Source of the DNA: Deinococcales bacterium
GTDB taxonomy: Bacteria > Deinococcota > Deinococci > Deinococcales > JAAFIG01
Length of the DNA stretch: 64,000 nucleotides
Direction of reading: 5' to 3'
Assembly: GCA_031414595.1 (NCBI GenBank)
Contig: JANNVX010000098.1
Coordinates: forward strand, 64,001 to 128,000
Positions 1 through 64,000 of the stretch are shown here, one piece after another; position 1 is the first letter of the stretch, and each line of letters opens with the position of its first letter. The notes under the pieces are model-generated. The model saw only the letters and a program-made list of their open reading frames with translations, was not told where the DNA came from and searched no databases. The position numbers and the translations under genes are program-made.

Positions 1-227
1 ATAATTTGGGCTTCTTTAGCGCTTAACCAAGTCCCCAGTTGGTTTTGAATCGCTTCTGGGTCGTCTTTGACCAGCCCTCGAGCCACCACCAAATGCCCAG
101 ACTCGAGTAGAGCATCTACTAAAAACTGCCCGCTTGAGTCGGTCTCGAGTGTGCGGGTATCAGAGATGGTCAGAATGGCGGCACGGATTTGTTTCTGGGC
201 AGCTTCTCGGTGTGATTCAGATGACAT
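1..227 (-). CDS. moaB: Molybdenum cofactor biosynthesis protein B/MogA family (partial, runs off the window edge)
   Basis: Not in the ORF track; manual translation from ATG at 227 gives MSSESHREAAQKQIRAAILTISDTRTLETDSSGQFLVDALLESGHLVVARGLVKDD, the MoaB/Mog N-terminal motif (TISDTR...D.SG...VKDD). Confidence 0.85.
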   Translation of the reverse strand, partial: MSSESHREAAQKQIRAAILTISDTRTLETDSSGQFLVDALLESGHLVVARGLVKDDPEAIQNQLGTWLSAKEAQI

Positions 228-252
228 AAACCACAGGTTAAGAGTCTGGCAC

Positions 253-792
253 TTAAAACACAAGTCTGATGTTCAATTCGCTTGCCAATAAGCCGTACAA
301 AACATCATCCACCCAAGCGCCCTTAAACCAAAAATTCTCGAGTAGATGTCCTTCTTTTCTAAATCCCAATTTCTCGAGTAAACGCATTGAACTGGTGTTG
401 CGTGGGTCGGTGGTCGCATGGACTCGGTGCAGTTTTAAGGTTGTAAAGGCAAACTCGAGCAGGGCGGTAGCGGCTTCGGTGGCGTAACCTTTTCCTTGAA
501 AAGCAGGGTCAAAACTAAAACCGATTTCAGCTTGGCGGTCCTCGAGCTTAAAAGCCAAATCTCCGATTAACTGGTTCTCGAGCGTCACGGCGATTTGATA
601 CCAATGGTCTTGGGTCGGCTGCTCGAGGTGCTGCATTTGGGCAATCAGGGTTTGTGCTGCCTCTAAAGTGTAGCTTTCCCATGTTTGCAATCGTGCCACA
701 TCGGGGTGATTGCGGTAGGCTGCAAAACGGGCTGCATCGGCGGGTTCAAATGCTCGTAAAGTCAAACGGGCGGTTTGTATTGCTTCAAACAT
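253..792 (-). CDS. GNAT acetyltransferase, RimJ/RimL family
   Basis: TARLTLR start, AEIGF, FQGKGYATEA, N.SS.RLLEKLGF..EG motifs; start moved to MFEAIQ. Confidence 0.85.
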   Translation of the reverse strand: MFEAIQTARLTLRAFEPADAARFAAYRNHPDVARLQTWESYTLEAAQTLIAQMQHLEQPTQDHWYQIAVTLENQLIGDLAFKLEDRQAEIGFSFDPAFQGKGYATEAATALLEFAFTTLKLHRVHATTDPRNTSSMRLLEKLGFRKEGHLLENFWFKGAWVDDVLYGLLASELNIRLVF

Positions 793-1032
793 AAATAACC
801 TTAAAACGCTCGCAAACAAGCGGCATCTCGAGTGTGGGTTGCAGACCAAGTGGCTCGAGAAATGCTTGCCAGTAGACTTCTATCTGTGGCTCGGACATGA
901 TTGCAAAGATAACCTAAGAAATTCTAAATCCAAATACGCACATTGACTTAGGGCTTAAAATTGGTGGATCATGCTTTGGTTAAGCCAGTTCTAAATTGTC
1001 TCGAGGCTGAGTTTTCCTGATATGCTCGCATC

Positions 1033-2172
1033 ATGACTGTGATTCTCGCACCGCGTGGCAAAGCCCGTTATGAAACTGGACACCCTTGGGTTTATAAGTC
1101 CGACATTGCTAAAATGCCCGATAAACCCGGTTTAGAAGACATCCAAGACATTCGTGGCAACCATCTTGGCTGGGCAGCCGTCAATCCAGCGTCTGAAATC
1201 ACGGTGCGTTTTTTATCAAAGGGTTCGGTGCGCCCCAACATCTTGCAGCGCTTGGAACGTGCCATTGAATTTAGGCGCTTTCTGCACGTCAATGGCGATT
1301 CGTTTAGGATTGTCCATTCGGATGCCGATGGACTGCCCGGTTTAACCATAGATAAGTACAACGATTACCTTGTCATTCAGCAAAATTGTGCTGCCCTCGA
1401 GCCGTACTTGCAAGATATGTTGCGGGTTCTAAAACGCGAATATAAACTCAAGGGTATTCTGGGGCGCTTTGACTCGAAAATCCGGACGCTCGAGGGCTTA
1501 GAAATGAAAGTTGAAGCCTTATTCGGCGATGTCCCAGAGTGGATTACCTGCCGTGAAGGAGAAATTAGTTACCGTGTTGACCCGTGGAAAGGGCAGAAAA
1601 CAGGGGCGTTTTTAGACCAGCGTGATAACCGCATTGCCCTTGCTGAAGTCGGTTTTGGTAAGGCACTGGATATTTTCTCCTACCATGCCTCATTTGGGCT
1701 GCATTTAGCTAAGGTCTGTGATTCGGTCGAGTGTATTGACTCGAGTGCCGCCGCCTTAGAACGCGCCGAGGACAACGCCCGTTTGAATGGCATCAGCAAC
1801 ATGATTTTTACCGAAGGCAATGCCTTTGATTGGCTGCACCAAACCGATACTGCTAATCGGTATCACACGATTTCTTTAGACCCACCCGCCCTTGCTAAAG
1901 CCCGCAAAGATTTGGACGGGGCGTATCGGGCGTACAAAGAACTCAATCTTCGGGCGCTTAAATTACTCGAGCCGGGTGGTTTTTTGGGGACTGCCAGTTG
2001 CAGCTTTCATGTCTCCGAAGCCGATTTTTACATCATGCTCGAGGATGCGGCTGCCGATGCTGGGCGGATGGTGCGGATTCTCGAGCGCCGTTCTCAGGCA
2101 GCTTGTCACCCCGAAGTGCTGAATTTTCCCGAGAGTCGGTACTTAAAATATGCACTTTTACAGGTGATGTAG
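1033..2172 (+). CDS. rlmI: PUA-domain class I SAM rRNA methyltransferase (RlmI/m5C1962-like)
   Basis: GHPWVY, DGLPGLTIDKY, GQKTGAFLDQRDNR, LDPPA motifs. Confidence 0.8.
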   Translation: MTVILAPRGKARYETGHPWVYKSDIAKMPDKPGLEDIQDIRGNHLGWAAVNPASEITVRFLSKGSVRPNILQRLERAIEFRRFLHVNGDSFRIVHSDADGLPGLTIDKYNDYLVIQQNCAALEPYLQDMLRVLKREYKLKGILGRFDSKIRTLEGLEMKVEALFGDVPEWITCREGEISYRVDPWKGQKTGAFLDQRDNRIALAEVGFGKALDIFSYHASFGLHLAKVCDSVECIDSSAAALERAEDNARLNGISNMIFTEGNAFDWLHQTDTANRYHTISLDPPALAKARKDLDGAYRAYKELNLRALKLLEPGGFLGTASCSFHVSEADFYIMLEDAAADAGRMVRILERRSQAACHPEVLNFPESRYLKYALLQVM

Positions 2173-2257
2173 GTCTGTTTGTAGGTTGTTAGGTTGTACT
2201 GAGTCCTAAGCTAAAAAAACCAAGACACCAGACTTTCTTAGTGTTAGACTTATAGCT

Positions 2258-2908
2258 ATGCAGGATAAGACCAGCACCGCTTGGGAGTCAGTCGGTTTTG
2301 ACTTGTCTGGTGTCTTGGATTCGGCATCAGCCGGTTTGGTCTTGCGGATGTTGGCGCAGCGTGACCCTGATACATATGCTCATTCTGAACGGGTTTCGCG
2401 TTTGGTGGTGCGAATTGGTGAAGAACTGCATTTAACCCCCGATGAACTCGAGACACTGCGGCTTGGGGCGCTTCTGCACGACATTGGTAAAATTTCGGTC
2501 AATCTTGGGATTTTGAATAAACCCTCTAAACTCGAGTCGCACGAATATGTTTTGGTGCAGAATCATACGGTGCTTGGCTTTGAGTTCTTACAAAATGTTC
2601 CGGGTCTCGAGCGCTTTGCCTTAATTGCCCGTTCGCACCATGAGCGCTATGATGGCAAAGGCTATCCAGACCTTTTGGTTGGTGAGGATATTCCGTTTTT
2701 GGCGCGGATTGTGGCTGTGGCAGATTCTTTGGATGTCATGCTCAACGGTCGGGTCTATCAAAAACGGCGTACTCCAAGAGATATTATTTTGGAAGTCTCT
2801 AAAAATGTGCGAACCCATTTTGACCCGCAAGTGGTCAATGCTTTAATGAATGTTTGGCAATCTGGGGCGTTACCGCTCGAGGAAGCCGAATCTCAGCTGA
2901 CCGAATAA
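2258..2908 (+). CDS. HD-GYP domain phosphodiesterase
   Basis: HSERV, LLHDIGK, HHERYDGKGYP motifs. Confidence 0.9.
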   Translation: MQDKTSTAWESVGFDLSGVLDSASAGLVLRMLAQRDPDTYAHSERVSRLVVRIGEELHLTPDELETLRLGALLHDIGKISVNLGILNKPSKLESHEYVLVQNHTVLGFEFLQNVPGLERFALIARSHHERYDGKGYPDLLVGEDIPFLARIVAVADSLDVMLNGRVYQKRRTPRDIILEVSKNVRTHFDPQVVNALMNVWQSGALPLEEAESQLTE

Positions 2909-2967
2909 AACAAGTGTTTGTTTGTGGCTATCACTTTGCAATCGGGGCTTTTCTTAGTCTCAAGCAT

Positions 2968-2996
2968 TTGTTAAACTGTCGCTGTTCTTGTATAAT
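2968..2996 (+). promoter_or_regulatory. Putative sigma70 promoter of the nuo operon
   Basis: TTGTTA-17 nt-TATAAT upstream of nuoA. Confidence 0.65.
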
Positions 2997-3001
2997 TTGC
3001 T

Positions 3002-3019
3002 TCGTGAAAGATAGCACGA
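3002..3019. promoter_or_regulatory. Putative Rex-like operator
   Basis: Palindrome TCGTG-N8-CACGA just downstream of the -10; same geometry as the Rex consensus TTGTG-N8-CACAA. Confidence 0.45.
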
Positions 3020-3044
3020 GCAATCAACCTTGGAGGAAACCATT

Positions 3045-3398
3045 GTGAACCAATACCTAAATGTCTTTATCATGTTCCTTGTCGCGGCAGGCATCGGTGT
3101 GCTTGCCCTGATTGTTGGGGCAGTCCTCGGACCTAAAAAACCTTCTCGAGCCAAAAACATGAGTTATGAAAGTGGTAATGATCCCATCGGTAGCGCTCGA
3201 GAACGCTTCCCAGTCCATTTTTACTTAGTAGCGATGCTCTTTATTATTTTTGACATCGAAACCGCATTCTTTTACCCCTTGGCAGTTGCCTACAATAAAC
3301 TCGGGCTATTTGCCTTTTATGAAGCCCTAGCCTTTGTTTTCTTGGTCGGTATTGGGTACTTTTATATCCTTAAAAAAGGCATTCTGGACTGGAAATAA
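3045..3398 (+). CDS. nuoA: NADH-quinone oxidoreductase subunit A
   Basis: [21 protein letters not shown] motifs; GTG start after GGAGG. Confidence 0.95.
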
Positions 3399-3453
3399 AT
3401 CAGCTTTGAGTTATCAGCTTTGGGCTTTGAGGCAACAAAACTTAGGAGTAACA

Positions 3454-3993
3454 ATGTCAACCCTAAAAGACTTATTTGAAAAAGATGTCCAAGAACTCGA
3501 GAACGAGGGAATAGTTTTTGCGACCCTCGAGAAACTGGTGGCTTGGGGACGCAGCAATTCTATGTGGCCCATGACCTTTGGGCTTGCTTGCTGCGCCATT
3601 GAAATGATGGCATCCACCGATGCCCGCAACGACCTTGCACGGTTTGGCTCGGAAGTATTTCGGGCTTCGCCGCGTCAGTCTGATGTTTTAATTGTGGCTG
3701 GGCGTTTAAGTAAAAAAATGGCACCCGTGATGCGCCGAGTGTATGACCAAATGCCCGACCCTAAATGGGTGATTTCAATGGGCGCATGTGCCTCGAGCGG
3801 CGGCATGTTCAACAATTACGCGATTGTCCAGAACGTAGATAGTGTTGTTCCCGTGGATATTTTTGTCCCCGGCTGTCCGCCCCGCCCCGAAGGACTGATT
3901 TACGCCGTGATGCAACTGCAAAAGAAAGTACGCGGCGAAGCCATGGATGATTTTGGTACGCCCCTACCAATGGTGGAAGCATGGACAAGATAA
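3454..3993 (+). CDS. nuoB: NADH-quinone oxidoreductase subunit B
   Basis: [35 protein letters not shown]. Confidence 0.97.
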
Positions 3994-3996
3994 ATA

Positions 3997-4063
3997 ACCG
4001 TAGGGGCGAGGTTGTCTTGACCCTAAACATGCACCTAGCGGGCAGGGTCGCACGCCTCGCCCT
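3997..4063. repeat. GTAG-type REP-like element (nuoB/nuoC)
   Basis: CGTAGGGGCGAG...CTCGCCC; ~66 nt copy nearly identical to 24014-24079. Confidence 0.8.
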
Positions 4064-4078
4064 CTTTGGAGGACACCC

Positions 4079-4684
4079 ATGAGTTCATTAGTTACCGCCC
4101 TCGAGAAAGCTGGCTTGCGCGAATACCCAATTCTCGAGGGGAAAATCAAAACGGTTGTCGCAGCACTGGACACCTTCAAAGCCTTTTTATTTGAATGTAA
4201 AGCTGTCGGTTTTAGTCTCTGTGCCGATCTCATGGGCGTGGATTACCTCGAGTACACCGAATTTATGCCCGAGCGCTTTGCTGTTATTTATAACTTGTTA
4301 AATGCTAAAAATGGTGAACGGATTCTGGTTAAAGTTTATGTCCCAGATGCTATAAAAATCCCAACCGTGACCGATATTTGGCGCACTGCCGAGTACCATG
4401 AACGCGAAGTGTATGACTTACTGGGGATTGAATTCTCCGACCATCCAGATATGCGTAAAATCCTCACCCCAGAAGATTTAGACGGGCATCCGCTTCGTAA
4501 GGATTTCCCGCTTGGCGAAACGCCAACGCTTTTTCGTGAAGGGCGCTTCTTAGACCCTTCGGCTTTTCGGGCTGGCTTAAGTGGTAAGGATACTGGTTTA
4601 TCGGGTTGGCGCGGTGGGTCACGCATAGACTCGAGCCTGATTCCGAAGTTGCCAACCGCAATTCCAGTATCAAAGGAGAAATGA
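4079..4684 (+). CDS. nuoC: NADH-quinone oxidoreductase subunit C
   Basis: EREVYDLLGIEF.DHPDMRKIL, GHPLRKDFPL. Confidence 0.95.
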   Translation: MSSLVTALEKAGLREYPILEGKIKTVVAALDTFKAFLFECKAVGFSLCADLMGVDYLEYTEFMPERFAVIYNLLNAKNGERILVKVYVPDAIKIPTVTDIWRTAEYHEREVYDLLGIEFSDHPDMRKILTPEDLDGHPLRKDFPLGETPTLFREGRFLDPSAFRAGLSGKDTGLSGWRGGSRIDSSLIPKLPTAIPVSKEK

Positions 4685-4687
4685 GTT

Positions 4688-5959
4688 ATGGCAAAAGTCA
4701 AAGAAAAACCAGTCATGCCAAAGCTCGAGACTCGAGCCGAAGTGATTATTCCCCAAGAACGCTCAGAATTAACGGGTGGGTCTGGTTTGCTGCACACCGA
4801 AATCATGCGCCTCAACGTTGGACCGCAACATCCAAGCACCCACGGTGTACTGAGAGTGGTAGTGGACATGGAGGGCGAATACGTCAAGCGGGTCGAACCG
4901 CACATTGGCTATTTGCATACTGGCTTTGAAAAAACCATGGAGAACCGCACCTACGCCCAAAACTTTACTTTTGCACCACGTATGGATTACTTGCACGGCT
5001 TTGGGTATGAGTTAGCCTACGCGCTGCCAGTTGAGCAACTTGTGGGCGCAGAAGTCCCAGACCGCGCTCGAGAAATCCGTGTGCTGCTGGTTGAACTCAA
5101 CCGCATCTCGAGCCACTTGGTTTTTTTAGGCACGGGCTTACTAGATTTAGGCGCTTTAACCCCATTTTTTTATACATTTGTCGAACGCGAAGCGATTTTA
5201 GATATTTTTGAAGCGATTGGCGGACAGCGCTTGCACCAAGGCTACTTTCGGGTTGGCGGCGTTGCCAAAGATACCCCAGACGGCTTTGAGGGCATGGTCA
5301 AAAAATTCCTTGATACGTTTGATGCCAAAGTAGACGAATACGAAAAACTCTTCAAAACTAATCCGATTTTTCTCGAGCGTACTCAGAACACTGGTATCAT
5401 GTCCGAAGCTGTGGCGCTGGATTTAGGCATCACTGGACCAAATCTTCGGGCTTCGGGTGTGGCGCTTGACCACCGCAAAACCACGCCGTATTCGGGTTAC
5501 GAACAATACGACTTTGATGTTCCACTTGGTACACATGGCGATAGCTTTGACCGCTTTGTGGTGCGTGTCCAAGAAATGCGTGAATCGGCAAAAATTTGTC
5601 GCCAAGCACTCTCGAGATTAAAGCCCGGCGCAATCCAAGACCCAAATCGCAAAATCAGCTTGCCGCCCCGCGAAGAACTCGAGACCAGTATGGAAGCTGT
5701 GATTCACCACTTTAAGCTGGTGACAGAAGGTTATCATCCGCCTAAAGGCGAGGCGTATGTGCCAACTGAATCGGCTCGAGGTGAACTGGGGTGTTATATC
5801 GTTTCTGACGGCGGCAGTATGCCCTACCGCATTCATTTCCGCGCCCCAAGCTTTGTCAATTTGCAAGCCTTGCCCGTAATTGGCATTGGTGGATTATTCG
5901 CCGACCTGATTACTGTAATCGCCAGCCTTGACCCCGTGATGGGCGACGTAGACAGGTGA
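4688..5959 (+). CDS. nuoD: NADH-quinone oxidoreductase subunit D
   Basis: [33 protein letters not shown]-terminus. Confidence 0.97.
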
Positions 5960-5963
5960 GAAT

Positions 5964-6686
5964 ATGAGTCAAACTGCCGAACAAGAATACATGGAACGAC
6001 TGACCCAAGCAGTCAACAACAGTGTGGATTTTAATCAAGAATTTAAGTCTGACTTACACCAATTCAAACTCGAGCAGTTTTACGAAATGTTTGCTCAAGA
6101 AATTCTGTTTTACAAACCTATTGAACTCTTAAACGGTCAAGTCTGGGGCGAAGGAATTCTCGTTACTTACGACGCTGACGACATGAAAAAACTGCATCAC
6201 TCGAGAATACTGATACCAGACCAGCCTGTCGAACTGATTAACGGACATTTTTTCAAAACACCAATATCCACACAAGCCCAAACCAATGCAGCCATTGATT
6301 TAAGCACCGAAATGCTTAGAGGATTAGGTGACAATGCTATTTCTCGAGGCGGTTATGACATCGAACTTGGTGCAAAATTTGTGGTTTCCCCAGAAATTGC
6401 CATTCTACAAGCCCCTCGGGAACGATACAATCATCGCAACGCCACTCTCGGCGACGTGTACTTATTGGTCGAAGTTCTAGCCGAAAAACCTAAGTATTGG
6501 GATTACAAACTTTCAGCCTATGCTCGAGCTTGCGTACCAGAACTCTGGGTGCTGAATACAAGCACCCAACAACTTGAGATTTATGCAGACTCAGACGGTG
6601 TGGAATTCTTGCATCAAGTCAAGCTCGAAAAAGGACAACCAGCCACACCACTCGAGTTTCCAGATGTGCAAATCAGGTGGTGGTGA
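5964..6686 (+). CDS. Uma2 (DUF820) family endonuclease-like protein, atypical
   Basis: VELING, LLVEV, K...YARACVPELWVLN; N-terminal motif appears duplicated. Confidence 0.75.
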   Translation: MSQTAEQEYMERLTQAVNNSVDFNQEFKSDLHQFKLEQFYEMFAQEILFYKPIELLNGQVWGEGILVTYDADDMKKLHHSRILIPDQPVELINGHFFKTPISTQAQTNAAIDLSTEMLRGLGDNAISRGGYDIELGAKFVVSPEIAILQAPRERYNHRNATLGDVYLLVEVLAEKPKYWDYKLSAYARACVPELWVLNTSTQQLEIYADSDGVEFLHQVKLEKGQPATPLEFPDVQIRWW

Positions 6687-7252
6687 TGACCCAAATTTTA
6701 GAACGCCCACAAGACGCTAATTACCCACATCGGTTTAGTGTTCTCGAGTTTGAACGCTTGTTTGAAGCAGGGGTTTTTGGTGAAGAAATTCAAGTTGAAT
6801 TGCTAGACGGAGAAATTTTTGTTATGCCAGAAATGGGAGATGACCACGCCGACAGTCTGACACGACTGACCAAACAACTGATTCGTAAACTCGGTGATTA
6901 CGTCGAGCTTGCCCCACAAATTCCGTTGGATTTACCCGAAGGTGAAACCCGTCCACTGCCCGATTTTATTGTGATTGACATTAAAAAATATGGTCGGCGT
7001 AAACCGATTCCTAGCGATGTGTTCTTCTTAATCGAAATTTCGGATACTACACTGCATAAAGACCGCAACCGCAAAGCCCAAATTTATGCCCGAAACGGGA
7101 TTCTCGAGTATTGGATTGTGAACTTAAAAAACAAGCAACTCGAGGTCTATCGCAACCCAGAAAATGGTGTTTACCCAAAACCACAAATTTTGCAAATCGG
7201 TCAAGCAATTGCGCCCTTGGCATTCCCAGATGTTTTAATTGAGTGGTGGTGA
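6686..7252 (+). CDS. Uma2 (DUF820) family endonuclease
   Basis: HRFSV, VELLDGEI, PLPD, LIEISDTTL.KDR..KAQIYARNGILEYWIVNL. Confidence 0.9.
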   Translation: MTQILERPQDANYPHRFSVLEFERLFEAGVFGEEIQVELLDGEIFVMPEMGDDHADSLTRLTKQLIRKLGDYVELAPQIPLDLPEGETRPLPDFIVIDIKKYGRRKPIPSDVFFLIEISDTTLHKDRNRKAQIYARNGILEYWIVNLKNKQLEVYRNPENGVYPKPQILQIGQAIAPLAFPDVLIEWW

Positions 7253-7262
7253 AAGGAGATTT

Positions 7263-7502
7263 ATGAGTGACGACGAAAAGAAATTACTTCATGCGATTCA
7301 AGATTTACACTTTGCTGTCAGGGATTTAAGTCAGGGATTTGCTCCCGCCAGACCTCGAGACGAAAGTGATTTACGTTACCAATCAAATGAATCTTTTGGT
7401 TCTGGGTTTAATTTACTACATAAAGCATTTGAAGTGATAATAAAAAATCAGGAAAAACAAATCGAATTACTCGAGACTATTGCTCGAAATAGTCGTAGAT
7501 AG
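7263..7502 (+). CDS. Hypothetical protein (79 aa)
   Basis: ORF with AGGAGA RBS between Uma2 and nuoE. Confidence 0.55.
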   Translation: MSDDEKKLLHAIQDLHFAVRDLSQGFAPARPRDESDLRYQSNESFGSGFNLLHKAFEVIIKNQEKQIELLETIARNSRR

Positions 7503-7518
7503 TTTTGGAGGTTCAACC

Positions 7519-8100
7519 GTGAGTTTCTTTACCAATCAACAAGCCCTTGTTCAAGACATTCTCTCGAGATACCCAAAAGGACGCGAACGCAGCGCGGTGA
7601 TGCCGCTCCTGCGCGAAGTCCAGAATGCCGAAGGCTATGTCTCGGATGCGGCTTGTGCTGAAATCGCGCAAATCATCGAAAGTACCGCCACCGAAGTCAA
7701 ATCAGTCATGAGCTTCTACAGCACCTACTCGAGCAGCCCGACAGGAAAGTATCACCTTCAAGTCTGCATGACCTTATCCTGTGCGTTGCAAGGTTCTGAC
7801 CAAATGTGGGATTACTTGTGCGAAACCCTTGATATTGGCGTGGGCGATGTTACCCCAGATGGCTTATTCAGCGTCCAGAAAGTCGAATGTCTAGGCTCAT
7901 GTGGCACTGCGCCCCTGATGCAAGTTTCGGATAGCGGTTATTACGAATGCCTGACCAAAAAACGCTTGGATGCCCTGCTTGCTGATTTCAAGGCTCGAGG
8001 CGATGGCAGTATGCCCGAATCGGATACCCAAGCCCCAGTCTTTATTCAAAGAAATGGTGATGTGGTGAGCCAAATCACTGCCGAAGGAGCAAGTTTATGA
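7519..8100 (+). CDS. nuoE: NADH-quinone oxidoreductase subunit E
   Basis: [23 protein letters not shown] 2Fe-2S motifs; GTG start after GGAGG. Confidence 0.95.
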
Positions 8101-9455
8101 CTTTAGTTGCTGAAGCACCTGTAGCTGAAAAACCAAAAAGCATTACCAGTGGACTCGACCCGCGTTTCAAACCACGATTGTACGAACACGTTGGGCAAAA
8201 TAATTCGTGGACGCTCGAGTACGCCCTGCGTCATGGCGCTTACGAAGGTGCAAAACGTGCCTTGGCTGGAACACCAGAATCAGTCCAAGATGAAGTCAAA
8301 AAATCAGGTTTGCGCGGACGTGGCGGCGCTGGTTTCCCGACGGGCTTAAAGTGGTCATTTATGCCCAAAGAAGATGGCAAACCCCATTATTTGGTCTGCA
8401 ACGCCGATGAATCCGAACCCGGCACGTATAAAGACCGTTACTTGATGGAAGCCGACCCACACCAGTTACTTGAGGGAATGCTTGTGGGAATGCACGCCAT
8501 CCGCGCCAATGTTGGTTACATTTATATTCGCGGCGAGTACATTCTTGGCGCAAATCGCTTAAACGCTGCGATAGCCGAGGCTCGAGCCGCAGGGATTTTT
8601 GGCGAAAATGCGCTTGGTTTTGGTAAAAGTATGGAAGTTTTTGTACATCGCGGGGCTGGGGCATACATTTGCGGTGAAGAAACCGCGTTGATGAATTCAC
8701 TCGAGGGGCTACGAGCCAATCCGCGCCTGAAGCCACCGTTTCCTGCTCAAGCTGGAATTTTTGGAATGCCAAGCACTGTTAATAATGTGGTCAGTATCGC
8801 TTCGGCTGCCCTAATATTGCGCCACGGTGCGGACTGGTTCTCGAGCATGGGGACAGAAAAAAGCAAAGGGAATTTCTTGTTTCATATTTCCGGACCCGTT
8901 AAGCGTCCGGGCGTGTACGAATTGCCACTTGGCACAACTTACCGCGAGATTATTTACACTTGGGGCGGTGGACCAACGGAAAGCATCAAAGCCTTTAACC
9001 CCGGTGGCTCGAGTACCCCGATGCTTCCATTCACTGATGAGATTCTGGACATGCCAGCCGATTACGAAAATTGCGCTGCCAAAGGAACTTTTCTTGGTAC
9101 GGGCGGAATTATCTTGATTCCCCAAAATTGCGATATTGTCAATATGATGTACAACTATGTTCGTTTTTATGGTCACGAATCTTGTGGCAAATGCACCCCA
9201 TGCCGTGAAGGAATTGGTACTTGGATGAATCGTATCTTCCAAAAACTGATTTCTGGTAAAGGCGACCCGAACGATGTAAAAATTCTCGAGGATTTATTTG
9301 GCAACATCAAAGGCAAATCGTTTTGTTTGCTTGCCGATTCGTGCATTATGCCAGTGCAGAGTGCCATGAAACTTTTCCGTGATGAATTTGAATATATTGC
9401 TCAGCATGGTAAACCGATATATACAGGTTACGGCAATCGCTGGAAAGACGAATAG
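8097..9455 (+). CDS. nuoF: NADH-quinone oxidoreductase subunit F
   Basis: [50 protein letters not shown]. Confidence 0.97.
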
Positions 9456-9570
9456 ATTCTCGAGAAGGAGGTGAACCCGTGATGCAAGATTATTTATTTC
9501 AAAAGCTGCCACGCTCGAGCTTTGGGCGGCATTGCGGGTTTAGCTCCAAGTATTCTCGAATTGAATTGAA

Positions 9571-10545
9571 GTGGCGGATATGAAAGAAATTATTGTCCAC
9601 CAAGTCAACATTGCCCATTATCGGTTGCTCGAGCTAACGCTGTTGGCTGACCAAGCCAAACCGTTTTATGATTGGATTGAAAAAACTGCTCGACAAATCA
9701 CAGGCTCGCACTTAACCCTGAATGAATTGCTGCTGACTTGCACAAAAGAACAACTCAAAAGTATTGTGATGGCTTGTTATACCCAAACGACGCAACAAAA
9801 ACCATTTCTGTTTGATGGTGTTGGGCGAGCCTACCCCCATAAAAAAGCCTGTTTCTATTTTTTTGCATGGATGATACGAGATGCACCTCAACAACGACTC
9901 GCGCCACTTATCTCGAGAATGCAAAAACTTGTCAGACTCGAGAAAATAGTAATTGAAACAGATAGTCTAATCGAACTGATTTTCGAGTACAGAACGAATG
10001 TCAAGTCTTTTGAATGGCAAGCTGTTCGTGAGGTCGTGATTGACCGTTTAGAAGGCTCGAGGCGAAGTATCAGTGGTAACAAAATAGAAGCCGATGTGCG
10101 AATTGGTTTAGGAATTGCCTTGCAGTGGTATTACGCGGTTCATGGCAATTATGGTCAGTTCAAAGAAATTCAAATTGCTGATAAGCAAATCAAAGTCGGC
10201 AATCACACCATAGATGTATCTGCGAATTTAATTTTAGAGAACAAACAAAGTAAACAAATTTTTATTCCCGTGAAAACCCGAGAAACCGAAGGCGGCGGGC
10301 ATTCACACTTATTCACTCGAGACATCATGAATGCCATAACAGATATTCAATCAGCCAATTGTTTTATTGTGGCGGTCATCATTGCCGAAAATTGGTCAGT
10401 TCATGAACTCGAGACAATCAAAAATCAAATAGATTTGGTACTGTATTTCAACATGAACCCCAATGTTTTTACGGGTTTTGACCAAGCCTCACAAATACAA
10501 TTTAATCAACTTATCGAAAAAATTCTGCAAGGACAAGCATCATGA
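9571..10545 (+). CDS. Putative type II restriction endonuclease
   Basis: Overlaps the following MTase (ATGA); PD-(D/E)xK-like residues (IDVS...IPVKTRE); inferred from context. Confidence 0.5.
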   Translation: MADMKEIIVHQVNIAHYRLLELTLLADQAKPFYDWIEKTARQITGSHLTLNELLLTCTKEQLKSIVMACYTQTTQQKPFLFDGVGRAYPHKKACFYFFAWMIRDAPQQRLAPLISRMQKLVRLEKIVIETDSLIELIFEYRTNVKSFEWQAVREVVIDRLEGSRRSISGNKIEADVRIGLGIALQWYYAVHGNYGQFKEIQIADKQIKVGNHTIDVSANLILENKQSKQIFIPVKTRETEGGGHSHLFTRDIMNAITDIQSANCFIVAVIIAENWSVHELETIKNQIDLVLYFNMNPNVFTGFDQASQIQFNQLIEKILQGQAS

Positions 10546-11456
10546 ACGGTCAGGTTTTCCTTGGGGATGCTCGAGAGATTGCCGTTAATCTCGAGTATCA
10601 TTCTGTTCAAAGTATTATCACCAGCCCACCCTATTTTGGATTGCGAAATTATGCTGACCAGCCAAGCCCAGCCGAAATTGGACAAGAAGCGACAGTTCAA
10701 GAATATGTGACGAACTTGGTCAGTATTTTCCGCAGCTTAAAACAAGCACTTAAACCTGACGGATTACTCTGGCTTAATTTAGGCGATACATACCGCGAAA
10801 AGTCCTTGCTGGGTATTCCGTGGCGCGTTGCTTTAGCTTTACAAGATGATGGTTGGTTATTGCGTTCGGACATTATTTGGCATAAACCCAACGCCATGCC
10901 CTCGAGTATTAAAAATCGCCCAACTACAGACCATGAGTACATTTTCTTATTTGCGCTCAACCGAGATTATTACTATGATGCCGATGCCATCCGTGAGCCA
11001 CACATTACATTCACTGAGCAATCCAAAATGAAAGGTGGGCGAAATCACTTTGGGAAAGAAGGAGGCACACCCGAAAATGGCAAGAACGCTGGCAATAGTA
11101 ACCTTCATGACGGACGATGGGATCAAGCCTTTCACCCAAAAGGCAGAAACAAACGCACTGTATGGCAAATACCTCTAAGTAAATTTAGAGACTCACACTT
11201 TGCGGTTTTTCCAGAAAAACTTGTTGAAACCTGTATTCTTGCTTCGACTCGAGTGTCTGATGTTATCCTTGACCCATTTGCGGGGTCTGGCACAACTGGT
11301 GTTGTTGCCACAAAATTACAACGCCGATTCATAGGTATAGAACTTGTGAAAAAATATCAAGAAATGGCACAGGCTCGAATAAACCAAGCCAACCCACAAA
11401 CCGATTTATTTAGTGTTCTGACAGCCCAAGAAGAAATGACTCATGAAGCCGCCTAA
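10542..11456 (+). CDS. Site-specific DNA methyltransferase, beta class (probably N4-cytosine)
   Basis: ITSPPY catalytic motif precedes LDPFAGSGTT SAM-binding motif. Confidence 0.9.
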   Translation: MNGQVFLGDAREIAVNLEYHSVQSIITSPPYFGLRNYADQPSPAEIGQEATVQEYVTNLVSIFRSLKQALKPDGLLWLNLGDTYREKSLLGIPWRVALALQDDGWLLRSDIIWHKPNAMPSSIKNRPTTDHEYIFLFALNRDYYYDADAIREPHITFTEQSKMKGGRNHFGKEGGTPENGKNAGNSNLHDGRWDQAFHPKGRNKRTVWQIPLSKFRDSHFAVFPEKLVETCILASTRVSDVILDPFAGSGTTGVVATKLQRRFIGIELVKKYQEMAQARINQANPQTDLFSVLTAQEEMTHEAA

Positions 11457-11483
11457 GTTTAAGATAACTCGAGAAGGAAAACG

Positions 11484-11772
11484 ATGAGCCAAGCCAACCC
11501 AAGTTTTAACCCCACTTTTTGCAAGTGCTGTTCATCATTGCACCATGCCTTATGCTCAGTCCATGCCAAAAAAATCTCGAGAAGAGTTGAAAATTGCAGA
11601 GCAGAATTTCATTGAATTGCTTTGTAAAAATTTTAATGAACCAATAGAAGTGTCTTTTATTGAACTAGATACCAGTGATGAAGAAGCAAACCAGCGATTT
11701 TTAGAGTTTTTCAAGCAAGAGTTACCAAACGATTTTGATAAGTTGTTCTCTTCAGAAAAGGAAAAGGGGTGA
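11484..11772 (+). pseudogene. Small hypothetical gene, apparent +1 frameshift in a T run (or short ORF 11545-11772)
   Basis: RBS plus ATG at 11484 reads MSQANPSFNPTF; removing one T at 11516-11520 joins it in frame to ORF 11545-11772. Confidence 0.35.
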
Positions 11773-12047
11773 GTGAAATGTCTGTGACCATCGAAATTGA
11801 AAAAATCCATGCCAGTGCAATCAGTTTCCCCCGAGATGTGATTGAGGACTCAGAAACTCGAGAATTCAGGATTAAAGTTGTGGGCAACGAATTTGTTATT
11901 TATCCGGCACACATGAAATTCTTTGAAGTTGCCACACCTCAACAACGCGCCAATTTGCTGCTCGAGCGATTAGCGCACAATAAATCCAATCCAGATGCAC
12001 CTCAAATTCCAGATGAAGCTTTACGCCGCGAGAATTTTTACGAATGA
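11769..12047 (+). CDS. Putative antitoxin (VapB-like partner)
   Basis: Small ORF overlapping the PIN gene; C-terminal DEALRRENFYE typical of PIN-toxin partners. Confidence 0.65.
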   Translation: MSEMSVTIEIEKIHASAISFPRDVIEDSETREFRIKVVGNEFVIYPAHMKFFEVATPQQRANLLLERLAHNKSNPDAPQIPDEALRRENFYE

Positions 12048-12496
12048 ATATTTTTTTAGACACCAACATTTTTTTAAGACTGACCGATGAAAACTCGAGT
12101 CAACATGAACTTGTCGTTAAAGCTGTGGCGCAATTACTGGCTCGAGGAGACGAACTTTATTTTGCGCCACAAACAATTGTTGAATTTTGGGCAGTGGCAA
12201 CCAGACCACTACAAGCCAATGGTTTGGGGTTAGATGCCCAAACGATAGAACATAAACGAGAAGAATTTTCTGATGAATATAAAATGCTCGAGGAAACCCC
12301 AGCCTTATATGAAAAGTGGCTCGAGTTGGTCAAGCAACACGCGGTTCAAGGTAAGCAAGTCCACGACACCCGACTTGTGGCACAAATGTTGGTGCATAAT
12401 ATCAATACGATTTTGACAATCAACACGGCGGATTTTAAGCGATTCTCGAACATAACGGCTGTGCATCCAGAGCAAGTGCTAAAAGGTGAAGCATAA
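12044..12496 (+). CDS. vapC: PIN-domain toxin (VapC family)
   Basis: FLDTNI, EFWAVATRP, GKQVHDTRLVA, LTINTADF. Confidence 0.9.
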   Translation: MNIFLDTNIFLRLTDENSSQHELVVKAVAQLLARGDELYFAPQTIVEFWAVATRPLQANGLGLDAQTIEHKREEFSDEYKMLEETPALYEKWLELVKQHAVQGKQVHDTRLVAQMLVHNINTILTINTADFKRFSNITAVHPEQVLKGEA

Positions 12497-12548
12497 AGCC
12501 CAAGCAGAAAGCCAAAAGCCAAAGAGGTGAGTTAATGTCAGTTTTAGA
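12483..12548 (+). repeat. Cassette-junction repeat, copy 1 (type A)
   Basis: AAGGTGAAGCATAAAGCCCAAGCAGAAAGCCAAAAG...GAGGTGAGTTAATGTCAGTTTTAGA. Confidence 0.85.
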
Positions 12549-12729
12549 AATGATTCGAGAAGTTCCAAAATTAACCCATGCAGAGCAAAGTTTATTGCTG
12601 CTCGAGTTGCAAAAATACTTGCAACCACCAGCAGATTTAAGCCAAATTCCAACCAATGGTATAGCCGAGTTATTCCCGTTCTACGAAGCCATTAACGCCA
12701 ACCATGATTTATCCAGAATTGTAAAATAA
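12535..12729 (+). CDS. Small helical partner protein of retropepsin pair 1
   Basis: MSV start after GAGGTGA RBS; paralog of 14893, 20952 and 21632. Confidence 0.7.
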   Translation: MSVLEMIREVPKLTHAEQSLLLLELQKYLQPPADLSQIPTNGIAELFPFYEAINANHDLSRIVK

Positions 12730-12737
12730 GGCAACCA

Positions 12738-13142
12738 ATGAAATCTGTAACCTACCCATACTTACCAAATAGACAAAATTCTCTGATGCCGTATCTGCCC
12801 GTTCAACTCGAGCAGCAAGGTCGGGTTATAGAAACTATGGCGTTGGTAGACAGTGGCGCAGTTTCCAGTATTTTGCCATATTCAATGGGACTAGCCCTAG
12901 GATTAGATTGGCAGTCAGCCCAACAAGGTTTAGATGTGATTGGAGCAGTTGTTTCACCTTCAAAAAATGTTCGTGCGGTACTGCATATCCCGCAATTCTC
13001 GGCACTCGAGACGGGGTTTTCTTGGGTTGAAGATGATAATAAGCCGTTAATTCTTGGGCAGAGGATTTTCTTTTATCAGTTCCAAGTTCAGTTTGACGGT
13101 CGGCAACCAAGTTTTACTTTGACAAGGCAGGAACAAGCATGA
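12738..13142 (+). CDS. Retropepsin-like (clan AA) aspartyl protease, pair 1
   Basis: ALVDSGA catalytic motif; ILGQ..FF motif. Confidence 0.8.
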   Translation: MKSVTYPYLPNRQNSLMPYLPVQLEQQGRVIETMALVDSGAVSSILPYSMGLALGLDWQSAQQGLDVIGAVVSPSKNVRAVLHIPQFSALETGFSWVEDDNKPLILGQRIFFYQFQVQFDGRQPSFTLTRQEQA

Positions 13143-13186
13143 AGCCCAAGCTCGAGCAGAAAGCCAAAAGGGAAGATACAGATGGG
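13134..13186 (+). repeat. Cassette-junction repeat, copy 2 (type B)
   Basis: CAAGCATGAAGCCCAAGCTCGAGCAGAAAGCCAAAAGGGAAGATACAGATGGG. Confidence 0.85.
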
Positions 13187-13203
13187 TTACTCGAGGTCAA
13201 GCC

Positions 13204-14199
13204 ATGATAGATAAATCAGACCGAAATAAAACAATAGAATTATCTGAGGCAGAAAAAATGCTTTACTCAGAACGGTTAAGTCGTTTTGATCAATGTGCAA
13301 CCCAAGCCGATGTACAAAATAAAACCTTAAATCAAGATTTGTTCTCGGTACTCGAGTTTTTACCCACTGGTTTTGTGGATTTGTTGTTTATTGACCCGCC
13401 GTATAATTTAAGTAAAACCTTTAACGAAGTCAGTTTTAAGAAAACCTCGTTTGAAGAGTATGTGATTTGGGTAGACCTTTGGCTGTCCAAGTTGGTGCGA
13501 ACCTTAAAACCAAATGCTTCCGTCTATATCTGCTCGGATTGGCTTTCTTCACCTGCTATTTTTGAAGTTGCAAGACGTTACTTTATTGTCCGTAGTCGAA
13601 TCACTTGGGAACGCGAAAAAGGACGTGGTGCATTGACCAATTGGAAAAATTCATCTGAAGATATTTTGTTTTGTACAGTTTCAGATGAATATACTTTTAA
13701 TGTCGAACAGGTCAAACTCAAGAAAAAAGTGATTGCCCCATACCGCACCGATGATGGAATTCCTAAAGATTGGAGCGAAACCGACGATGGCAATTACAGG
13801 CTGACGCATCCATCTAACCTTTGGACAGACATCACCGTGCCATTCTGGTCAATGCCCGAAAATACTGAGCATCCGACGCAGAAACCCGAGAAACTGCTGG
13901 CTAAAATCATCCTCGCCAGTTCAAATGTTGGCGATATGGTTTTTGACCCATTTTTTGGCTCTGGAACAACCTTGGTGACAGCCAAAAAACTCGAGCGAAA
14001 CTTTTGTGGCGTGGAAATAGACCCATATTATGCTTGTATTTGCCAGAAGCGTCTCGAGATGGCAGAGTTAGACGGTGGCATCCAAGGCTACAGCCAAGGT
14101 GTGTTTTGGGAACGCAATACACTGGCAGAACAAAAATCTGAAGCCCCAAAGCCCAAAAAACGCACTTTGGCTCGAGAGCAACAGGAACAATTCTTATGA
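13204..14199 (+). CDS. Site-specific DNA methyltransferase, beta class (DPPY)
   Basis: FIDPPYN, HPTQKPEKL, FDPFFGSGTT. Confidence 0.92.
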   Translation: MIDKSDRNKTIELSEAEKMLYSERLSRFDQCATQADVQNKTLNQDLFSVLEFLPTGFVDLLFIDPPYNLSKTFNEVSFKKTSFEEYVIWVDLWLSKLVRTLKPNASVYICSDWLSSPAIFEVARRYFIVRSRITWEREKGRGALTNWKNSSEDILFCTVSDEYTFNVEQVKLKKKVIAPYRTDDGIPKDWSETDDGNYRLTHPSNLWTDITVPFWSMPENTEHPTQKPEKLLAKIILASSNVGDMVFDPFFGSGTTLVTAKKLERNFCGVEIDPYYACICQKRLEMAELDGGIQGYSQGVFWERNTLAEQKSEAPKPKKRTLAREQQEQFL

Positions 14200-14837
14200 G
14201 CCAAGTTTTTACCCATGGTTTTGAAACTCGCACCCTCGAGAGGCTGAATGCACTGGCAAAAACCATTCCTGTTTCGATTCTGGGCAGCCCCCGCTCAATT
14301 GGGGATACCATCCAAGATTTAATTGGACAGCACTTTCTCGAGTTAATGGGTAAGGAAATTTGTAAGACATACTCGAGTGAATCAGCACGGCGTTCAATGG
14401 CAGATGTGGCTTTTGAAGATTTTGATGGTAATTTTTATTCGGTGGATATTAAAACCCATAATTTAGGTACAAAATTTAATATGCCAAATTTGACTTCTGT
14501 GGAACGTTTAGCACGGCTTTACGAAAGTGACAAAGATTATTTTTGTGTTCTGCTGATTGCTTATGGTGTCGAAAACTCGAGTATTACTTTTGAAAGCGCT
14601 AAATTTGTGCCGATTGAACATATAGACTGGAATTGTTTAACCATAGGTGCGTTGGGTTGGGGGCAAATTCAAATTGCCAATTCAAACAAGTTTTTAACGA
14701 ATGCCACACAAACCAGAAAAGCATGGATGATTGAACTTTGCGATACGCTACTTGGTTTTTATCCTCGAGAAATTCTCAAAATTAACGAACGAATTGAGCA
14801 TTTTGTAGCCATTCGTCAGAAATGGATGGAGCGTTGA
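14196..14837 (+). CDS. Putative type II restriction endonuclease
   Basis: Overlaps the MTase; ADVAF...VDIKTH fits PD-(D/E)xK. Confidence 0.6.
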   Translation: MSQVFTHGFETRTLERLNALAKTIPVSILGSPRSIGDTIQDLIGQHFLELMGKEICKTYSSESARRSMADVAFEDFDGNFYSVDIKTHNLGTKFNMPNLTSVERLARLYESDKDYFCVLLIAYGVENSSITFESAKFVPIEHIDWNCLTIGALGWGQIQIANSNKFLTNATQTRKAWMIELCDTLLGFYPREILKINERIEHFVAIRQKWMER

Positions 14838-14845
14838 TATGATGT

Positions 14846-14906
14846 CAAGCATGAAGCCCAAGCTCAAGAAGAAAGCCAAAGAGGTGAGTTAAATGTCAGT
14901 TTTAGA
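14846..14906 (+). repeat. Cassette-junction repeat, copy 3 (type A)
   Basis: CAAGCATGAAGCCCAAGCTCAAGAAGAAAGCCAAAGAGGTGAGTTAAATGTCAGTTTTAGA. Confidence 0.85.
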
Positions 14907-15105
14907 TTATGTGCAACAAGCTAAAAATTATAGTTTAGACGAACGTCAAGAAATCATTGCCAGTCTCCAAGAACAAATTTTTGAGCAGCGACAAAAAACC
15001 ATGATAAAACCACGAAAAGATGGGGTGTTTGAAATTTGGTCTCCGACTGTAGATGCTGCTTCGATGGAAAAACTTCAAGAACGAGCAAGGCAGCGAAAAC
15101 TGTGA
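14893..15105 (+). CDS. Small partner protein of retropepsin pair 2
   Basis: MSVLDY...FEIWSP; stop overlaps the protease GTG. Confidence 0.7.
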   Translation: MSVLDYVQQAKNYSLDERQEIIASLQEQIFEQRQKTMIKPRKDGVFEIWSPTVDAASMEKLQERARQRKL

Positions 15106-15527
15106 GCCGAATAGCCCGATTTCCGTATGCAGAATCAGCTACCAATGTGCGTATGCCGTATATAGATGTGCTTATTGATTCTGGCGAAGTAGCAGTTCGA
15201 GTCAAAGCTCTACTCGATTCAGGCGCAATGGTCAATGTCATTCCAAAGCAAGTAGGAGAACGGCTAAACTTAAACTGGGAAAAAGGAGTAGATATTGCCC
15301 TAGGCGGTAACTTAGGCAAAGCACCTGCTCGAGCCTTTTATTTGAATTGTACAGTACAGGGTTTAGAAGTGACACAACTAGAACTTAATTGGTCAATGCT
15401 CGAGGATATTCCTGTTATTTTTGGGCAGTTTGATTTTTTCCAGAATTTCGATGTGTGTTTTTCGTACTCAGAAAATGAAATTAGTGTGCGACCTAGGCGA
15501 GTACAACAGAATCAAGGTGAAGCATGA
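15102..15527 (+). CDS. Retropepsin-like aspartyl protease, pair 2
   Basis: ALLDSGA; IFGQFDFFQNFDVCF; GTGA overlap start. Confidence 0.8.
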   Translation: MSRIARFPYAESATNVRMPYIDVLIDSGEVAVRVKALLDSGAMVNVIPKQVGERLNLNWEKGVDIALGGNLGKAPARAFYLNCTVQGLEVTQLELNWSMLEDIPVIFGQFDFFQNFDVCFSYSENEISVRPRRVQQNQGEA

Positions 15528-15571
15528 AGCCCAAGCTCGAGCAGAAAGCCAAAAGGGAAGACACAGATGGG
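15514..15571 (+). repeat. Cassette-junction repeat, copy 4 (type B)
   Basis: AAGGTGAAGCATGAAGCCCAAGCTCGAGCAGAAAGCCAAAAGGGAAGACACAGATGGG. Confidence 0.85.
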
Positions 15572-15668
15572 TGTTGTGTAAGGTGGGAAAAGCCCCTCCA
15601 CAAGTAGATGTACTCAAGAAATTACAAAAATCAGGGAACAGCTCAAACGTTTTCAGAAGGTTAAAATA

Positions 15669-16037
15669 ATGGTTGATAAAATGAGTCAGAACAGAAACGT
15701 AAAAAGTGCATATAGTGCAACTCGCATTTCAATTAATTATCAAACCTATGTGGGCGCTCGATATATCGGTTGTGGGCTGACATTGCATTATCTTCCAGAT
15801 TCAGAATTACAAGTCAGTTGTACAGCAGAATTTCCTGTAAATGACAACTACCGAATTAATGTTTGTAAAGCGATAGAAAAAACTTGTCAAGAAAAGTTGT
15901 TTGTAGGACAATTTATTGTTGAAGAAATAGATTTTCATCCTATCTACTCGAGCCAAAATGCTTTTGAAAACGCCGCTCAACAAGCTGTTTTAGCAATTCT
16001 GGGCTTACTTTCTTTTAAGCCTCTCACAATGGAGTGA
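15669..16037 (+). CDS. Hypothetical protein
   Basis: AT-rich ORF whose end carries the nuoG RBS. Confidence 0.5.
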   Translation: MVDKMSQNRNVKSAYSATRISINYQTYVGARYIGCGLTLHYLPDSELQVSCTAEFPVNDNYRINVCKAIEKTCQEKLFVGQFIVEEIDFHPIYSSQNAFENAAQQAVLAILGLLSFKPLTME

Positions 16038-16039
16038 CT

Positions 16040-18406
16040 ATGCCTAAAGTAATTGTGAATGATCGTCAAATCGAAGTCCCTAATGGTGCATCTGCTTTGG
16101 ATGCGGTTTTCCAAGCAGGTTTCGATGTGCCTTATTTCTGCTCTAACGAGTATCTCTCGCCGATTGGTGCGTGTCGAATGTGCCTTGTCGAAGCTGGCTC
16201 GCCGCGTAAAAATCCCGATGGTTCTTGGATTCTCGAGGATGGTGTTCCAAAACTGTTTTACTTCCCCGGTACAGTCGCAAGCTGCACACTGGCAACTTCC
16301 GAAGGCATGGTCATTAAAACCACCACTGAGGCGGCTGTCAAAGCCCAAGCTGGGATGATGGAATTCACGCTGATTAACCATCCGCTTGATTGCCCCACCT
16401 GCGATAAGGGTGGCGCGTGTGAACTCCAAGACCGAGCTTACGAGTATGGTTACGGCGAAGCGCGTTTTGAATTTACTCGCCGTCATGCCGATAAGCACCA
16501 TGCCCTGTCTGATTTTATTGTGCTGGATAAGGAACGCTGCATTCATTGCAAACGCTGTGTGCGTTACTTCGAGGAAATCCCGGGCGAAGAAGTGCTGGAT
16601 TTCATCGAACGCGGTGGGCATACTTTTATAGATTCGTACCAATCCGAAGACTTGGCGGGCGCAAAACTCGGTAATTTTAGCGGCAATATTAACGACCTCT
16701 GCCCTGTAGGAGCGCTGCTCGATAACGTCTCGAGATTCCGTGGGCGCAACTGGGAATATGACCGCACCCAAACCACCGATATGTCCAACGCCGATGGCTC
16801 GAGTATTTGGGTGGATGCTCGAACGGGGCGAATCGAACGCATTCGCGCCGCTCACAACAAAGAAGTTAATGAAATTTGGATTTCCGACGCACAGCGTTTT
16901 GGGCATGAATGGGTGGATGCCGATGCTCGAGTCCGCACGCCACTGATTCGTAAAAATGGCAAACTCGAGCCAGCCACCTTTGATGAAGCTGTTGAAGTGA
17001 TTGCAAAAGCCAATCTCGAGCCGAGCAAATTAGGTTTGTATACCAGTGCTGACATCACCCTCGAGGAAGGTGTGGCGCTTGAGTCGTTTGCTAAGACCAT
17101 TGCGACCATCAATGTAGACCATTTTCCGCGTTATAACAGCGCTCTGAGTGGTGTTGCTCGAGCCACCTTTACCGACCTTGCCAAAGCGGACGCAATTATC
17201 GTGATTGGTGCAGACTTGTACGAAGAATCTGGCACAGCCTACTTGCGAATCGAGGAGAGCTTGAAGGGTGTTATCACCTCCGACACGCAATTTAATCACG
17301 GTGCGCCTTTGGCAGATTTGCGTCTCAAAGAACGCATGGACAGAAAGCGCGGTAAACTGGCGGTCTTTGCACCAATTCCAGTGCAACAAATGAGCCACGC
17401 GGGAATCTCGAGCCTGTATGCAGTAGGTGCTGAACTCGAGCTTTTGGCGCAGATTAACCAAGCCAAATCGGGTAATGACTCGAGCAACGCCCAAGCCAAC
17501 GCTGCTGGCAAACTGCTCTCGAGTGCCAAAAACCCTGTGATTGTGCTGGGTAGCTTTGCGCTTGCCTCAGATGCCGAAAAAGTGTTGGCAGCCGCTAAGA
17601 AACTCGGTGGAAAAATCATGCCGATTCCAGCAGGTGCAAACGGCGCTGGACTCGAGACTTTAGAACTTGTACCAACCAAAAATGGGCGCAGTTTTGGGCA
17701 GTGGGACGGCTTAAAAGGCTTGTTCGTTTCGGGTAGTGCCATGACCAAGCGTCCAAAATCGCTCGAGATGTTGGTGGTTCACACCCATACCCTGACAGGC
17801 GCGGCACTCGAGGCGAATGTGGTGCTGCCAGCCCTGACTGCCTACGAGAAACGCGGCACAACCATGAATCTCGAGGGGCGCTTGTTGCCTTTGGCTGGGG
17901 CAGCCGTGGATGGTGGGCAAGGCGTGGACATGATTGGTGCGTTGCAAGTCTTATCCGATGCCATGAGTGCTAAACTCGAGATTCGTGGAACGCGCAGCGC
18001 CCAACGAATCCTGCAAGATAAATTTGGTCTCGAGATGGACAAAATTGCCGTTGAAGGTGCGTTTCCTGTGAAAACTGTCTCGAGTCGTTCAGCGCCAATT
18101 GTGCGCTCCACCACGGGCGAAACCGTACTGCTTGTGCCAAGAATGTGGTCTGAAAACATGCTCTCGAGCCAGCGCATCCGTGAAAGTGTCGGCGCAGATT
18201 ACTTAACTGTCAACTCGAGTGATGCCCAAAAAATGGGTGTGCGGGATGGCTTTACTTTAGAGCTAGAAGTCAACGGCAAACCTCGAGCCGTGACCGTTCG
18301 GATAGATGATGCGGTGTCTGCGCCAACGCTGCCCGCTTTGAATTCAGATTTGTCTGGGGCGCTTTCGAGTGTCAAAATAGCGGTCATGGCAGGAGGGGAT
18401 GATTAA
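16040..18406 (+). CDS. nuoG: NADH-quinone oxidoreductase subunit G
   Basis: [47 protein letters not shown]. Confidence 0.97.
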
Positions 18407-19048
18407 ATGAAAAAATGGTTACTGATACTGGTTTTACCCCTCTTTGCAGCTTGTTCAACTTTTGGTGGCGGCGAGCCTTGGGCGCGACAATTGCTTGCTC
18501 CGTCAGATAACACTTACCGTCAAGTCTGTGACTACACCCTGAGCAATCAACTTACTTCTAATCAACTCAGTAATTTTGGGGCAGCCGTCATTAAAACCGA
18601 GCAACTGGGGGATTTTAATGTTTTTAGTTCCACTTTCTTAGTGGGATTCACTTGCGGTATCCTCGAGCCACTTGCCAGAATCAATCCATCAGGAAAAGCC
18701 CAGTTGCTGCAAAGTAAAGAATTGGCGGATTTATCTCGCTTAGGGCGTTTTGTTGTTTCTACTCGAGTTCGGGTTAAAAACACCAGTCTGGAGAATAAAA
18801 AACTCACCCTAACTTTAGAAGATGAAAAGGGCGAAACCGTGCTGCAATTAAAACCAGAACCATTTATTGCGGGAACAGACGAAGAACCTCGCATTAGTTT
18901 TGCCCTGATTCCAGCCGATTACACCCCCACGCAATTACAAGCCTTTGAGAAAGTCCAAGCCATGTCTTTCAAAATTCAATTTGGAGAAAGCGAAGCCACT
19001 TTTCGTTTAACCCCCAAGGATTTTGGGGCTTTTCAGGTCAGTAAATAA
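18407..19048 (+). CDS. Hypothetical lipoprotein
   Basis: MKKWLL...LFAAC lipobox. Confidence 0.7.
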   Translation: MKKWLLILVLPLFAACSTFGGGEPWARQLLAPSDNTYRQVCDYTLSNQLTSNQLSNFGAAVIKTEQLGDFNVFSSTFLVGFTCGILEPLARINPSGKAQLLQSKELADLSRLGRFVVSTRVRVKNTSLENKKLTLTLEDEKGETVLQLKPEPFIAGTDEEPRISFALIPADYTPTQLQAFEKVQAMSFKIQFGESEATFRLTPKDFGAFQVSK

Positions 19049-19057
19049 ATTACGAGG

Positions 19058-19120
19058 TTCGGATTTTCGCGGGATACTTTGAGTGTCAAAATAGCAGTGA
19101 TGGCAGGAGGCGATGATTAG
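19058..19120 (+). repeat. Diverged duplicate of the nuoG 3' end (18343-18406)
   Basis: GAGTGTCAAAATAGCAGTGATGGCAGGAGGCGATGATTAG vs GAGTGTCAAAATAGCGGTCATGGCAGGAGGGGATGATTAA. Confidence 0.9.
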
Positions 19121-19122
19121 GT

Positions 19123-19308
19123 ATGACAATGAAAATGGTGTACTGGGAAGATGACGGTTGGCTGGTTGGTCGTTTAATTGATTATCCAAATGTGGCAACT
19201 CAAGCCGAAACCCTTGAAGAACTCGAGGAGAACATTAAGGATGCCTTTGAACTGATGTATCTCGAGGATGTACCAGCCAATCACAAGTTTAAGGAAGTTA
19301 CCATTTGA
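19123..19308 (+). CDS. hicB: HicB-family antitoxin (short)
   Basis: WEDDGWLVG...YPNVATQAETLEELEENIKDA. Confidence 0.85.
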   Translation: MTMKMVYWEDDGWLVGRLIDYPNVATQAETLEELEENIKDAFELMYLEDVPANHKFKEVTI

Positions 19309-19496
19309 AGCACCGTGACTTGATTCGCTTACTTGTTCAAAATGGTTGTTTTCTAAAACGAAACGGCAAAAAGCACGATTTGTACATCAATCCAGCAACA
19401 GGCGCATCATCGGCAGTTCCACGACATTCGGAAATCAAAGAGACAATGGCACGAATCATTCTGAAAGAATTAAGTATTGAAATAAAAAACAATTAG
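19305..19496 (+). CDS. hicA: HicA-family toxin
   Basis: LVQNGCFLKRNGKKHDLY.NP...VPRHSEI. Confidence 0.88.
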   Translation: MKHRDLIRLLVQNGCFLKRNGKKHDLYINPATGASSAVPRHSEIKETMARIILKELSIEIKNN

Positions 19497-19539
19497 GTGA
19501 TGCTCGAGATTCAAACGTTTTGCTAAAAGAGGTGAAGAA

Positions 19540-19761
19540 GTGAATCCAAATCCAATACGTCCGCCGCAGCAATTTCTTGTAGACCATCATGGAATAAAAA
19601 CCCATGTTATTTTGCCGCTCGAGGAATACGAGGAAATGATTGACCAGCTTCTTGATGCAAGGGATGCGGTCGAAATGCCAAAATTAGTCGTAGAAGCTCG
19701 AGCCAATAGTGAGAGGATAACGATTGAAGAACTTCGCAAACAATATGGACTCGAGCCATAA
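19540..19761 (+). CDS. Orphan antitoxin-like protein
   Basis: QFLVD..G.KTHVILPLEEYEEM...ITIEELRKQYGL pattern of RelE/ParE-partner antitoxins. Confidence 0.55.
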   Translation: MNPNPIRPPQQFLVDHHGIKTHVILPLEEYEEMIDQLLDARDAVEMPKLVVEARANSERITIEELRKQYGLEP

Positions 19762-19801
19762 GAGAAAAAATGAAGTCTATGAACGCTAATAAGGAGTACA
19801 A

Positions 19802-20926
19802 ATGCTGATTGAAATTTTAATTGTTTTACTAAAAGCCGTTGGTGTAGCCCTTGGGCTACTCACCACTTTCGCCTACATGACCCTAATCGAACGCCGTTTG
19901 CTTGGGCGTTTCCAAATGCGTCACGGTCCAAATCGGGTTGGTGGTCCGCTGGGTTTGGCTCAACCACTTGCCGATGCCATCAAAAGCATTTTCAAAGAGG
20001 ATGTCAACATCACCCTAGCCGATAAGTTCGTCTATTGGATTGCGCCACTTATCGCCATCACCATGTCCTTAACCGCTTTCGGAGCAATTCCAGCCGGTCC
20101 TGCTGGTAGTTTATTCGGCACTGACCCTTGGGTGTTTAACCTCGATATTGGCTTGCTGTTTATTCTTGGAACAACCAGCATGGGTGTCTACGGCATTTTT
20201 CTGGGTGGTTGGGCTTCGGGCAGCAAATACCCGCTTTTGGGTGGGCTTCGTGCCAGCGCCCAAGTGATTAGTTACGAACTCGGTATGGGGCTTAGTGTCT
20301 TGGGGCTACTGATTCTAGTGGGCAGCATGAACTTGCTCGAGATTGTCAAATGGCAAACCGAAAATGGCTGGTTAATTCTGTTTCAGTGTGTGGCTTTCAT
20401 GACTTTTTTTGTTTCCGCCTTTGCCGAAACCAACCGCTCACCGTTTGACCTTCCAGAAGCCGAACAAGAATTGGTGGCAGGGTTTCTAACCGAATACTCG
20501 AGCATCAAATGGGCATTGTTTCAAATGGCGGAGTACGTGGCAATGATTACGGCTTCGGCAGTCATGGCAACCTTGTTCTTTGGTGGCTACAAAGGACCAA
20601 ATCTCGAGATAGCTGGGTTTAACATTGGCAATATTCCATTTATTTGGTTGTACGCTAAAATTGGTGTGTTTTTGTTTGTGTTTATCTGGGTTCGGGCAAC
20701 GCTCCCTCGGATGAGGTACGACAAGCTGATGCAATTCGGTTGGAAGTTCTTGTTTCCTGTGGCACTAGGTAACACGCTTGTGGCAGCAGGTTTCAGAGGC
20801 TACTTCCCCAAAGATACCCCTTGGATTTTAGGTGGGATTAGCTTGGTTGCTCTCATTATTATTTTTGCTGTGACCTCGAGAAACCCTGTGCGACCCGCGC
20901 CTGCTCGAGCCAATGCTGGCGACTGA
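19802..20926 (+). CDS. nuoH: NADH-quinone oxidoreductase subunit H
   Basis: [46 protein letters not shown]. Confidence 0.97.
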
Positions 20927-20959
20927 TAGAATGATTTTGGAGGTGAATGAAATGAGTGT
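20901..20959 (+). repeat. nuoH 3'-end/RBS repeat, copy 1
   Basis: CTGCTCGAGCCAATGCTGGCGACTGATAGAATGATTTTGGAGGTGAATGAAATGAGTGT. Confidence 0.9.
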
Positions 20960-21164
20960 GATGCAAATGGTTGAAAGTGTAAGGGAGTTATCCATAGCCG
21001 AAATTGAACAATTACAAGATGCGCTCGAGAAAGAACGTTTGATGCAACTCAGTAAAATAGCTGCTAAACGTTGGGCTGGTAAGACTTTTGAATTGTGTTT
21101 CCCCTCGAGCAAAGATGTACCTGTCCACCCTTTTCAAGTTTTTCTCGAGAATCAAAAACCATGA
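20952..21164 (+). CDS. Small partner protein of retropepsin pair 3
   Basis: MSVMQM after GGAGGTG RBS; ATGA overlap with the protease. Confidence 0.7.
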   Translation: MSVMQMVESVRELSIAEIEQLQDALEKERLMQLSKIAAKRWAGKTFELCFPSSKDVPVHPFQVFLENQKP

Positions 21165-21577
21165 ATTACGTTAAATTTCCGTATCAACCAATCAAAGATG
21201 ATTTATTCATGCCTTATGCGTGGGTGCGTTTGTCCTTTGGTAATACTTTTTGGGATGAATGGGCTTTGGTTGATAGTGGTGCGGAAATCAATGTTATTCC
21301 GTTTAGTGTTGGAGTAAAATTGGGTCTTGATTGGAATACATCTGAAGATGGTCCAACAATTGGTGGTAGTGCTTCTGGTGCTACGAAAACTGTTGAACTT
21401 ACTGTGACTATCGGTTCTTTTACAAATGTGTCAATGAGTTTTTGTTGGCTCAGTCATGATAATGTTAGGGTTTTACTTGGAGAACAAGATTTTTTTGAGA
21501 ATTTTGCTGTTTATTTTGATTTACAAAACAAAGAATTTGCTTTGTTTCAATATGCAAAGAAACAGGATGTTGAGTAG
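21161..21577 (+). CDS. Retropepsin-like aspartyl protease, pair 3
   Basis: ALVDSGA; LLGEQDFFENFAVYF. Confidence 0.8.
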   Translation: MNYVKFPYQPIKDDLFMPYAWVRLSFGNTFWDEWALVDSGAEINVIPFSVGVKLGLDWNTSEDGPTIGGSASGATKTVELTVTIGSFTNVSMSFCWLSHDNVRVLLGEQDFFENFAVYFDLQNKEFALFQYAKKQDVE

Positions 21578-21580
21578 CCT

Positions 21581-21639
21581 CTGCTCGAGCTAAAGCTGGT
21601 AGCTGATAGAATGATTTTGGAGGTGAATGAAATGAGTGT
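21581..21639 (+). repeat. nuoH 3'-end/RBS repeat, copy 2
   Basis: CTGCTCGAGCTAAAGCTGGTAGCTGATAGAATGATTTTGGAGGTGAATGAAATGAGTGT. Confidence 0.9.
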
Positions 21640-21853
21640 CGGACAAATAATTACACAACTTAAAAGTCTCTCGAGAAATGATTTGGTCTTAATCGTGAAT
21701 GAGGCACAGAAAACACTTCATGAACTTGACCCGATTGCATCCAATCATCTTGACTTGTCCAAAATGCCAAAGAACCCTGAAATTTGGTCGCCTTGGGATG
21801 AATACCAAGCCGCTGATGATATGGAAAGATTACTCGCTGAGGGAAAATTGTGA
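21632..21853 (+). CDS. Small partner protein of retropepsin pair 4
   Basis: MSVGQI...EIWSPWD; GTGA overlap with the protease. Confidence 0.7.
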   Translation: MSVGQIITQLKSLSRNDLVLIVNEAQKTLHELDPIASNHLDLSKMPKNPEIWSPWDEYQAADDMERLLAEGKL

Positions 21854-22272
21854 GTGATGTAGAGCGTTTTTCTTACATAATTAAGGGCGAAATGGGTAAA
21901 ATGCCGATTATTCCTATTCGTTTCTTAGATAATAATAAAGCCATTGAAGAACTAGCGCTTTTAGATTCTGGTGCAGCCGTGAGTATTTTACCGTACAGAA
22001 TGGGTTTAGCATTAAAGCAGGATTGGAATAATCCAAAATTATATGAGGCTAGGCTAGGTGGCGTGTTTCGGCATTTAACTGGAAAATTTGTGAAAGTGTC
22101 ATTGCAAATTGGGCAACTCGAGCCTCGAGATGTTGCATTCGTGTGGATGGAATCTGAAAATGTGCCGCTTATTCTTGGTAATGGTAATTTCTTTCAGATT
22201 TTTGATGTGTGTTTTTCACGCTTAAACAATGAAATTTCGGTGCGTTTAGCTCGAGCCAAAGCTGGTAGCTGA
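21850..22272 (+). CDS. Retropepsin-like aspartyl protease, pair 4
   Basis: ALLDSGA; ILGNGNFFQIFDVCF; C-terminus ARAKAGS supplied by the nuoH-like repeat. Confidence 0.8.
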   Translation: MSDVERFSYIIKGEMGKMPIIPIRFLDNNKAIEELALLDSGAAVSILPYRMGLALKQDWNNPKLYEARLGGVFRHLTGKFVKVSLQIGQLEPRDVAFVWMESENVPLILGNGNFFQIFDVCFSRLNNEISVRLARAKAGS

Positions 22273-22278
22273 TAGAAT
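22249..22278 (+). repeat. nuoH 3'-end repeat, copy 3
   Basis: GCTCGAGCCAAAGCTGGTAGCTGATAGAAT. Confidence 0.85.
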
Positions 22279-22296
22279 AAAATTGGGGGAGTATTT

Positions 22297-22731
22297 ATGC
22301 CAAAAAGTAAAAATCCGTATAGCAAAGAGGTAAAAGAGAAGGCAATAAGAAAAGTTGCAGAAGGTTTGTCTTACGCTGAAGTAGGACGCGAAATGGGGAT
22401 TCCATATTCGACTATTAGTAATTGGTCTAAGGAAGGTGGTATTGAAAGTAAACATAGTAATGGCAAGGGGCAGGCTTTGTACAATATGATGCGGGTCTGT
22501 ACAACCTTGTTTCAAACAATAAGTCAAATCCATAGCTATGCTTATGGCACTTTTCAAAACAGTAGGCACTATAAACATCTACGAGACGCTGCAAAAAAGG
22601 GCTTACTTGAAAGAAGAATAGATGGATTAGATGAGTCATTTAAATTAACAAAACTTGGCAAAGAATGGTTAAAAGCTAATGAAAATACTTTTGAAGAAAA
22701 ATATCAAGAATTAATTTTAAAGCGAGCGTAA
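22297..22731 (+). CDS. Helix-turn-helix protein (transposase-like N-terminal HTH)
   Basis: YSKEVKEKAI...SYAEVGREMGIPYSTISNW. Confidence 0.65.
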   Translation: MPKSKNPYSKEVKEKAIRKVAEGLSYAEVGREMGIPYSTISNWSKEGGIESKHSNGKGQALYNMMRVCTTLFQTISQIHSYAYGTFQNSRHYKHLRDAAKKGLLERRIDGLDESFKLTKLGKEWLKANENTFEEKYQELILKRA

Positions 22732-22769
22732 TTTGACTCTTAATTGCTGTATTATCGGAGGTTCTTAAA

Positions 22770-23444
22770 ATGGGTGTTCTCGAGATCGCCAAAGGGATGG
22801 GTACAACCCTTGGCAAATTGTTCCAAAAGCCTTTAACCGTTTCCTATCCAGAAACGCCAATTCGTTTGCAACCGCGTTTTCGTGGTCGGCATATCCTGAC
22901 TAAGCACGCCAACGGCTTAGAAAAGTGCATTGGCTGTTCGCTCTGCGCTGCCGCCTGTCCAGCCTATGCCATCTATGTCGAAGCCGCCGAGAATACCTCG
23001 ATCCAGACCGTCTCGGCGGGGGAAAGGTACGCTTCGGTATACGAAATCAATATGCTGCGCTGTATTTTTTGCGGCATGTGCGAAGAGGCTTGCCCGACAG
23101 GTGCAATTATTTTAGGTACAGACTTTGAACTCGCCGATTATAAATCTCGAGATTTTGTGTATGGCAAGGAAGACATGATGGTCGGTGTGGTCGGTACAAA
23201 GCCCCAACGCCGCGAAGCCGAACACAAGAATAAACCCGTCAAACTTGGCTACAACATCACCCCTCGAGCCGAAGTTGCCGAGGCACTCGAGGCGCTAAAG
23301 AACCCCAATAAGCGAGTCTCGAGTCTGCCAGCCTCGGGTGTGGGTATAGGGGTTGTATCTCGAGATACTGGGGACGACACAGGGCGCTCGAGTCCAAGCC
23401 GAATTAACGATGCACCAATTGCCAAGGGTATAGTGAAACGATGA
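22770..23444 (+). CDS. nuoI: NADH-quinone oxidoreductase subunit I
   Basis: [12 protein letters not shown] and [12 protein letters not shown] 4Fe-4S motifs. Confidence 0.96.
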
Positions 23445-24004
23445 TTGTCTTTGTTTTGCTGTCTTTACTCGCCGTTGCTGGAGCGCTTGGCACGATTTTA
23501 TGGAAGAACGCGCTTTACAGTGCGCTTTCTTTGGTCGGGACGCTCCTAGCCTTGGCGTGTATTTTCGTGACCCTCGAGGCGCAGTTTTTGGCCAGTGTCC
23601 AAGTGATTGTCTACGCGGGTGCAATCATGGTGCTGTTCTTGTTTGTGATTATGCTCCTGAACGCCCAGTATCCAGACCAGCACGAAGACCCACTGCCGTG
23701 GCTTGCACCTGTAGCCATTGCGGGTGGGATTGTCCTCGCGGGGGCGCTTGCCTACACTGCCTTTTTGTTCAAAGCCCCCAAAGCCCTCGAGACGGCAGCC
23801 AAAGCCTTGCAGGGTGGTACACCGGGTCCTGTGGGTGAAACGCTGTTCACCAAGTTCTTACTGCCATTTGAAGCGGTGTCGTTGCTGCTGATTATCGCTG
23901 TGGTTGGTGCGGTGGCTTTGGTCAAACGCGAACCCGAAGGCAAACAAGTTAGGGAAACCCTCGAGGAACGGGCTACCCACACCCCCGAAGAGGTCGTCGC
24001 ATGA
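23441..24004 (+). CDS. nuoJ: NADH-quinone oxidoreductase subunit J
   Basis: [20 protein letters not shown]. Confidence 0.96.
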
Positions 24005-24013
24005 CCCAAAATC

Positions 24014-24082
24014 ACCGTAGGGGCGAGACTGTCTTGACCCTAAACACGCACCTAGCGGGCAGGGTCGCTTGCCTCGCCCAAC
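24014..24082. repeat. GTAG-type REP-like element (nuoJ/nuoK)
   Basis: ACCGTAGGGGCGAG...CTCGCCCAAC; near copy of 3997-4063. Confidence 0.8.
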
Positions 24083-24094
24083 TGAGAGGACATC

Positions 24095-24397
24095 ATGGTT
24101 GAAACCCCGTATTACATTGCCCTCGCGGGTATTTTATTTTCGATAGGCGCAGTCGGTTTTCTGATGCGCCGCAGTGTGATTCAAATGTTCTTGTGCGTCG
24201 AACTAATGCTGAATTCTGCCAATCTGGTGCTGGTGGCGTTCGCTCGAGCATGGGGGAATCTCGAGGCGCAGACAGCCGTGTTTATCATCCTGACTCTTGC
24301 GGCGGCTGAAGTGGCAATTGGCTTAGGGATTATCGTGGCGATTTTTAGGAAACGAGTCTCCACGAATGTGGATGAACTCTCGAGTTTGAAGGGATAA
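24095..24397 (+). CDS. nuoK: NADH-quinone oxidoreductase subunit K
   Basis: CVELMLNSANL, AAAEVAIGL. Confidence 0.96.
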   Translation: MVETPYYIALAGILFSIGAVGFLMRRSVIQMFLCVELMLNSANLVLVAFARAWGNLEAQTAVFIILTLAAAEVAIGLGIIVAIFRKRVSTNVDELSSLKG

Positions 24398-24400
24398 ATT

Positions 24401-26362
24401 GTGGAGAATATCTTTTACTTAATGATTGTGCCACCGCTTCTTGGTTGGTTGCTTTTAATTGCCTTTGGTAAGCGGTTGCCCGAACCAACTTCGGGGTATG
24501 TGGCGAGTGGCATGATTTTGGTCTCGTTTGTGATGGCAGTGCTTGGGTTTTTCGGGACAATGAATCTCGAGGAAGGTAAGCAGTGGCACGTTAAACTCTG
24601 GGAATTCCTACCATTTATTGGTGGCGAGGGTAAATCCCTGTACATGGGTTTTGCACTCGACCAACTCTCGAGTCTGATGACCCTGATTATCACGGGTGTT
24701 GGCTTTTTGATTCATGTCTTTGCAATTGGCTATATGCACGGGGACACGGGCTTCTCGAGGTTCTTTGCGTACCTGAATTTCTTTGTGGCGTTTATGCTGA
24801 TTCTGGTGTTGGCGGATTCCTTGCCCGTACTGTTTATCGGTTGGGAAGGCGTGGGCGTTGCCAGTTTCCTGCTCATCGGTTTTTGGTACAAGGATTTTAA
24901 TAACTCGAACGCTGCCCGTAAAGCCTTTATCGTCAACCGAGTTGGCGATGCGTTTTTGATGCTGGGGATGTTCTTGTTGTTTAAAGAATTCGGCACATTA
25001 AATCTGCATGAACTCAAAGAATCCTTTGGTTCGGTCAATGTGCCACTGGTCGGCGAAGTCTCGAGGAATGCCGTGGCGTATGGTGCGCCCGGTCTCGAGT
25101 TAGCCTGTGTGTTCTTGCTGCTCGGCGCGGCGGGTAAAAGCGCTCAATTGCCGCTTTCAACTTGGCTACCCGATGCGATGGCGGGTCCAACCCCTGTTTC
25201 TGCCCTGATTCACGCGGCGACGATGGTTACGGCGGGTGTCTACCTTGTGGCGCGTAATTCCGAGTTGTTTGCTCATGCCCCTGTCGCTTCTGGCTGGGTG
25301 GCGTGGGTTGGTGCTGCGACGGCTGCTTACGGGGCGGTGTGTGCCATTGCTCAGACCGATATTAAAAAGATTTTGGCGTACAGCACCGTCTCGCAACTTG
25401 GGTTTATGTTTGTGGCAGTGGGTTGTGGTGCGTACTGGGTCGGGATTTTCCATGTGCTAACCCATGCGTTCTTCAAAGCCTTGTTGTTTCTGGCTTCGGG
25501 TAGCGTCATTCATGCACTGGGCGGCGAACAGGACGTTCGTAAAATGGGCGGTTTACGCAAGGTCTTACCGACCACGCATTTGGTTTCTTTTATTGGCACA
25601 TTAGCCATTATGGGTGTGCCGCTTTTGGCTGGGTTTTTCTCTAAAGATGCGATTCTCGAGAGTACCTTAATGTCGCCTTTCGTGGGTGGAGAAGCTGGTA
25701 ATGTTCTGCTTTTTGCCGTAATGGTGATTGTGGCAACCATGACTGCCGCCTACATGTGGCGTTGGTATGTGCTGGTTTTTGTTGGCGAGTATCGAGGTCA
25801 CGCCCATCCGCATGAATCTGGGGCAGTCATGACTTTACCTCTGATGGTGTTGGCGGTTCTCAGCGTGATTGGTGGCTTTATCGGCTTACCGCACTTCTTG
25901 GGTAAAAATGTCAATTTAATCGAACCGTATCTCGAGAAAGTTGCTCATAATGCTAAGGGCATGACCAAACTCGAGGGAATTGTCGAATTTGTCCCACTGA
26001 TTTTTAGTGTCTTGGCGGTACTTGTCGGGTATTTGATTGCCAATTACTTCTTTAGGCGCGATGGGGCTAACGTTATGGCAGAAATTCCAAACAGCTTTGG
26101 CAATGCTTCAAAAAATGCCTTGTACTTGGATAAAGTCTATGATTTTGTGCTTGGCAATCCGTCTCGAGTGGCGGCGCAGTTCTTAGGGATTGTGGATAAA
26201 AGCGGAGTTCAAGCCAGCGCGCACTTTCTGGGGGAACAAGTCGGGGAAGCTGGCGCGAGTCTATCCATTTGGCAAGCTGGTTTTGCCCGTGGTTACGCGG
26301 TTGCCATTCTCATCGGCACAGTCGGTTTGATTGGTTTTTTAATCCTGCGGGGGTTCGCATGA
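24401..26362 (+). CDS. nuoL: NADH-quinone oxidoreductase subunit L
   Basis: GWEGVG, GKSAQLPL.TWLPDAMAGPTPVSALIHAATMVTAG. Confidence 0.97.
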   Translation: MENIFYLMIVPPLLGWLLLIAFGKRLPEPTSGYVASGMILVSFVMAVLGFFGTMNLEEGKQWHVKLWEFLPFIGGEGKSLYMGFALDQLSSLMTLIITGVGFLIHVFAIGYMHGDTGFSRFFAYLNFFVAFMLILVLADSLPVLFIGWEGVGVASFLLIGFWYKDFNNSNAARKAFIVNRVGDAFLMLGMFLLFKEFGTLNLHELKESFGSVNVPLVGEVSRNAVAYGAPGLELACVFLLLGAAGKSAQLPLSTWLPDAMAGPTPVSALIHAATMVTAGVYLVARNSELFAHAPVASGWVAWVGAATAAYGAVCAIAQTDIKKILAYSTVSQLGFMFVAVGCGAYWVGIFHVLTHAFFKALLFLASGSVIHALGGEQDVRKMGGLRKVLPTTHLVSFIGTLAIMGVPLLAGFFSKDAILESTLMSPFVGGEAGNVLLFAVMVIVATMTAAYMWRWYVLVFVGEYRGHAHPHESGAVMTLPLMVLAVLSVIGGFIGLPHFLGKNVNLIEPYLEKVAHNAKGMTKLEGIVEFVPLIFSVLAVLVGYLIANYFFRRDGANVMAEIPNSFGNASKNALYLDKVYDFVLGNPSRVAAQFLGIVDKSGVQASAHFLGEQVGEAGASLSIWQAGFARGYAVAILIGTVGLIGFLILRGFA

Positions 26363-26375
26363 TTCATTATGGTTT

Positions 26376-26510
26376 CGTAGGGGCGACGGAGCTTCAAGCG
26401 ACGGGGGTCGCCCTTGATGTGCAAAAGCGCAATGCTTTGGCGGGTTGGGCGAGGCATACCTGTCTTGACCCAATACACGCACCTCACGGGCAGGGTCGCT
26501 CGCCCCTACG
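26376..26510. repeat. REP doublet / REPIN-like element (nuoL/nuoM)
   Basis: Terminal inverted repeats CGTAGGGGCGA...TCGCCCCTACG; internal TGTCTTGACCC..ACACGCACCT..CGGGCAGGGTCGC shared with the other copies. Confidence 0.85.
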
Positions 26511-26528
26511 GTTGGATGGGAGATTGGC

Positions 26529-28052
26529 ATGAATTGGGTTTTAATTGCGTTTATTTTCTTGCCGCTTCTGGCTGCCTTGCTGTCGTTACTCGTTCCAAAG
26601 GCGGCTCGAGGGCGTTTTGCAGTGCTGACTGGCTTGGTTCATTTGGCGGTGGGTGTCTACATTTGGTTGGGTGGCACAAAACTCGAGGAGTTCAGTACCA
26701 TCACCGATTGGCTGCCCGGGCTGGGTGTGAAATTCGCGGTCAGCACCGATGGTGTATCCTTGCTGCTCTCACTCGTGACTGCCCTGATGGTTCCGCTTGG
26801 GCTGTACTACCTTTCTTCTCGAGACGATGGCAAGTTATCGGCTTTTTATCCGCTTGCTCTCGCTATGCAGACTGGTATTTTAGGTATTTATGCTGCCAGA
26901 GACTTAATTTTATTCTATGTGTTCTTTGAAGCCACACTGATTCCAAGTTTGTTCTTGCTTGGGCGTTATGGTCGGGCTTCTCGAGTAAAAGCGCTGACCA
27001 CAATGGCGTTGTACACGGTTTTTGGCGGTTTATTGATGTTGGTCAGCATCATCAGTGCCAAGTTACTGACTGGTTCACCGACTTTTCTGCTCGAGGATTT
27101 GTTGCGTGGTTTGCGCTTGCCAATTGCTGATGTGACGCTTTTGTTTATCACTTTTAATCCTAAAACCATGATGTTTATTGGGTTTTTACTTGCCTTGGCG
27201 GTCAAAACCCCGCTTTTTCCGATGCACGCTTGGATGCCAGAATTTCACGCTCAAAATCATCCGAGTGGTGTAGCTGACCTGATGGGAACGCTCTATAAGG
27301 TTGGCGGCTATGCCTTGTTTCGTTTTGCCGTGCCAATGTTCCCCGATGTTGTGGCAAATGCCCAAGGTTGGCTGATGTTCTTAGCCGCCTTTACCGCCAT
27401 TTATGGCGCATGGGTGGCTTTTGCCCAAACCGATTTTAAGCGCTTACTGGCTTACGCAGGTATTTCCCACATGGGTTTGGTGGCATTGGGTGTCTTTAGC
27501 CTTCATCCTGCGGGTGCGGCTGGCGCAATGTTGCTGCTTGCCTTTCAGGGTATCTACTCGAGTGGCTTGTTCTTGGTGGTTGGGATGCTCGAGCGTCGCT
27601 TTATTGTGTTAGAAGGTGGCGATGAAAGCAAAGAAAAAGCCTTGGATCGCGCCCTCGAGATTGGGCGAGTGCGAGGACTTGCCGCAAGCGCTCCAGCCTT
27701 TGCGGGTGTGGCGCTGCTGCTCTGGTTTGCCAGTATTGGTGTTCCGGGTTTGGCAGGTTTTATTGGTGAGTACAGCATTTTACTTGGTGCATACCAAGCC
27801 AATCCGTGGATGGCGGCGATTGCGGTCACAACCGTGATTGCCAGTGCTGCCTTTGCTTTAACTGCCTACCAAAAAACATGGTACGAAGAAGCCACACACA
27901 GCGTAGCCGACCTCTCGAGACGTGAATGGACAGTGCTTATCCCAATCGTTGCCCTTGTGGTCTTGTTTGGTGTCTACAGCGCTCCAGCCCTCGAGTTGGT
28001 CAAACCCGTGGTGGCACAATTGTATGGAATTGCATTGGAGGCAAATAAATGA
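26529..28052 (+). CDS. nuoM: NADH-quinone oxidoreductase subunit M
   Basis: LFYVFFEATLIP, KTPLFPMHAWMP, DFKRLLAY. Confidence 0.96.
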   Translation: MNWVLIAFIFLPLLAALLSLLVPKAARGRFAVLTGLVHLAVGVYIWLGGTKLEEFSTITDWLPGLGVKFAVSTDGVSLLLSLVTALMVPLGLYYLSSRDDGKLSAFYPLALAMQTGILGIYAARDLILFYVFFEATLIPSLFLLGRYGRASRVKALTTMALYTVFGGLLMLVSIISAKLLTGSPTFLLEDLLRGLRLPIADVTLLFITFNPKTMMFIGFLLALAVKTPLFPMHAWMPEFHAQNHPSGVADLMGTLYKVGGYALFRFAVPMFPDVVANAQGWLMFLAAFTAIYGAWVAFAQTDFKRLLAYAGISHMGLVALGVFSLHPAGAAGAMLLLAFQGIYSSGLFLVVGMLERRFIVLEGGDESKEKALDRALEIGRVRGLAASAPAFAGVALLLWFASIGVPGLAGFIGEYSILLGAYQANPWMAAIAVTTVIASAAFALTAYQKTWYEEATHSVADLSRREWTVLIPIVALVVLFGVYSAPALELVKPVVAQLYGIALEANK

Positions 28053-28068
28053 CCCCCGTTTACGAATT

Positions 28069-28180
28069 CGTAGGGGCGAACCTTGTGTTCGCCCTGACCC
28101 TGCCTTGTGCGTACAGGGCGATGACAAGCGACCCAAGCCCGAAGGTGCTGTTTTTGCGGTCAAGAAGCATCGCCCCTACG
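28069..28180. repeat. REP doublet / REPIN-like element (nuoM/nuoN)
   Basis: CGTAGGGGCGAACCTTGTGTTCGCCC ... TCGCCCCTACG. Confidence 0.85.
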
Positions 28181-28215
28181 GTTGGTTTGGTGTTGGTTGT
28201 GACCGAGGTGTGTTT

Positions 28216-29646
28216 ATGACCCCGCCTGATGTCAATGTATTGTCGTTAATGCCTGTACTGATGGTCTTGTTCACGGCTGTTTTCGCCACGGTGTTGCCCT
28301 TTTACACCACCCGCCGTGGAATAGCTGGATTATCAGCCATGGGGCTGGTGGTGGCACTTGGTTGGACGGTTGCCTTGTGGAATCAGAACCTCTCGAGTTT
28401 TAGCGGTTCGTATGTAGCCGATAATTTTGCACTGGCTTTTAGCGTGATTCTGATTCTGGCAGGGATTGCAGCGATTGCCTCGAGTGCCGACGGAATTGTA
28501 CGTGGTGGTTCTATGCCCGCCGAGTTCTACGCGATTATGCTTTACGCCATTTGCGGCACAATGCTCTTGGTTCATGCTCGGGATTTAATTGTGATGCTGA
28601 TTGGTTTTGAAGTGATGAGCCTTGGTGTTTATATTTTGTCCAGTTTCCAAGACCGCAAGCAGTCCGAAGAGGCTGGTTTGAAGTATTTCCTCTTGGGTTC
28701 TTTTGCCAGTGCGATTTTGATTTTTGGGATTGCTTTGGTCTTTGGTGGCACGGGTTCATTTGCCCTCGAGACGATCAGAACAACCCTTGCTGGTAATCCA
28801 ACCAATACACCGATTGTGGCGGTTGGGGCGCTTTTTATTCTGATTGGTTTTGGGTTTAAGGTTGCCTTTGCGCCGTTTCATCAGTGGACTCCGGATGTGT
28901 ATTCTGGTGCGCCGATTGCCGTTACCCAGTACATGAGTGTCGGTGTCAAAGCCGCCGCATTTGCGGGAATGCTGAAAATCTTTGGTGAGGCACTGCCAAG
29001 CGTGGCGGGTTGGCAAACTCCAGCCCAGTTTTTAATTGCTTTAACCCTAATGATTGGTAATTTAGCCGCCCTTAAACAAACTAATTTTAAGCGAATGTTA
29101 GCGTATTCGAGTATTGCCCATGCGGGGTACATCGGTTTGGCGGTACTGTCCGCTCCTGCACAGGCTTTTCCAGCCGCACTTTTTTATATGGCAGCGTACG
29201 CCCTGATGAACGCTGGGGCTTTTGCGGTCTTAAACAGTATTTCACCGTCCGATGATGGGGTCAAAGTGGACAGTCTGGCTGGGCTTGGCTCGAGAAATCC
29301 GTTCTTGGCGGGGATGCTGGCACTATTTTTAATTGCCTTGGCTGGTATTCCGCCCTTGGCTGGTTTTATGGGCAAATACCTGATTTTTGCTGGGGCTGCC
29401 CAAGCTGGTTTTTATGGCTTAGTGATTCTGGCTGCCTTAACCAGTGCAGTCAGTTTGTATTATTATTTGCGTCCGGTTGCTTTAATGTGGTTTGTTGAAC
29501 CCAAAGGTTTTGCCCTACCAGACCTTTCAAGCGGTATGTCTCGAGCCGTGATGGTTGTCTGTGCGCTTGGTGTGGTGCTGCTTGGGGTTGTGCCGAGTCT
29601 GGTGACAAATTTAGTGGCTAACATCGGCATTGTTGCCTCGAGATAA
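28216..29646 (+). CDS. nuoN: NADH-quinone oxidoreductase subunit N
   Basis: EAGLKYFLLG, FKVAFAPFHQWTPDVYSGAP, KRMLAYSSIAHAGY; start moved to MTPPD. Confidence 0.96.
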   Translation: MTPPDVNVLSLMPVLMVLFTAVFATVLPFYTTRRGIAGLSAMGLVVALGWTVALWNQNLSSFSGSYVADNFALAFSVILILAGIAAIASSADGIVRGGSMPAEFYAIMLYAICGTMLLVHARDLIVMLIGFEVMSLGVYILSSFQDRKQSEEAGLKYFLLGSFASAILIFGIALVFGGTGSFALETIRTTLAGNPTNTPIVAVGALFILIGFGFKVAFAPFHQWTPDVYSGAPIAVTQYMSVGVKAAAFAGMLKIFGEALPSVAGWQTPAQFLIALTLMIGNLAALKQTNFKRMLAYSSIAHAGYIGLAVLSAPAQAFPAALFYMAAYALMNAGAFAVLNSISPSDDGVKVDSLAGLGSRNPFLAGMLALFLIALAGIPPLAGFMGKYLIFAGAAQAGFYGLVILAALTSAVSLYYYLRPVALMWFVEPKGFALPDLSSGMSRAVMVVCALGVVLLGVVPSLVTNLVANIGIVASR

Positions 29647-29662
29647 ATCTATTTTGTTTTAG

Positions 29663-29693
29663 ACAGGGACTTCTTAAAGAAGTCCCTGTTTTT
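29663..29693. terminator. Intrinsic terminator between convergent nuoN and MATE genes
   Basis: ACAGGGACTTCT-TAA-AGAAGTCCCTGT hairpin followed by a T run. Confidence 0.85.
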
Positions 29694-31038
29694 AATGTTG
29701 AGCGACTGCACCAATACTCGAGGTTCGCCAGTGTCCAGCTTGCCAACGCAGCCAGTACACAACCGACAACAGCGCCAAGTAAACAAATGGGGCGAACCAA
29801 ATTTCGATTAACCCACCGCCGTTGGTGACAATTAAATAACCACCACCGACCATGATTGTCCAAGCACACAAAAGGGTCACGAGGGCAGCAAATCGGGTGT
29901 CACCAGTGCCGAGTAAGGCACTGCGAAAGACAATGTTAGCCGCATCAAACAATTGATAAAATGCCATGAAGCGCAGTAGCGAAGCGGTCAGCAAAATCAC
30001 TTTTTCGTCACTCGAGAATAGGCGGGCGAGTGGTTCGGCTAAAACCCAGAAGAAAATGCCAATCACGCCCATCCAAATCATCCCGAGGCGCACCCCAGCA
30101 AAAGTGGCTTGGTTGGCGGTCTCTAAGTTCTTTGCCCCAATGTAGCGTCCGACTAAACTGGCGGTGGCACTCCCCAAGGCAAATCCGGGCATAAAGGCAA
30201 GGCTCGAGATTTGATTGCCAACTTGACTGGCAGCCAGTGCTTCGGTGCTGATACGGGCGGTCAGCGCCATAAAAACCGTAAAGGCACTAACCTCAAGCAT
30301 TTCCAGTGCGCCCATTGGAGCGCCGACCCGCAGCATCTCGAGCCATTCGCTTTTGCTGGGTTTAACAATTCGCAGTTGGTATTTTTTGGCATGGTGTCTC
30401 CAAACCACGAAGCTAAAAATAACTGCGCCAATCGCCACGCTAATCACACTGCCAAGGGCTGAGCCAACAATCCCAAGTGCAGGTGCGCCAAGGTTGCCAA
30501 AAACAAAAACCCAGTTGAGAAAAATGTTGCCTAAGACCACCCCCCAGTTAATCAGCATCGGCGTTTTTGAATCGTTGATACCGACCAAAAAACCAGTCAG
30601 AATCACACTGAAGAGTGCAAACGGGACTTCAAAAACCCGTACTTTGACGTACTCGAGGGCGAGTGTTTGGACAGCTTGTTCTGCCCCACTTGCGCCAATT
30701 AAAATAGTCAGGGCGGGAACAAATAAAAAACCAAGTGGCAGCAAAGCCAAACCCAAAGCCAAGAAATTACCCAGCCAACGCCCAACCCGAGCCGTATCAT
30801 TTGCGCCGTAAGCCTGTGATACAAAAGCAATGATGCTACCAACAATTCCTTTAGGCAGCAAGTAAAGCGTGAAATACCACATCACCCCAATGCCAGCCGC
30901 ACCAAGCGCCACCGTACCGAGTTTTCCTGCAAAAAAGGTGTCGATCACACCAATCAGAACGATAGCAAGGTTAGAAAATAACAACGGCAAAGCCAGTTTG
31001 ATCATTTCGGCATTGAGGATTTTTTTTGGCACAACCAT
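29692..31038 (-). CDS. MATE family efflux transporter
   Basis: IKLALP, IDTFFAGKLG, GTGDTR; ~12 TM segments. Confidence 0.9.
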   Translation of the reverse strand: MVVPKKILNAEMIKLALPLLFSNLAIVLIGVIDTFFAGKLGTVALGAAGIGVMWYFTLYLLPKGIVGSIIAFVSQAYGANDTARVGRWLGNFLALGLALLPLGFLFVPALTILIGASGAEQAVQTLALEYVKVRVFEVPFALFSVILTGFLVGINDSKTPMLINWGVVLGNIFLNWVFVFGNLGAPALGIVGSALGSVISVAIGAVIFSFVVWRHHAKKYQLRIVKPSKSEWLEMLRVGAPMGALEMLEVSAFTVFMALTARISTEALAASQVGNQISSLAFMPGFALGSATASLVGRYIGAKNLETANQATFAGVRLGMIWMGVIGIFFWVLAEPLARLFSSDEKVILLTASLLRFMAFYQLFDAANIVFRSALLGTGDTRFAALVTLLCAWTIMVGGGYLIVTNGGGLIEIWFAPFVYLALLSVVYWLRWQAGHWRTSSIGAVAQH

Positions 31039-31098
31039 TTTTCTAGGCTAACATCTGTCTGTCAGGCAATGCGTCAGTCAATCAGCTTAGAATAGCGC

Positions 31099-31701
31099 AT
31101 GGCGACCGAACGCGAATTAAAACTGACCGGAGTTTTACCAAAACTCGAGGGCGTTACAAGCATCGCGGGTGTTCCTTTGCGCTTTTTGCGTTTGGAGCAT
31201 CAAATCAATGTCTACTTTGATACCCCAGAACTGACCCTGCGACGTGGTGGCTCGAGCCTTCGTTTGCGGCGTGTAGAAAACGGTGAGCATGTTTTTACCT
31301 GGAAAGGACAAAGCCAGATTTTAGGTGGATGGCATTCTAAACAAGAAATTGAAGTTCCTGCTGGAGAGGCAAAAACCATTCAAGACCTGACCGAACCAAG
31401 CATTCTCGAGAAATTAGGTGATGTAAAACTCGAGCAGCTTGTGCCAATTTGTCGGTTTGATACGGCTCGAGCGATTTATCGGCTCGAGGGCATTGGTGAA
31501 CTTTGTTTAGATAGTGTGCAAATTAAACGCGGTGAGGAAATGATTGAAGCCTTTGAAGAACTCGAGTTAGAAGCCCTTGAAACCGCCGATGAGACCAAGT
31601 TGCAACAAGTGGCACTGACTTTAACGGCAATCGGGCGGCTCGAGCCGAGTGCTTTAAGTAAATCAGCACGGGCTTTACGGGCGCTGGGGATTGAGGCTTA
31701 G
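31099..31701 (+). CDS. CYTH domain protein
   Basis: ERELK, YFDTP, LRLR, ELELE motifs. Confidence 0.85.
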   Translation: MATERELKLTGVLPKLEGVTSIAGVPLRFLRLEHQINVYFDTPELTLRRGGSSLRLRRVENGEHVFTWKGQSQILGGWHSKQEIEVPAGEAKTIQDLTEPSILEKLGDVKLEQLVPICRFDTARAIYRLEGIGELCLDSVQIKRGEEMIEAFEELELEALETADETKLQQVALTLTAIGRLEPSALSKSARALRALGIEA

Positions 31702-31709
31702 GGTAAAGC

Positions 31710-32963
31710 CTAATCTGGCTTAAATGCCCATTCGCCAGCGTTTAACAACTCGAGTCTCGAGCCATCGGCTCGAATGCCAACCACCTGCATTTCCTTACTG
31801 CCAATCATCCAATCCACATGCACTTGGCTGTCGTTTGCACCGTGGGCTGCCAGTTCTTCTTTACTCATGGTTGTGCCGCCATTGAGGGTGTAGGCATAAG
31901 CCCTGCCCATAGCGATATGACAAGCCGCATTCTCATCAAAAAGTGTTTCTTGGAACAGCACCCCACTTCTGGCAACCGGCGAGGATTCGGCAACCAAAGC
32001 AATTTCGCCTAAGCGACTTGCCCCTTCGTCGGTCTCGAGCAGTTGGTGCAGAATATCCTCGCCTGTGGCTGCCCCCGCCACAATCGCTTTACCGTCCTTG
32101 AAGGTCATGCGAATGCCATCTATGATTTGCCCATTAAACGATAATGGTTTGGTCGAACGCACTGAGCCGTTCACGCCATAACGGTGCGGCATGGTGAACA
32201 CTTCTTCGGTGGGGATGTTCGGCACATACTGAATTGGCATGGGGTGCTTGGGGTTGCTGGTACGGCTCGAGCCTCCTTCCCACTTGTGCAGTTCGGGTAA
32301 TTCAATGCTTAAGTCTGTGCCGGGGGCGTGTAACTCGAGACGGCGCAAATGTTGCTTGTTCAGGTAATCACGCCTGGCTTCAAGGTCGGTTAAATGGGTT
32401 TGCCAAGCACTTACAGGGTCGGGTTGGTCAGCTCGAGAAACCATAAAAATGGCATCCCAGAGTTTTTCTAACCCCTCGGCTTGGGGGAGGTCTGGGAAAA
32501 CCCGTTTAGACCAACTTGGCACGGCGTAAGCAATAATGCTCCAATTGACTTGTCCAGAACCAAATAATTCCATCACTTTTTTGCCACGCATCCCCATGGC
32601 TCGCATCATCATCGAGACTCGGTTGGGGTCGGTGTGTTCAAAGGCGGCTGGGTCATTGGCAAGAATACTCAAGTAGGCATCGCCGCGCTCACAAGCGGAC
32701 TCCATGGCTTGGTAACGAAGTTCTGAAACCTCGGATAAATTGGCTTCGGCACTGTGATTTAAGCGCTCTAAGGTGCTTAAATCATCCATCCAGATGGTAT
32801 CCACCAAACTTGCCCCAGCTTTATAGGCAGCCCGAGCAATTAAACGCACAAGCGGCGCGGACTCGAGCGGTGCGCGAATGTACAAACGCTGATTGGGGTG
32901 AATGTTATTGCCGATTCGTACTGCTAATGTCGCTAGGTTCTCGAGTTTTTGTTGGAAATCCAT
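31710..32963 (-). CDS. Aminopeptidase, M29 (AmpS/PepS) family
   Basis: PNIPTEEVFT, LGEIALV, TLFDENAACHIAMG, HVDWMIG. Confidence 0.93.
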   Translation of the reverse strand: MDFQQKLENLATLAVRIGNNIHPNQRLYIRAPLESAPLVRLIARAAYKAGASLVDTIWMDDLSTLERLNHSAEANLSEVSELRYQAMESACERGDAYLSILANDPAAFEHTDPNRVSMMMRAMGMRGKKVMELFGSGQVNWSIIAYAVPSWSKRVFPDLPQAEGLEKLWDAIFMVSRADQPDPVSAWQTHLTDLEARRDYLNKQHLRRLELHAPGTDLSIELPELHKWEGGSSRTSNPKHPMPIQYVPNIPTEEVFTMPHRYGVNGSVRSTKPLSFNGQIIDGIRMTFKDGKAIVAGAATGEDILHQLLETDEGASRLGEIALVAESSPVARSGVLFQETLFDENAACHIAMGRAYAYTLNGGTTMSKEELAAHGANDSQVHVDWMIGSKEMQVVGIRADGSRLELLNAGEWAFKPD

Positions 32964-33030
32964 GAGACAGTCTAATCCCTGACAGATTGCGAAAACGTAG
33001 CCTAGGAGAAGTTCTCGAGTAGACTAAGCC

Positions 33031-33456
33031 ATGAACCCAGTACAGAGTATGCAAAATGCAATTGCAGCTGGTTGGCAAAAAGTCTTAGATGGCGTGTTGT
33101 CCTTAAATCCTGTACCAGAGGCACTTCGTCCGATACTTGGCTCGAGGTATTTTTGGTTTTTAATTTGGGTGGCGATTTTCTCGAGCCTAGGACGGAATTT
33201 ACTTGGAGAACGGTTTGGGGCGTGGCTGGGCGCAATTTTAGGCGGTTTAGTCTGGGCAAGTTTTATGCCTAAGCCAGAACTGGAATTAAGCGGTTTAGTG
33301 CTGGTGATGATTATTTTTCCTGTGCTGCTTGGTTGGTTCTCGAGAACCAAAATGGGGCAACGCACCCGAGGCGCAAAAACCTGTCCCGATTGCGCTGAGG
33401 AAATTAAAACCCAAGCCAAAGTTTGTAAGCACTGCGGTTTTCGTTTTGGTTCGTAA
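33031..33456 (+). CDS. Membrane protein with C-terminal zinc ribbon
   Basis: Hydrophobic segments then KTCPDCAEEIK.QAKVCKHCGFRF. Confidence 0.75.
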   Translation: MNPVQSMQNAIAAGWQKVLDGVLSLNPVPEALRPILGSRYFWFLIWVAIFSSLGRNLLGERFGAWLGAILGGLVWASFMPKPELELSGLVLVMIIFPVLLGWFSRTKMGQRTRGAKTCPDCAEEIKTQAKVCKHCGFRFGS

Positions 33457-33545
33457 ATGTTGCGTTCCACACATCACAGCCTAGCTGTTTGATGGTTGTG
33501 ATGATAACCCAAAAGCTGCATACTCGAGAACGGAGGAAAGTGTAC

Positions 33546-34088
33546 ATGCGTTTATACAATTTTTTATTTGTGTTGGTGCTGGTCTTGGTAATTATTTTTG
33601 CTTTTGCCAACATTGATTCCTTGCGTACCACAACCCAAGTTGTGATTCCTTTTTTTGGCAAACAAACCCTGCCAATGCGCTTATATGGTTGTGTCTCCCT
33701 GATTGTGTTAGCTGCTGTGTACAGCCTTCTTTGGTATCTCTCGAGTACCCGCCAAAAAGCCAAGAGCGCCGATTACCTGACCAAGCTCGAGGAAACCCGC
33801 CGCACCTTAGACGAAAAAGAAGCTGGGCGTTTTGCCCAATTGCAAGCCCAATTAGAAACAGCAACCCAAGACATTCTGGCTCGAGTTGGTGGGGTTGCGC
33901 CAGTCAAGAAAGGCTTATTCGCTGGGCTAACGCAAAAAGACGCACCCGTGCCGCTCCCCAGCACGGTGCAGAGTTTAGAAGGTTTGGTCGGACGCATCGA
34001 AAAAGTCCGCGATGAACTGGCAGCCGACATTGCCAGTTCAGAACACGAAATTCTGCAAGCCATCGAGACACTAAAAGACCGGCGTTAA
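33546..34088 (+). CDS. LapA-like membrane protein with coiled coil
   Basis: Two N-terminal TM helices (FAFAN) and a helical tail. Confidence 0.55.
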   Translation: MRLYNFLFVLVLVLVIIFAFANIDSLRTTTQVVIPFFGKQTLPMRLYGCVSLIVLAAVYSLLWYLSSTRQKAKSADYLTKLEETRRTLDEKEAGRFAQLQAQLETATQDILARVGGVAPVKKGLFAGLTQKDAPVPLPSTVQSLEGLVGRIEKVRDELAADIASSEHEILQAIETLKDRR

Positions 34089-35536
34089 AACACACTTCTC
34101 GAGATAAACCCTGCCATATCACTTGCCATTTGTACAAGGCTGGGCTGGTGAACGTACATCATATGTCCAGCTTGGTAATAGGTGGTCTCGAGGTTGCTTC
34201 TGAGGTGCGTGGGAATTGCTAAATGGTCAAACACATAGTCGGAAGCCCAGTACGGCGTAGCGAGGTCGTAGTAGCCATTTAAGACCATCACCCGCAGATT
34301 TGGATTCATGTTCATGGCTTTACGCAGGGTTTCGGCAACATTGACATATTTATTCTCGAATTCTTTGTATGACCACGGTTGCCAGACTTTCCAGCTTAGG
34401 ATTTCGTAGCTTGTATCGGTTTCAAAACCAAGTTCGGTGCGGACATACTGGTTAAAAGCAGCCGTATATGCGCCATAAATTGCGGCGTAACTCGGGTCGA
34501 ATTCAAAATGCTGTCCAGCAGAATCGCGGTCTGAAGCCTTAAATCTCGAGTCTAAGCGCCCAACGGTATTGCCTTGGTCACGCATCAGTTCTTTACAAAA
34601 GCGCATAATCTCGAGGCGTAAATCGGATCGCTCAACAAATTCACGGCTGACCCCTGTTAAACGCGAAACTTCACGCACCACTTTGTTCTTGGTTGTTTCA
34701 TCCAAACGATGTCCCTTAAAAAGTGCGGTTTGGTAGGTGTTTTGGGCAAAATTCTCGGCTTGGCGTAAGTGCGTCTCGAGCGATGTGCCTTTGGTTTTCC
34801 CATGATAATAGGCAGTCGCCGCAAAAGCCGGTAAGTAGAGGGTATGCGGTAAGTCGTTACCGAGTTCAAATTTGATGGTCGAAAAATCCAGCACCGTAGA
34901 AACCAGAATAATTCCGTTCAAATACATCCCGTGACGTTCTTGCAAGTAGCCTGCTAAACCACTCGCCCTTGTTGTGCCGTAGCTTTCACCAGCCAAGAAT
35001 TTAGGCGATAACCAACGGTTTTCTCTGGTGACAAACAAACGGATAAAATCACCAACCGACTCAATATCCCTACTAAAGCCATAAAAATCCTTGGCTTTTT
35101 CGCCTTTAATCACCCTCGAGAAACCCGTGCCAACTGGGTCAATAAAGACCAAATCGGAATGTTCTAAAAGCGTTTGGGCATTGTCCTCGAGACCAAACGG
35201 CGGCGGGGTGAGCGCATCAACATCACCCATGACGACTTTACGCGGACCAAACGCCCCCATGTGCAGCCAGACACTCGAGCTTCCGGGTCCGCCATTAAAA
35301 CAAAAAGTAATCGGACGGGCTTTATCTGCGCCGTTCAAGGTGTAGGCAATAAAAAACAGTTGGGCTTGGTCTTTGTCGCCCTCCGAAACCCCGTCTTTTT
35401 CGGATTCGGAACGCAAGATAATTGTTCCAGTTTTAGCGGTGTACTCGAGTTTTTTGCCGTTCAGCATCAAACTATGCTGAGTGACAACAATTTTATCCTC
35501 GAGCGGCGGGATAACCACTTTGGTTTCTTCGGGCAT
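34085..35536 (-). CDS. Peptidase S10 serine carboxypeptidase
   Basis: FNGGPGSSS, DPVGTGFS, GESYG, AGHMMY. Confidence 0.92.
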   Translation of the reverse strand: MPEETKVVIPPLEDKIVVTQHSLMLNGKKLEYTAKTGTIILRSESEKDGVSEGDKDQAQLFFIAYTLNGADKARPITFCFNGGPGSSSVWLHMGAFGPRKVVMGDVDALTPPPFGLEDNAQTLLEHSDLVFIDPVGTGFSRVIKGEKAKDFYGFSRDIESVGDFIRLFVTRENRWLSPKFLAGESYGTTRASGLAGYLQERHGMYLNGIILVSTVLDFSTIKFELGNDLPHTLYLPAFAATAYYHGKTKGTSLETHLRQAENFAQNTYQTALFKGHRLDETTKNKVVREVSRLTGVSREFVERSDLRLEIMRFCKELMRDQGNTVGRLDSRFKASDRDSAGQHFEFDPSYAAIYGAYTAAFNQYVRTELGFETDTSYEILSWKVWQPWSYKEFENKYVNVAETLRKAMNMNPNLRVMVLNGYYDLATPYWASDYVFDHLAIPTHLRSNLETTYYQAGHMMYVHQPSLVQMASDMAGFISRSVF

Positions 35537-35547
35537 GAGGTATTCTA

Positions 35548-36003
35548 CTACGGTTTACCACGGTCACTCGAGTCAATAATAATCGTCACAGGACCGTCGT
35601 TCAGTAAACTAATTTTCATATCGGCTTGAAAAATCCCTTCTTGTACCTCGAGTTGCTGGTTACGTAGGGCTTCACAGAATTCTTTGTACAAACGCCGTCC
35701 ATCGTCGCTGCTGGCAGCTTCAATAAAACTTGGACGATTTCCGCCGCGAGTCTCGGCGTAGAGCGTAAATTGAGAGACTGCCAAAATCGCCCCACCAATC
35801 TGCTCGAGACTGAGGTTCATTTTACCAGCTTCGTCGTTGAAAACCCGTAACTTAGCGATTTTACGCGCTAAGTAATTGGCATCTTCCCTAGAATCGCTTT
35901 TTTTTACGCCAATCAGTACCAAAAAACCTTGTTCGATACTCGAGATGAGCTTATTGTCTACAGTCACACTGGCGCTAGTGACGCGCTGAATCACGGCTTT
36001 CAT
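35548..36003 (-). CDS. dtd: D-aminoacyl-tRNA deacylase
   Basis: MKAVIQRV, VSQFTLYA, NDGPVT. Confidence 0.95.
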   Translation of the reverse strand: MKAVIQRVTSASVTVDNKLISSIEQGFLVLIGVKKSDSREDANYLARKIAKLRVFNDEAGKMNLSLEQIGGAILAVSQFTLYAETRGGNRPSFIEAASSDDGRRLYKEFCEALRNQQLEVQEGIFQADMKISLLNDGPVTIIIDSSDRGKP

Positions 36004-36004
36004 C

Positions 36005-36277
36005 TCATGCCTCGGCTTTCTCGAGTGGTGAGTTAGCAAGCAGTGTACTGACGCTGCTGACCGCTTCGGTTAAGGTCTTGGCTTCTTCGGCGTTTAAGTT
36101 GCCTCGGGTTTTAATTGCCAGCATCTCGAGCAGGCGCAAACTGCGTTCGGCGGTTGTGCGGTTACGGCTGACACCATCGCGGTTCATACGGGCGGTCAGG
36201 GCATTGAATTGTCCTAAACTGGTTTCGGCGGCGGCTGTCAAACTATGGATTAAACCCAGAAAATCGGTGTTGGTCAT
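36005..36277 (-). CDS. DUF1844-like small protein
   Basis: FLGLIHSL...LEMLAIKTRGNL..EE. Confidence 0.7.
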   Translation of the reverse strand: MTNTDFLGLIHSLTAAAETSLGQFNALTARMNRDGVSRNRTTAERSLRLLEMLAIKTRGNLNAEEAKTLTEAVSSVSTLLANSPLEKAEA

Positions 36278-36367
36278 GAAAGGAGATTATCAAATTTTAC
36301 TGCCTCAAGTGCAAAACGAAACTTAAAGCACATCTTAACGTGTGCTTGCTTACGAAAATACGCTGGT

Positions 36368-37120
36368 TTGACCAGTACAGTGCTGGATGTGATTGCCCAA
36401 ACGCCTCTGAAGCCAAAATTTCAAATTCCTTTTCTGGTCTGGATGTACCTTGGGGTGATTGTTTTCTTGGGTGGATTGTACTTATTTGTCCCCAGTGTCC
36501 GTGTTTTTGTGACCCAATGCTTTGAAATTCTGGTCAGCAATGACCGTGGGCGTATCGAAACTTTTGTGGCGGGTTTTGGCTGGTGGGGACCGGTTTTAAT
36601 CATTGGCATGATGATTGCCCAAACGCTCTTAAGTGCCGTACCAATGATTCTGGTGTTGGTGGTGTCGGTACTGGCGTATGGTCCGATTTGGGGCGGCTTA
36701 CTCGGGTGGTGCGGCGCAATGATTGCAGCGATGGTTGGCTACGGGATTGCTCGAGTCTTTGGGGATACTTTACAAGATAAATTTGTGACCCCTAAAATTA
36801 GGGATATTATAGCCCGTAATGTTGCCAGATACGGCGCATTGGCAATTCTGGCGCTGCGTTTATCGCCACTGATTCCATCAGATGGTGTAAGTTTTGTGGC
36901 GGGTTTACTGCGAATGAACTTTGTGACTTTTCTGCTGGGAACGCTTAGCGGTGTTACCCCTTTGGTGATGGTCGTGGCGTATTTTGGCAGTGATTTTGAA
37001 CGCTTGACTGGTTTTGTTATTGGTGTGACGATTTTTAGTTTAACTGCTCTGATTTCATGGGTGATTTACGATGGGTTCATCAAACGCAAGAAGAATATCC
37101 AGCCTGTTGAATACAAATAA
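36368..37120 (+). CDS. TVP38/TMEM64 (DedA/SNARE-associated) membrane protein
   Basis: YGPIWGGLL, LRLSPLIP.D.VSFVAG. Confidence 0.85.
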   Translation: MTSTVLDVIAQTPLKPKFQIPFLVWMYLGVIVFLGGLYLFVPSVRVFVTQCFEILVSNDRGRIETFVAGFGWWGPVLIIGMMIAQTLLSAVPMILVLVVSVLAYGPIWGGLLGWCGAMIAAMVGYGIARVFGDTLQDKFVTPKIRDIIARNVARYGALAILALRLSPLIPSDGVSFVAGLLRMNFVTFLLGTLSGVTPLVMVVAYFGSDFERLTGFVIGVTIFSLTALISWVIYDGFIKRKKNIQPVEYK

Positions 37121-37136
37121 CGCTAAGTTTTTATGT

Positions 37137-40100
37137 TCATTCGCTCGAGAGTTGTGCCAATAATTTTGCTTGTTCTAAAACAGTATTTGTCGCTGCTTCT
37201 TGTTGCTCTGGTGGATAGCCATACTTACGCAGTACCCGTTTAACCAAACGTCGTAAATTTGCTTGGACTTGTTCACGTACCGCCCAATCAATCGTGGTGT
37301 TATTACGAACAGTTTGTGCTACTTCTAAGGCAATGGTTCGCAGCACATCATCTGCCATGATTTGGTTAGAATCACCGTCTTGCAAGGCATCATAAAAGGC
37401 AATTTCATCCTCGGCAAGCCCCAATGTCTCACTTCGGCTCTGCACATCACGGTAGGCTCGAGCCAAGGCAATTAATTCCTCAATCACTTGGGCGGTTTCT
37501 ATCGCCCGATTCTGATACTTTAACAACGCAGCCTCGAGTTTTTGCGAAAAAGCCTTGGATTGAACCAAATTGCGTTTAGACCCTGTTTTAACTTCATCTT
37601 TCATTAAACGCTCGAGCAGTTCCACGGCTAAATTACGTTGCGGCATATTCTGAACTTCTGCTAGAAATGATTCAGATAAAATACTGATGTCGGGTTTTTT
37701 TAAGCCAGCCGCCGCGAAAATATCAATCACGCCTTCGGGAGCAACCGCACGTTCAACCAAGCGCTGAATTGCATCGTGCAAATCTGAACTGGCAGCTTGA
37801 CTACTTGTTCCGACACGTTTCTCGAAGGTCGCACGCACGGTTTGAAAAAATACAATTTCTTGACGCAATACAAGAGCTTCCTCGAGCGGCACAGATAACG
37901 CAAAGGCTTTCGCCAGTTCAAGCGAGGCTTTAATCAGGCGCTCCTTACCTTTTACTCGGTCTTGAGCCAAAATAAAATCCTGAGCTTCGGGCAGAATTGC
38001 CACGCGGTCAGACGGTGAACCGCTCATAAAATCCGAGTAATCAAAACCATGAAATAAACCACGGCAAATCGAAAGTTTTTCTTGTAAAACCGCAAAAGCT
38101 GCTTCTTGGTCAAGGGTTGGTGCGCCCTGACCGCCGCTACTGGTGTACGTGACCAGTGCCTCACGCAAATTATTGGCTAAACCAAGGTAATCCACCACCA
38201 AACCACCGGGCTTATTACTAAAAACCCGATTGACTCGAGCGATTGCCTGCATTAACCCATGACCACGCATTGGTTTATCCAAGTACATCGTGTGCAAACA
38301 AGGCACATCAAAACCTGTCAGCCACATATCACGCACAATCACCAATTTAAGATTTGAACGATCATCCCGAAAATGCTCGGCAATCGCACGCTGTCGCGCT
38401 TTAGAACGAATATGCGGCTGCCAATTGTCAGGGTCAGAAGCTGCGCCTGTCATCACCACTTTAAGCACACCATCGGTATCGGTTGCGCCAAACCACGCAG
38501 GACGAAGTTTAATCAGTTCATTGTACAAATCCACACAAATACGGCGACTCATACAGACAATCATGCCTTTACCAAGCAGCACTTCTTGCCGAGCTTCAAA
38601 ATGCTGAACTAAATCGGCGGCAATTTGCTCGAGCCGTTTTTTCGTACCAATCAGCGCCTCGAGTTGCGCCCATTTGGATTTTAGTTTTTCTTTACTAAAA
38701 GCCTCTTCTCCTTCGGTTACTTCTTCAAAACCATCATCTAAACGCGGTTTTTCCGACTCGAGCAAATCGAGTTTGGCTAACCTGGACTCATAATAAATCG
38801 GCACAGTTGCGCCATCATCCACTGCCCGTTGCACATCATAAATGTCTATGTACTCACCAAAAATACCACGGGTATTCTTATCGGTACTTTCGACTGGTGT
38901 ACCCGTAAAACCAAGAAACGTGGCATTTGGTAAGGCATCGCGCACATTTTGGGCAAATCCATAACGCAAATCGCCTGTTTGCAAATCCACTTTGGCTTCA
39001 AACCCATACTGGCTACGATGCGCTTCATCGGCAATCACCACGATATTGCGCCGAGGCGACAATTGCGGGAATTTATCACCGCGTTCTTCGGGTAAAAATT
39101 TTTGAATCGTGGTAAAAACCACACCGCCCGCTTCACGCTCGAGCAACAGCCGTAAGTCTGCCCTGTTACCCGCTTGCACAGGGGTTTGACGCAGTAAATC
39201 CTTGCACCTCGAGAAAGTCCCAAACAGTTGGTCGTCTAAATCGTTACGGTCGGTTAAAATGACAATGGTTGGGCTTGCCAGTGCTGCGCTCTGCACCAAG
39301 CCACCCGCAAAGAACACCATCGTTAAACTCTTACCACTTCCTTGGGTATGCCAAACCACACCGCCCTTACCATCACCAATTGCGCTCGAAGCTGCCACGG
39401 TACTTTGCAAGGCTTTTTGCACCGCAAAAAACTGATGATACGCTGCAATTTTCTTATTAATACTCGAGCCGAAATCCTCGAACACAATAAAACCACGCAA
39501 AAACGCCAGTAAGCGCGAGCGTTCAAACACACCCTTAATCAAAGTCTCGAGCGATTCAGACAGCAACTCCGTACCAGACACGGTTTTCCACGGCACAAAA
39601 CGCTCCATTTCTGCGCCAACACAACCAAGCCGTGCCTGCACCCCATCGGAAATGACCAGCAGGGCATTAAAAATAAACAACCGACTAATCTGGTTCTGAT
39701 AGGTTCTAAGCTGCTGATAGGCATTTTCGATGGTGGCTTTACTGTCCGCCGCGTTTTTAAGTTCAATTACGGCAATTGGTAAACCGTTCAGGTAAACCAC
39801 AACATCTGGGCGGCGGTTAATCTGCCCATCTATCACCGTTAATTGATTGACCACCAACCAATTGTTGGCATCTGGATTTTGCCAATCTACCAGCCGCACC
39901 AAAAAACCACGCAGCCCACCATCTTGCAGCACCTCGGTTTCGACACCCTCGGCAAGCAACTTATGAAACGCCCGATTGTTTTGCATTAATGCCGGAAATT
40001 CAGGCGTAGACACACGCCGCACGGCTTCCTCGAGCGCCAAATCTGGGGCAGTTGGATTCAAACGCCGCAACGCATCCCGCAAACGCCCAAGCAGTAATAC

Positions 40101-40232
40101 TTCACGAAAAGATCCGCGTTCGGCACATTTTTCTTCTGGCGCAATACTCGGACCAAATTCGTACTCGTAACCAAGACCGCGCAACCACTCGAGCGAGGCT
40201 TGTTCAACAGTATTTTCGTTAAAAGAAGGCAT
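37137..40232 (-). CDS. hsdR: Type I restriction enzyme subunit R
   Basis: [47 protein letters not shown]. Confidence 0.96.
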
Positions 40233-40342
40233 TAAAAAAGATTATCGCACATTTGCAGCACAAGACAGATTTTGCTATAATTTTTGTAGTCTCATCTACC
40301 AAGCTGTAGAAAGAGCGTTCGGGGTCGTCCAAAAGGGCGACC

Positions 40343-40609
40343 CTAGTTTTTAGAATTCTCGAGTTGATGTGCCTTCGTGAGCGCAAACTGACTCTCGAGA
40401 TTAAGCCAAAAGACGGCTGGCACACGCAAAGCCACCTCTAATTGCAAAGCGGTTTCTGGTGTAATGGACTTTGTACCCTGAATAATTTCGTTAATTGCTG
40501 TGGCAGGTCTGCCCATGCGCCGTGCCAAATCAGCTTGGGTCATACCAAAGCCCTCTAAAATCTCAGCAATGTACTTACCTGGAGCAATAGCCAAATCCGA
40601 GTACAACAC
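40343..40609 (-). CDS. higA: HigA-family addiction module antidote (HTH), no adjacent toxin
   Basis: APGKYIAE.LE..GMTQADLARRMG...INEIIQG...ITPETALQLE...FWLNLE; GTG start after GAGGAGGTG. Confidence 0.8.
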   Translation of the reverse strand: MLYSDLAIAPGKYIAEILEGFGMTQADLARRMGRPATAINEIIQGTKSITPETALQLEVALRVPAVFWLNLESQFALTKAHQLENSKN

Positions 40610-40613
40610 GTTA

Positions 40614-40688
40614 TCACCTCCTCGAGTCAAACCAAACGATGAACATCCAATTCCCCAGAAAGCAATTTGGGAAGCAAAAAATCTCGAG
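40614..40688 (-). repeat. Diverged duplicate of the hsdS 3' end (41506-41580)
   Basis: Encodes RDFLLPKLLSGELDVHRLV* vs RDSLLPKLLSGELDVGNLV* in hsdS. Confidence 0.92.
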
Positions 40689-40745
40689 CGTAGCTTGTTC
40701 AACAGTATTTTCGTCAAAAGAAGGCATTGCAAAGATTATCGCACA
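40683..40745 (-). repeat. Diverged duplicate of the hsdR 5' end (40188-40251)
   Basis: Encodes MPSFDENTVEQATLE vs [15 protein letters not shown], plus shared upstream sequence. Confidence 0.92.
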
Positions 40746-40754
40746 AAAGAAAAA

Positions 40755-41372
40755 TCACCATGTTGTTGGCTTCAGAATTAGAGTACCTAAACCACCCACA
40801 ACAGAATTCGGCAATTGAGCCTTAGATAACTTATCAAGGGGTAACGTAGCGTTCTTATCAGCAGCACTTCGTAATTCTCGAGCCGCCCCACGCATTTTAT
40901 CTCGAGCAGGAACGTAGACCGTTATTTTTATACTCGGAAAACGCTGTTTAATCAACCGTATTGTTGGCACAAGATCAGAATCACCACTGACCAAAACCAT
41001 ACGATCACACAAACCCCTGTACGCATCATCTAACATTCGCAAAGCAATGTTGACATCCGTACCTTTTTCCTCTGGCATCTGAAATTCTTTAAGCCCACCA
41101 AAAGAACAACCTGAAACACGACACTTCACTTTTTTAGTTTTGAATAAACCATATTCAATTTGCAACTTCTGAGAAGCAGCTTCAAGCGCTTGCAAGTAAG
41201 TTGTTTGGTCAGGAGTACCTGTTCGAGCCGTAAAATACCAAACTTGCTGAATGATGTCATCTTGTCGAATCAAACTAAATAATTTCTCGAGGTCAAGCCA
41301 TTTTTCAGACGAACCTTTTAACGCTCCGTAGTACAAGTTGAAACCATCAATATAAATAATACTTCGATTCAT
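40755..41372 (-). CDS. NYN (LabA/DUF88, PIN-like) domain nuclease
   Basis: YIDGFNLYYG, EEKGTDVNIA, LVSGDSDLVP. Confidence 0.92.
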   Translation of the reverse strand: MNRSIIYIDGFNLYYGALKGSSEKWLDLEKLFSLIRQDDIIQQVWYFTARTGTPDQTTYLQALEAASQKLQIEYGLFKTKKVKCRVSGCSFGGLKEFQMPEEKGTDVNIALRMLDDAYRGLCDRMVLVSGDSDLVPTIRLIKQRFPSIKITVYVPARDKMRGAARELRSAADKNATLPLDKLSKAQLPNSVVGGLGTLILKPTTW

Positions 41373-41397
41373 TCTGTTATGTCCTAAATCAACTTAT

Positions 41398-41424
41398 AAA
41401 AAAAAGGCAGCCACTGGAGCTGCC
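41398..41424 (-). terminator. Intrinsic terminator in the NYN gene leader
   Basis: Minus strand GGCAGC-TCCAGTG-GCTGCC followed by T8. Confidence 0.8.
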
Positions 41425-41448
41425 CAACCGGTTGCCCGGGGAGTTGTG
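41398..41448 (-). ncRNA. Candidate ~50-nt small RNA / attenuator upstream of the NYN gene
   Basis: Lies between a consensus promoter and the terminator; contains a CCGG-GCAA-CCGG GNRA hairpin. Confidence 0.45.
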
Positions 41449-41453
41449 ACAAG

Positions 41454-41482
41454 AATCTACAAGAAGCATCTTGATTTGTCAA
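41454..41482 (-). promoter_or_regulatory. Sigma70 promoter for the NYN leader
   Basis: Minus strand TTGACA-17 nt-TAGATT; -35 flanked by inverted repeat AGCATCTTG/CAAGATGCT (41465-41496). Confidence 0.7.
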
Positions 41483-41518
41483 CTAACCAAGATGCTCACA
41501 AATGCTCACCTCCTCGAG

Positions 41519-42730
41519 TTAAACCAAATTGCCAACATCCAATTCCCCAGAAAGCAACTTAGGAAGCAATGAATCTCGAGTCGTAGAAAGTCGTACAGAC
41601 TCCAAGCGATTTTCAAGGGACTTCTCATATAAAGGCTGAACAGCTTCTGAAAACCTAAATGCTATCTCTGGTGACGGAACAATGATTTCTGCTTGTAGTA
41701 CATCGTTAGGTCTTGCACGTTGATGACTTTTGGATGTTCCTGTAACTTTTGACGCAAAGATACCTGTGAAAAAATCAGAATTTAAGATGCCATGGACAAA
41801 GAATTTTACCTGCAAATCTCGAGGCATCACAACTAAAAATTCTGTTGAGGCAATAGCGCGACGTTCAGGGTGAATAACAGTCAACCAAACTCGAGGGGTT
41901 TCTGGATTTAATTTCGATACAAGAATAGAATCTGACTGAACCATAAATTTATTACTAAGAATAGACACGCCTAAGTCTTGCATTGGTATTTGTCCAGCAT
42001 CAAAAGCAGGTAAACTAAAATGATCAAAAAGCTCATCTGGAAAAGCCTGCGGGGTCAGTGTTGCTTTTGACAATGTAATAAACTTCTCAAGTGTTCCAAC
42101 CTCCCAGCCTTCTGGAATTTCGCCCATGCTCGAGCTAACAAAAGCACTTGGAAATAACGCTGCCGTAGCCGCATCCACACCCTTTGGCTCGAGACCAAGC
42201 GCTTTGGCTCTGACCACATCAAAATTCACAAACCAAGATTTGAAAAGCGTTTGTGCCATTGCCTCGAGTGTTGCGTTGGTACGGCGGTTCAGTTCGATTT
42301 TATCATCTAAAGCCCCGAGGATGAAAGCGATTTTCTTTTGGGTCTCGAGGGGTGGGAGGTAAACTTTATAAAGATGGACATGATTCCGATTGATTCCAGG
42401 AACGCTGCTTTTGTCATTGAATTGTTGGAAGTCCAATGTTTTCAAAAGATAGTAAACAAAGTGTGGTTCGTTACCATGAAAATCTTTCACCCATAAAGTT
42501 GTGTTCAAAGGAAAGAAATCTTCTTCAATAAAAAATACTTGACCAATTGTTCCGTATCGTCCTGTAACAACACCAGGAGCAGTAACTCGAGCTTCATTAT
42601 GTGTATCTGTTTTACCAGAAGAAGAAATTATCGGAATATTCCCCAACTTTCGATTCTGCTGTGGTAAATCAAAACCTCTTTGTAAAGTCGCAACTTCACC
42701 AAGTGTTATCTCGAGCCAATCCGCATTCAT
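41519..42730 (-). CDS. hsdS: Type I restriction enzyme specificity subunit
   Basis: PPLETQKKIA.IL.ALDDKIELN, EIPEGWEV, RDSLLPKLLSGE. Confidence 0.95.
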   Translation of the reverse strand: MNADWLEITLGEVATLQRGFDLPQQNRKLGNIPIISSSGKTDTHNEARVTAPGVVTGRYGTIGQVFFIEEDFFPLNTTLWVKDFHGNEPHFVYYLLKTLDFQQFNDKSSVPGINRNHVHLYKVYLPPLETQKKIAFILGALDDKIELNRRTNATLEAMAQTLFKSWFVNFDVVRAKALGLEPKGVDAATAALFPSAFVSSSMGEIPEGWEVGTLEKFITLSKATLTPQAFPDELFDHFSLPAFDAGQIPMQDLGVSILSNKFMVQSDSILVSKLNPETPRVWLTVIHPERRAIASTEFLVVMPRDLQVKFFVHGILNSDFFTGIFASKVTGTSKSHQRARPNDVLQAEIIVPSPEIAFRFSEAVQPLYEKSLENRLESVRLSTTRDSLLPKLLSGELDVGNLV

Positions 42731-42763
42731 GTCTTCGCCTTGTCTCGAGCAGGTAAAAAATAA

Positions 42764-43468
42764 TTACCGCACATGAAAATCCACTCCCAATTTTACCAAT
42801 GCTGCTTCAACACCAATTACACCCCGCGTCTCGAGCCATTTTGTGGGGTTGTTGCGGATGTACCGCGCAATATTCCCAAACATCAGGTCATCACGCACAA
42901 TGACCTCATAATAATTACGTTGCCAAAAACGAACCCCAGAACGCCCCAAATGTTTATTTACCCCGATTGCCGAAATGGATTTGAACGCCCGTATAATTTC
43001 CGATAACGATGCGTGTTTTGTTTTGGTTGTCGTACTGGTTGGGGCGCTGGTTGGGGCGCTGCTTGCCGCGCCCTGCCCTTGACCCTGCCCTTTTAATCCC
43101 GCGTTAATGGGCGCAGCGAGCAGCGCCCCTACTACGGGATTTTGGTCATGGTCACGAACGGGATTTTGGTCATGGTCGTGTATGGGATTTTTGGGATTTG
43201 CCGGGTTGATGATAATAATGCCGTGTACATGGTCGGGCATGATCATAAATTCGTCGGTTTGGATATTAAATCGGTTTGGTAATTCGTTCCATGTGTTTTG
43301 GATAATTTGTCCTATTTCGGTTGGGTTTGCTGTGTTGTTTTGTATGATACTCAAAGTATCGTCGCGGTGTTCGGTACAAATCGTAATGAAGTACGCGCCA
43401 CTCGAGGTGTAGTCGTAGTTTTTTAGTCGAATACTTTGTCGGTGGCGCTTATTTGGGTTGTAGGGCAT
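42764..43468 (-). mobile_element. REP-associated tyrosine transposase (RAYT, IS200/Y1 HUH family)
   Basis: RQSIRLKNYDY...YFITICT, IMPDHVHGII (HUH), FKSIS, FWQRNYYE..VR, YIRNNP. Confidence 0.9.
43050..43132. repeat. REP doublet inside the RAYT coding sequence
   Basis: GTTGGGGCGCTGCTTGCCGCGCCC ... GGGCGCAGCGAGCAGCGCCCCTAC. Confidence 0.85.
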
Positions 43469-45023
43469 AGCCTAGTTTCTCCAAGTTGGTTTTTATTTGT
43501 TGCTCGAGTATTGCGCTTTGTGCAAATTGGCTGTGTAAGTCTTGGGTTAGTCGTTGCATTTTCTGCTCGAAAGGTTCGCTGTCTGGTTCTTGGGCTTCGA
43601 TGCCAACGTACCGTCCGGGGGTTAGGACGTATCCGTGGGTTTTGATTTCTTCTAGGTTGGCACTTTTGCAGTATCCGGCTTGGTCGGTGTATTGCCCGTG
43701 TCCGTCGCCGCGCCAGTTGTGGTAGGTGCTGGCGATTTGGGCAATGTCTGTGTCGGTAAAGTTGCGGTTGACCCTTGTTTCCATAAACCCAAGTTTTCGG
43801 GCATCTATAAAAAGGGTATGACCGCTTCGGTCACGCAAGGAGCGCCCCTCGAGTCCTCGTCCGTTTTTCTTGTTACGGGCGATAAACCATAAAGCTACGG
43901 GGATTTGAGTGGTGTAAAAAAGCTGTCCGGGCATGGAAACAATGCAGTCCACAAGGTCGGCTTCAATAATTCTCTGGCGGATGTCACCTTCGCCGCTCGA
44001 GTTACTGCTGAGCGAACCGTTAGCAAGCACAAATCCTGCAATCCCATTTGGAGCAAGGTGATAAATCATATGCTGCATCCATGCGTAATTGGCGTTGCTG
44101 TTAGGAGGTGTACCGTGTTGCCAGCGTCCGTCTTCTCGCAAGTTTTCGCCGCCCCAATCAGAAATGTTAAAGGGTGGGTTCGCCAGAATATAATCGGCGC
44201 GTAAATCTGGGTGCTGGTTGTTGTGGAAAGTATCGGCGTTTTGTGTGCCTAGATTTGCCTCGAGTCCGCGAATGGCAAGGTTCATTTTGGCAAGTTTCCA
44301 AGTGGTGGGGTTGCTTTCTTGTCCGTAAATACTGACATCGCCAATTTTTCCACCGTGGGCTTCGACGAACTTTTCGCTACTGACAAACATTCCGCCCGAG
44401 CCACAAGCAGGGTCATAGATTCGTCCTTTGTAGGGTGCAAGCATTTCAACAATCACCCGTACTACGCTGGTGGGGGTGTAGAATTCTCCACCGAGTTTAC
44501 CTTCGGCACTGGCAAATTTGGATAGAAAGTATTCGTAGACTCGCCCAAGCATATCTTTGCTCGAGTTTTTCTGATTTTGCCCAGCTTCGGCACTTGCCAT
44601 TTTCAGGTCACTAAATTTGTCTATCAGTTCACCGAGTTTGGTTTTGTCTAGGGTTGGTCGGGCAAAATCTTTGGGTAGTACACCTTTTAACTGCTTGGGA
44701 TTTTCGTTCTCGAGCAATTCCATGGCTTGGTCTATCAGTGTTCCAATTTTAGAATCCTTAGCGTTTTCTTGTAAGTAAATCCATCGTGCTTTGGGCGGAA
44801 CCCAAAAAATGCCTTCGGCGGCGTATTCGTCTCGGTCTTCGGCGGCTTCTATGCCAAATTCTTGTTTGATGCGCTCAAACTGTCCTGTGAAGGCATCTGA
44901 AATGTATTTTAGGAAAATGAGTCCGAGTACGATGTGTTTGTATTCGGCTGCGTCCATATGACCGCGTAGTTTATCGGCGGCTGCCCAAAGAATACTTTCA
45001 AACTGCCTGTTGGTGGTTTCCAT
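43449..45023 (-). CDS. hsdM: Type I restriction-modification methyltransferase subunit
   Basis: [33 protein letters not shown]. Confidence 0.96.
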
Positions 45024-45042
45024 GTGTAGGCATTATGACAGA

Positions 45043-45666
45043 TTAAAACAGCTTGGTTTGCTCAATCTCGAGCGAGACTTCTTTTTTATCGGGCAGTTGC
45101 TCTAATTTCTCTTTGACTGCCTTTATATCTTGCCATGTCAGCCATTTAGGTCCACCAGTAGTTCGTACTGCGTTGCGTAATAAATAGGCTGGGTGAAACA
45201 TCGGCATTAGGGGTATCGGGATGCTGAGTCTCTTAAACTCCGTCCAAATCCCTCGGGTTTTGGTGATGCCTAGGGTTGTCCCTAGCGCCCATTGGGTCGG
45301 AACATTGCCAAGCGTGATGATGATTTTCGGCTGAATAAGCCGAATCTGCTCGAGTAACCAATCTTCACAAGCAATGATTTCGTCTGGTTCTGGGTTACGG
45401 TTGTTTGGTGGTCGGCATTTGACTACATTGGCGATGTACACTTCTTCTCGAGCAATGCCGACTGCTGCTAATATCTGGTCTAAGAGTTGCCCAGCTTGTC
45501 CAACAAATGGCTTTCCTATGCGGTCTTCTTCTTGTCCAGGTCCTTCGCCAATCAGAATAAGCCGCGCATTTAGATTACCGACACCAAAAACAACTTGTGT
45601 GCGGGTGTTTGCTAGTTTACAAGCGGTGCAAGTGCTGCAAGTATTCTTTAACTCCTCGAGATTCAT
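45043..45666 (-). CDS. Uracil-DNA glycosylase family 4
   Basis: C..C.L, GEGPG, NVVKCRPP.NR.P, FHPAYLLR. Confidence 0.92.
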   Translation of the reverse strand: MNLEELKNTCSTCTACKLANTRTQVVFGVGNLNARLILIGEGPGQEEDRIGKPFVGQAGQLLDQILAAVGIAREEVYIANVVKCRPPNNRNPEPDEIIACEDWLLEQIRLIQPKIIITLGNVPTQWALGTTLGITKTRGIWTEFKRLSIPIPLMPMFHPAYLLRNAVRTTGGPKWLTWQDIKAVKEKLEQLPDKKEVSLEIEQTKLF

Positions 45667-46406
45667 CGGTTAATCTCCTCGATTTGCACAATTTCCAAAT
45701 GCCAAAGTTTAAGTTGCTTGGCTCGAGCAATGGCTTTTTTGGTTTCTCTGGCACGAATTGCCTTCATAAAATTTGGGTCATGGGCAAGGCTGGTTAAGAC
45801 CCAGTAATCGCCCCAGATTTCTAAGCCCCATTCTTGGCGCATGACTTGACTGGCGGTTTGCCAAATATGTTCGCCCATTTCCTCGAGCGGCGCGATATAG
45901 TGGCTTGTGCCGTCGGTGACAGAATTGGCTTTAATTTGGCGCTGAAATGCTTGAGTTTCTGGTTTGCTCATCTGCTCGAGTGTACCAACTTTACAATAAT
46001 GCGAATCAAAGGCACTGTAGGTGTCGCGGCATCGGGCTGGACGGGCTTCATAGGCAGTACAGTTACCCGTGGTTTGGTCTAGGAGCGGACAAAAACCGAC
46101 CTGTGTGCGGTGCTGCCAAAAATAGGTATCCCAACTCGAGGCATTCTGGGCATTTTTAATCACTCGGGTTGCGTGTGACTGCATGGCTACCAGTTGTGCT
46201 GGACTGAGTAAATGAGCCGTATACACAGCTTCGGCAAGACTGATTTGAATCGGGAAATTACAGCAATTGGCGCATCCAGCCCGGCAAAAGACTTGCCCGC
46301 CTTGGCTGGTAAACCCTTTTATCCACTTGTTAGATTGGGTTTCGTAACTTGCATAAGCCTTGGCGAGGCTCGAGATGATAGGTTGGTCAGAAGCGCTGAG
46401 TGACAT
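45663..46406 (-). CDS. YkgJ family cysteine-cluster protein
   Basis: CRAGCANCC, CPLLD...C.AYEARPARCR. Confidence 0.8.
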   Translation of the reverse strand: MSLSASDQPIISSLAKAYASYETQSNKWIKGFTSQGGQVFCRAGCANCCNFPIQISLAEAVYTAHLLSPAQLVAMQSHATRVIKNAQNASSWDTYFWQHRTQVGFCPLLDQTTGNCTAYEARPARCRDTYSAFDSHYCKVGTLEQMSKPETQAFQRQIKANSVTDGTSHYIAPLEEMGEHIWQTASQVMRQEWGLEIWGDYWVLTSLAHDPNFMKAIRARETKKAIARAKQLKLWHLEIVQIEEINR

Positions 46407-46509
46407 CTACCGATTAGCATAACGCCTACAACGCTCAAAAGAGGGCAGTCTAAATTTTTTACCGCTCGAGACTTGAACATCATCACACACAAGCAGTTAC
46501 AATAGACCC

Positions 46510-47034
46510 GTGAATAAGAATTTAATCGGAATCCTTGTCGGTATTGGCATTTTGTTACTCGGCGCAATTTGGGTCAGCCGTAATCCAGTCGCAAGCTCGA
46601 GTAACCCCTCTAGCCCCACAGAAACACCCACACCAGCCTCAACCCCTGCTGCCAGTGCCATGTGTACCAATAAGCCAGCCGCCAACACCAGCTTAAAAGA
46701 CGCGGATGTCAAAGAACTTAAAAAAGAAGATGTCAAAATCGGTACGGGCGCAGAAGCTGTAGCTGGTAAAACCGTGGTGGTCAATTACATTGGGCGCTTA
46801 GTGAGCGGTAAACAATTTGACGCTTCATGTGACCGTGGACAACCCTTTGACTTTGTACTTGGCACAGGTGGTGTAATCCAAGGCTGGGATCAAGGTGTAG
46901 CCGGCATGAAAATTGGTGGTCAACGCCGCCTGATTATCCCCTCGAGCCTAGGTTACGGTGAAAATGGGGCTGGCGCAGATATTCTACCAAATGCGGCTTT
47001 GATTTTTGATGTTGAACTGCTCGAGGTACGCTAA
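46510..47034 (+). CDS. FKBP-type peptidyl-prolyl isomerase
   Basis: VNYIGRL..GKQFD, VIQGWDQGVAGMKIGGQRRLIIP, FDVELL. Confidence 0.93.
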   Translation: MNKNLIGILVGIGILLLGAIWVSRNPVASSSNPSSPTETPTPASTPAASAMCTNKPAANTSLKDADVKELKKEDVKIGTGAEAVAGKTVVVNYIGRLVSGKQFDASCDRGQPFDFVLGTGGVIQGWDQGVAGMKIGGQRRLIIPSSLGYGENGAGADILPNAALIFDVELLEVR

Positions 47035-47065
47035 ACTCATCCTGCTCGAGGTACGCTAAAACCTA

Positions 47066-47710
47066 CTATTTTATTCCCAGTTTCTCTTCGTATGCTTTGC
47101 GCCAACGCTCGGCAATTGGACTCGAGAGGGCGCGTTTCATATCCCGCTCGGAGGGTTTGGAGTAATGCCAGCGCATCAGTTCCATTAGGGTGACACTGCC
47201 ATTCATCCACGGTTGTAATGACACAGACTGCCCAACTTTTAAGATACCAGTCTCGAGGACACGGCAGTATGCACCGGGGCGTTCTGCTACGGCAAAATGC
47301 TTGACAAACGCGGTGTTTTCCATGCGTTGGGCTAACACATGACAGGGTATACGCGGGGCGGTGACTTCGAGAATAATCGGGTCATTTTCTGGATCGCCAA
47401 TAAAAATTCTGTCGCCAACGTGCAAATTGGCACTCTCAAAACCCGAAATGGTCAGGTTCTCACCAAACGTCCCCGGCTCGAGTTCACGACCAAGGGTGTC
47501 TATCCACCAATCATAATCTTGGGTGGTGTAAACATAGACAGCTTGGTCTGCACCGCCGTGATTTTTGCTGTCGGCAATGCAGTCTCCCTCGAGTCCCAAT
47601 TCGGTCAGAACAGCACTGTCTTTAGGGGTTTTATAAATTCCGGTGGTTAAACGCCGCTCCCCAATTTGCATTTCTTGGGCTAAGCCCACGTTGATACTGA
47701 CAATCTTCAC
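47066..47710 (-). CDS. MOSC domain protein (YiiM-like)
   Basis: TGIYK, HGGADQAV, FGENL, PRIPC. Confidence 0.88.
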   Translation of the reverse strand: MKIVSINVGLAQEMQIGERRLTTGIYKTPKDSAVLTELGLEGDCIADSKNHGGADQAVYVYTTQDYDWWIDTLGRELEPGTFGENLTISGFESANLHVGDRIFIGDPENDPIILEVTAPRIPCHVLAQRMENTAFVKHFAVAERPGAYCRVLETGILKVGQSVSLQPWMNGSVTLMELMRWHYSKPSERDMKRALSSPIAERWRKAYEEKLGIK

Positions 47711-47768
47711 ATCTGGAGCATACAGAATTACAGGTGAGAAAAGATACGCTTAAATAGGGGATACACTT

Positions 47769-50150
47769 TTAGAGCCGAATCTCGAGCCGTTTCCAAGTGG
47801 CAGCCATTTCTAGGCTTAAAACCCCGTTTTCCAAATGATAATTTTTTGCCCCAGCCACACTTTGTAAATTGTCTATTTGATATAAAACAATGGTCTCGAT
47901 GGTGCGCTCTAAACTCAATAAACCAGTCACATGTTTCTCGAGAACCAAGACATTATTTAGAAGCTCCCCATCTAAAAAACTGTGCCGCGAAGCTCCGTAA
48001 CCGTCGCCAGCGTCTTCAAATAATTCGCCAAACATGGTCTCGGCAGGCAACAAATGCCAAGTTAAACTTGTCCAATTGGCGGTGGTGGTGTGCTTAGCTG
48101 CTTTCGTGACCGCCAAGGCTAGACCTTCACGTAAATAAAGCGGTATTTGCTCGAGTGGCGCATCTGAAATGGTGTAACCCGCTTCGAAAACTCTGCCTGC
48201 TTTCAAATCTGTAAACTCGAGCCAACGCCCTTTTGGAAGATAGGTCAGTTTTTTGCTGGTACTCGGTGTGACCACAGGCGAAACCAACAACCCATCGCCA
48301 AACATAAATTGGTGATTGGCTCGCAAACAGTCTGGGTCGCTTGGACTGAGCATGATTAACGGACGCATGACTGGTAAGCCGTTCTGACTGGCGGTGTGCA
48401 TCAAGGTGTACAGTGTTGGTAGTAGGCGATAACGCATCTCGAGGGCAGCCCGTGCCAGACTTAAAAACGGTTCGCCAAAACGCCACGGTTCTTGCATGGT
48501 TGTGCCTTTGGCGCTGTGGTTACGCATTAAAGGATAAAACGCGCCTAGCTGATACCAACGGGCTAATAATTCGCCGTTAGCATTGGCGGCAAAGCCCGGA
48601 ATATCTGCGCCCGTAAACGCCACGCCACTTAAACCCAGCCCAAGCAACATCGGGATACTAAACGCCAAATGTTCCCAATACGAAGAATTATCACCCGTCC
48701 AAACTGCGCTGTAGCGTTGAATCCCAGCAAAACCGGCTCGGGTTAGCACAAAACCACGTTTGCCATCGCCAAAACGCTCTAAGGCATCTCGAGTGGCGGC
48801 GCACATCGTCAGCCCGTAGACATTGTGTACCTCGAGATGTCGCCGTGTGCCGTGGCGGGCATTGTACGGTAGGGTTTTGCCTTCGACCCTGCCAATCCCG
48901 TCAGATAAACTGCCATCATCGGTAAAGTTACTGGTGCGTTGCAAAGAAAAGCTGCTTGGTTCGTTCATGTCATTCCAAAAACCCGCAATTCCCGTCTCGA
49001 GCATATCTTGGTGCAAATCCGCCCACCAGTTCTGAACTTCACTTCGAGTAAAATCTGGAAAGACAGCCGGCTTGGGCCAGACTTCACCAATTAAAGTTTC
49101 GCCGCGTTCAAAACGCACCAAGTAATCGCTTGCTAGTGCCTCTTCAAAAACTTTGTAACCTGCCTCGAGTTTAATCCCGGGGTCTATAATAGGCACGAGT
49201 TTAACGCCTTCAAGCGCAGCCTCCTGACACAGTTGTTTGGGATTTGGATAACGGCTTTTATCCCATGTAAAGACCTTAAATCCGTCTTGGTAATCAATGT
49301 CGGTACTGACCACATCAAGCGGTAAATTGTGGTGCTTGTAGGCTGCAATCACTGCCCGAACATCGTTTTCGTTTTCGTAACCCCAACGCGACTGCTGTGC
49401 GCCCAATGCCCAAAGCGGTGCGAGTGGTTGCCGCCCTGTCAGGGCTGTGTAACGCTCGAGAACAGTTTTTATGCTTGAACCAGCAATCAGATAACAATCG
49501 AGTTCTGCACCACTGCTCGACCAGATTAAGCGCTCAGGGTTTGATGATGCGACATCACATTCAGTGCGCCACGATTCATCTAAGAAAAAACCCCATGCCA
49601 GACCATCTCGTAAACCAATAAAAAACGGAATACTCTGATACATCGGGTCGGTGTCTGGATGGTGCGGCACAACATCGGTATTCCAAAAGGTCAGGTGCAT
49701 GCCGCGTTTATCCAGCCCGCCAACCTTTTCGCCAAAACCAAGGTAGGCTTCGCCGCTAGGCGCACGCAACTCGAGACTGCTCGAGAATGAATCATTGGGA
49801 AAAGCCTGAGTTGCACTGCCTCGAGCCTCAAAACCACGGCACAGCAACCTTGAATCGGCATCAAAGAACTTCCATTCACCACTTGGCATGTCCAACTCAA
49901 AATGCACCCCACCAGCCTCGAGTGACAAAATTCCATCCTCGAGCATTGTATCTATTGGCAGGCTACTTTTATGGATGACGGCGAACGAATCTTTATTGGG
50001 CAAATACGGAAAAACCAGACTCGAGACCCGAGCAACCGAGGCAAAACGCGCTCGAATTACGCCTTCTAGTGGGGCGGATAACTCGAGGGTGGCGTTGTGC
50101 GACCAGAGTCTAGCAAGATGTGCCGTAAAATCATGATTTGAAAAGGACAT
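47769..50150 (-). CDS. Glycoside hydrolase family 31 (alpha-glucosidase)
   Basis: GFWNDMNEPS, WTGDN, GADIPGF, RNHS. Confidence 0.92.
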   Translation of the reverse strand: MSFSNHDFTAHLARLWSHNATLELSAPLEGVIRARFASVARVSSLVFPYLPNKDSFAVIHKSSLPIDTMLEDGILSLEAGGVHFELDMPSGEWKFFDADSRLLCRGFEARGSATQAFPNDSFSSSLELRAPSGEAYLGFGEKVGGLDKRGMHLTFWNTDVVPHHPDTDPMYQSIPFFIGLRDGLAWGFFLDESWRTECDVASSNPERLIWSSSGAELDCYLIAGSSIKTVLERYTALTGRQPLAPLWALGAQQSRWGYENENDVRAVIAAYKHHNLPLDVVSTDIDYQDGFKVFTWDKSRYPNPKQLCQEAALEGVKLVPIIDPGIKLEAGYKVFEEALASDYLVRFERGETLIGEVWPKPAVFPDFTRSEVQNWWADLHQDMLETGIAGFWNDMNEPSSFSLQRTSNFTDDGSLSDGIGRVEGKTLPYNARHGTRRHLEVHNVYGLTMCAATRDALERFGDGKRGFVLTRAGFAGIQRYSAVWTGDNSSYWEHLAFSIPMLLGLGLSGVAFTGADIPGFAANANGELLARWYQLGAFYPLMRNHSAKGTTMQEPWRFGEPFLSLARAALEMRYRLLPTLYTLMHTASQNGLPVMRPLIMLSPSDPDCLRANHQFMFGDGLLVSPVVTPSTSKKLTYLPKGRWLEFTDLKAGRVFEAGYTISDAPLEQIPLYLREGLALAVTKAAKHTTTANWTSLTWHLLPAETMFGELFEDAGDGYGASRHSFLDGELLNNVLVLEKHVTGLLSLERTIETIVLYQIDNLQSVAGAKNYHLENGVLSLEMAATWKRLEIRL

Positions 50151-50212
50151 AAAGCAGTCTAACAAATTAGGACTTGGCAACCTTCCAATCGGCAGTATTT
50201 TTAGGCTTAAAA

Positions 50213-51469
50213 TCAAATACCATCTTGTGCAGATGTCGCTGCTCTCATAACACAACGATAATCATTGACATTTGTTCCGGTTGGACCAACTACTACCAAA
50301 TCACCTAATGCCGAAAAAAACGAATAAGCATCATTATTCTCGAGCATCGCCTCTGGGTTTAAGCCAAGTCGGGCGGCACGCTCGAGTGAATCTGGTGTAA
50401 GGATTGCTCCGGCTGCTTGGGTCACACCGTCAAGACCATCGGTATCACAGGCAATCGCATAAAGGTTTGGCGCACCTTGAAGCTCGAGTGCCAGAGCCAG
50501 CAGGAATTCGCAATTTCGCCCACCTCGTCCTGTGCCACGCACCGTCACCGTCGTTTCTCCACCAGACAAAAAAGCCGTGCCAGACTCGAGGGTACGGGCT
50601 TTTTTGGCATGTAATTGGGCAGCGATTCTGGCTTCGCCAGTGATTGCGTCAGACCAGATTTGGGTTTCTATCTTGTGTTCTTGCAACACATTTTTTGCGG
50701 CTTCTAAGGCAGTTAAATTGGTGACAATCAAATGATTTTGGACTCGAGATGGATGATTGGCTTTTGGCGTTTCGTAGTCGGTCTGTTCTAAATACCGAAG
50801 GGCGGCTGGAGAACTGATTTTGAAACGTTTCAGGACGTTGATGGCATCTTGGATGGTACTGGGGTCTGGTACAGTTGGACCACTGGCAATGGTGGAGAGG
50901 TCATCACCAACCACATCGGAGACAATCAGCGAAACCACCCTTGCAGGGGCAGCCGCCAGCGCTAAGCGTCCACCTTTAAGTTGCGAAAGGTGCTTACGGA
51001 CAATGTTCATCTCGCCAATCTCTGCGCCTGAATCGAGGAGTTGTTGGTTGATTCGCCGTTTTTCTTCTAAGGTCACACCATTTGGCGCAACCATTAAAGC
51101 CGAACCACCACCAGAAAGTAAAACAATCACCAAATCATCGCTCGAGAGATGGCTGACTGTTTTAAGGATTCGCTTTCCAGCTTGTTGGCTGGCTGCATCT
51201 GGCACAGGATGGCTTGCCTCGAGCAGCACAATTTGTCTGGGTTGGACAATCGCGTGACCATAACGGGTCACGACCACACCACTTAAATCAGTTTCCCAAG
51301 ACTCCTCGAGTGCCTTTGCCATACTTGCGGCAGCTTTACCGCCACCAACCACGATGGTTCGACCTTTGGGGACAAGAATGGTTTGGGCTGCGTCACGCAC
51401 AGCTTGGTCTGGCAAAGCCGCCTTGACTGCCACCGCAAAGGAACTGAGTAATTGGTCTCGAGGGGTCAT
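50213..51469 (-). CDS. Glycerate 2-kinase (TtuD/MOFRL family)
   Basis: GGGKAA, ASHPVPD, LSGGGSAL, GGETTV, GRGGRN, TGTNVND. Confidence 0.9.
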   Translation of the reverse strand: MTPRDQLLSSFAVAVKAALPDQAVRDAAQTILVPKGRTIVVGGGKAAASMAKALEESWETDLSGVVVTRYGHAIVQPRQIVLLEASHPVPDAASQQAGKRILKTVSHLSSDDLVIVLLSGGGSALMVAPNGVTLEEKRRINQQLLDSGAEIGEMNIVRKHLSQLKGGRLALAAAPARVVSLIVSDVVGDDLSTIASGPTVPDPSTIQDAINVLKRFKISSPAALRYLEQTDYETPKANHPSRVQNHLIVTNLTALEAAKNVLQEHKIETQIWSDAITGEARIAAQLHAKKARTLESGTAFLSGGETTVTVRGTGRGGRNCEFLLALALELQGAPNLYAIACDTDGLDGVTQAAGAILTPDSLERAARLGLNPEAMLENNDAYSFFSALGDLVVVGPTGTNVNDYRCVMRAATSAQDGI

Positions 51470-51542
51470 GCCATCACCCATTATGCCACGCCCTAGGTAC
51501 TGGCTCGAGCCAATCGTCAATTTCAAAACGGACTTATTTTAA

Positions 51543-52361
51543 TTATGGTGCAATAGCAATTCCTGTAATCATTAAGCCGCCCACCAAGCGAATTAGTTTG
51601 GCTTTGCCTGTTTTTAAGTCAATCGTGTATAACTTTGAGCTTCCATTAACCGTTAAGGTCGCATACGCTGTGCCATCACTTGCACCGCTAATGTCAAATC
51701 CAACCGCTTGGCTGGTATCCACACCAAGTTTTCCCACCACGGTCAGTTTGCCTTCGTTGGGTGGCGCTACCGTCACAAGCACATCACGACTCGAGTCTAT
51801 GGCGTACAGCACGGTACTGGTGGCGGTGGCGGTGCTGTTGGTGTAGGCAGTGCCGGCAATCATTGGGGCTGTTCCGCCATCGGTGTAGTTCAGGTTTAAG
51901 TCTGGTTGAGTCCCTGCGGTGTTGGGGTCAAAATCCACCATTGCGCCTGTTTCTTGGTTGAATCTGGCATTAAAGCCAGTATTGCCATGAATCCGAATAC
52001 GGTTGACCGTCGGGTTAAAATCCATGCCAAAAGCTGCTCCGACCAGACTTGGGCTAAAGGCATTCGCGCCAATCGCACTGGCTTTGGCGGTGCTAGGGTC
52101 TATGGTGTAAATGCGGTTTTGGCTGCTGATGCCGTAGAGCTTCCCGTCCCTTGGTCCAAAGTCAATGCCAATCATTGTTTCGCCGATGTTTAAGCCACCA
52201 AAGGCTTTGGTGCGGCTGCTCGAGGTGGCAATGTCTATGGTGGCAAGACGATTATCTTGGGTTGTGGCGTACAAGGTGCGTTTGGTTTGTCCTGATGCAC
52301 TACCAGCAATCAGTGCGACAAAAACAGCGATTCCTAAGCCAATTTTAAGTTGTGTTTTCAT
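51543..52361 (-). CDS. Secreted DUF4394-like protein
   Basis: Signal peptide; GIDF.P..GKLYG, DFNPTVNRIR, AYTNS. Confidence 0.75.
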   Translation of the reverse strand: MKTQLKIGLGIAVFVALIAGSASGQTKRTLYATTQDNRLATIDIATSSSRTKAFGGLNIGETMIGIDFGPRDGKLYGISSQNRIYTIDPSTAKASAIGANAFSPSLVGAAFGMDFNPTVNRIRIHGNTGFNARFNQETGAMVDFDPNTAGTQPDLNLNYTDGGTAPMIAGTAYTNSTATATSTVLYAIDSSRDVLVTVAPPNEGKLTVVGKLGVDTSQAVGFDISGASDGTAYATLTVNGSSKLYTIDLKTGKAKLIRLVGGLMITGIAIAP

Positions 52362-52461
52362 GATTCTCCTTGTGGGGTTTGAAGAACTTACCCTTATTTA
52401 GATTTACGAAGCGAACAGCCCTTTTGGATGTCAGACCTAAACCTTGGGTTAGAATGGAGAC

Positions 52462-53076
52462 ATGAAAGACACGCCTTGGTGGATGTACGTTTTAGTAATT
52501 GCAATTGGTGTCGGTGCTGGACTGCTTTTACGCCCTTTGATTCAAAATAGTAATTTGCTTGGTCCCAGTACCCCCAAAGCCGATGTGCGTTGTGCAGGTC
52601 CTGAGGGTAGCGAACTGGCTTTGTCCGAAACACTGTCCTCGAGTTTTGCTGGGCAAACCCAAACTGTGAGCCGTTCGTACTTACTCGAGCGTCCCGGGCA
52701 AGTGCCTTTGGCTTTTGATGGCGGTTCAGATTCGGAAGCTGCACCAATTTCGTGCAGTGCTGTGGCGTTTGGTCCTGGCGCAAGAATTTCTTTTGCCAGA
52801 GCTTTAGAAGTTCAGATCGTAGAATTCCTTGGTCCGAGTGTCAAACGCTACGCTCTGTCCAACGACAAGGTATTCTCGAGTTTTGCGTTAGAACCAAAAT
52901 TTAAGTTAGGGCTAAAACTGATTGATTACACGCCGCGAGGTGTGCCGAACATCGAAGAAGCTGGCAAACGCGGACGGCTCGAGTTACGGCGCGTTAAATC
53001 AGACCCGAATTTCCCCACCTCTTTGGTCTTTACGACACAAAATGGTGGCTCGAGTTGGGTTTTTCAAAAGCAGTAA
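52462..53076 (+). CDS. Hypothetical membrane-anchored protein
   Basis: N-terminal TM helix, GGAG RBS. Confidence 0.6.
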   Translation: MKDTPWWMYVLVIAIGVGAGLLLRPLIQNSNLLGPSTPKADVRCAGPEGSELALSETLSSSFAGQTQTVSRSYLLERPGQVPLAFDGGSDSEAAPISCSAVAFGPGARISFARALEVQIVEFLGPSVKRYALSNDKVFSSFALEPKFKLGLKLIDYTPRGVPNIEEAGKRGRLELRRVKSDPNFPTSLVFTTQNGGSSWVFQKQ

Positions 53077-53158
53077 TTGTATTGTCTAGGATGAATAGAA
53101 TGACCTTGTTGCGGTGCTGTCACGGTTTTCTTGTACACTGGCTTTGTAAAGGAGCAAC

Positions 53159-54928
53159 ATGAAACAATTTTGGGGAGCTTTATTGTTGGCTGGGTCGGTT
53201 CTGGGTGGGTTTGAAGCCAAAGCCCAAAATCCGTACCCACCGTCTGGGTTTATACGGATCGGTTCTCAAGTCAGTCTCGAGTTACGGCAAAGTTGGACAA
53301 GTACCGTTTCAGGTAAAGATGTAGATGGTGATTGGACAGGCGATGTTCGAGGGGCGAACGGCACTGTTGGTAAGTTTTTTGCCTTGGCATTGAATGGCGG
53401 TGCGTTTCGTTTTCAAGTGGCTTATTCGGGTGCAAGTGAATTCTGTGATTTAACTGGCACAAACAGTGTTATTAACTCGAGTGCTAACAGTGTTACTTAT
53501 TCAGGTAATCGAGCTTTCAAACAAGGCGCTGGTGTAATTACTTCGGATAATACGACGTGCCGAGTGGTTGTTAGTAATGCCGCAAGCCCAGTTATTCAAC
53601 AACCTGTGCAGCCAGTACAACCGATTCAACCACCTACACTACCCAGCACCCAAGCTCAGCTTCCAGCCCTGACTTTCCCGCCACGTCTCGAGGTTGGGCA
53701 GCGCTGGGAAATTAGACTTGGAAACCGTGCCATTGTCTACCGTGGGGTCTTAAATAGCCTAGATTCGGCTCGCAATGTGTACATCGGCACACTGACCACG
53801 GATGGCATTGGCGACCCTATAGCACAACGTAAATTCGAGGTTTTCTTTGCCCAGAATACTTTAGCGATGTATGCCACCGACCCGCAAGGTGGGACGACGG
53901 TGTGCAGTTTTGCTGGGGCTGGAACGCTACAAAATAATGTTTTAACTGGAACAGTTTTTTTTAAGACCGCAACCGAGACGCAATTTCGCTCCCTGACGGC
54001 TGTTCAGGACGCGCCTTGTAAAGCCAATCTCGAGCCAGTCCAACAAGCGGTTCAACCTGTTTCGCCCATACAACCTGTACAGCCTGTACAGCCCGTCCAG
54101 CCACCTGCACAGAACCTCACGCCCTCATTGCCTGCTCGAGTTGGCGATACTTGGCGCATTGTCGCCAATGGCAACCTTGGGCTTGACCCTTGGGTGCTTA
54201 CATTTAGCCGTACAGATACCGACGGTACTTTGGTTGGTACTGCCAGCCAAGGCAATGGGCGAGGTGAAGCCAATGGTCTGAAAACCACAGATGGTGGTTA
54301 CGCTTTTGTGATGGAAGTCAATAACCGCGTGATTGCCTGTTTGACTGTTGCTAATACACCCGTGGTGAATGGTGGATTTTTGGGTCAACTGGTTGAAATC
54401 GCACAAAATCAAGCCAAGAGCCTGAATACTTCTTGTACCCTGACCCTGACATCTCGAGGCGGAACAACTTCCACCGTTGTCACCCCACCTGTACAGAGTC
54501 TAGCTGCCGCTTTTCCGCCCAAAGTTGGGCAAACTTGGACAATCACCATCGAAGGGCTGTCCCCGTGGGTTGTTCTTTTTCAAGACCTGAATAAGGACAA
54601 CGAACTGAGTGGTACAGGGCTGCAAAATGGTCTGGCACGACGGGTTCTGGCTTATCTCAATAATGGCTTGAAAATCTTTGCGATGGCTGGCGAAAACGAT
54701 GTGATTTATTACTGTGCTTTTGCCGCCAATATCCAAGCTGTCGGAGCAACCTTAAGCGGTGGAGTGGCGTACCAAGAACCAAAAGGCGCTCAGCAACCAA
54801 CGGCGATGAACCGCTCTTGCAGCGCAACCTTAACGGCTCAGCAATTGCTTTTAGGTGCTGGGCAACAGCTTGAAACTCGAGGTGCTAGTTGGCTGCCAAG
54901 TTTCTTAAAATTATCGCCTCTTTTCTAA
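53159..54928 (+). CDS. Secreted protein with four repeated beta-rich domains and QPV linkers
   Basis: Signal peptide; repeats begin P...VGQ/D.W.I; (Q/P)PV tandem linkers. Confidence 0.7.
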   Translation: MKQFWGALLLAGSVLGGFEAKAQNPYPPSGFIRIGSQVSLELRQSWTSTVSGKDVDGDWTGDVRGANGTVGKFFALALNGGAFRFQVAYSGASEFCDLTGTNSVINSSANSVTYSGNRAFKQGAGVITSDNTTCRVVVSNAASPVIQQPVQPVQPIQPPTLPSTQAQLPALTFPPRLEVGQRWEIRLGNRAIVYRGVLNSLDSARNVYIGTLTTDGIGDPIAQRKFEVFFAQNTLAMYATDPQGGTTVCSFAGAGTLQNNVLTGTVFFKTATETQFRSLTAVQDAPCKANLEPVQQAVQPVSPIQPVQPVQPVQPPAQNLTPSLPARVGDTWRIVANGNLGLDPWVLTFSRTDTDGTLVGTASQGNGRGEANGLKTTDGGYAFVMEVNNRVIACLTVANTPVVNGGFLGQLVEIAQNQAKSLNTSCTLTLTSRGGTTSTVVTPPVQSLAAAFPPKVGQTWTITIEGLSPWVVLFQDLNKDNELSGTGLQNGLARRVLAYLNNGLKIFAMAGENDVIYYCAFAANIQAVGATLSGGVAYQEPKGAQQPTAMNRSCSATLTAQQLLLGAGQQLETRGASWLPSFLKLSPLF

Positions 54929-55035
54929 ATTAGCGCTTTAAGTTACAATACGCCGTTTTGCAAGTCTCGAGCGCCCAAACACTGGGCGCTCATTTGCGAC
55001 CCAATGCTCGGGCGCTTATTGCAACAAGGAGAACT

Positions 55036-55599
55036 ATGATTAGTGTCACAGATTTAAGAAGCAACACCAAAGTTGAAATGGAAAATGGCTTATGGGAAAC
55101 CATTGATTATATGCACCAAAAAATTGGTCGCGGCGGCGCAAAAGTCGTGGCAAAATTTCGCAATCTCGAGACCGGCAGTATTGTAGACCGCACCTTTAGT
55201 GCCACCGAAAAACTCCAAGATATTTTTATTGAAGGTCGCACCATGCAGTTTTTATACAAAGACGGCGAAGATTTTGTGTTTATGGACATGGAAACATTTG
55301 ACCAACAAACCCTGCCAATGATTCTGGCAGGTGATTCGGCACGTTTCTTAAAGGAAAACACCGAAGTCGAAGTTCAGTTCTACAAAGAAAAACCCCTTAA
55401 AATTAGCTTGCCAAACATGATTGTGCTAAAAATCATTGAAGCCACGCCGGGCTTAAAAGGCGACACTGCCAGTGGTGGTGGCACAAAAGCCGCCAAGCTC
55501 GAGACGGGAACGACCATTCAAGTACCACTCTTTATTGAACAAGATGAATCGGTGCGCGTAGACACCCGCACTGGTGAATACCTTGGGCGCTCGAATTAA
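55036..55599 (+). CDS. efp: Elongation factor P
   Basis: HQKIGRGGA, FMDMETFDQ, PGLKGDTA, VPLFI, VDTRTGEY. Confidence 0.96.
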   Translation: MISVTDLRSNTKVEMENGLWETIDYMHQKIGRGGAKVVAKFRNLETGSIVDRTFSATEKLQDIFIEGRTMQFLYKDGEDFVFMDMETFDQQTLPMILAGDSARFLKENTEVEVQFYKEKPLKISLPNMIVLKIIEATPGLKGDTASGGGTKAAKLETGTTIQVPLFIEQDESVRVDTRTGEYLGRSN

Positions 55600-55674
55600 A
55601 GTTAAAAGCCGAAAGGTAGGCATCAAGCCAAAAGAAAAAGCCTCCCAGTACGCATAAAATTACAATTAGTCAGC

Positions 55675-55954
55675 CCCTCTCCCGACTCGCTTAGGCTCGC
55701 CACCTGTTGGAATGCCTGTAATTCTCTTCCTGCATTTCCACGAGCTTCGCTCGAACTGTTGTAGTCCCAAATCGCTTCGCTGGGGGAGGGTCTAGGGTAT
55801 AGGTTTTGACTTTATTTGTCCTTAAAAAATTTCTCTGGAACAATGTTTTTTGGTTTTCTAGGATAAAAAACCAAAGCAAAAAGCACCCTGAACAACCCTC
55901 TCCCGCGCTTTTTGGCGGGACGAGGGTAACGAGCCTAAGCGAGTTGGGTGAGGG
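55675..55954. repeat. Non-coding element with ~25-bp terminal inverted repeats (MITE/REP-like)
   Basis: CCCTCTCCCGACTCGCTTAGGCTCG ... CGAGCCTAAGCGAGTTGGGTGAGGG (2 mismatches). Confidence 0.65.
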
Positions 55955-56072
55955 TTGGGGCGCGGTATGGGCTACTCCATTTTGAGCAATGGGTTTTTGT
56001 TGTTCTGAACTATAAACTTCCTTGAATTGATGCCTATGGGACATCCTTTTAACCTTTTTCCCCTTTGACCTT

Positions 56073-58661
56073 TTAACCTGTATTCCTTAGTCCTGCGGCA
56101 ATACCTTGGATACTCAGCAACAAAGCTCGCTCGAGTGTGGCGCGTTCGGCATTTTCGGGCGGCATCGAACGGTAACGCGCTAATAGTTCGACTTGTACCA
56201 TATGAATTGGGTCTACATAGGGATTGCGGACTTCGATACTGCGTTTTAAGCGTGGTTCGGACTCGAGAAGTTCTGTACCAATTGCATTTTTAACGTGCTG
56301 AACAGCTTTGGCGTATTCCTCGAGAATAGCATCTTTAAGGTTTGTGTGTTCAGAAAGCGCCGCGTATTGCTTAAAGATACCCATGTCGGACTTGGCAAGG
56401 CTCATTTGGGCATTGTCCAGTAAACTGCGAAAAAATGCCCATTCTCGGTAAAGTTTGGCACTCAGTCCAGATTGCTGTTGCTCGAGGGCTGCCAGACCCG
56501 TCCCTAAGCCGTACCATCCAGGGACAGTGGCTCGGTTTTGCGTCCAACTCATCACCCACGGGATAGCCCGCAGGTTATCAAGCGTTGGTTTACCGGGGCG
56601 GCGTACTGGACGGCTGGCAATTCGCAGACTGGCGATTTCGTTAATCGGTGTGGCAGCCTCAAAGAACTCGAGAAAATCTGGGTCAAAAACCAAGGCTTGG
56701 TAGGCTTGGCTCGAGGCTGTAGCGGCAGTATTGAGGGCTTCACGCCACTCGAGCGGTACAGCTTGGGGTGATTGGGCAGCCGCCACGATAATGGCATAGA
56801 GCAACTGCTCGAGGTTGCGTTTTGCCAGTTCTGGGCTGGCGTAACGGTCGGCAAGGGCTTCGCCTTGTTCGGTCAGGCGCAGTCCCGCCCCGATTGTGCC
56901 GGGCGGTTGTGCCATGATACCGCGTGCCGCAGGTCCGCCGCCGCGTCCGATGCTTGTGCCGCGACCATGAAAAAAACGGTAGGGTACACCCGCTTTGGCT
57001 AGAATTTCGGACAAGCGTTCTTGGGCTTGGTACAACGCCCAGTTCGCAGCTAAGAAACCAGCTTCTTTGTTGCTATCCGAGTAACCAAGCATCACTTCTT
57101 GCACCCTTGAGCCGAGATGAGTGCGGTACACTGGGCTGTCCAATAAGGCTTGCATCACACTTGGACAATTTTCTAAGTCATGCGGCGTTTCAAAAAGCGG
57201 CGAAACATCAAGGGCGCTAAAACCAGCTTCACGCCCAAGAATCAGCGCCTCGAGAACATCCGAAGCCGTTTCGCCGTGCGAAATCACATAGCGTCCAAAG
57301 GCTTGCGGGTTGGTTTGCAAGTGCTTGAACATCACTTGTAATGGCTCGAGAACGGCACGTAATTCTTCGGTGATGTTTGCACCAATAGGCAAGAGTGGGC
57401 GGCGTGTCTCGAGTTCGTGTTCGAGCAGCGCCATACGTTCTGGTTCGCTTAAGTTGGCGTAATTCGAGCTAACCCCACCAAGGGTTAGGAGTTCTGCCAC
57501 CGCCATCTCGAGTTTGCCAGAAAATTCCCTTATATCCAAAGCCACCAAATGTGTACCGAACATCCTAGCGCGTACAAGCACAGGTTCAACAAAAACCCGT
57601 GCCGCCCGTTCTTGCCCTGCGGCAACCAAGGAATCCCTGACCCGCTCCAATATCGGCACAGCATCCACCGATTCAGTTTTTAAGCGTAAATGCAGCGCCT
57701 CGAGTTCTGCCCGCCACGGTTCTGGGGCAGTTGAATCCAAATGGACATGAACACGTTCACGGTGCTGCGAAAGCACTGCAAAAAGCTGTTTAACATCTTC
57801 ACGCAGACGCTCACGGGCTTGGGTCTGATGATAACTCAGGGTTTCGGCAGTCACTTCGGGGGTCACAAACGGATTGCCGTCGCGGTCTCCACCAATCCAC
57901 GAATAGAACTTAAGCGGTAAATTTACTTCTGGTGTACCATCGCCAAATTCAAGGCGCATTGCCTCGAGTAAATCGGCTTGCAAGGCTGGCAGCGACTGGG
58001 CAATAAAGTTGAGGTAATGCAAACCATTAACCACTTCGTCGTGAACAGTTGGATTACGTGCCTGAAGTTCTAAAGTCCCCCACAAGACTTCAACTCGAGC
58101 CGTGATTTGCTCCAAGGCGGTCTGGCGTTCGGAATCGGACTCGAGAAAGGTCATTTCGTGCGAAATATGTTCTAAGTGCGCCCGAACAGTGCGCCGCCGC
58201 AACTCGGTTGGATGCGCCGTAAAAGTGCTGCCCAACTCGACTCGAGCCAGTAAATCGGCGACCGTTTGGGCTGTAAAACCCAATTGTTTGAGTTGCCGAA
58301 TGGCATCGTGCAAGCTCTGTTTACGCGGTTCTAAATTGGAAGCTCGGGTATCACGCCAACGCACCCGGTGACGTTCTTCTGCCAAATTAGTCAAATGAAA
58401 ATACTGAGTAAAAGCCCGAATCAGGGCTTCGGCATTCTGTACCCCAAGTTTTTTAGCAATCGCTTCGAGTTCGCTTGGGGCGCTGGTGTCGCCGCTTCTG
58501 GCTCGTTTGGTCAGTTCCCGCACCTCTTCTTCGAGGTCAAAAAATTCTTGTCCTTCTTGTTCGATTAAAACAGCACCTAAGCAGCGCCCAAGTAAATCCA
58601 CATCCCTTGAGAGTGAATCGCGTGGAGCGCCGATTGACGCAAATAATTCGGCTGATGTCAT
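56073..58661 (-). CDS. ppc: Phosphoenolpyruvate carboxylase
   Basis: FTAHPTE, SWIGGDRDGNP, VMLGYSDSNK, FHGRGTSIGRGG, LRAIPW, RNTG C-terminus. Confidence 0.96.
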   Translation of the reverse strand: MTSAELFASIGAPRDSLSRDVDLLGRCLGAVLIEQEGQEFFDLEEEVRELTKRARSGDTSAPSELEAIAKKLGVQNAEALIRAFTQYFHLTNLAEERHRVRWRDTRASNLEPRKQSLHDAIRQLKQLGFTAQTVADLLARVELGSTFTAHPTELRRRTVRAHLEHISHEMTFLESDSERQTALEQITARVEVLWGTLELQARNPTVHDEVVNGLHYLNFIAQSLPALQADLLEAMRLEFGDGTPEVNLPLKFYSWIGGDRDGNPFVTPEVTAETLSYHQTQARERLREDVKQLFAVLSQHRERVHVHLDSTAPEPWRAELEALHLRLKTESVDAVPILERVRDSLVAAGQERAARVFVEPVLVRARMFGTHLVALDIREFSGKLEMAVAELLTLGGVSSNYANLSEPERMALLEHELETRRPLLPIGANITEELRAVLEPLQVMFKHLQTNPQAFGRYVISHGETASDVLEALILGREAGFSALDVSPLFETPHDLENCPSVMQALLDSPVYRTHLGSRVQEVMLGYSDSNKEAGFLAANWALYQAQERLSEILAKAGVPYRFFHGRGTSIGRGGGPAARGIMAQPPGTIGAGLRLTEQGEALADRYASPELAKRNLEQLLYAIIVAAAQSPQAVPLEWREALNTAATASSQAYQALVFDPDFLEFFEAATPINEIASLRIASRPVRRPGKPTLDNLRAIPWVMSWTQNRATVPGWYGLGTGLAALEQQQSGLSAKLYREWAFFRSLLDNAQMSLAKSDMGIFKQYAALSEHTNLKDAILEEYAKAVQHVKNAIGTELLESEPRLKRSIEVRNPYVDPIHMVQVELLARYRSMPPENAERATLERALLLSIQGIAAGLRNTG

Positions 58662-59449
58662 GCTAAAACCTCTCCTTCATATATACCAATTTCGTCGGTC
58701 TCGAGAAATTTATAACGCACAGCTTTGGTTACTTTTCCATGCTCTAAGGTAAACGCCACGGCACTAAGTTGCACCGCGCCTAGAGCAACTTCGACTTTCA
58801 TCGGTAAACCCGTGCGGAGTTTATAGGTACTGGCTTCTAAACCCATGCCAATACTCGAGTCAAGCACACCAGTCATGCCAACATCACACTGAAACAACGT
58901 ACCATTGGGTAAAATTCGGGTGTCCGCTGTTGCCACATGGGTATGCGTGCCAATACAGGCGGCGATACGACCATCAAAATGATAAGCAAAACAGGTTTTT
59001 TCCGAAGTTGCCTCGGCATGAAAATCCACAAAGACCGGCGAATCGGCAGTCTCTAGGACAGTCTCGAGCGCATCATAAGGGTTATCGGTTGGCTGCATAA
59101 AAACCCGTCCGAGTAAATTCACCACCGTGATTTTTTCTGTCCCGACCGTAAATGTGCCGTAGCCACGCCCGGGTGCTTCCTTGTGGGCATTCAGAGGACG
59201 GATTAAACGGGGGTCGTCTATCAGTTGCAGGACTTCACGGTTATCCCAGGCATGATTGCCCAAGGTCACACAATGCGCCCCAGCTTTTAAGAGTGCCTCA
59301 AATGAATCCTTGTTGATGCCATGACCACCCGCCGCATTCTCGCCGTTGGCAATAATAAAATCAAAATTAGATTTGATACGCGGTAAATGGCTCGAGACCA
59401 AGTTTCGCCCAGGTTTACCAAAAACATCACCAATGAAAAGAACACGCAC
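58658..59449 (-). CDS. YmdB/TIGR00282 family metallophosphoesterase
   Basis: FIGDVFGKPG, NGEN, TLGNH, DFHAEATSEK, GTHTH. Confidence 0.92.
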   Translation of the reverse strand: MRVLFIGDVFGKPGRNLVSSHLPRIKSNFDFIIANGENAAGGHGINKDSFEALLKAGAHCVTLGNHAWDNREVLQLIDDPRLIRPLNAHKEAPGRGYGTFTVGTEKITVVNLLGRVFMQPTDNPYDALETVLETADSPVFVDFHAEATSEKTCFAYHFDGRIAACIGTHTHVATADTRILPNGTLFQCDVGMTGVLDSSIGMGLEASTYKLRTGLPMKVEVALGAVQLSAVAFTLEHGKVTKAVRYKFLETDEIGIYEGEVLA

Positions 59450-59536
59450 GGGCTAGGCTAACAAGAATTGGTACAAAGTGTGCGAACAACCGTTCAGTTG
59501 TATAGTTTACATAAATAATCAAGTATAGTCTGGGCT

Positions 59537-60430
59537 GTGAAACGAATTGCCCTGCTGATAAGCCTAATCACCTCGAGCCTCTTAATTGCCCAAGCTGCTA
59601 ACCCGATTGTCACCATCACTGACATGACCGGCGCACGCATCGAAATCAGCGATACCGCCCGAGTGGTGACATTAGGCAGCAGCTTAACCGAAATTGTCTA
59701 TGCTCTCAAAGCCGAAACCCGTTTAATTGCCGTGGATGCCACCAGCAATTACCCAAGTGTGGCAAAAAACCTAATCCAATTGCCTTCTACCCGCAGTGTT
59801 GGCATCGAAGGAATTTTAAGCACCAAACCCAGTCTAGTCCTGACCCTCGACACTGCCTTGCCAGAAACGATTGCTGCCTTGCGAAAATTTAATATCCCCA
59901 CCGTGGTCATCAGTGCCAAAGAAAACTTGGAAAATGCCGAAAATAAAATTAGGTTTGTCGCCCAAGCCTTATCGCTCGAAAGCCAAGGACAAGACCTGAT
60001 TCGCAGCTACAAAAAAGATTTAGCCCTTGCCAAAGCCAAATACTCGAGCATCCGCACCCGCCCAAAAGTGATGTTTTTGTACAGTGGCTCAAACGGCAGA
60101 ATTACGGTATCGGGACGTGACACCGCCGCCGCCGCGATTATCAAGTTGGCTGGCGGAATCAACCCATTCCAGAGTTATACCGGGTACGCCCCACTCTCCC
60201 AAGAAGCCACTTTACTGGCTAATCCAGATGCAATTTTAATGACCAACCTCGGATTCTCGAGTGTTGGCGCAGAAGGAATTCTTAAACTGCCCGGGCTTGC
60301 CAATACCACGGCGGGGCGCAACCAACGCTTTTTGGGGTTTGAAGGCAATTATTTACTTGGTTTTGGACCTAGAGTCGGAAAAGCGGTGCTGGAACTGATG
60401 TACACGCTGCACCCAGAGTTAAAAAGGTGA
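59537..60430 (+). CDS. Heme/iron ABC transporter substrate-binding protein
   Basis: RVVTLGSSLTEIVYAL, AVDATSNYP, LLGFGPR. Confidence 0.8.
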   Translation: MKRIALLISLITSSLLIAQAANPIVTITDMTGARIEISDTARVVTLGSSLTEIVYALKAETRLIAVDATSNYPSVAKNLIQLPSTRSVGIEGILSTKPSLVLTLDTALPETIAALRKFNIPTVVISAKENLENAENKIRFVAQALSLESQGQDLIRSYKKDLALAKAKYSSIRTRPKVMFLYSGSNGRITVSGRDTAAAAIIKLAGGINPFQSYTGYAPLSQEATLLANPDAILMTNLGFSSVGAEGILKLPGLANTTAGRNQRFLGFEGNYLLGFGPRVGKAVLELMYTLHPELKR

Positions 60431-60619
60431 ATTCAAAAGTTTGAGATCCACTTTCTAGATGGTACTCAATAAAGGCTCGTATGGCTTTAGGGGCAATCAC
60501 ATTCAAGAATTTCACCAAACCTAATTGTTCTGACGCAAGCACAACCAAAAGTTTATCGAGGTTGAGGCTTTGAGTCTTGAGAACCCGCAACACAGGTTGC
60601 TGCAAACCCACCGAGCTAC

Positions 60620-62542
60620 TTATGCGTAAGCCCGCACTTCGCCATCTAGCGTGACCAAATATAAAGCCCCATTGATGATTAATGGTGTGGCTTGAATACT
60701 CGAGCCGCATTGATCCGACCAAAGAATTTTGCCATCCTCGAGCCGCAGTCCTAAAATCTCACCAGCCTCGCTGCAAACATAGACAATGCCTCTGGAAATA
60801 ATTGGGCTGGCAGTGATTCGCCCCAAAGTTTGCACCGTCCACAAGTCATCGCCGTTTCCCAGTTGGACTGCCCTGACCACACCTGTTTCGGCTTGCCAGT
60901 TACAGAGAATCACGATATTGCCAAAAATAGCTGGACAAGCCCAAACTTCGCCTTCAAGGTCATATTCCCAACGGGCTTCGGATTCGGGTAGCCAACCACG
61001 TTCGGAGCGTTTTAACTCGAGGGCAGCCACTTCGCCTTGCCATGATGGAACAATTAAAAGTGCGGTTTCTTGATTTTTAGGGTCACGGACAATACTTGGC
61101 GTGGCTTGGACACCTTCAAGTCCCAATTGCCAAATTTTTTTACCATTTTGCAAATTGATTCCTGTAACACTGCCGTTTTCATCAGCGAGAATCGCACTAC
61201 CCGCCCAGATGACTGGGCTGGCAGCAAAACCAGCACTGCTCGAGAAACCCCAATCGGTTTTTCCATTTTTGAGGCTCGAGCCGCCGCCGTCTCTGCCCAC
61301 CACCAGCCATGTGTTTTTATAAGGCGTTGGGGCAGTTGCAATTTCGGCTTGTCCTTTGTGCGCCCAGAGGACTTTTTTAGATTGCCATTCGATGGCTCGA
61401 GTGATTCCGTCCCAGCCGCTAAAAATCAGTTGAGAACCATCAAAAGCGGCTGGGGCGGTCAGTTCATCTTGGGTTTGAAAATCGGCGAATACTGTACCGC
61501 TCGAGGCACTGAGCAGATTCATTTTGCCGTCCCGAGTGCCAATCGCTAGGGTGTCACCTGAGCCAGTGATGGCTGCCCCCCAACTGACTTCGCCAGACAA
61601 CTGGGTTTGCCAAATTAAACGCAAACGACTTGGTTTGGCAAGACCACCGGGATGTACCCCAGTCCGACAACGCCCACCTCGGTAATGACTGGGGAAATGT
61701 GAAGTTTTGAGCCGATCAAAAGCCTCTTCAAAGCGCTCGGCGGGATTGTTCGGGCGCTCGATAGGGTCTTTATCTAAAAACTCGAGAATCGTTTCTGAAA
61801 TGGCAACTGGCAAACTTGGGTTGTGTTCCTCGAGTGGCTTGGGCGTTTCGTAGACGTGTTGGTACAAAACCCCTTGGTCGTTATCGGCTTCAAATGGGGC
61901 AACCCCAGTGGCGCTACGGTACAGCACTGCCCCAAACGAATAAATATCAGATTTCGCCGAGATACTTGTGCCTTTGGCTTGTTCGGGTGCCATGTACTGC
62001 GGTGTGCCGAGGGTGTAGCCCGTGCGGGTTAAGTCCCGCGTGGCATCGGACACATAGACCAAACCAAAATCCATGATTCGTGGATGTCCTTGTGCATCAA
62101 TTAAAATGTTGCGTGGGGTTAAATCGCGGTGAACCAATTTAGAATCATGCAAATAAGCTAATCCTCTGGAGGCTTCTTTGGCAATCCGTAAGAACCGCTC
62201 GAGTTCTTCAGGGTTGTCTTCTAAAGGACCTAAACTCGAGATATGCCCACCAGTTAAAAGCTCCATCGTAAAAAAAGCCCGACCATCTTCTTCGCCTAGG
62301 TCGTAGATGCCAATAATATTCGGGTGCGCCAGTCTCGAGAGGGTGCGGATTTCACGCCGAAAACGCTGTCGGTCAGTCGGTGGGACATATTCGTGCAGCA
62401 CTTTTAAGGCAACATCGCGCTTGAGAATCGTGTCGTATGCCCGCCAGACCACCGCCATACCGCCTTCACCAACAGGTTCACGCAGTTGGTAACGCCCAGC
62501 CAGCAGCGTGGGTTTAGGGGACTCAGGCTCAGACACGCCCAA
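60620..62542 (-). CDS. Ser/Thr protein kinase with PQQ beta-propeller (RqkA-like)
   Basis: GEGGMAVV, VALK, HRDLTPRN, DFG, GTPQYMAPE; C-terminal PQQ-type W repeats. Confidence 0.88.
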   Translation of the reverse strand: MGVSEPESPKPTLLAGRYQLREPVGEGGMAVVWRAYDTILKRDVALKVLHEYVPPTDRQRFRREIRTLSRLAHPNIIGIYDLGEEDGRAFFTMELLTGGHISSLGPLEDNPEELERFLRIAKEASRGLAYLHDSKLVHRDLTPRNILIDAQGHPRIMDFGLVYVSDATRDLTRTGYTLGTPQYMAPEQAKGTSISAKSDIYSFGAVLYRSATGVAPFEADNDQGVLYQHVYETPKPLEEHNPSLPVAISETILEFLDKDPIERPNNPAERFEEAFDRLKTSHFPSHYRGGRCRTGVHPGGLAKPSRLRLIWQTQLSGEVSWGAAITGSGDTLAIGTRDGKMNLLSASSGTVFADFQTQDELTAPAAFDGSQLIFSGWDGITRAIEWQSKKVLWAHKGQAEIATAPTPYKNTWLVVGRDGGGSSLKNGKTDWGFSSSAGFAASPVIWAGSAILADENGSVTGINLQNGKKIWQLGLEGVQATPSIVRDPKNQETALLIVPSWQGEVAALELKRSERGWLPESEARWEYDLEGEVWACPAIFGNIVILCNWQAETGVVRAVQLGNGDDLWTVQTLGRITASPIISRGIVYVCSEAGEILGLRLEDGKILWSDQCGSSIQATPLIINGALYLVTLDGEVRAYA

Positions 62543-62571
62543 CAGTCTAACGCAACTACCTTAAGTTTTTC

Positions 62572-62620
62572 CCTTTCGCCCTTCGCCCTTCACCTTTCGC
62601 CTTTCGCCCTTTGCCTTTCG
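62572..62620. repeat. Heptamer tandem repeat (CCYTTCG-like x7)
   Basis: cctttcg cccttcg cccttca cctttcg cctttcg ccctttg cctttcg. Confidence 0.85.
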
Positions 62621-62645
62621 CCTATTTTTGTCTTAAACTAAATCC

Positions 62646-63149
62646 ATGCACCTTTACTTACTTCGTCATGCTCACACCGAAGACCTCGAGCTTGGACATT
62701 TAGACCAAAACCGCAAACTGACCCTCAAGGGACACGACCAAGCCAAAAGCCTACGCCGTACCCTGCAAACGCTCGAGATACACTTTGATACGGTCATCTC
62801 GAGTCCTTGGCGACGCGCTAGGCAAACCGCCAGTGCTTTAGAAAGTATCTCTGAAAATCTCGAGGTTTCGGATTTATTGGCAGCCTCACCTAGCCAAGCC
62901 CTACTGCATTTAATTGCCAAACAAAGCCAGACCAACCAGTGTCTACTTTTGATTGGACATCAACCATGGATGAGCCAACTGACCAGCCAACTCTTGACCA
63001 ACAACTCAAGTTTTGAAATGGCGTTTGAATACAAAAAATGCAGCCTGTACGCGCTCGAGTACAACGCACCTCCGTCGAACGAGTACAACCCCGAACACAC
63101 TTATTTACGTTTTATTTTGCCGCCTGGAGTGCTGAGGCGATTATTCTGA
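62646..63149 (+). CDS. sixA: SixA-type phosphohistidine phosphatase
   Basis: LYLLRHA, R.LT.KG, SSPW.RARQTA, LIGHQP. Confidence 0.85.
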   Translation: MHLYLLRHAHTEDLELGHLDQNRKLTLKGHDQAKSLRRTLQTLEIHFDTVISSPWRRARQTASALESISENLEVSDLLAASPSQALLHLIAKQSQTNQCLLLIGHQPWMSQLTSQLLTNNSSFEMAFEYKKCSLYALEYNAPPSNEYNPEHTYLRFILPPGVLRRLF

Positions 63150-64000
63150 GTACCACCGCGTTGCAATTCGTTAGCTTCTAAGAACAATGCTCGTCCGAAG
63201 GCTTTGCGAAATAAATCACCATGTTTGGAAGCCTCCCAGAGTTCGACTCGAGGGGTTTGAGCCGCAATTAAGCCAATCGTAATCCGTTCTTTTTCGATTT
63301 TTAGGCTTAAGTCCTGTACCCGTCCAGAACGCGAACGCTCGAGGTATTCGGCTAAACGCAAGCATGCGGCTAATCGCAGCAAACGTATTTCGTCATCTGG
63401 CTCGAGAATACGTTTGAACTGACCAAGTTTTGGGTCGCCCTTACGGTGATACTGCACCAACAATGCCAGTAAAATCTGCTCACGATGGGTAAAACCCGGC
63501 ATTTGGGTGTTCAGCACCAAGTACGCGCCATGCTTATGATGGTCATGGTAGGACACCGCCATGCCAATGTCGTGCAAAGAAGCCGCCGCATCGAGCAGCC
63601 GCGCCTCTGAAGCCCCATACCGATGAATTGGCTCGAGTGCCATAAACAACTTTCTGGAGAGTTTTCGCACATGCTGGGTATGATTTTCGTCTTGAGGATA
63701 ATGGGCAAATAAGTTCTGAACACTAAAAACCCGAACCTCTGGCAGTAAATGCGGTACTCGAGGCACAAATTCTTTGTAAAACGCCCCTTCACGCACCCCC
63801 TGCCCAGAAATAATCAGACTTTTAGCCCCGATTTCACGCAAAACCGTGCGGTAGACCAATGCCCCAGCCAAAATTGCATCGGCACGGTCAGCATGAATTC
63901 CAGAAATAATGGCGCGCTCATTAGTCGGTAAATCGAGTAAGCGCTGAATTAAACTTTCCAAAGCATCGCGTTTTAATTCGTAGCCATGCAGGGCATCAAG
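63101..64000 (-). CDS. ppx: Ppx/GppA exopolyphosphatase (C-terminal part; starts outside the window)
   Basis: DRADAILAGA, SGQGVREG, LHDIG...HHKHGAY HD domain. Confidence 0.88.
   Translation of the reverse strand, partial: LDALHGYELKRDALESLIQRLLDLPTNERAIISGIHADRADAILAGALVYRTVLREIGAKSLIISGQGVREGAFYKEFVPRVPHLLPEVRVFSVQNLFAHYPQDENHTQHVRKLSRKLFMALEPIHRYGASEARLLDAAASLHDIGMAVSYHDHHKHGAYLVLNTQMPGFTHREQILLALLVQYHRKGDPKLGQFKRILEPDDEIRLLRLAACLRLAEYLERSRSGRVQDLSLKIEKERITIGLIAAQTPRVELWEASKHGDLFRKAFGRALFLEANELQRGGTQNNRLSTPGGKIKRK

Follow-up and report, generated by a model that had tools for sequence, protein, structure and literature searches.

Embedded cargo in restriction-modification (R-M) operons is already known. 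E. coli has prrC, an anticodon nuclease gene, flanked by type I R-M genes in its prr locus, and rlo genes are found in the hsd loci of Campylobacter. To our knowledge, neither a duplicated hsdS tail nor a duplicated hsdR head is on record for the prr and rlo loci. Phase-variable type I shufflons carry extra partial hsdS copies together with a recombinase. Nested accessory defence genes are now used to discover defence systems. Under the term "guilt by embedding", the accessible part of one report describes defence genes inside multi-gene systems, among them Hma with the embedded candidates HEC-01 to HEC-09, type I R-M, BREX and DISARM; the HEC-09 representative did not protect against the phages used there (10.1101/2024.01.29.577857). 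In that part of the report we found no discussion of how embedding arises, and the searchable literature, with subscription journals outside its coverage, yielded no account of how nested defence genes arrive. Homology-facilitated illegitimate recombination has been studied in the naturally transformable S. pneumoniae, A. baylyi and P. stutzeri; according to the accessible text of the source, it is a RecA-dependent joining at 3-10 bp, and the length given for the minimal efficient processing segment is 25-35 bp (PMC6382021). HIP1 (GCGATCGC) and other highly iterated palindromes are described from cyanobacteria in the accessible portions of two further sources (PMC4390886; 10.1101/2024.09.10.611283).

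The locus analysed here lies in a 64,000-nucleotide stretch of a Deinococcales genome (referred to as the window), which comes from a 120-contig draft that is 94% complete and 4.49 Mb in size. Pfam matched all the HsdM, HsdS and HsdR domains that define a type I R-M operon (Table 1), although the Methylase_S match in HsdS covers the first recognition domain only. The operon forms a 7.95-kb island, which genomes G005 and G006 lack at the same site. The transposase gene inside it matches the NCBIfam model REP_Tyr_transpos at 3e-17, under the model cut-off. On the minus strand, the order of the elements is hsdS, a NYN gene, a first hsdR head, a CTCGAG seam, a second hsdS tail, a HigA-family gene and the intact hsdR. 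The spacer after hsdS has a promoter-like site at 41482-41454 and a terminator-like site at 41425-41405, with a predicted fold of -43.2 kcal/mol (z -2.57). Rfam gave no match within 40100-41700.

Table 1. Features of the hsd island, in window coordinates.
Feature	Position	Strand	Supporting match
Whole R-M operon, 7.95-kb accessory island	37093..45042		
hsdM, methyltransferase subunit of type I R-M	43449..45023	-	Pfam N6_Mtase 2.2e-108, HsdM_N 2.4e-27
IS200-like / REP-associated tyrosine transposase gene, between hsdM and hsdS	42764..43468	-	Pfam Y1_Tnp 1e-9
hsdS, specificity subunit	41519..42730	-	Pfam Methylase_S 1.3e-19
Tail1 (A1): CTCGAG, last 19 hsdS codons, stop TAA, second CTCGAG, ribosome-binding stretch	41506..41580	-	
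Structured spacer 3' of hsdS: promoter-like site, 13-bp hairpin, terminator-like hairpin with T run	41405..41500	-	
Cargo 1: NYN-domain protein, HEC-09 family	40755..41372	-	Pfam NYN 2.4e-14; PADLOC HEC-09 1.5e-45
Head1 (B1): 18 nt 5' of hsdR and hsdR codons 1-15, CTCGAG at end; orphan copy	40683..40745	-	
Seam: CTCGAG as hsdR codons 14-15 (phase 0) and as hsdS-tail start (phase 2)	40683..40688		
Tail2 (A2): second hsdS-tail allele, stop TGA, CTCGAG, ribosome-binding stretch	40614..40688	-	
Chimeric 37-codon ORF: hsdR head1 running out of frame into tail2	40614..40727	-	
Cargo 2: HigA-family helix-turn-helix protein, 88 aa, GTG start	40343..40609	-	NCBIfam TIGR02607, Pfam HTH_3
Head2 (B2): same 18 nt upstream and codons 1-15, running on into intact hsdR	40188..40251	-	
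hsdR, restriction subunit, intact, 1031 aa	37137..40232	-	Pfam HSDR_N, SWI2_SNF2, ResIII, T1RH-like_C

The NYN gene sits between hsdS and hsdR and is thus embedded in a multi-gene defence system, as the HEC candidates are. Its protein aligns with the PADLOC model PDLC04163 (HEC-09) over residues 1-205, corresponding to model positions 1-202 of 203. The arrangement is also like that of prr and rlo, where an accessory nuclease gene has been inserted among type I hsd genes. In G008, a relative of the NYN gene with 66% DNA identity lies convergent to another hsdS. The HigA-like protein scored 62.9 bits against TIGR02607, for which the cut-off is 47.7. No HigB/RelE-type toxin gene was found beside it: upstream is the 37-codon chimeric ORF, the stop of which is 5 nt 5' of the GTG start, and downstream are 110 nt followed by hsdR. 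A true higB-higA pair occurs elsewhere, in G017, and in G014 the homologue occurs as a fusion with a peptidase domain of ImmA/IrrE type. The hsdS-hsdR interval of relatives is occupied by other defence-type genes, namely a SIR2-like gene in G003, an HTH-ImmA / PD-Lambda-2_B-like gene in G014, and AAA_21 with DUF4276 genes or Fic genes in more distant relatives. With this gene content, the interval is a cargo hot spot. A likely deletion of the ImmA domain at the locus is located 3 nt from a CTCGAG.

The hsdS tail is the conserved C-terminal region of HsdS, which follows the variable target-recognition domain. In a three-way alignment, the second target-recognition domain of the window (about 42099-41590) is unlike that of G001 and that of G003. 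Across this domain the three alleles are divergent, becoming similar again about 10 nt ahead of the CTCGAG of the tail; the boundary of the domain swap lies 10 nt from a CTCGAG. By alignment, tail1 and tail2 are identical at 65 of 75 positions, or at 70 of 81 when a 1-nt gap is allowed, and head1 and head2 at 58 of 64. The longest perfect runs in the same alignment are 24 nt between the tails and 22 nt between the heads. Translation confirmed the divergence of the heads, with MPSFDENTVEQATLE against a second 15-residue head peptide, and the silent CCT/CCC and AAG/AAA differences and the TAA/TGA difference are all present. In the hsdS phase, tail2 reads as an intact ...RDFLLPKLLSGELDVHRLV*, and its changes are mostly silent or conservative. 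Tail2 therefore derives from a working hsdS rather than from decayed sequence, and represents a second functional hsdS allele. The hsdS-hsdR interval is present here as two diverged alleles in a head-to-tail stack, as the sequence-only reading had proposed, and the three CTCGAG sites that it placed at 41575-41580, 40683-40688 and 40188-40193 on the minus-strand reading are correct.

At the seam (40683-40688), the hexamer common to both parents is the sole continuous sequence that they share; a 5-nt match, CTACG, just upstream is offset by 1 base. This bears out the earlier description of a non-homologous joint. The internal CTCGAG sites within each unit were left unused by the joint. Two other known arrangements with repeated elements were considered. 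As in a shufflon, the full hsdS is followed downstream by a partial hsdS sequence; unlike in a shufflon, the copy consists of the 19-codon conserved tail only, has no recognition domain and is in direct orientation. We rejected an hsdS shufflon on the basis of this direct tail repeat and of the Pfam scan, which found no tyrosine or serine recombinase among the 6 ORFs scanned at the locus. An integron array was rejected as well, as no integrase was found among the same 6 ORFs and the repeats are the ends of the neighbouring genes, with no common site.

A draft metagenome raises the concern that strain alleles were chained by the assembler. The genome is in 120 contigs, and in run X5 the positions 40661-40679 are unbridged among the contigs listed, a hole that proves nothing by itself. 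However, a 422-nt contig over 40579-41000 with 0 differences is present in both X6 and X7, which are runs of another study. These contigs bridge the seam and answer the earlier worry that nothing might span the junction. Since only 6 nt are shared, a k-mer graph would not be expected to make the seam without reads. Moreover, the congener genome G001 carries the same stack, with 1 mismatch in the 1,418 nt of 40152-41569, and its flanks differ by 5-8%. On the strength of the G001 stack and the bridging X6 and X7 contigs we rejected an assembly artefact, which we regard as extremely improbable.

The comparison with G001 also bears on the later history of the stack. Mismatches number 28 in the 352 nt of hsdR next to the shared stretch, and in hsdS the second recognition domain is non-homologous, so that the two genomes form a mosaic of identical and 5-8% divergent blocks at the locus. 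At its outer ends, the shared block stops about 5 nt from one outer CTCGAG and up to about 36 nt from the other. In the hsdS tail of G001, 2 of 62 positions differ from tail1, and both have the letters of tail2; this pattern shows that crossovers do occur inside the hsdS tail. After it had formed, the stack would have passed as a single block from one species-level lineage to another, through ordinary homologous recombination.

We consider it somewhat probable that a single illegitimate recombination event, in which two homeologous hsdS-cargo-hsdR intervals were joined and CTCGAG was used passively, left the stack as a scar that has since been inherited. There would have been two parental versions, one with the NYN (HEC-09-type) gene and the other with the HigA-family gene. 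Each would have brought its own flanks, namely the 19-codon hsdS tail with the ribosome-binding stretch on one side and the 18 nt with hsdR codons 1-15 on the other. Operon DNA of a congener would have entered the cell, presumably by transformation, and one of its sides would have paired through ordinary homology, in the body of hsdR or in hsdM/hsdS. At the other end, an out-of-register joint would have formed on a microhomology of 6 bp, made up of the CTCGAG of hsdR codons 14-15 in one allele and the CTCGAG of the hsdS-tail start in the other. In the resulting arrangement, hsdS, both cargo genes and hsdR have stayed intact, and an orphan hsdR head is fused to an orphan hsdS tail in another reading frame. 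The proposed process is homology-facilitated illegitimate recombination. The locus resembles the experimental cases in its possible long anchor on either side and in its one seam of 6 bp, within the 3-10 bp range given in the accessible text of the source, with nothing else continuous (PMC6382021). It differs from them in being a natural fossil, and the position of the seam within a gene head resulted in a duplicated head and tail, not in a deletion. Congeners have hsdR alleles with 86-97% identity over kilobases, and a long anchor was therefore available. ComEC and DprA genes are present in the genome; they lend weak support to uptake because the two families are widespread, being matched in 10 and 11 of the 14 control genomes, respectively.

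Strains with only the NYN gene or only higA between hsdS and hsdR, which the sequence-only reading had suggested as a check, were sought and none was found. A parental single-cargo allele is absent from the 8 genomes, the window's own included, that matched a 1.6-kb stretch of the locus among 41 relatives. The hsdR of the locus is present in only 4 of 19 family genomes, with no single-cargo parent there. Scans for parental alleles returned 10 loci in metagenomes, the best at 65% identity, and in genome contigs one close relative and otherwise about 50% identity. The contigs of 4 runs, in which rare variants are dropped, showed no joint that skips either unit. Since no parental allele was found, the donor, the recipient, the resident unit and the side of the anchor are matters of inference. 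A genome-wide scan for the same architecture, two interleaved direct-repeat pairs with abutting copies, at two sensitivities, returned only this locus and one tandem-repeat region in C17.

Of the two integration routes put forward in the sequence-only reading, the preferred account retains homology on one side with a CTCGAG joint on the other. The first route, in which a CTCGAG-to-CTCGAG segment closes at the hexamer and the resulting circle integrates by a single crossover in the short tail or head homology, we consider unlikely. Its topology is exact, with the seam as the closure joint and the tails and heads as the duplicated crossover targets, and the direct repeats would also permit the reverse, the excision of either unit as a circle. 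DNA taken up by transformation, however, is linear and single-stranded. Homology for the crossover extends over no more than 75 nt (87% identity) in the tails and 64 nt (91%) in the heads, with both perfect runs shorter than the minimal segment quoted in the accessible text of PMC6382021. Furthermore, closure at CTCGAG needs a cut-and-ligate activity, and the XhoI-family nuclease model (Pfam XhoI, PF04555) had no match in this 94%-complete genome; it was silent in all 14 control genomes as well (0/14).

A local origin can be envisaged in which sister chromosomes underwent unequal exchange at the two CTCGAGs, which duplicated the interval in tandem, and one copy was then overwritten by a foreign allele with the other cargo. 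The same 6-bp microhomology would give the same seam, and block replacement is frequent at the locus, as the G001 mosaic illustrates. Nevertheless, this course takes two rare events instead of one. At either end, the overwriting must also have stopped within the flanks of 64-75 nt, since the units differ in tail as well as in head. A tandem duplicate with identical cargo was found in none of the genomes searched (41 relatives; 19 family genomes). Altogether we hold a local origin to be very unlikely.

The one-sided joining that we favour leaves CTCGAG a passive role, since CTCGAG is by far the commonest hexamer of the genome. There are 23,235 copies against 972 expected from base composition, a 24-fold over-representation of the kind seen for highly iterated palindromes, or about 5,200 per Mb and one every 190 bp. 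The window has 372 copies against 8.2 expected from shuffles, and CTCGAG is also found inside CRISPR repeats. It is similar to HIP1 as a short palindrome that is over-represented genome-wide, and differs in sequence, in its 6-nt length and 67% G+C, in its higher density and in its Deinococcales lineage. CTCGAG is absent from the main text of the 2015 survey of highly iterated palindromes, the part of that source at hand (PMC4390886), and we found no literature linking it to highly iterated palindromes or over-represented genome palindromes within a coverage that leaves subscription journals outside. If any shared hexamer could serve for the seam, CTCGAG would account at this locus for 6-8 of the 54-69 hexamer pairs common to the two regions. 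Genome-wide, it makes up 6.7%, 11.4% and 16% of the 6-, 7- and 8-mers common to neighbouring segments.

The sequence-only reading had taken the seam as evidence that the iterated palindrome serves as a recombination joint. The tests do not support this claim, as there is one event and the share of CTCGAG is near the passive expectation. Small indels relative to two congeners touched CTCGAG in 5 of 43 cases (3.2 expected). The boundaries of large structural variants were flush with CTCGAG in 1 of 24 (1.5 expected) and within 10 nt of it in 4 of 24 (3.7 expected). Short local direct repeats were analysed with an internal offset control, the version with all dispersed repeats being confounded by repeat families and BLAST end effects. 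In both copies, 19 of 234 ends (8.1%) were flush with CTCGAG, and this 8% is about what passive microhomology predicts. At the same time, 18 ends were at offsets 0-1 as compared with about 2.6 per offset at 4-18, an excess of about 4 times the neighbouring offsets. Some preference of repeat ends for CTCGAG thus exists; we read it as microhomology, though an active process would look similar. The passive reading is also weakened by three other events at the locus that are near a CTCGAG, namely the domain-swap boundary, the likely ImmA-domain deletion and the outer ends of the block shared with G001. In an alphaproteobacterial locus with 1 CTCGAG in 15 kb, three hsdR-head remnants are stacked.

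Could CTCGAG nevertheless be an active joint? A restriction-type enzyme with a ligase, or a site-specific system, would then paste CTCGAG-bounded fragments and stack cargo without an integrase, the hexamer being cut and rejoined or acting as a preferred pairing or nicking site in DNA uptake. We judge this quite unlikely. The seam is exactly on the hexamer, and a 2-kb type II R-M cassette in the window, absent in G005, has CTCGAG and a ribosome-binding stretch at both ends. The accessible part of a preprint reports an effect of HIP1 on transformation and recombination (10.1101/2024.09.10.611283). These points and the excess of flush repeat ends have to be set against the indel and structural-variant counts, both close to expectation, and against a repeat-end share that passive joining predicts. 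The ends of the R-M island lie off CTCGAG, and the internal sites of each unit were passed over. In the nuo array, the junction element has CTCGAG in the middle of the element, absent or altered in 3 of 10 copies, and the same nuoF junction is found in G001 without the hexamer. A random paste is also not expected to fall at the homologous site of a homologous locus. We keep an active joint in view because of the roughly fourfold excess of repeat ends, the CTCGAG-bounded R-M cassette and the cassette arrays in core operons; the hsd and nuo operons would then be its targets, with the hsd seam as the freshest footprint, an extension that we find similarly doubtful. At the seam itself, CTCGAG is most likely just a very common short match and no special recombination site.

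For the old question of what highly iterated palindromes do, the agreement between the seam share and the prediction from abundance argues against assigning function from such coincidences, and the quantitative controls used here provide a concrete null for future surveys of palindrome seams. For nested defence genes, what is new is a readable joining scar. Both flanks of two successive cargo units were kept, and the joining event is therefore legible base by base, with all functional genes intact.

A separate observation concerns the nuo operon, in which there are variable arrays of cassettes with a junction repeat specific to the locus. These arrays sit within core operons and may be of wider interest than the hsd seam.

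Two hsdS-cargo-hsdR units lie in tandem in the window, with an NYN gene as the cargo of the first and a small HigA-family gene as that of the second. The order claimed by the sequence-only reading (hsdS, NYN gene, hsdR head, CTCGAG, hsdS tail, helix-turn-helix gene, hsdR) was matched exactly by the minus-strand reading and the ORFs. HsdM, HsdS and HsdR carry the complete type I restriction-modification domain set. The NYN protein is a full-length match (1.5e-45) to the PADLOC model HEC-09, one of the 'Hma-embedded candidates', described as an NYN-type putative RNase that did not block the phages tested (10.1101/2024.01.29.577857). The small helix-turn-helix gene scores over the cut-off of the HigA antitoxin model, and the ORF listing of the locus shows no HigB partner adjoining it. 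An IS200-like / REP-associated tyrosine transposase gene lies between hsdM and hsdS; in this RAYT-like gene, the copy number of tandem repeats (12-nt and about 69-nt) at 43035 and 43133 varies between the window and its congener G001.

Coordinates of the features discussed (window positions unless another locus is named)
Feature	Position	Strand	Source or content
hsdS	42730-41519	-	ORF listing and minus-strand reading of 39900-41900
NYN gene	41372-40755	-	ORF listing
Orphan hsdR start (head1)	40745-40683	-	minus-strand reading
Seam CTCGAG	40683-40688		minus-strand reading
Orphan hsdS end (tail2)	40688-40614	-	minus-strand reading
Small helix-turn-helix gene (HigA-like)	40609-40343	-	ORF listing
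hsdR, intact	40232-37137	-	ORF listing
nuoC	4079-4684	+	Pfam
nuoF	8097-9455	+	Pfam
nuoG	16034-18406	+	Pfam
nuoD, nuoE, nuoH		+	Pfam
nuoD-nuoE insert			two Uma2 genes
nuoF-nuoG insert			restriction-modification, PIN and other genes
nuoG-nuoH insert			213-aa ORF
Junction element copies	12483, 13128, 14842, 15513
hsdR-head remnants in L030 (Hyphomicrobiales MAG)	1835-1921, 2100-2339, 3422-3562		5' of intact hsdR, interleaved with Fic-like, ImmA and DUF4411, and Abi_C genes

The two copies of each flank differ. The hsdS tails agree at 65/75 positions, or 70/81 with a one-base gap, and each continues after its stop codon with another CTCGAG and a ribosome-binding stretch. The hsdR heads agree at 58/64 positions, and each includes 18 nt 5' of the start codon. 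The orphan tail stays open throughout in the phase of hsdS, and its differences are mainly silent or conservative; the orphan head encodes MPSFDENTVEQATLE, the counterpart of which in the live hsdR is a different 15-residue allele. With the tail open and the head coding, the duplicated flanks are two functional alleles and not decay products. At the seam, the hexamer is the sole continuous match, an adjacent five-base match being shifted by one base. The hexamer has phase 0 (Leu-Glu) in hsdR but phase 2 in hsdS, so the fusion of the orphan head to the orphan tail is out of frame; its ORF runs for 37 codons and stops 5 nt ahead of the GTG that starts the following gene.

Strong hairpins and a terminator-like site follow hsdS, which fits the idea that hsdR needs a promoter-like stretch copied with each head. 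From Deinococcus transcripts, we infer that the 18 nt of each head may be the promoter of a leaderless message. On the minus strand, 41482-41405 holds a promoter-like site (10/12 matches) and, no more than about 60 nt further on, two hairpins, one of 13 bp and one terminator-like. A small transcript could arise from this spacer between the NYN gene and hsdS, which had no match in Rfam.

An assembly artefact was considered and rejected on the grounds of the stack in G001, the bridging of the seam in two runs and the 6-nt overlap. The same stack occurs in G001 with 1 difference from the window across 40152-41569 (1,418 nt), whereas hsdR next to this shared block has 28 differences in 352 nt and the two hsdS genes have unrelated second recognition domains. 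A search of sequencing runs found 8 runs with matches, from 2 studies, and the contigs of 4 of them were compared with the stretch. One spans all of it, but as this run belongs to the possible source study, it does not count as independent evidence. In the second study, two runs (X6 and X7) each gave one 422-nt contig, 40579-41000, with 0 differences, bridging the seam, while X5, the third run from this study, leaves 19 nt at the seam uncovered, which proves nothing. An unspanned junction, which the sequence-only reading had named as telling against it, was thus not what the second study showed. Because the match at the seam is 6 nt only, an assembler would be unable to create it without reads carrying it.

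The type I operon is a 7.95-kb accessory island (37093-45042) whose ends lie off CTCGAG. It is absent from the related genomes G005 and G006, where the flanking genes are 23-25 nt apart at the equivalent site, and it stands in another genomic context in the relative G003; a search of 19 family genomes found an hsdR of this type in only 4. Among the relatives compared, the content of the hsdS-hsdR interval varies by genome: G003 has a SIR2-like gene, distant metagenome relatives have AAA_21 and DUF4276 genes or Fic genes, and G014 has, immediately 5' of hsdR, a longer gene joining HTH to ImmA/IrrE, with a PD-Lambda-2_B-like match and a homologous spacer. The differing content makes the interval a cargo hot spot, consistent with known embedded defence genes. 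The HigA-like gene stops (40343-40360) where the G014 homologue runs on into the ImmA/IrrE peptidase domain (compared with the relative's locus L006:60-100, 930-1000), and an apparent deletion of about 850 nt at its end starts 3 nt past CTCGAG. Given the longer gene and the homologous spacer in G014, the HigA-like gene may be a truncated form. No allele with the NYN gene alone or the HigA-like gene alone in the interval was found in the genomes and metagenomes searched.

When the hsdS alleles of the window, G001 and G003 are aligned, they are similar in the central conserved region and unrelated in the second recognition domain; similarity resumes about 10 nt ahead of CTCGAG and holds to the stop, which identifies the tail as the C-terminal conserved region of HsdS. 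Judged from these alleles, the tail is the sole stretch where hsdS genes of different specificity can still pair. The G001 tail equals the tail of the intact hsdS at 60/62 positions and carries the letters of the orphan tail at the remaining 2, so that it reads as a hybrid of the kind that a crossover within the tail would give. Across 35700-46400, blocks with zero mismatches to G001 (37100-37699, 40282-41569 and 42500-42699) stand amid blocks 5-10% divergent, a mosaic that indicates frequent short-tract homologous exchange between species-level lineages. The ends of the G001-shared block lie about 5 nt and up to about 36 nt from the outer CTCGAGs, not on the hexamers.

Does the hexamer then play an active part? 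CTCGAG occurs 372 times in the window against 8.2 expected and 23,235 times in the 4.49-Mb genome, 24-fold above the base-composition expectation, and 69% of the genome's TCGA tetramers fall inside it. At the locus, a 375-nt recipient range has 54-69 hexamer pairs in common with three proxy donor ranges, and 6-8 of these are CTCGAG; between neighbouring 300-nt segments genome-wide, the share of CTCGAG among common oligomers is 6.7% for hexamers, 11.4% for 7-mers and 16% for 8-mers. Alignment of 48.7 kb with G001 and G005 shows 43 indels of at least 3 nt, of which 5 touch CTCGAG; random placement gives 3.2 ± 1.7 (P of 5 or more, 0.22). On the window side of 12 larger structural differences, one of 24 boundaries is flush with CTCGAG (1.5 expected) and 4 are within 10 nt (3.7 expected). 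Once loci with more than 5 pairs, CRISPR arrays among them, had been set aside, 117 pairs of short local direct repeats remained, and of their 234 ends, 19 are flush with the hexamer in each copy; by offset from the hexamer, 11 ends fall at 0 and 7 at 1, compared with about 2.6 per offset at 4-18. This excess is real, and its size (8%) is as predicted for joints with roughly 6-8 matching bases. A scan of the genome for the interleaved-repeat architecture of the stack recovered only the hsdS-hsdR locus. Distant hsdR relatives gave 72 loci with sufficient upstream sequence, and one of these (L030) has three distinct hsdR-head remnants among its cargo genes and a single CTCGAG in 15 kb; units therefore also stack and leave head remnants without the hexamer. 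Two alleles stacked at a non-homologous seam, as the sequence-only reading had them, were borne out, whereas its active CTCGAG joint was not, as the indel, boundary and repeat-end counts are near the passive expectation and L030 stacks without it. CTCGAG is most likely a joint in the passive sense only, as the commonest short match.

A two-unit stack requires one out-of-register joint, from the hsdR head, the right flank of one unit, to the hsdS tail, the left flank of the other, with only the hexamer in common. The operon of a congener would pair on one side through ordinary homology, the hsdR alleles being 86-97% identical across kilobases, and its other end would join at the 6-bp match. Once formed, the stack passed between lineages as a single block through homologous exchange. 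Such one-sided homology with a 6-bp joint is likened to homology-facilitated illegitimate recombination, a RecA-dependent process with joints at 3-10 bp, described in three naturally transformable species (PMC6382021). The genome has ComEC and DprA genes, which lend weak support to the uptake route. The topology also agrees with a CTCGAG-to-CTCGAG circle that integrates through a single crossover, but the crossover would be confined to flanks with perfect runs of at most 24 and 22 nt, less than the minimal segment of 25-35 bp quoted in PMC6382021. A circle also requires a circularising activity, and none was found in a search for XhoI-family nucleases that was also silent in control genomes. 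Circle integration is thus disfavoured, and one-sided pairing with a 6-bp joint is the most economical and the most likely route.

Accessory cassettes also split the nuo operon (3000-21000, plus strand), with content that varies among the window, G001 and G005; Uma2 genes, a PIN pair and two pairs that contain a methyltransferase are among them. In the nuoF-nuoG interval, each cassette has at its 3' end a junction element of about 36-40 nt that is specific to the locus and occurs 4 times each in the window and in G005 and twice in G001; a BLAST of one G001 segment carrying it against the window's genome gave no match outside this locus. The array resembles an integrase-free cassette array. CTCGAG is central in the element, not at its edge, and it is CTCAAG in 2 of the 10 copies and absent from 1. 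In the copy at 12506, a 6-nt indel relative to G005 is exactly CTCGAG. A 2-kb restriction-modification cassette (9455-11473), present in the window and missing from G005, holds a 324-aa ORF without a Pfam match and an N6_N4 DNA methyltransferase, and is bounded on each side by CTCGAG and then a ribosome-binding stretch; in G001, however, the same nuoF junction lacks the hexamer. Taken together, the nuo arrays and the hsd stack make cargo stacking within operons a habit of the lineage, and the common feature is a repeated junction sequence, not the hexamer as such. The nuo array merits separate study.

The prr and rlo loci are examples of cargo embedded in type I systems, and cyanobacteria are known for their highly iterated palindromes. 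Embedding in type I systems has been described (10.1101/2024.01.29.577857), and embedded systems also appear in a Vibrio cholerae paper. CTCGAG is unmentioned in the main text of a 2015 survey of highly iterated palindromes, and we found no account of an iterated CTCGAG in the literature outside subscription journals and supplements. What is new here is that the scar of a stacking event can be read, together with a quantitative null for the hexamer's role.

CRISPR-like arrays with CTCGAG in their repeats lie on three contigs of the window's genome (C11:14145-16149, C101:43-1656 and C82:70753-71722), which resembles the occurrence of HIP1 within a Synechocystis CRISPR repeat (PMC6604393). Repeat matches of 60-200 nt are scattered through the genome in their thousands (4,371 HSP pairs) and point to an abundant small repeat family. 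Several other 6-nt palindromes are nearly absent genome-wide (GGGCCC 0, TGCGCA 2, CGATCG 3, GACGTC 3 and GGCGCC 3, with about 800-970 expected for each), and their scarcity suggests many restriction systems.
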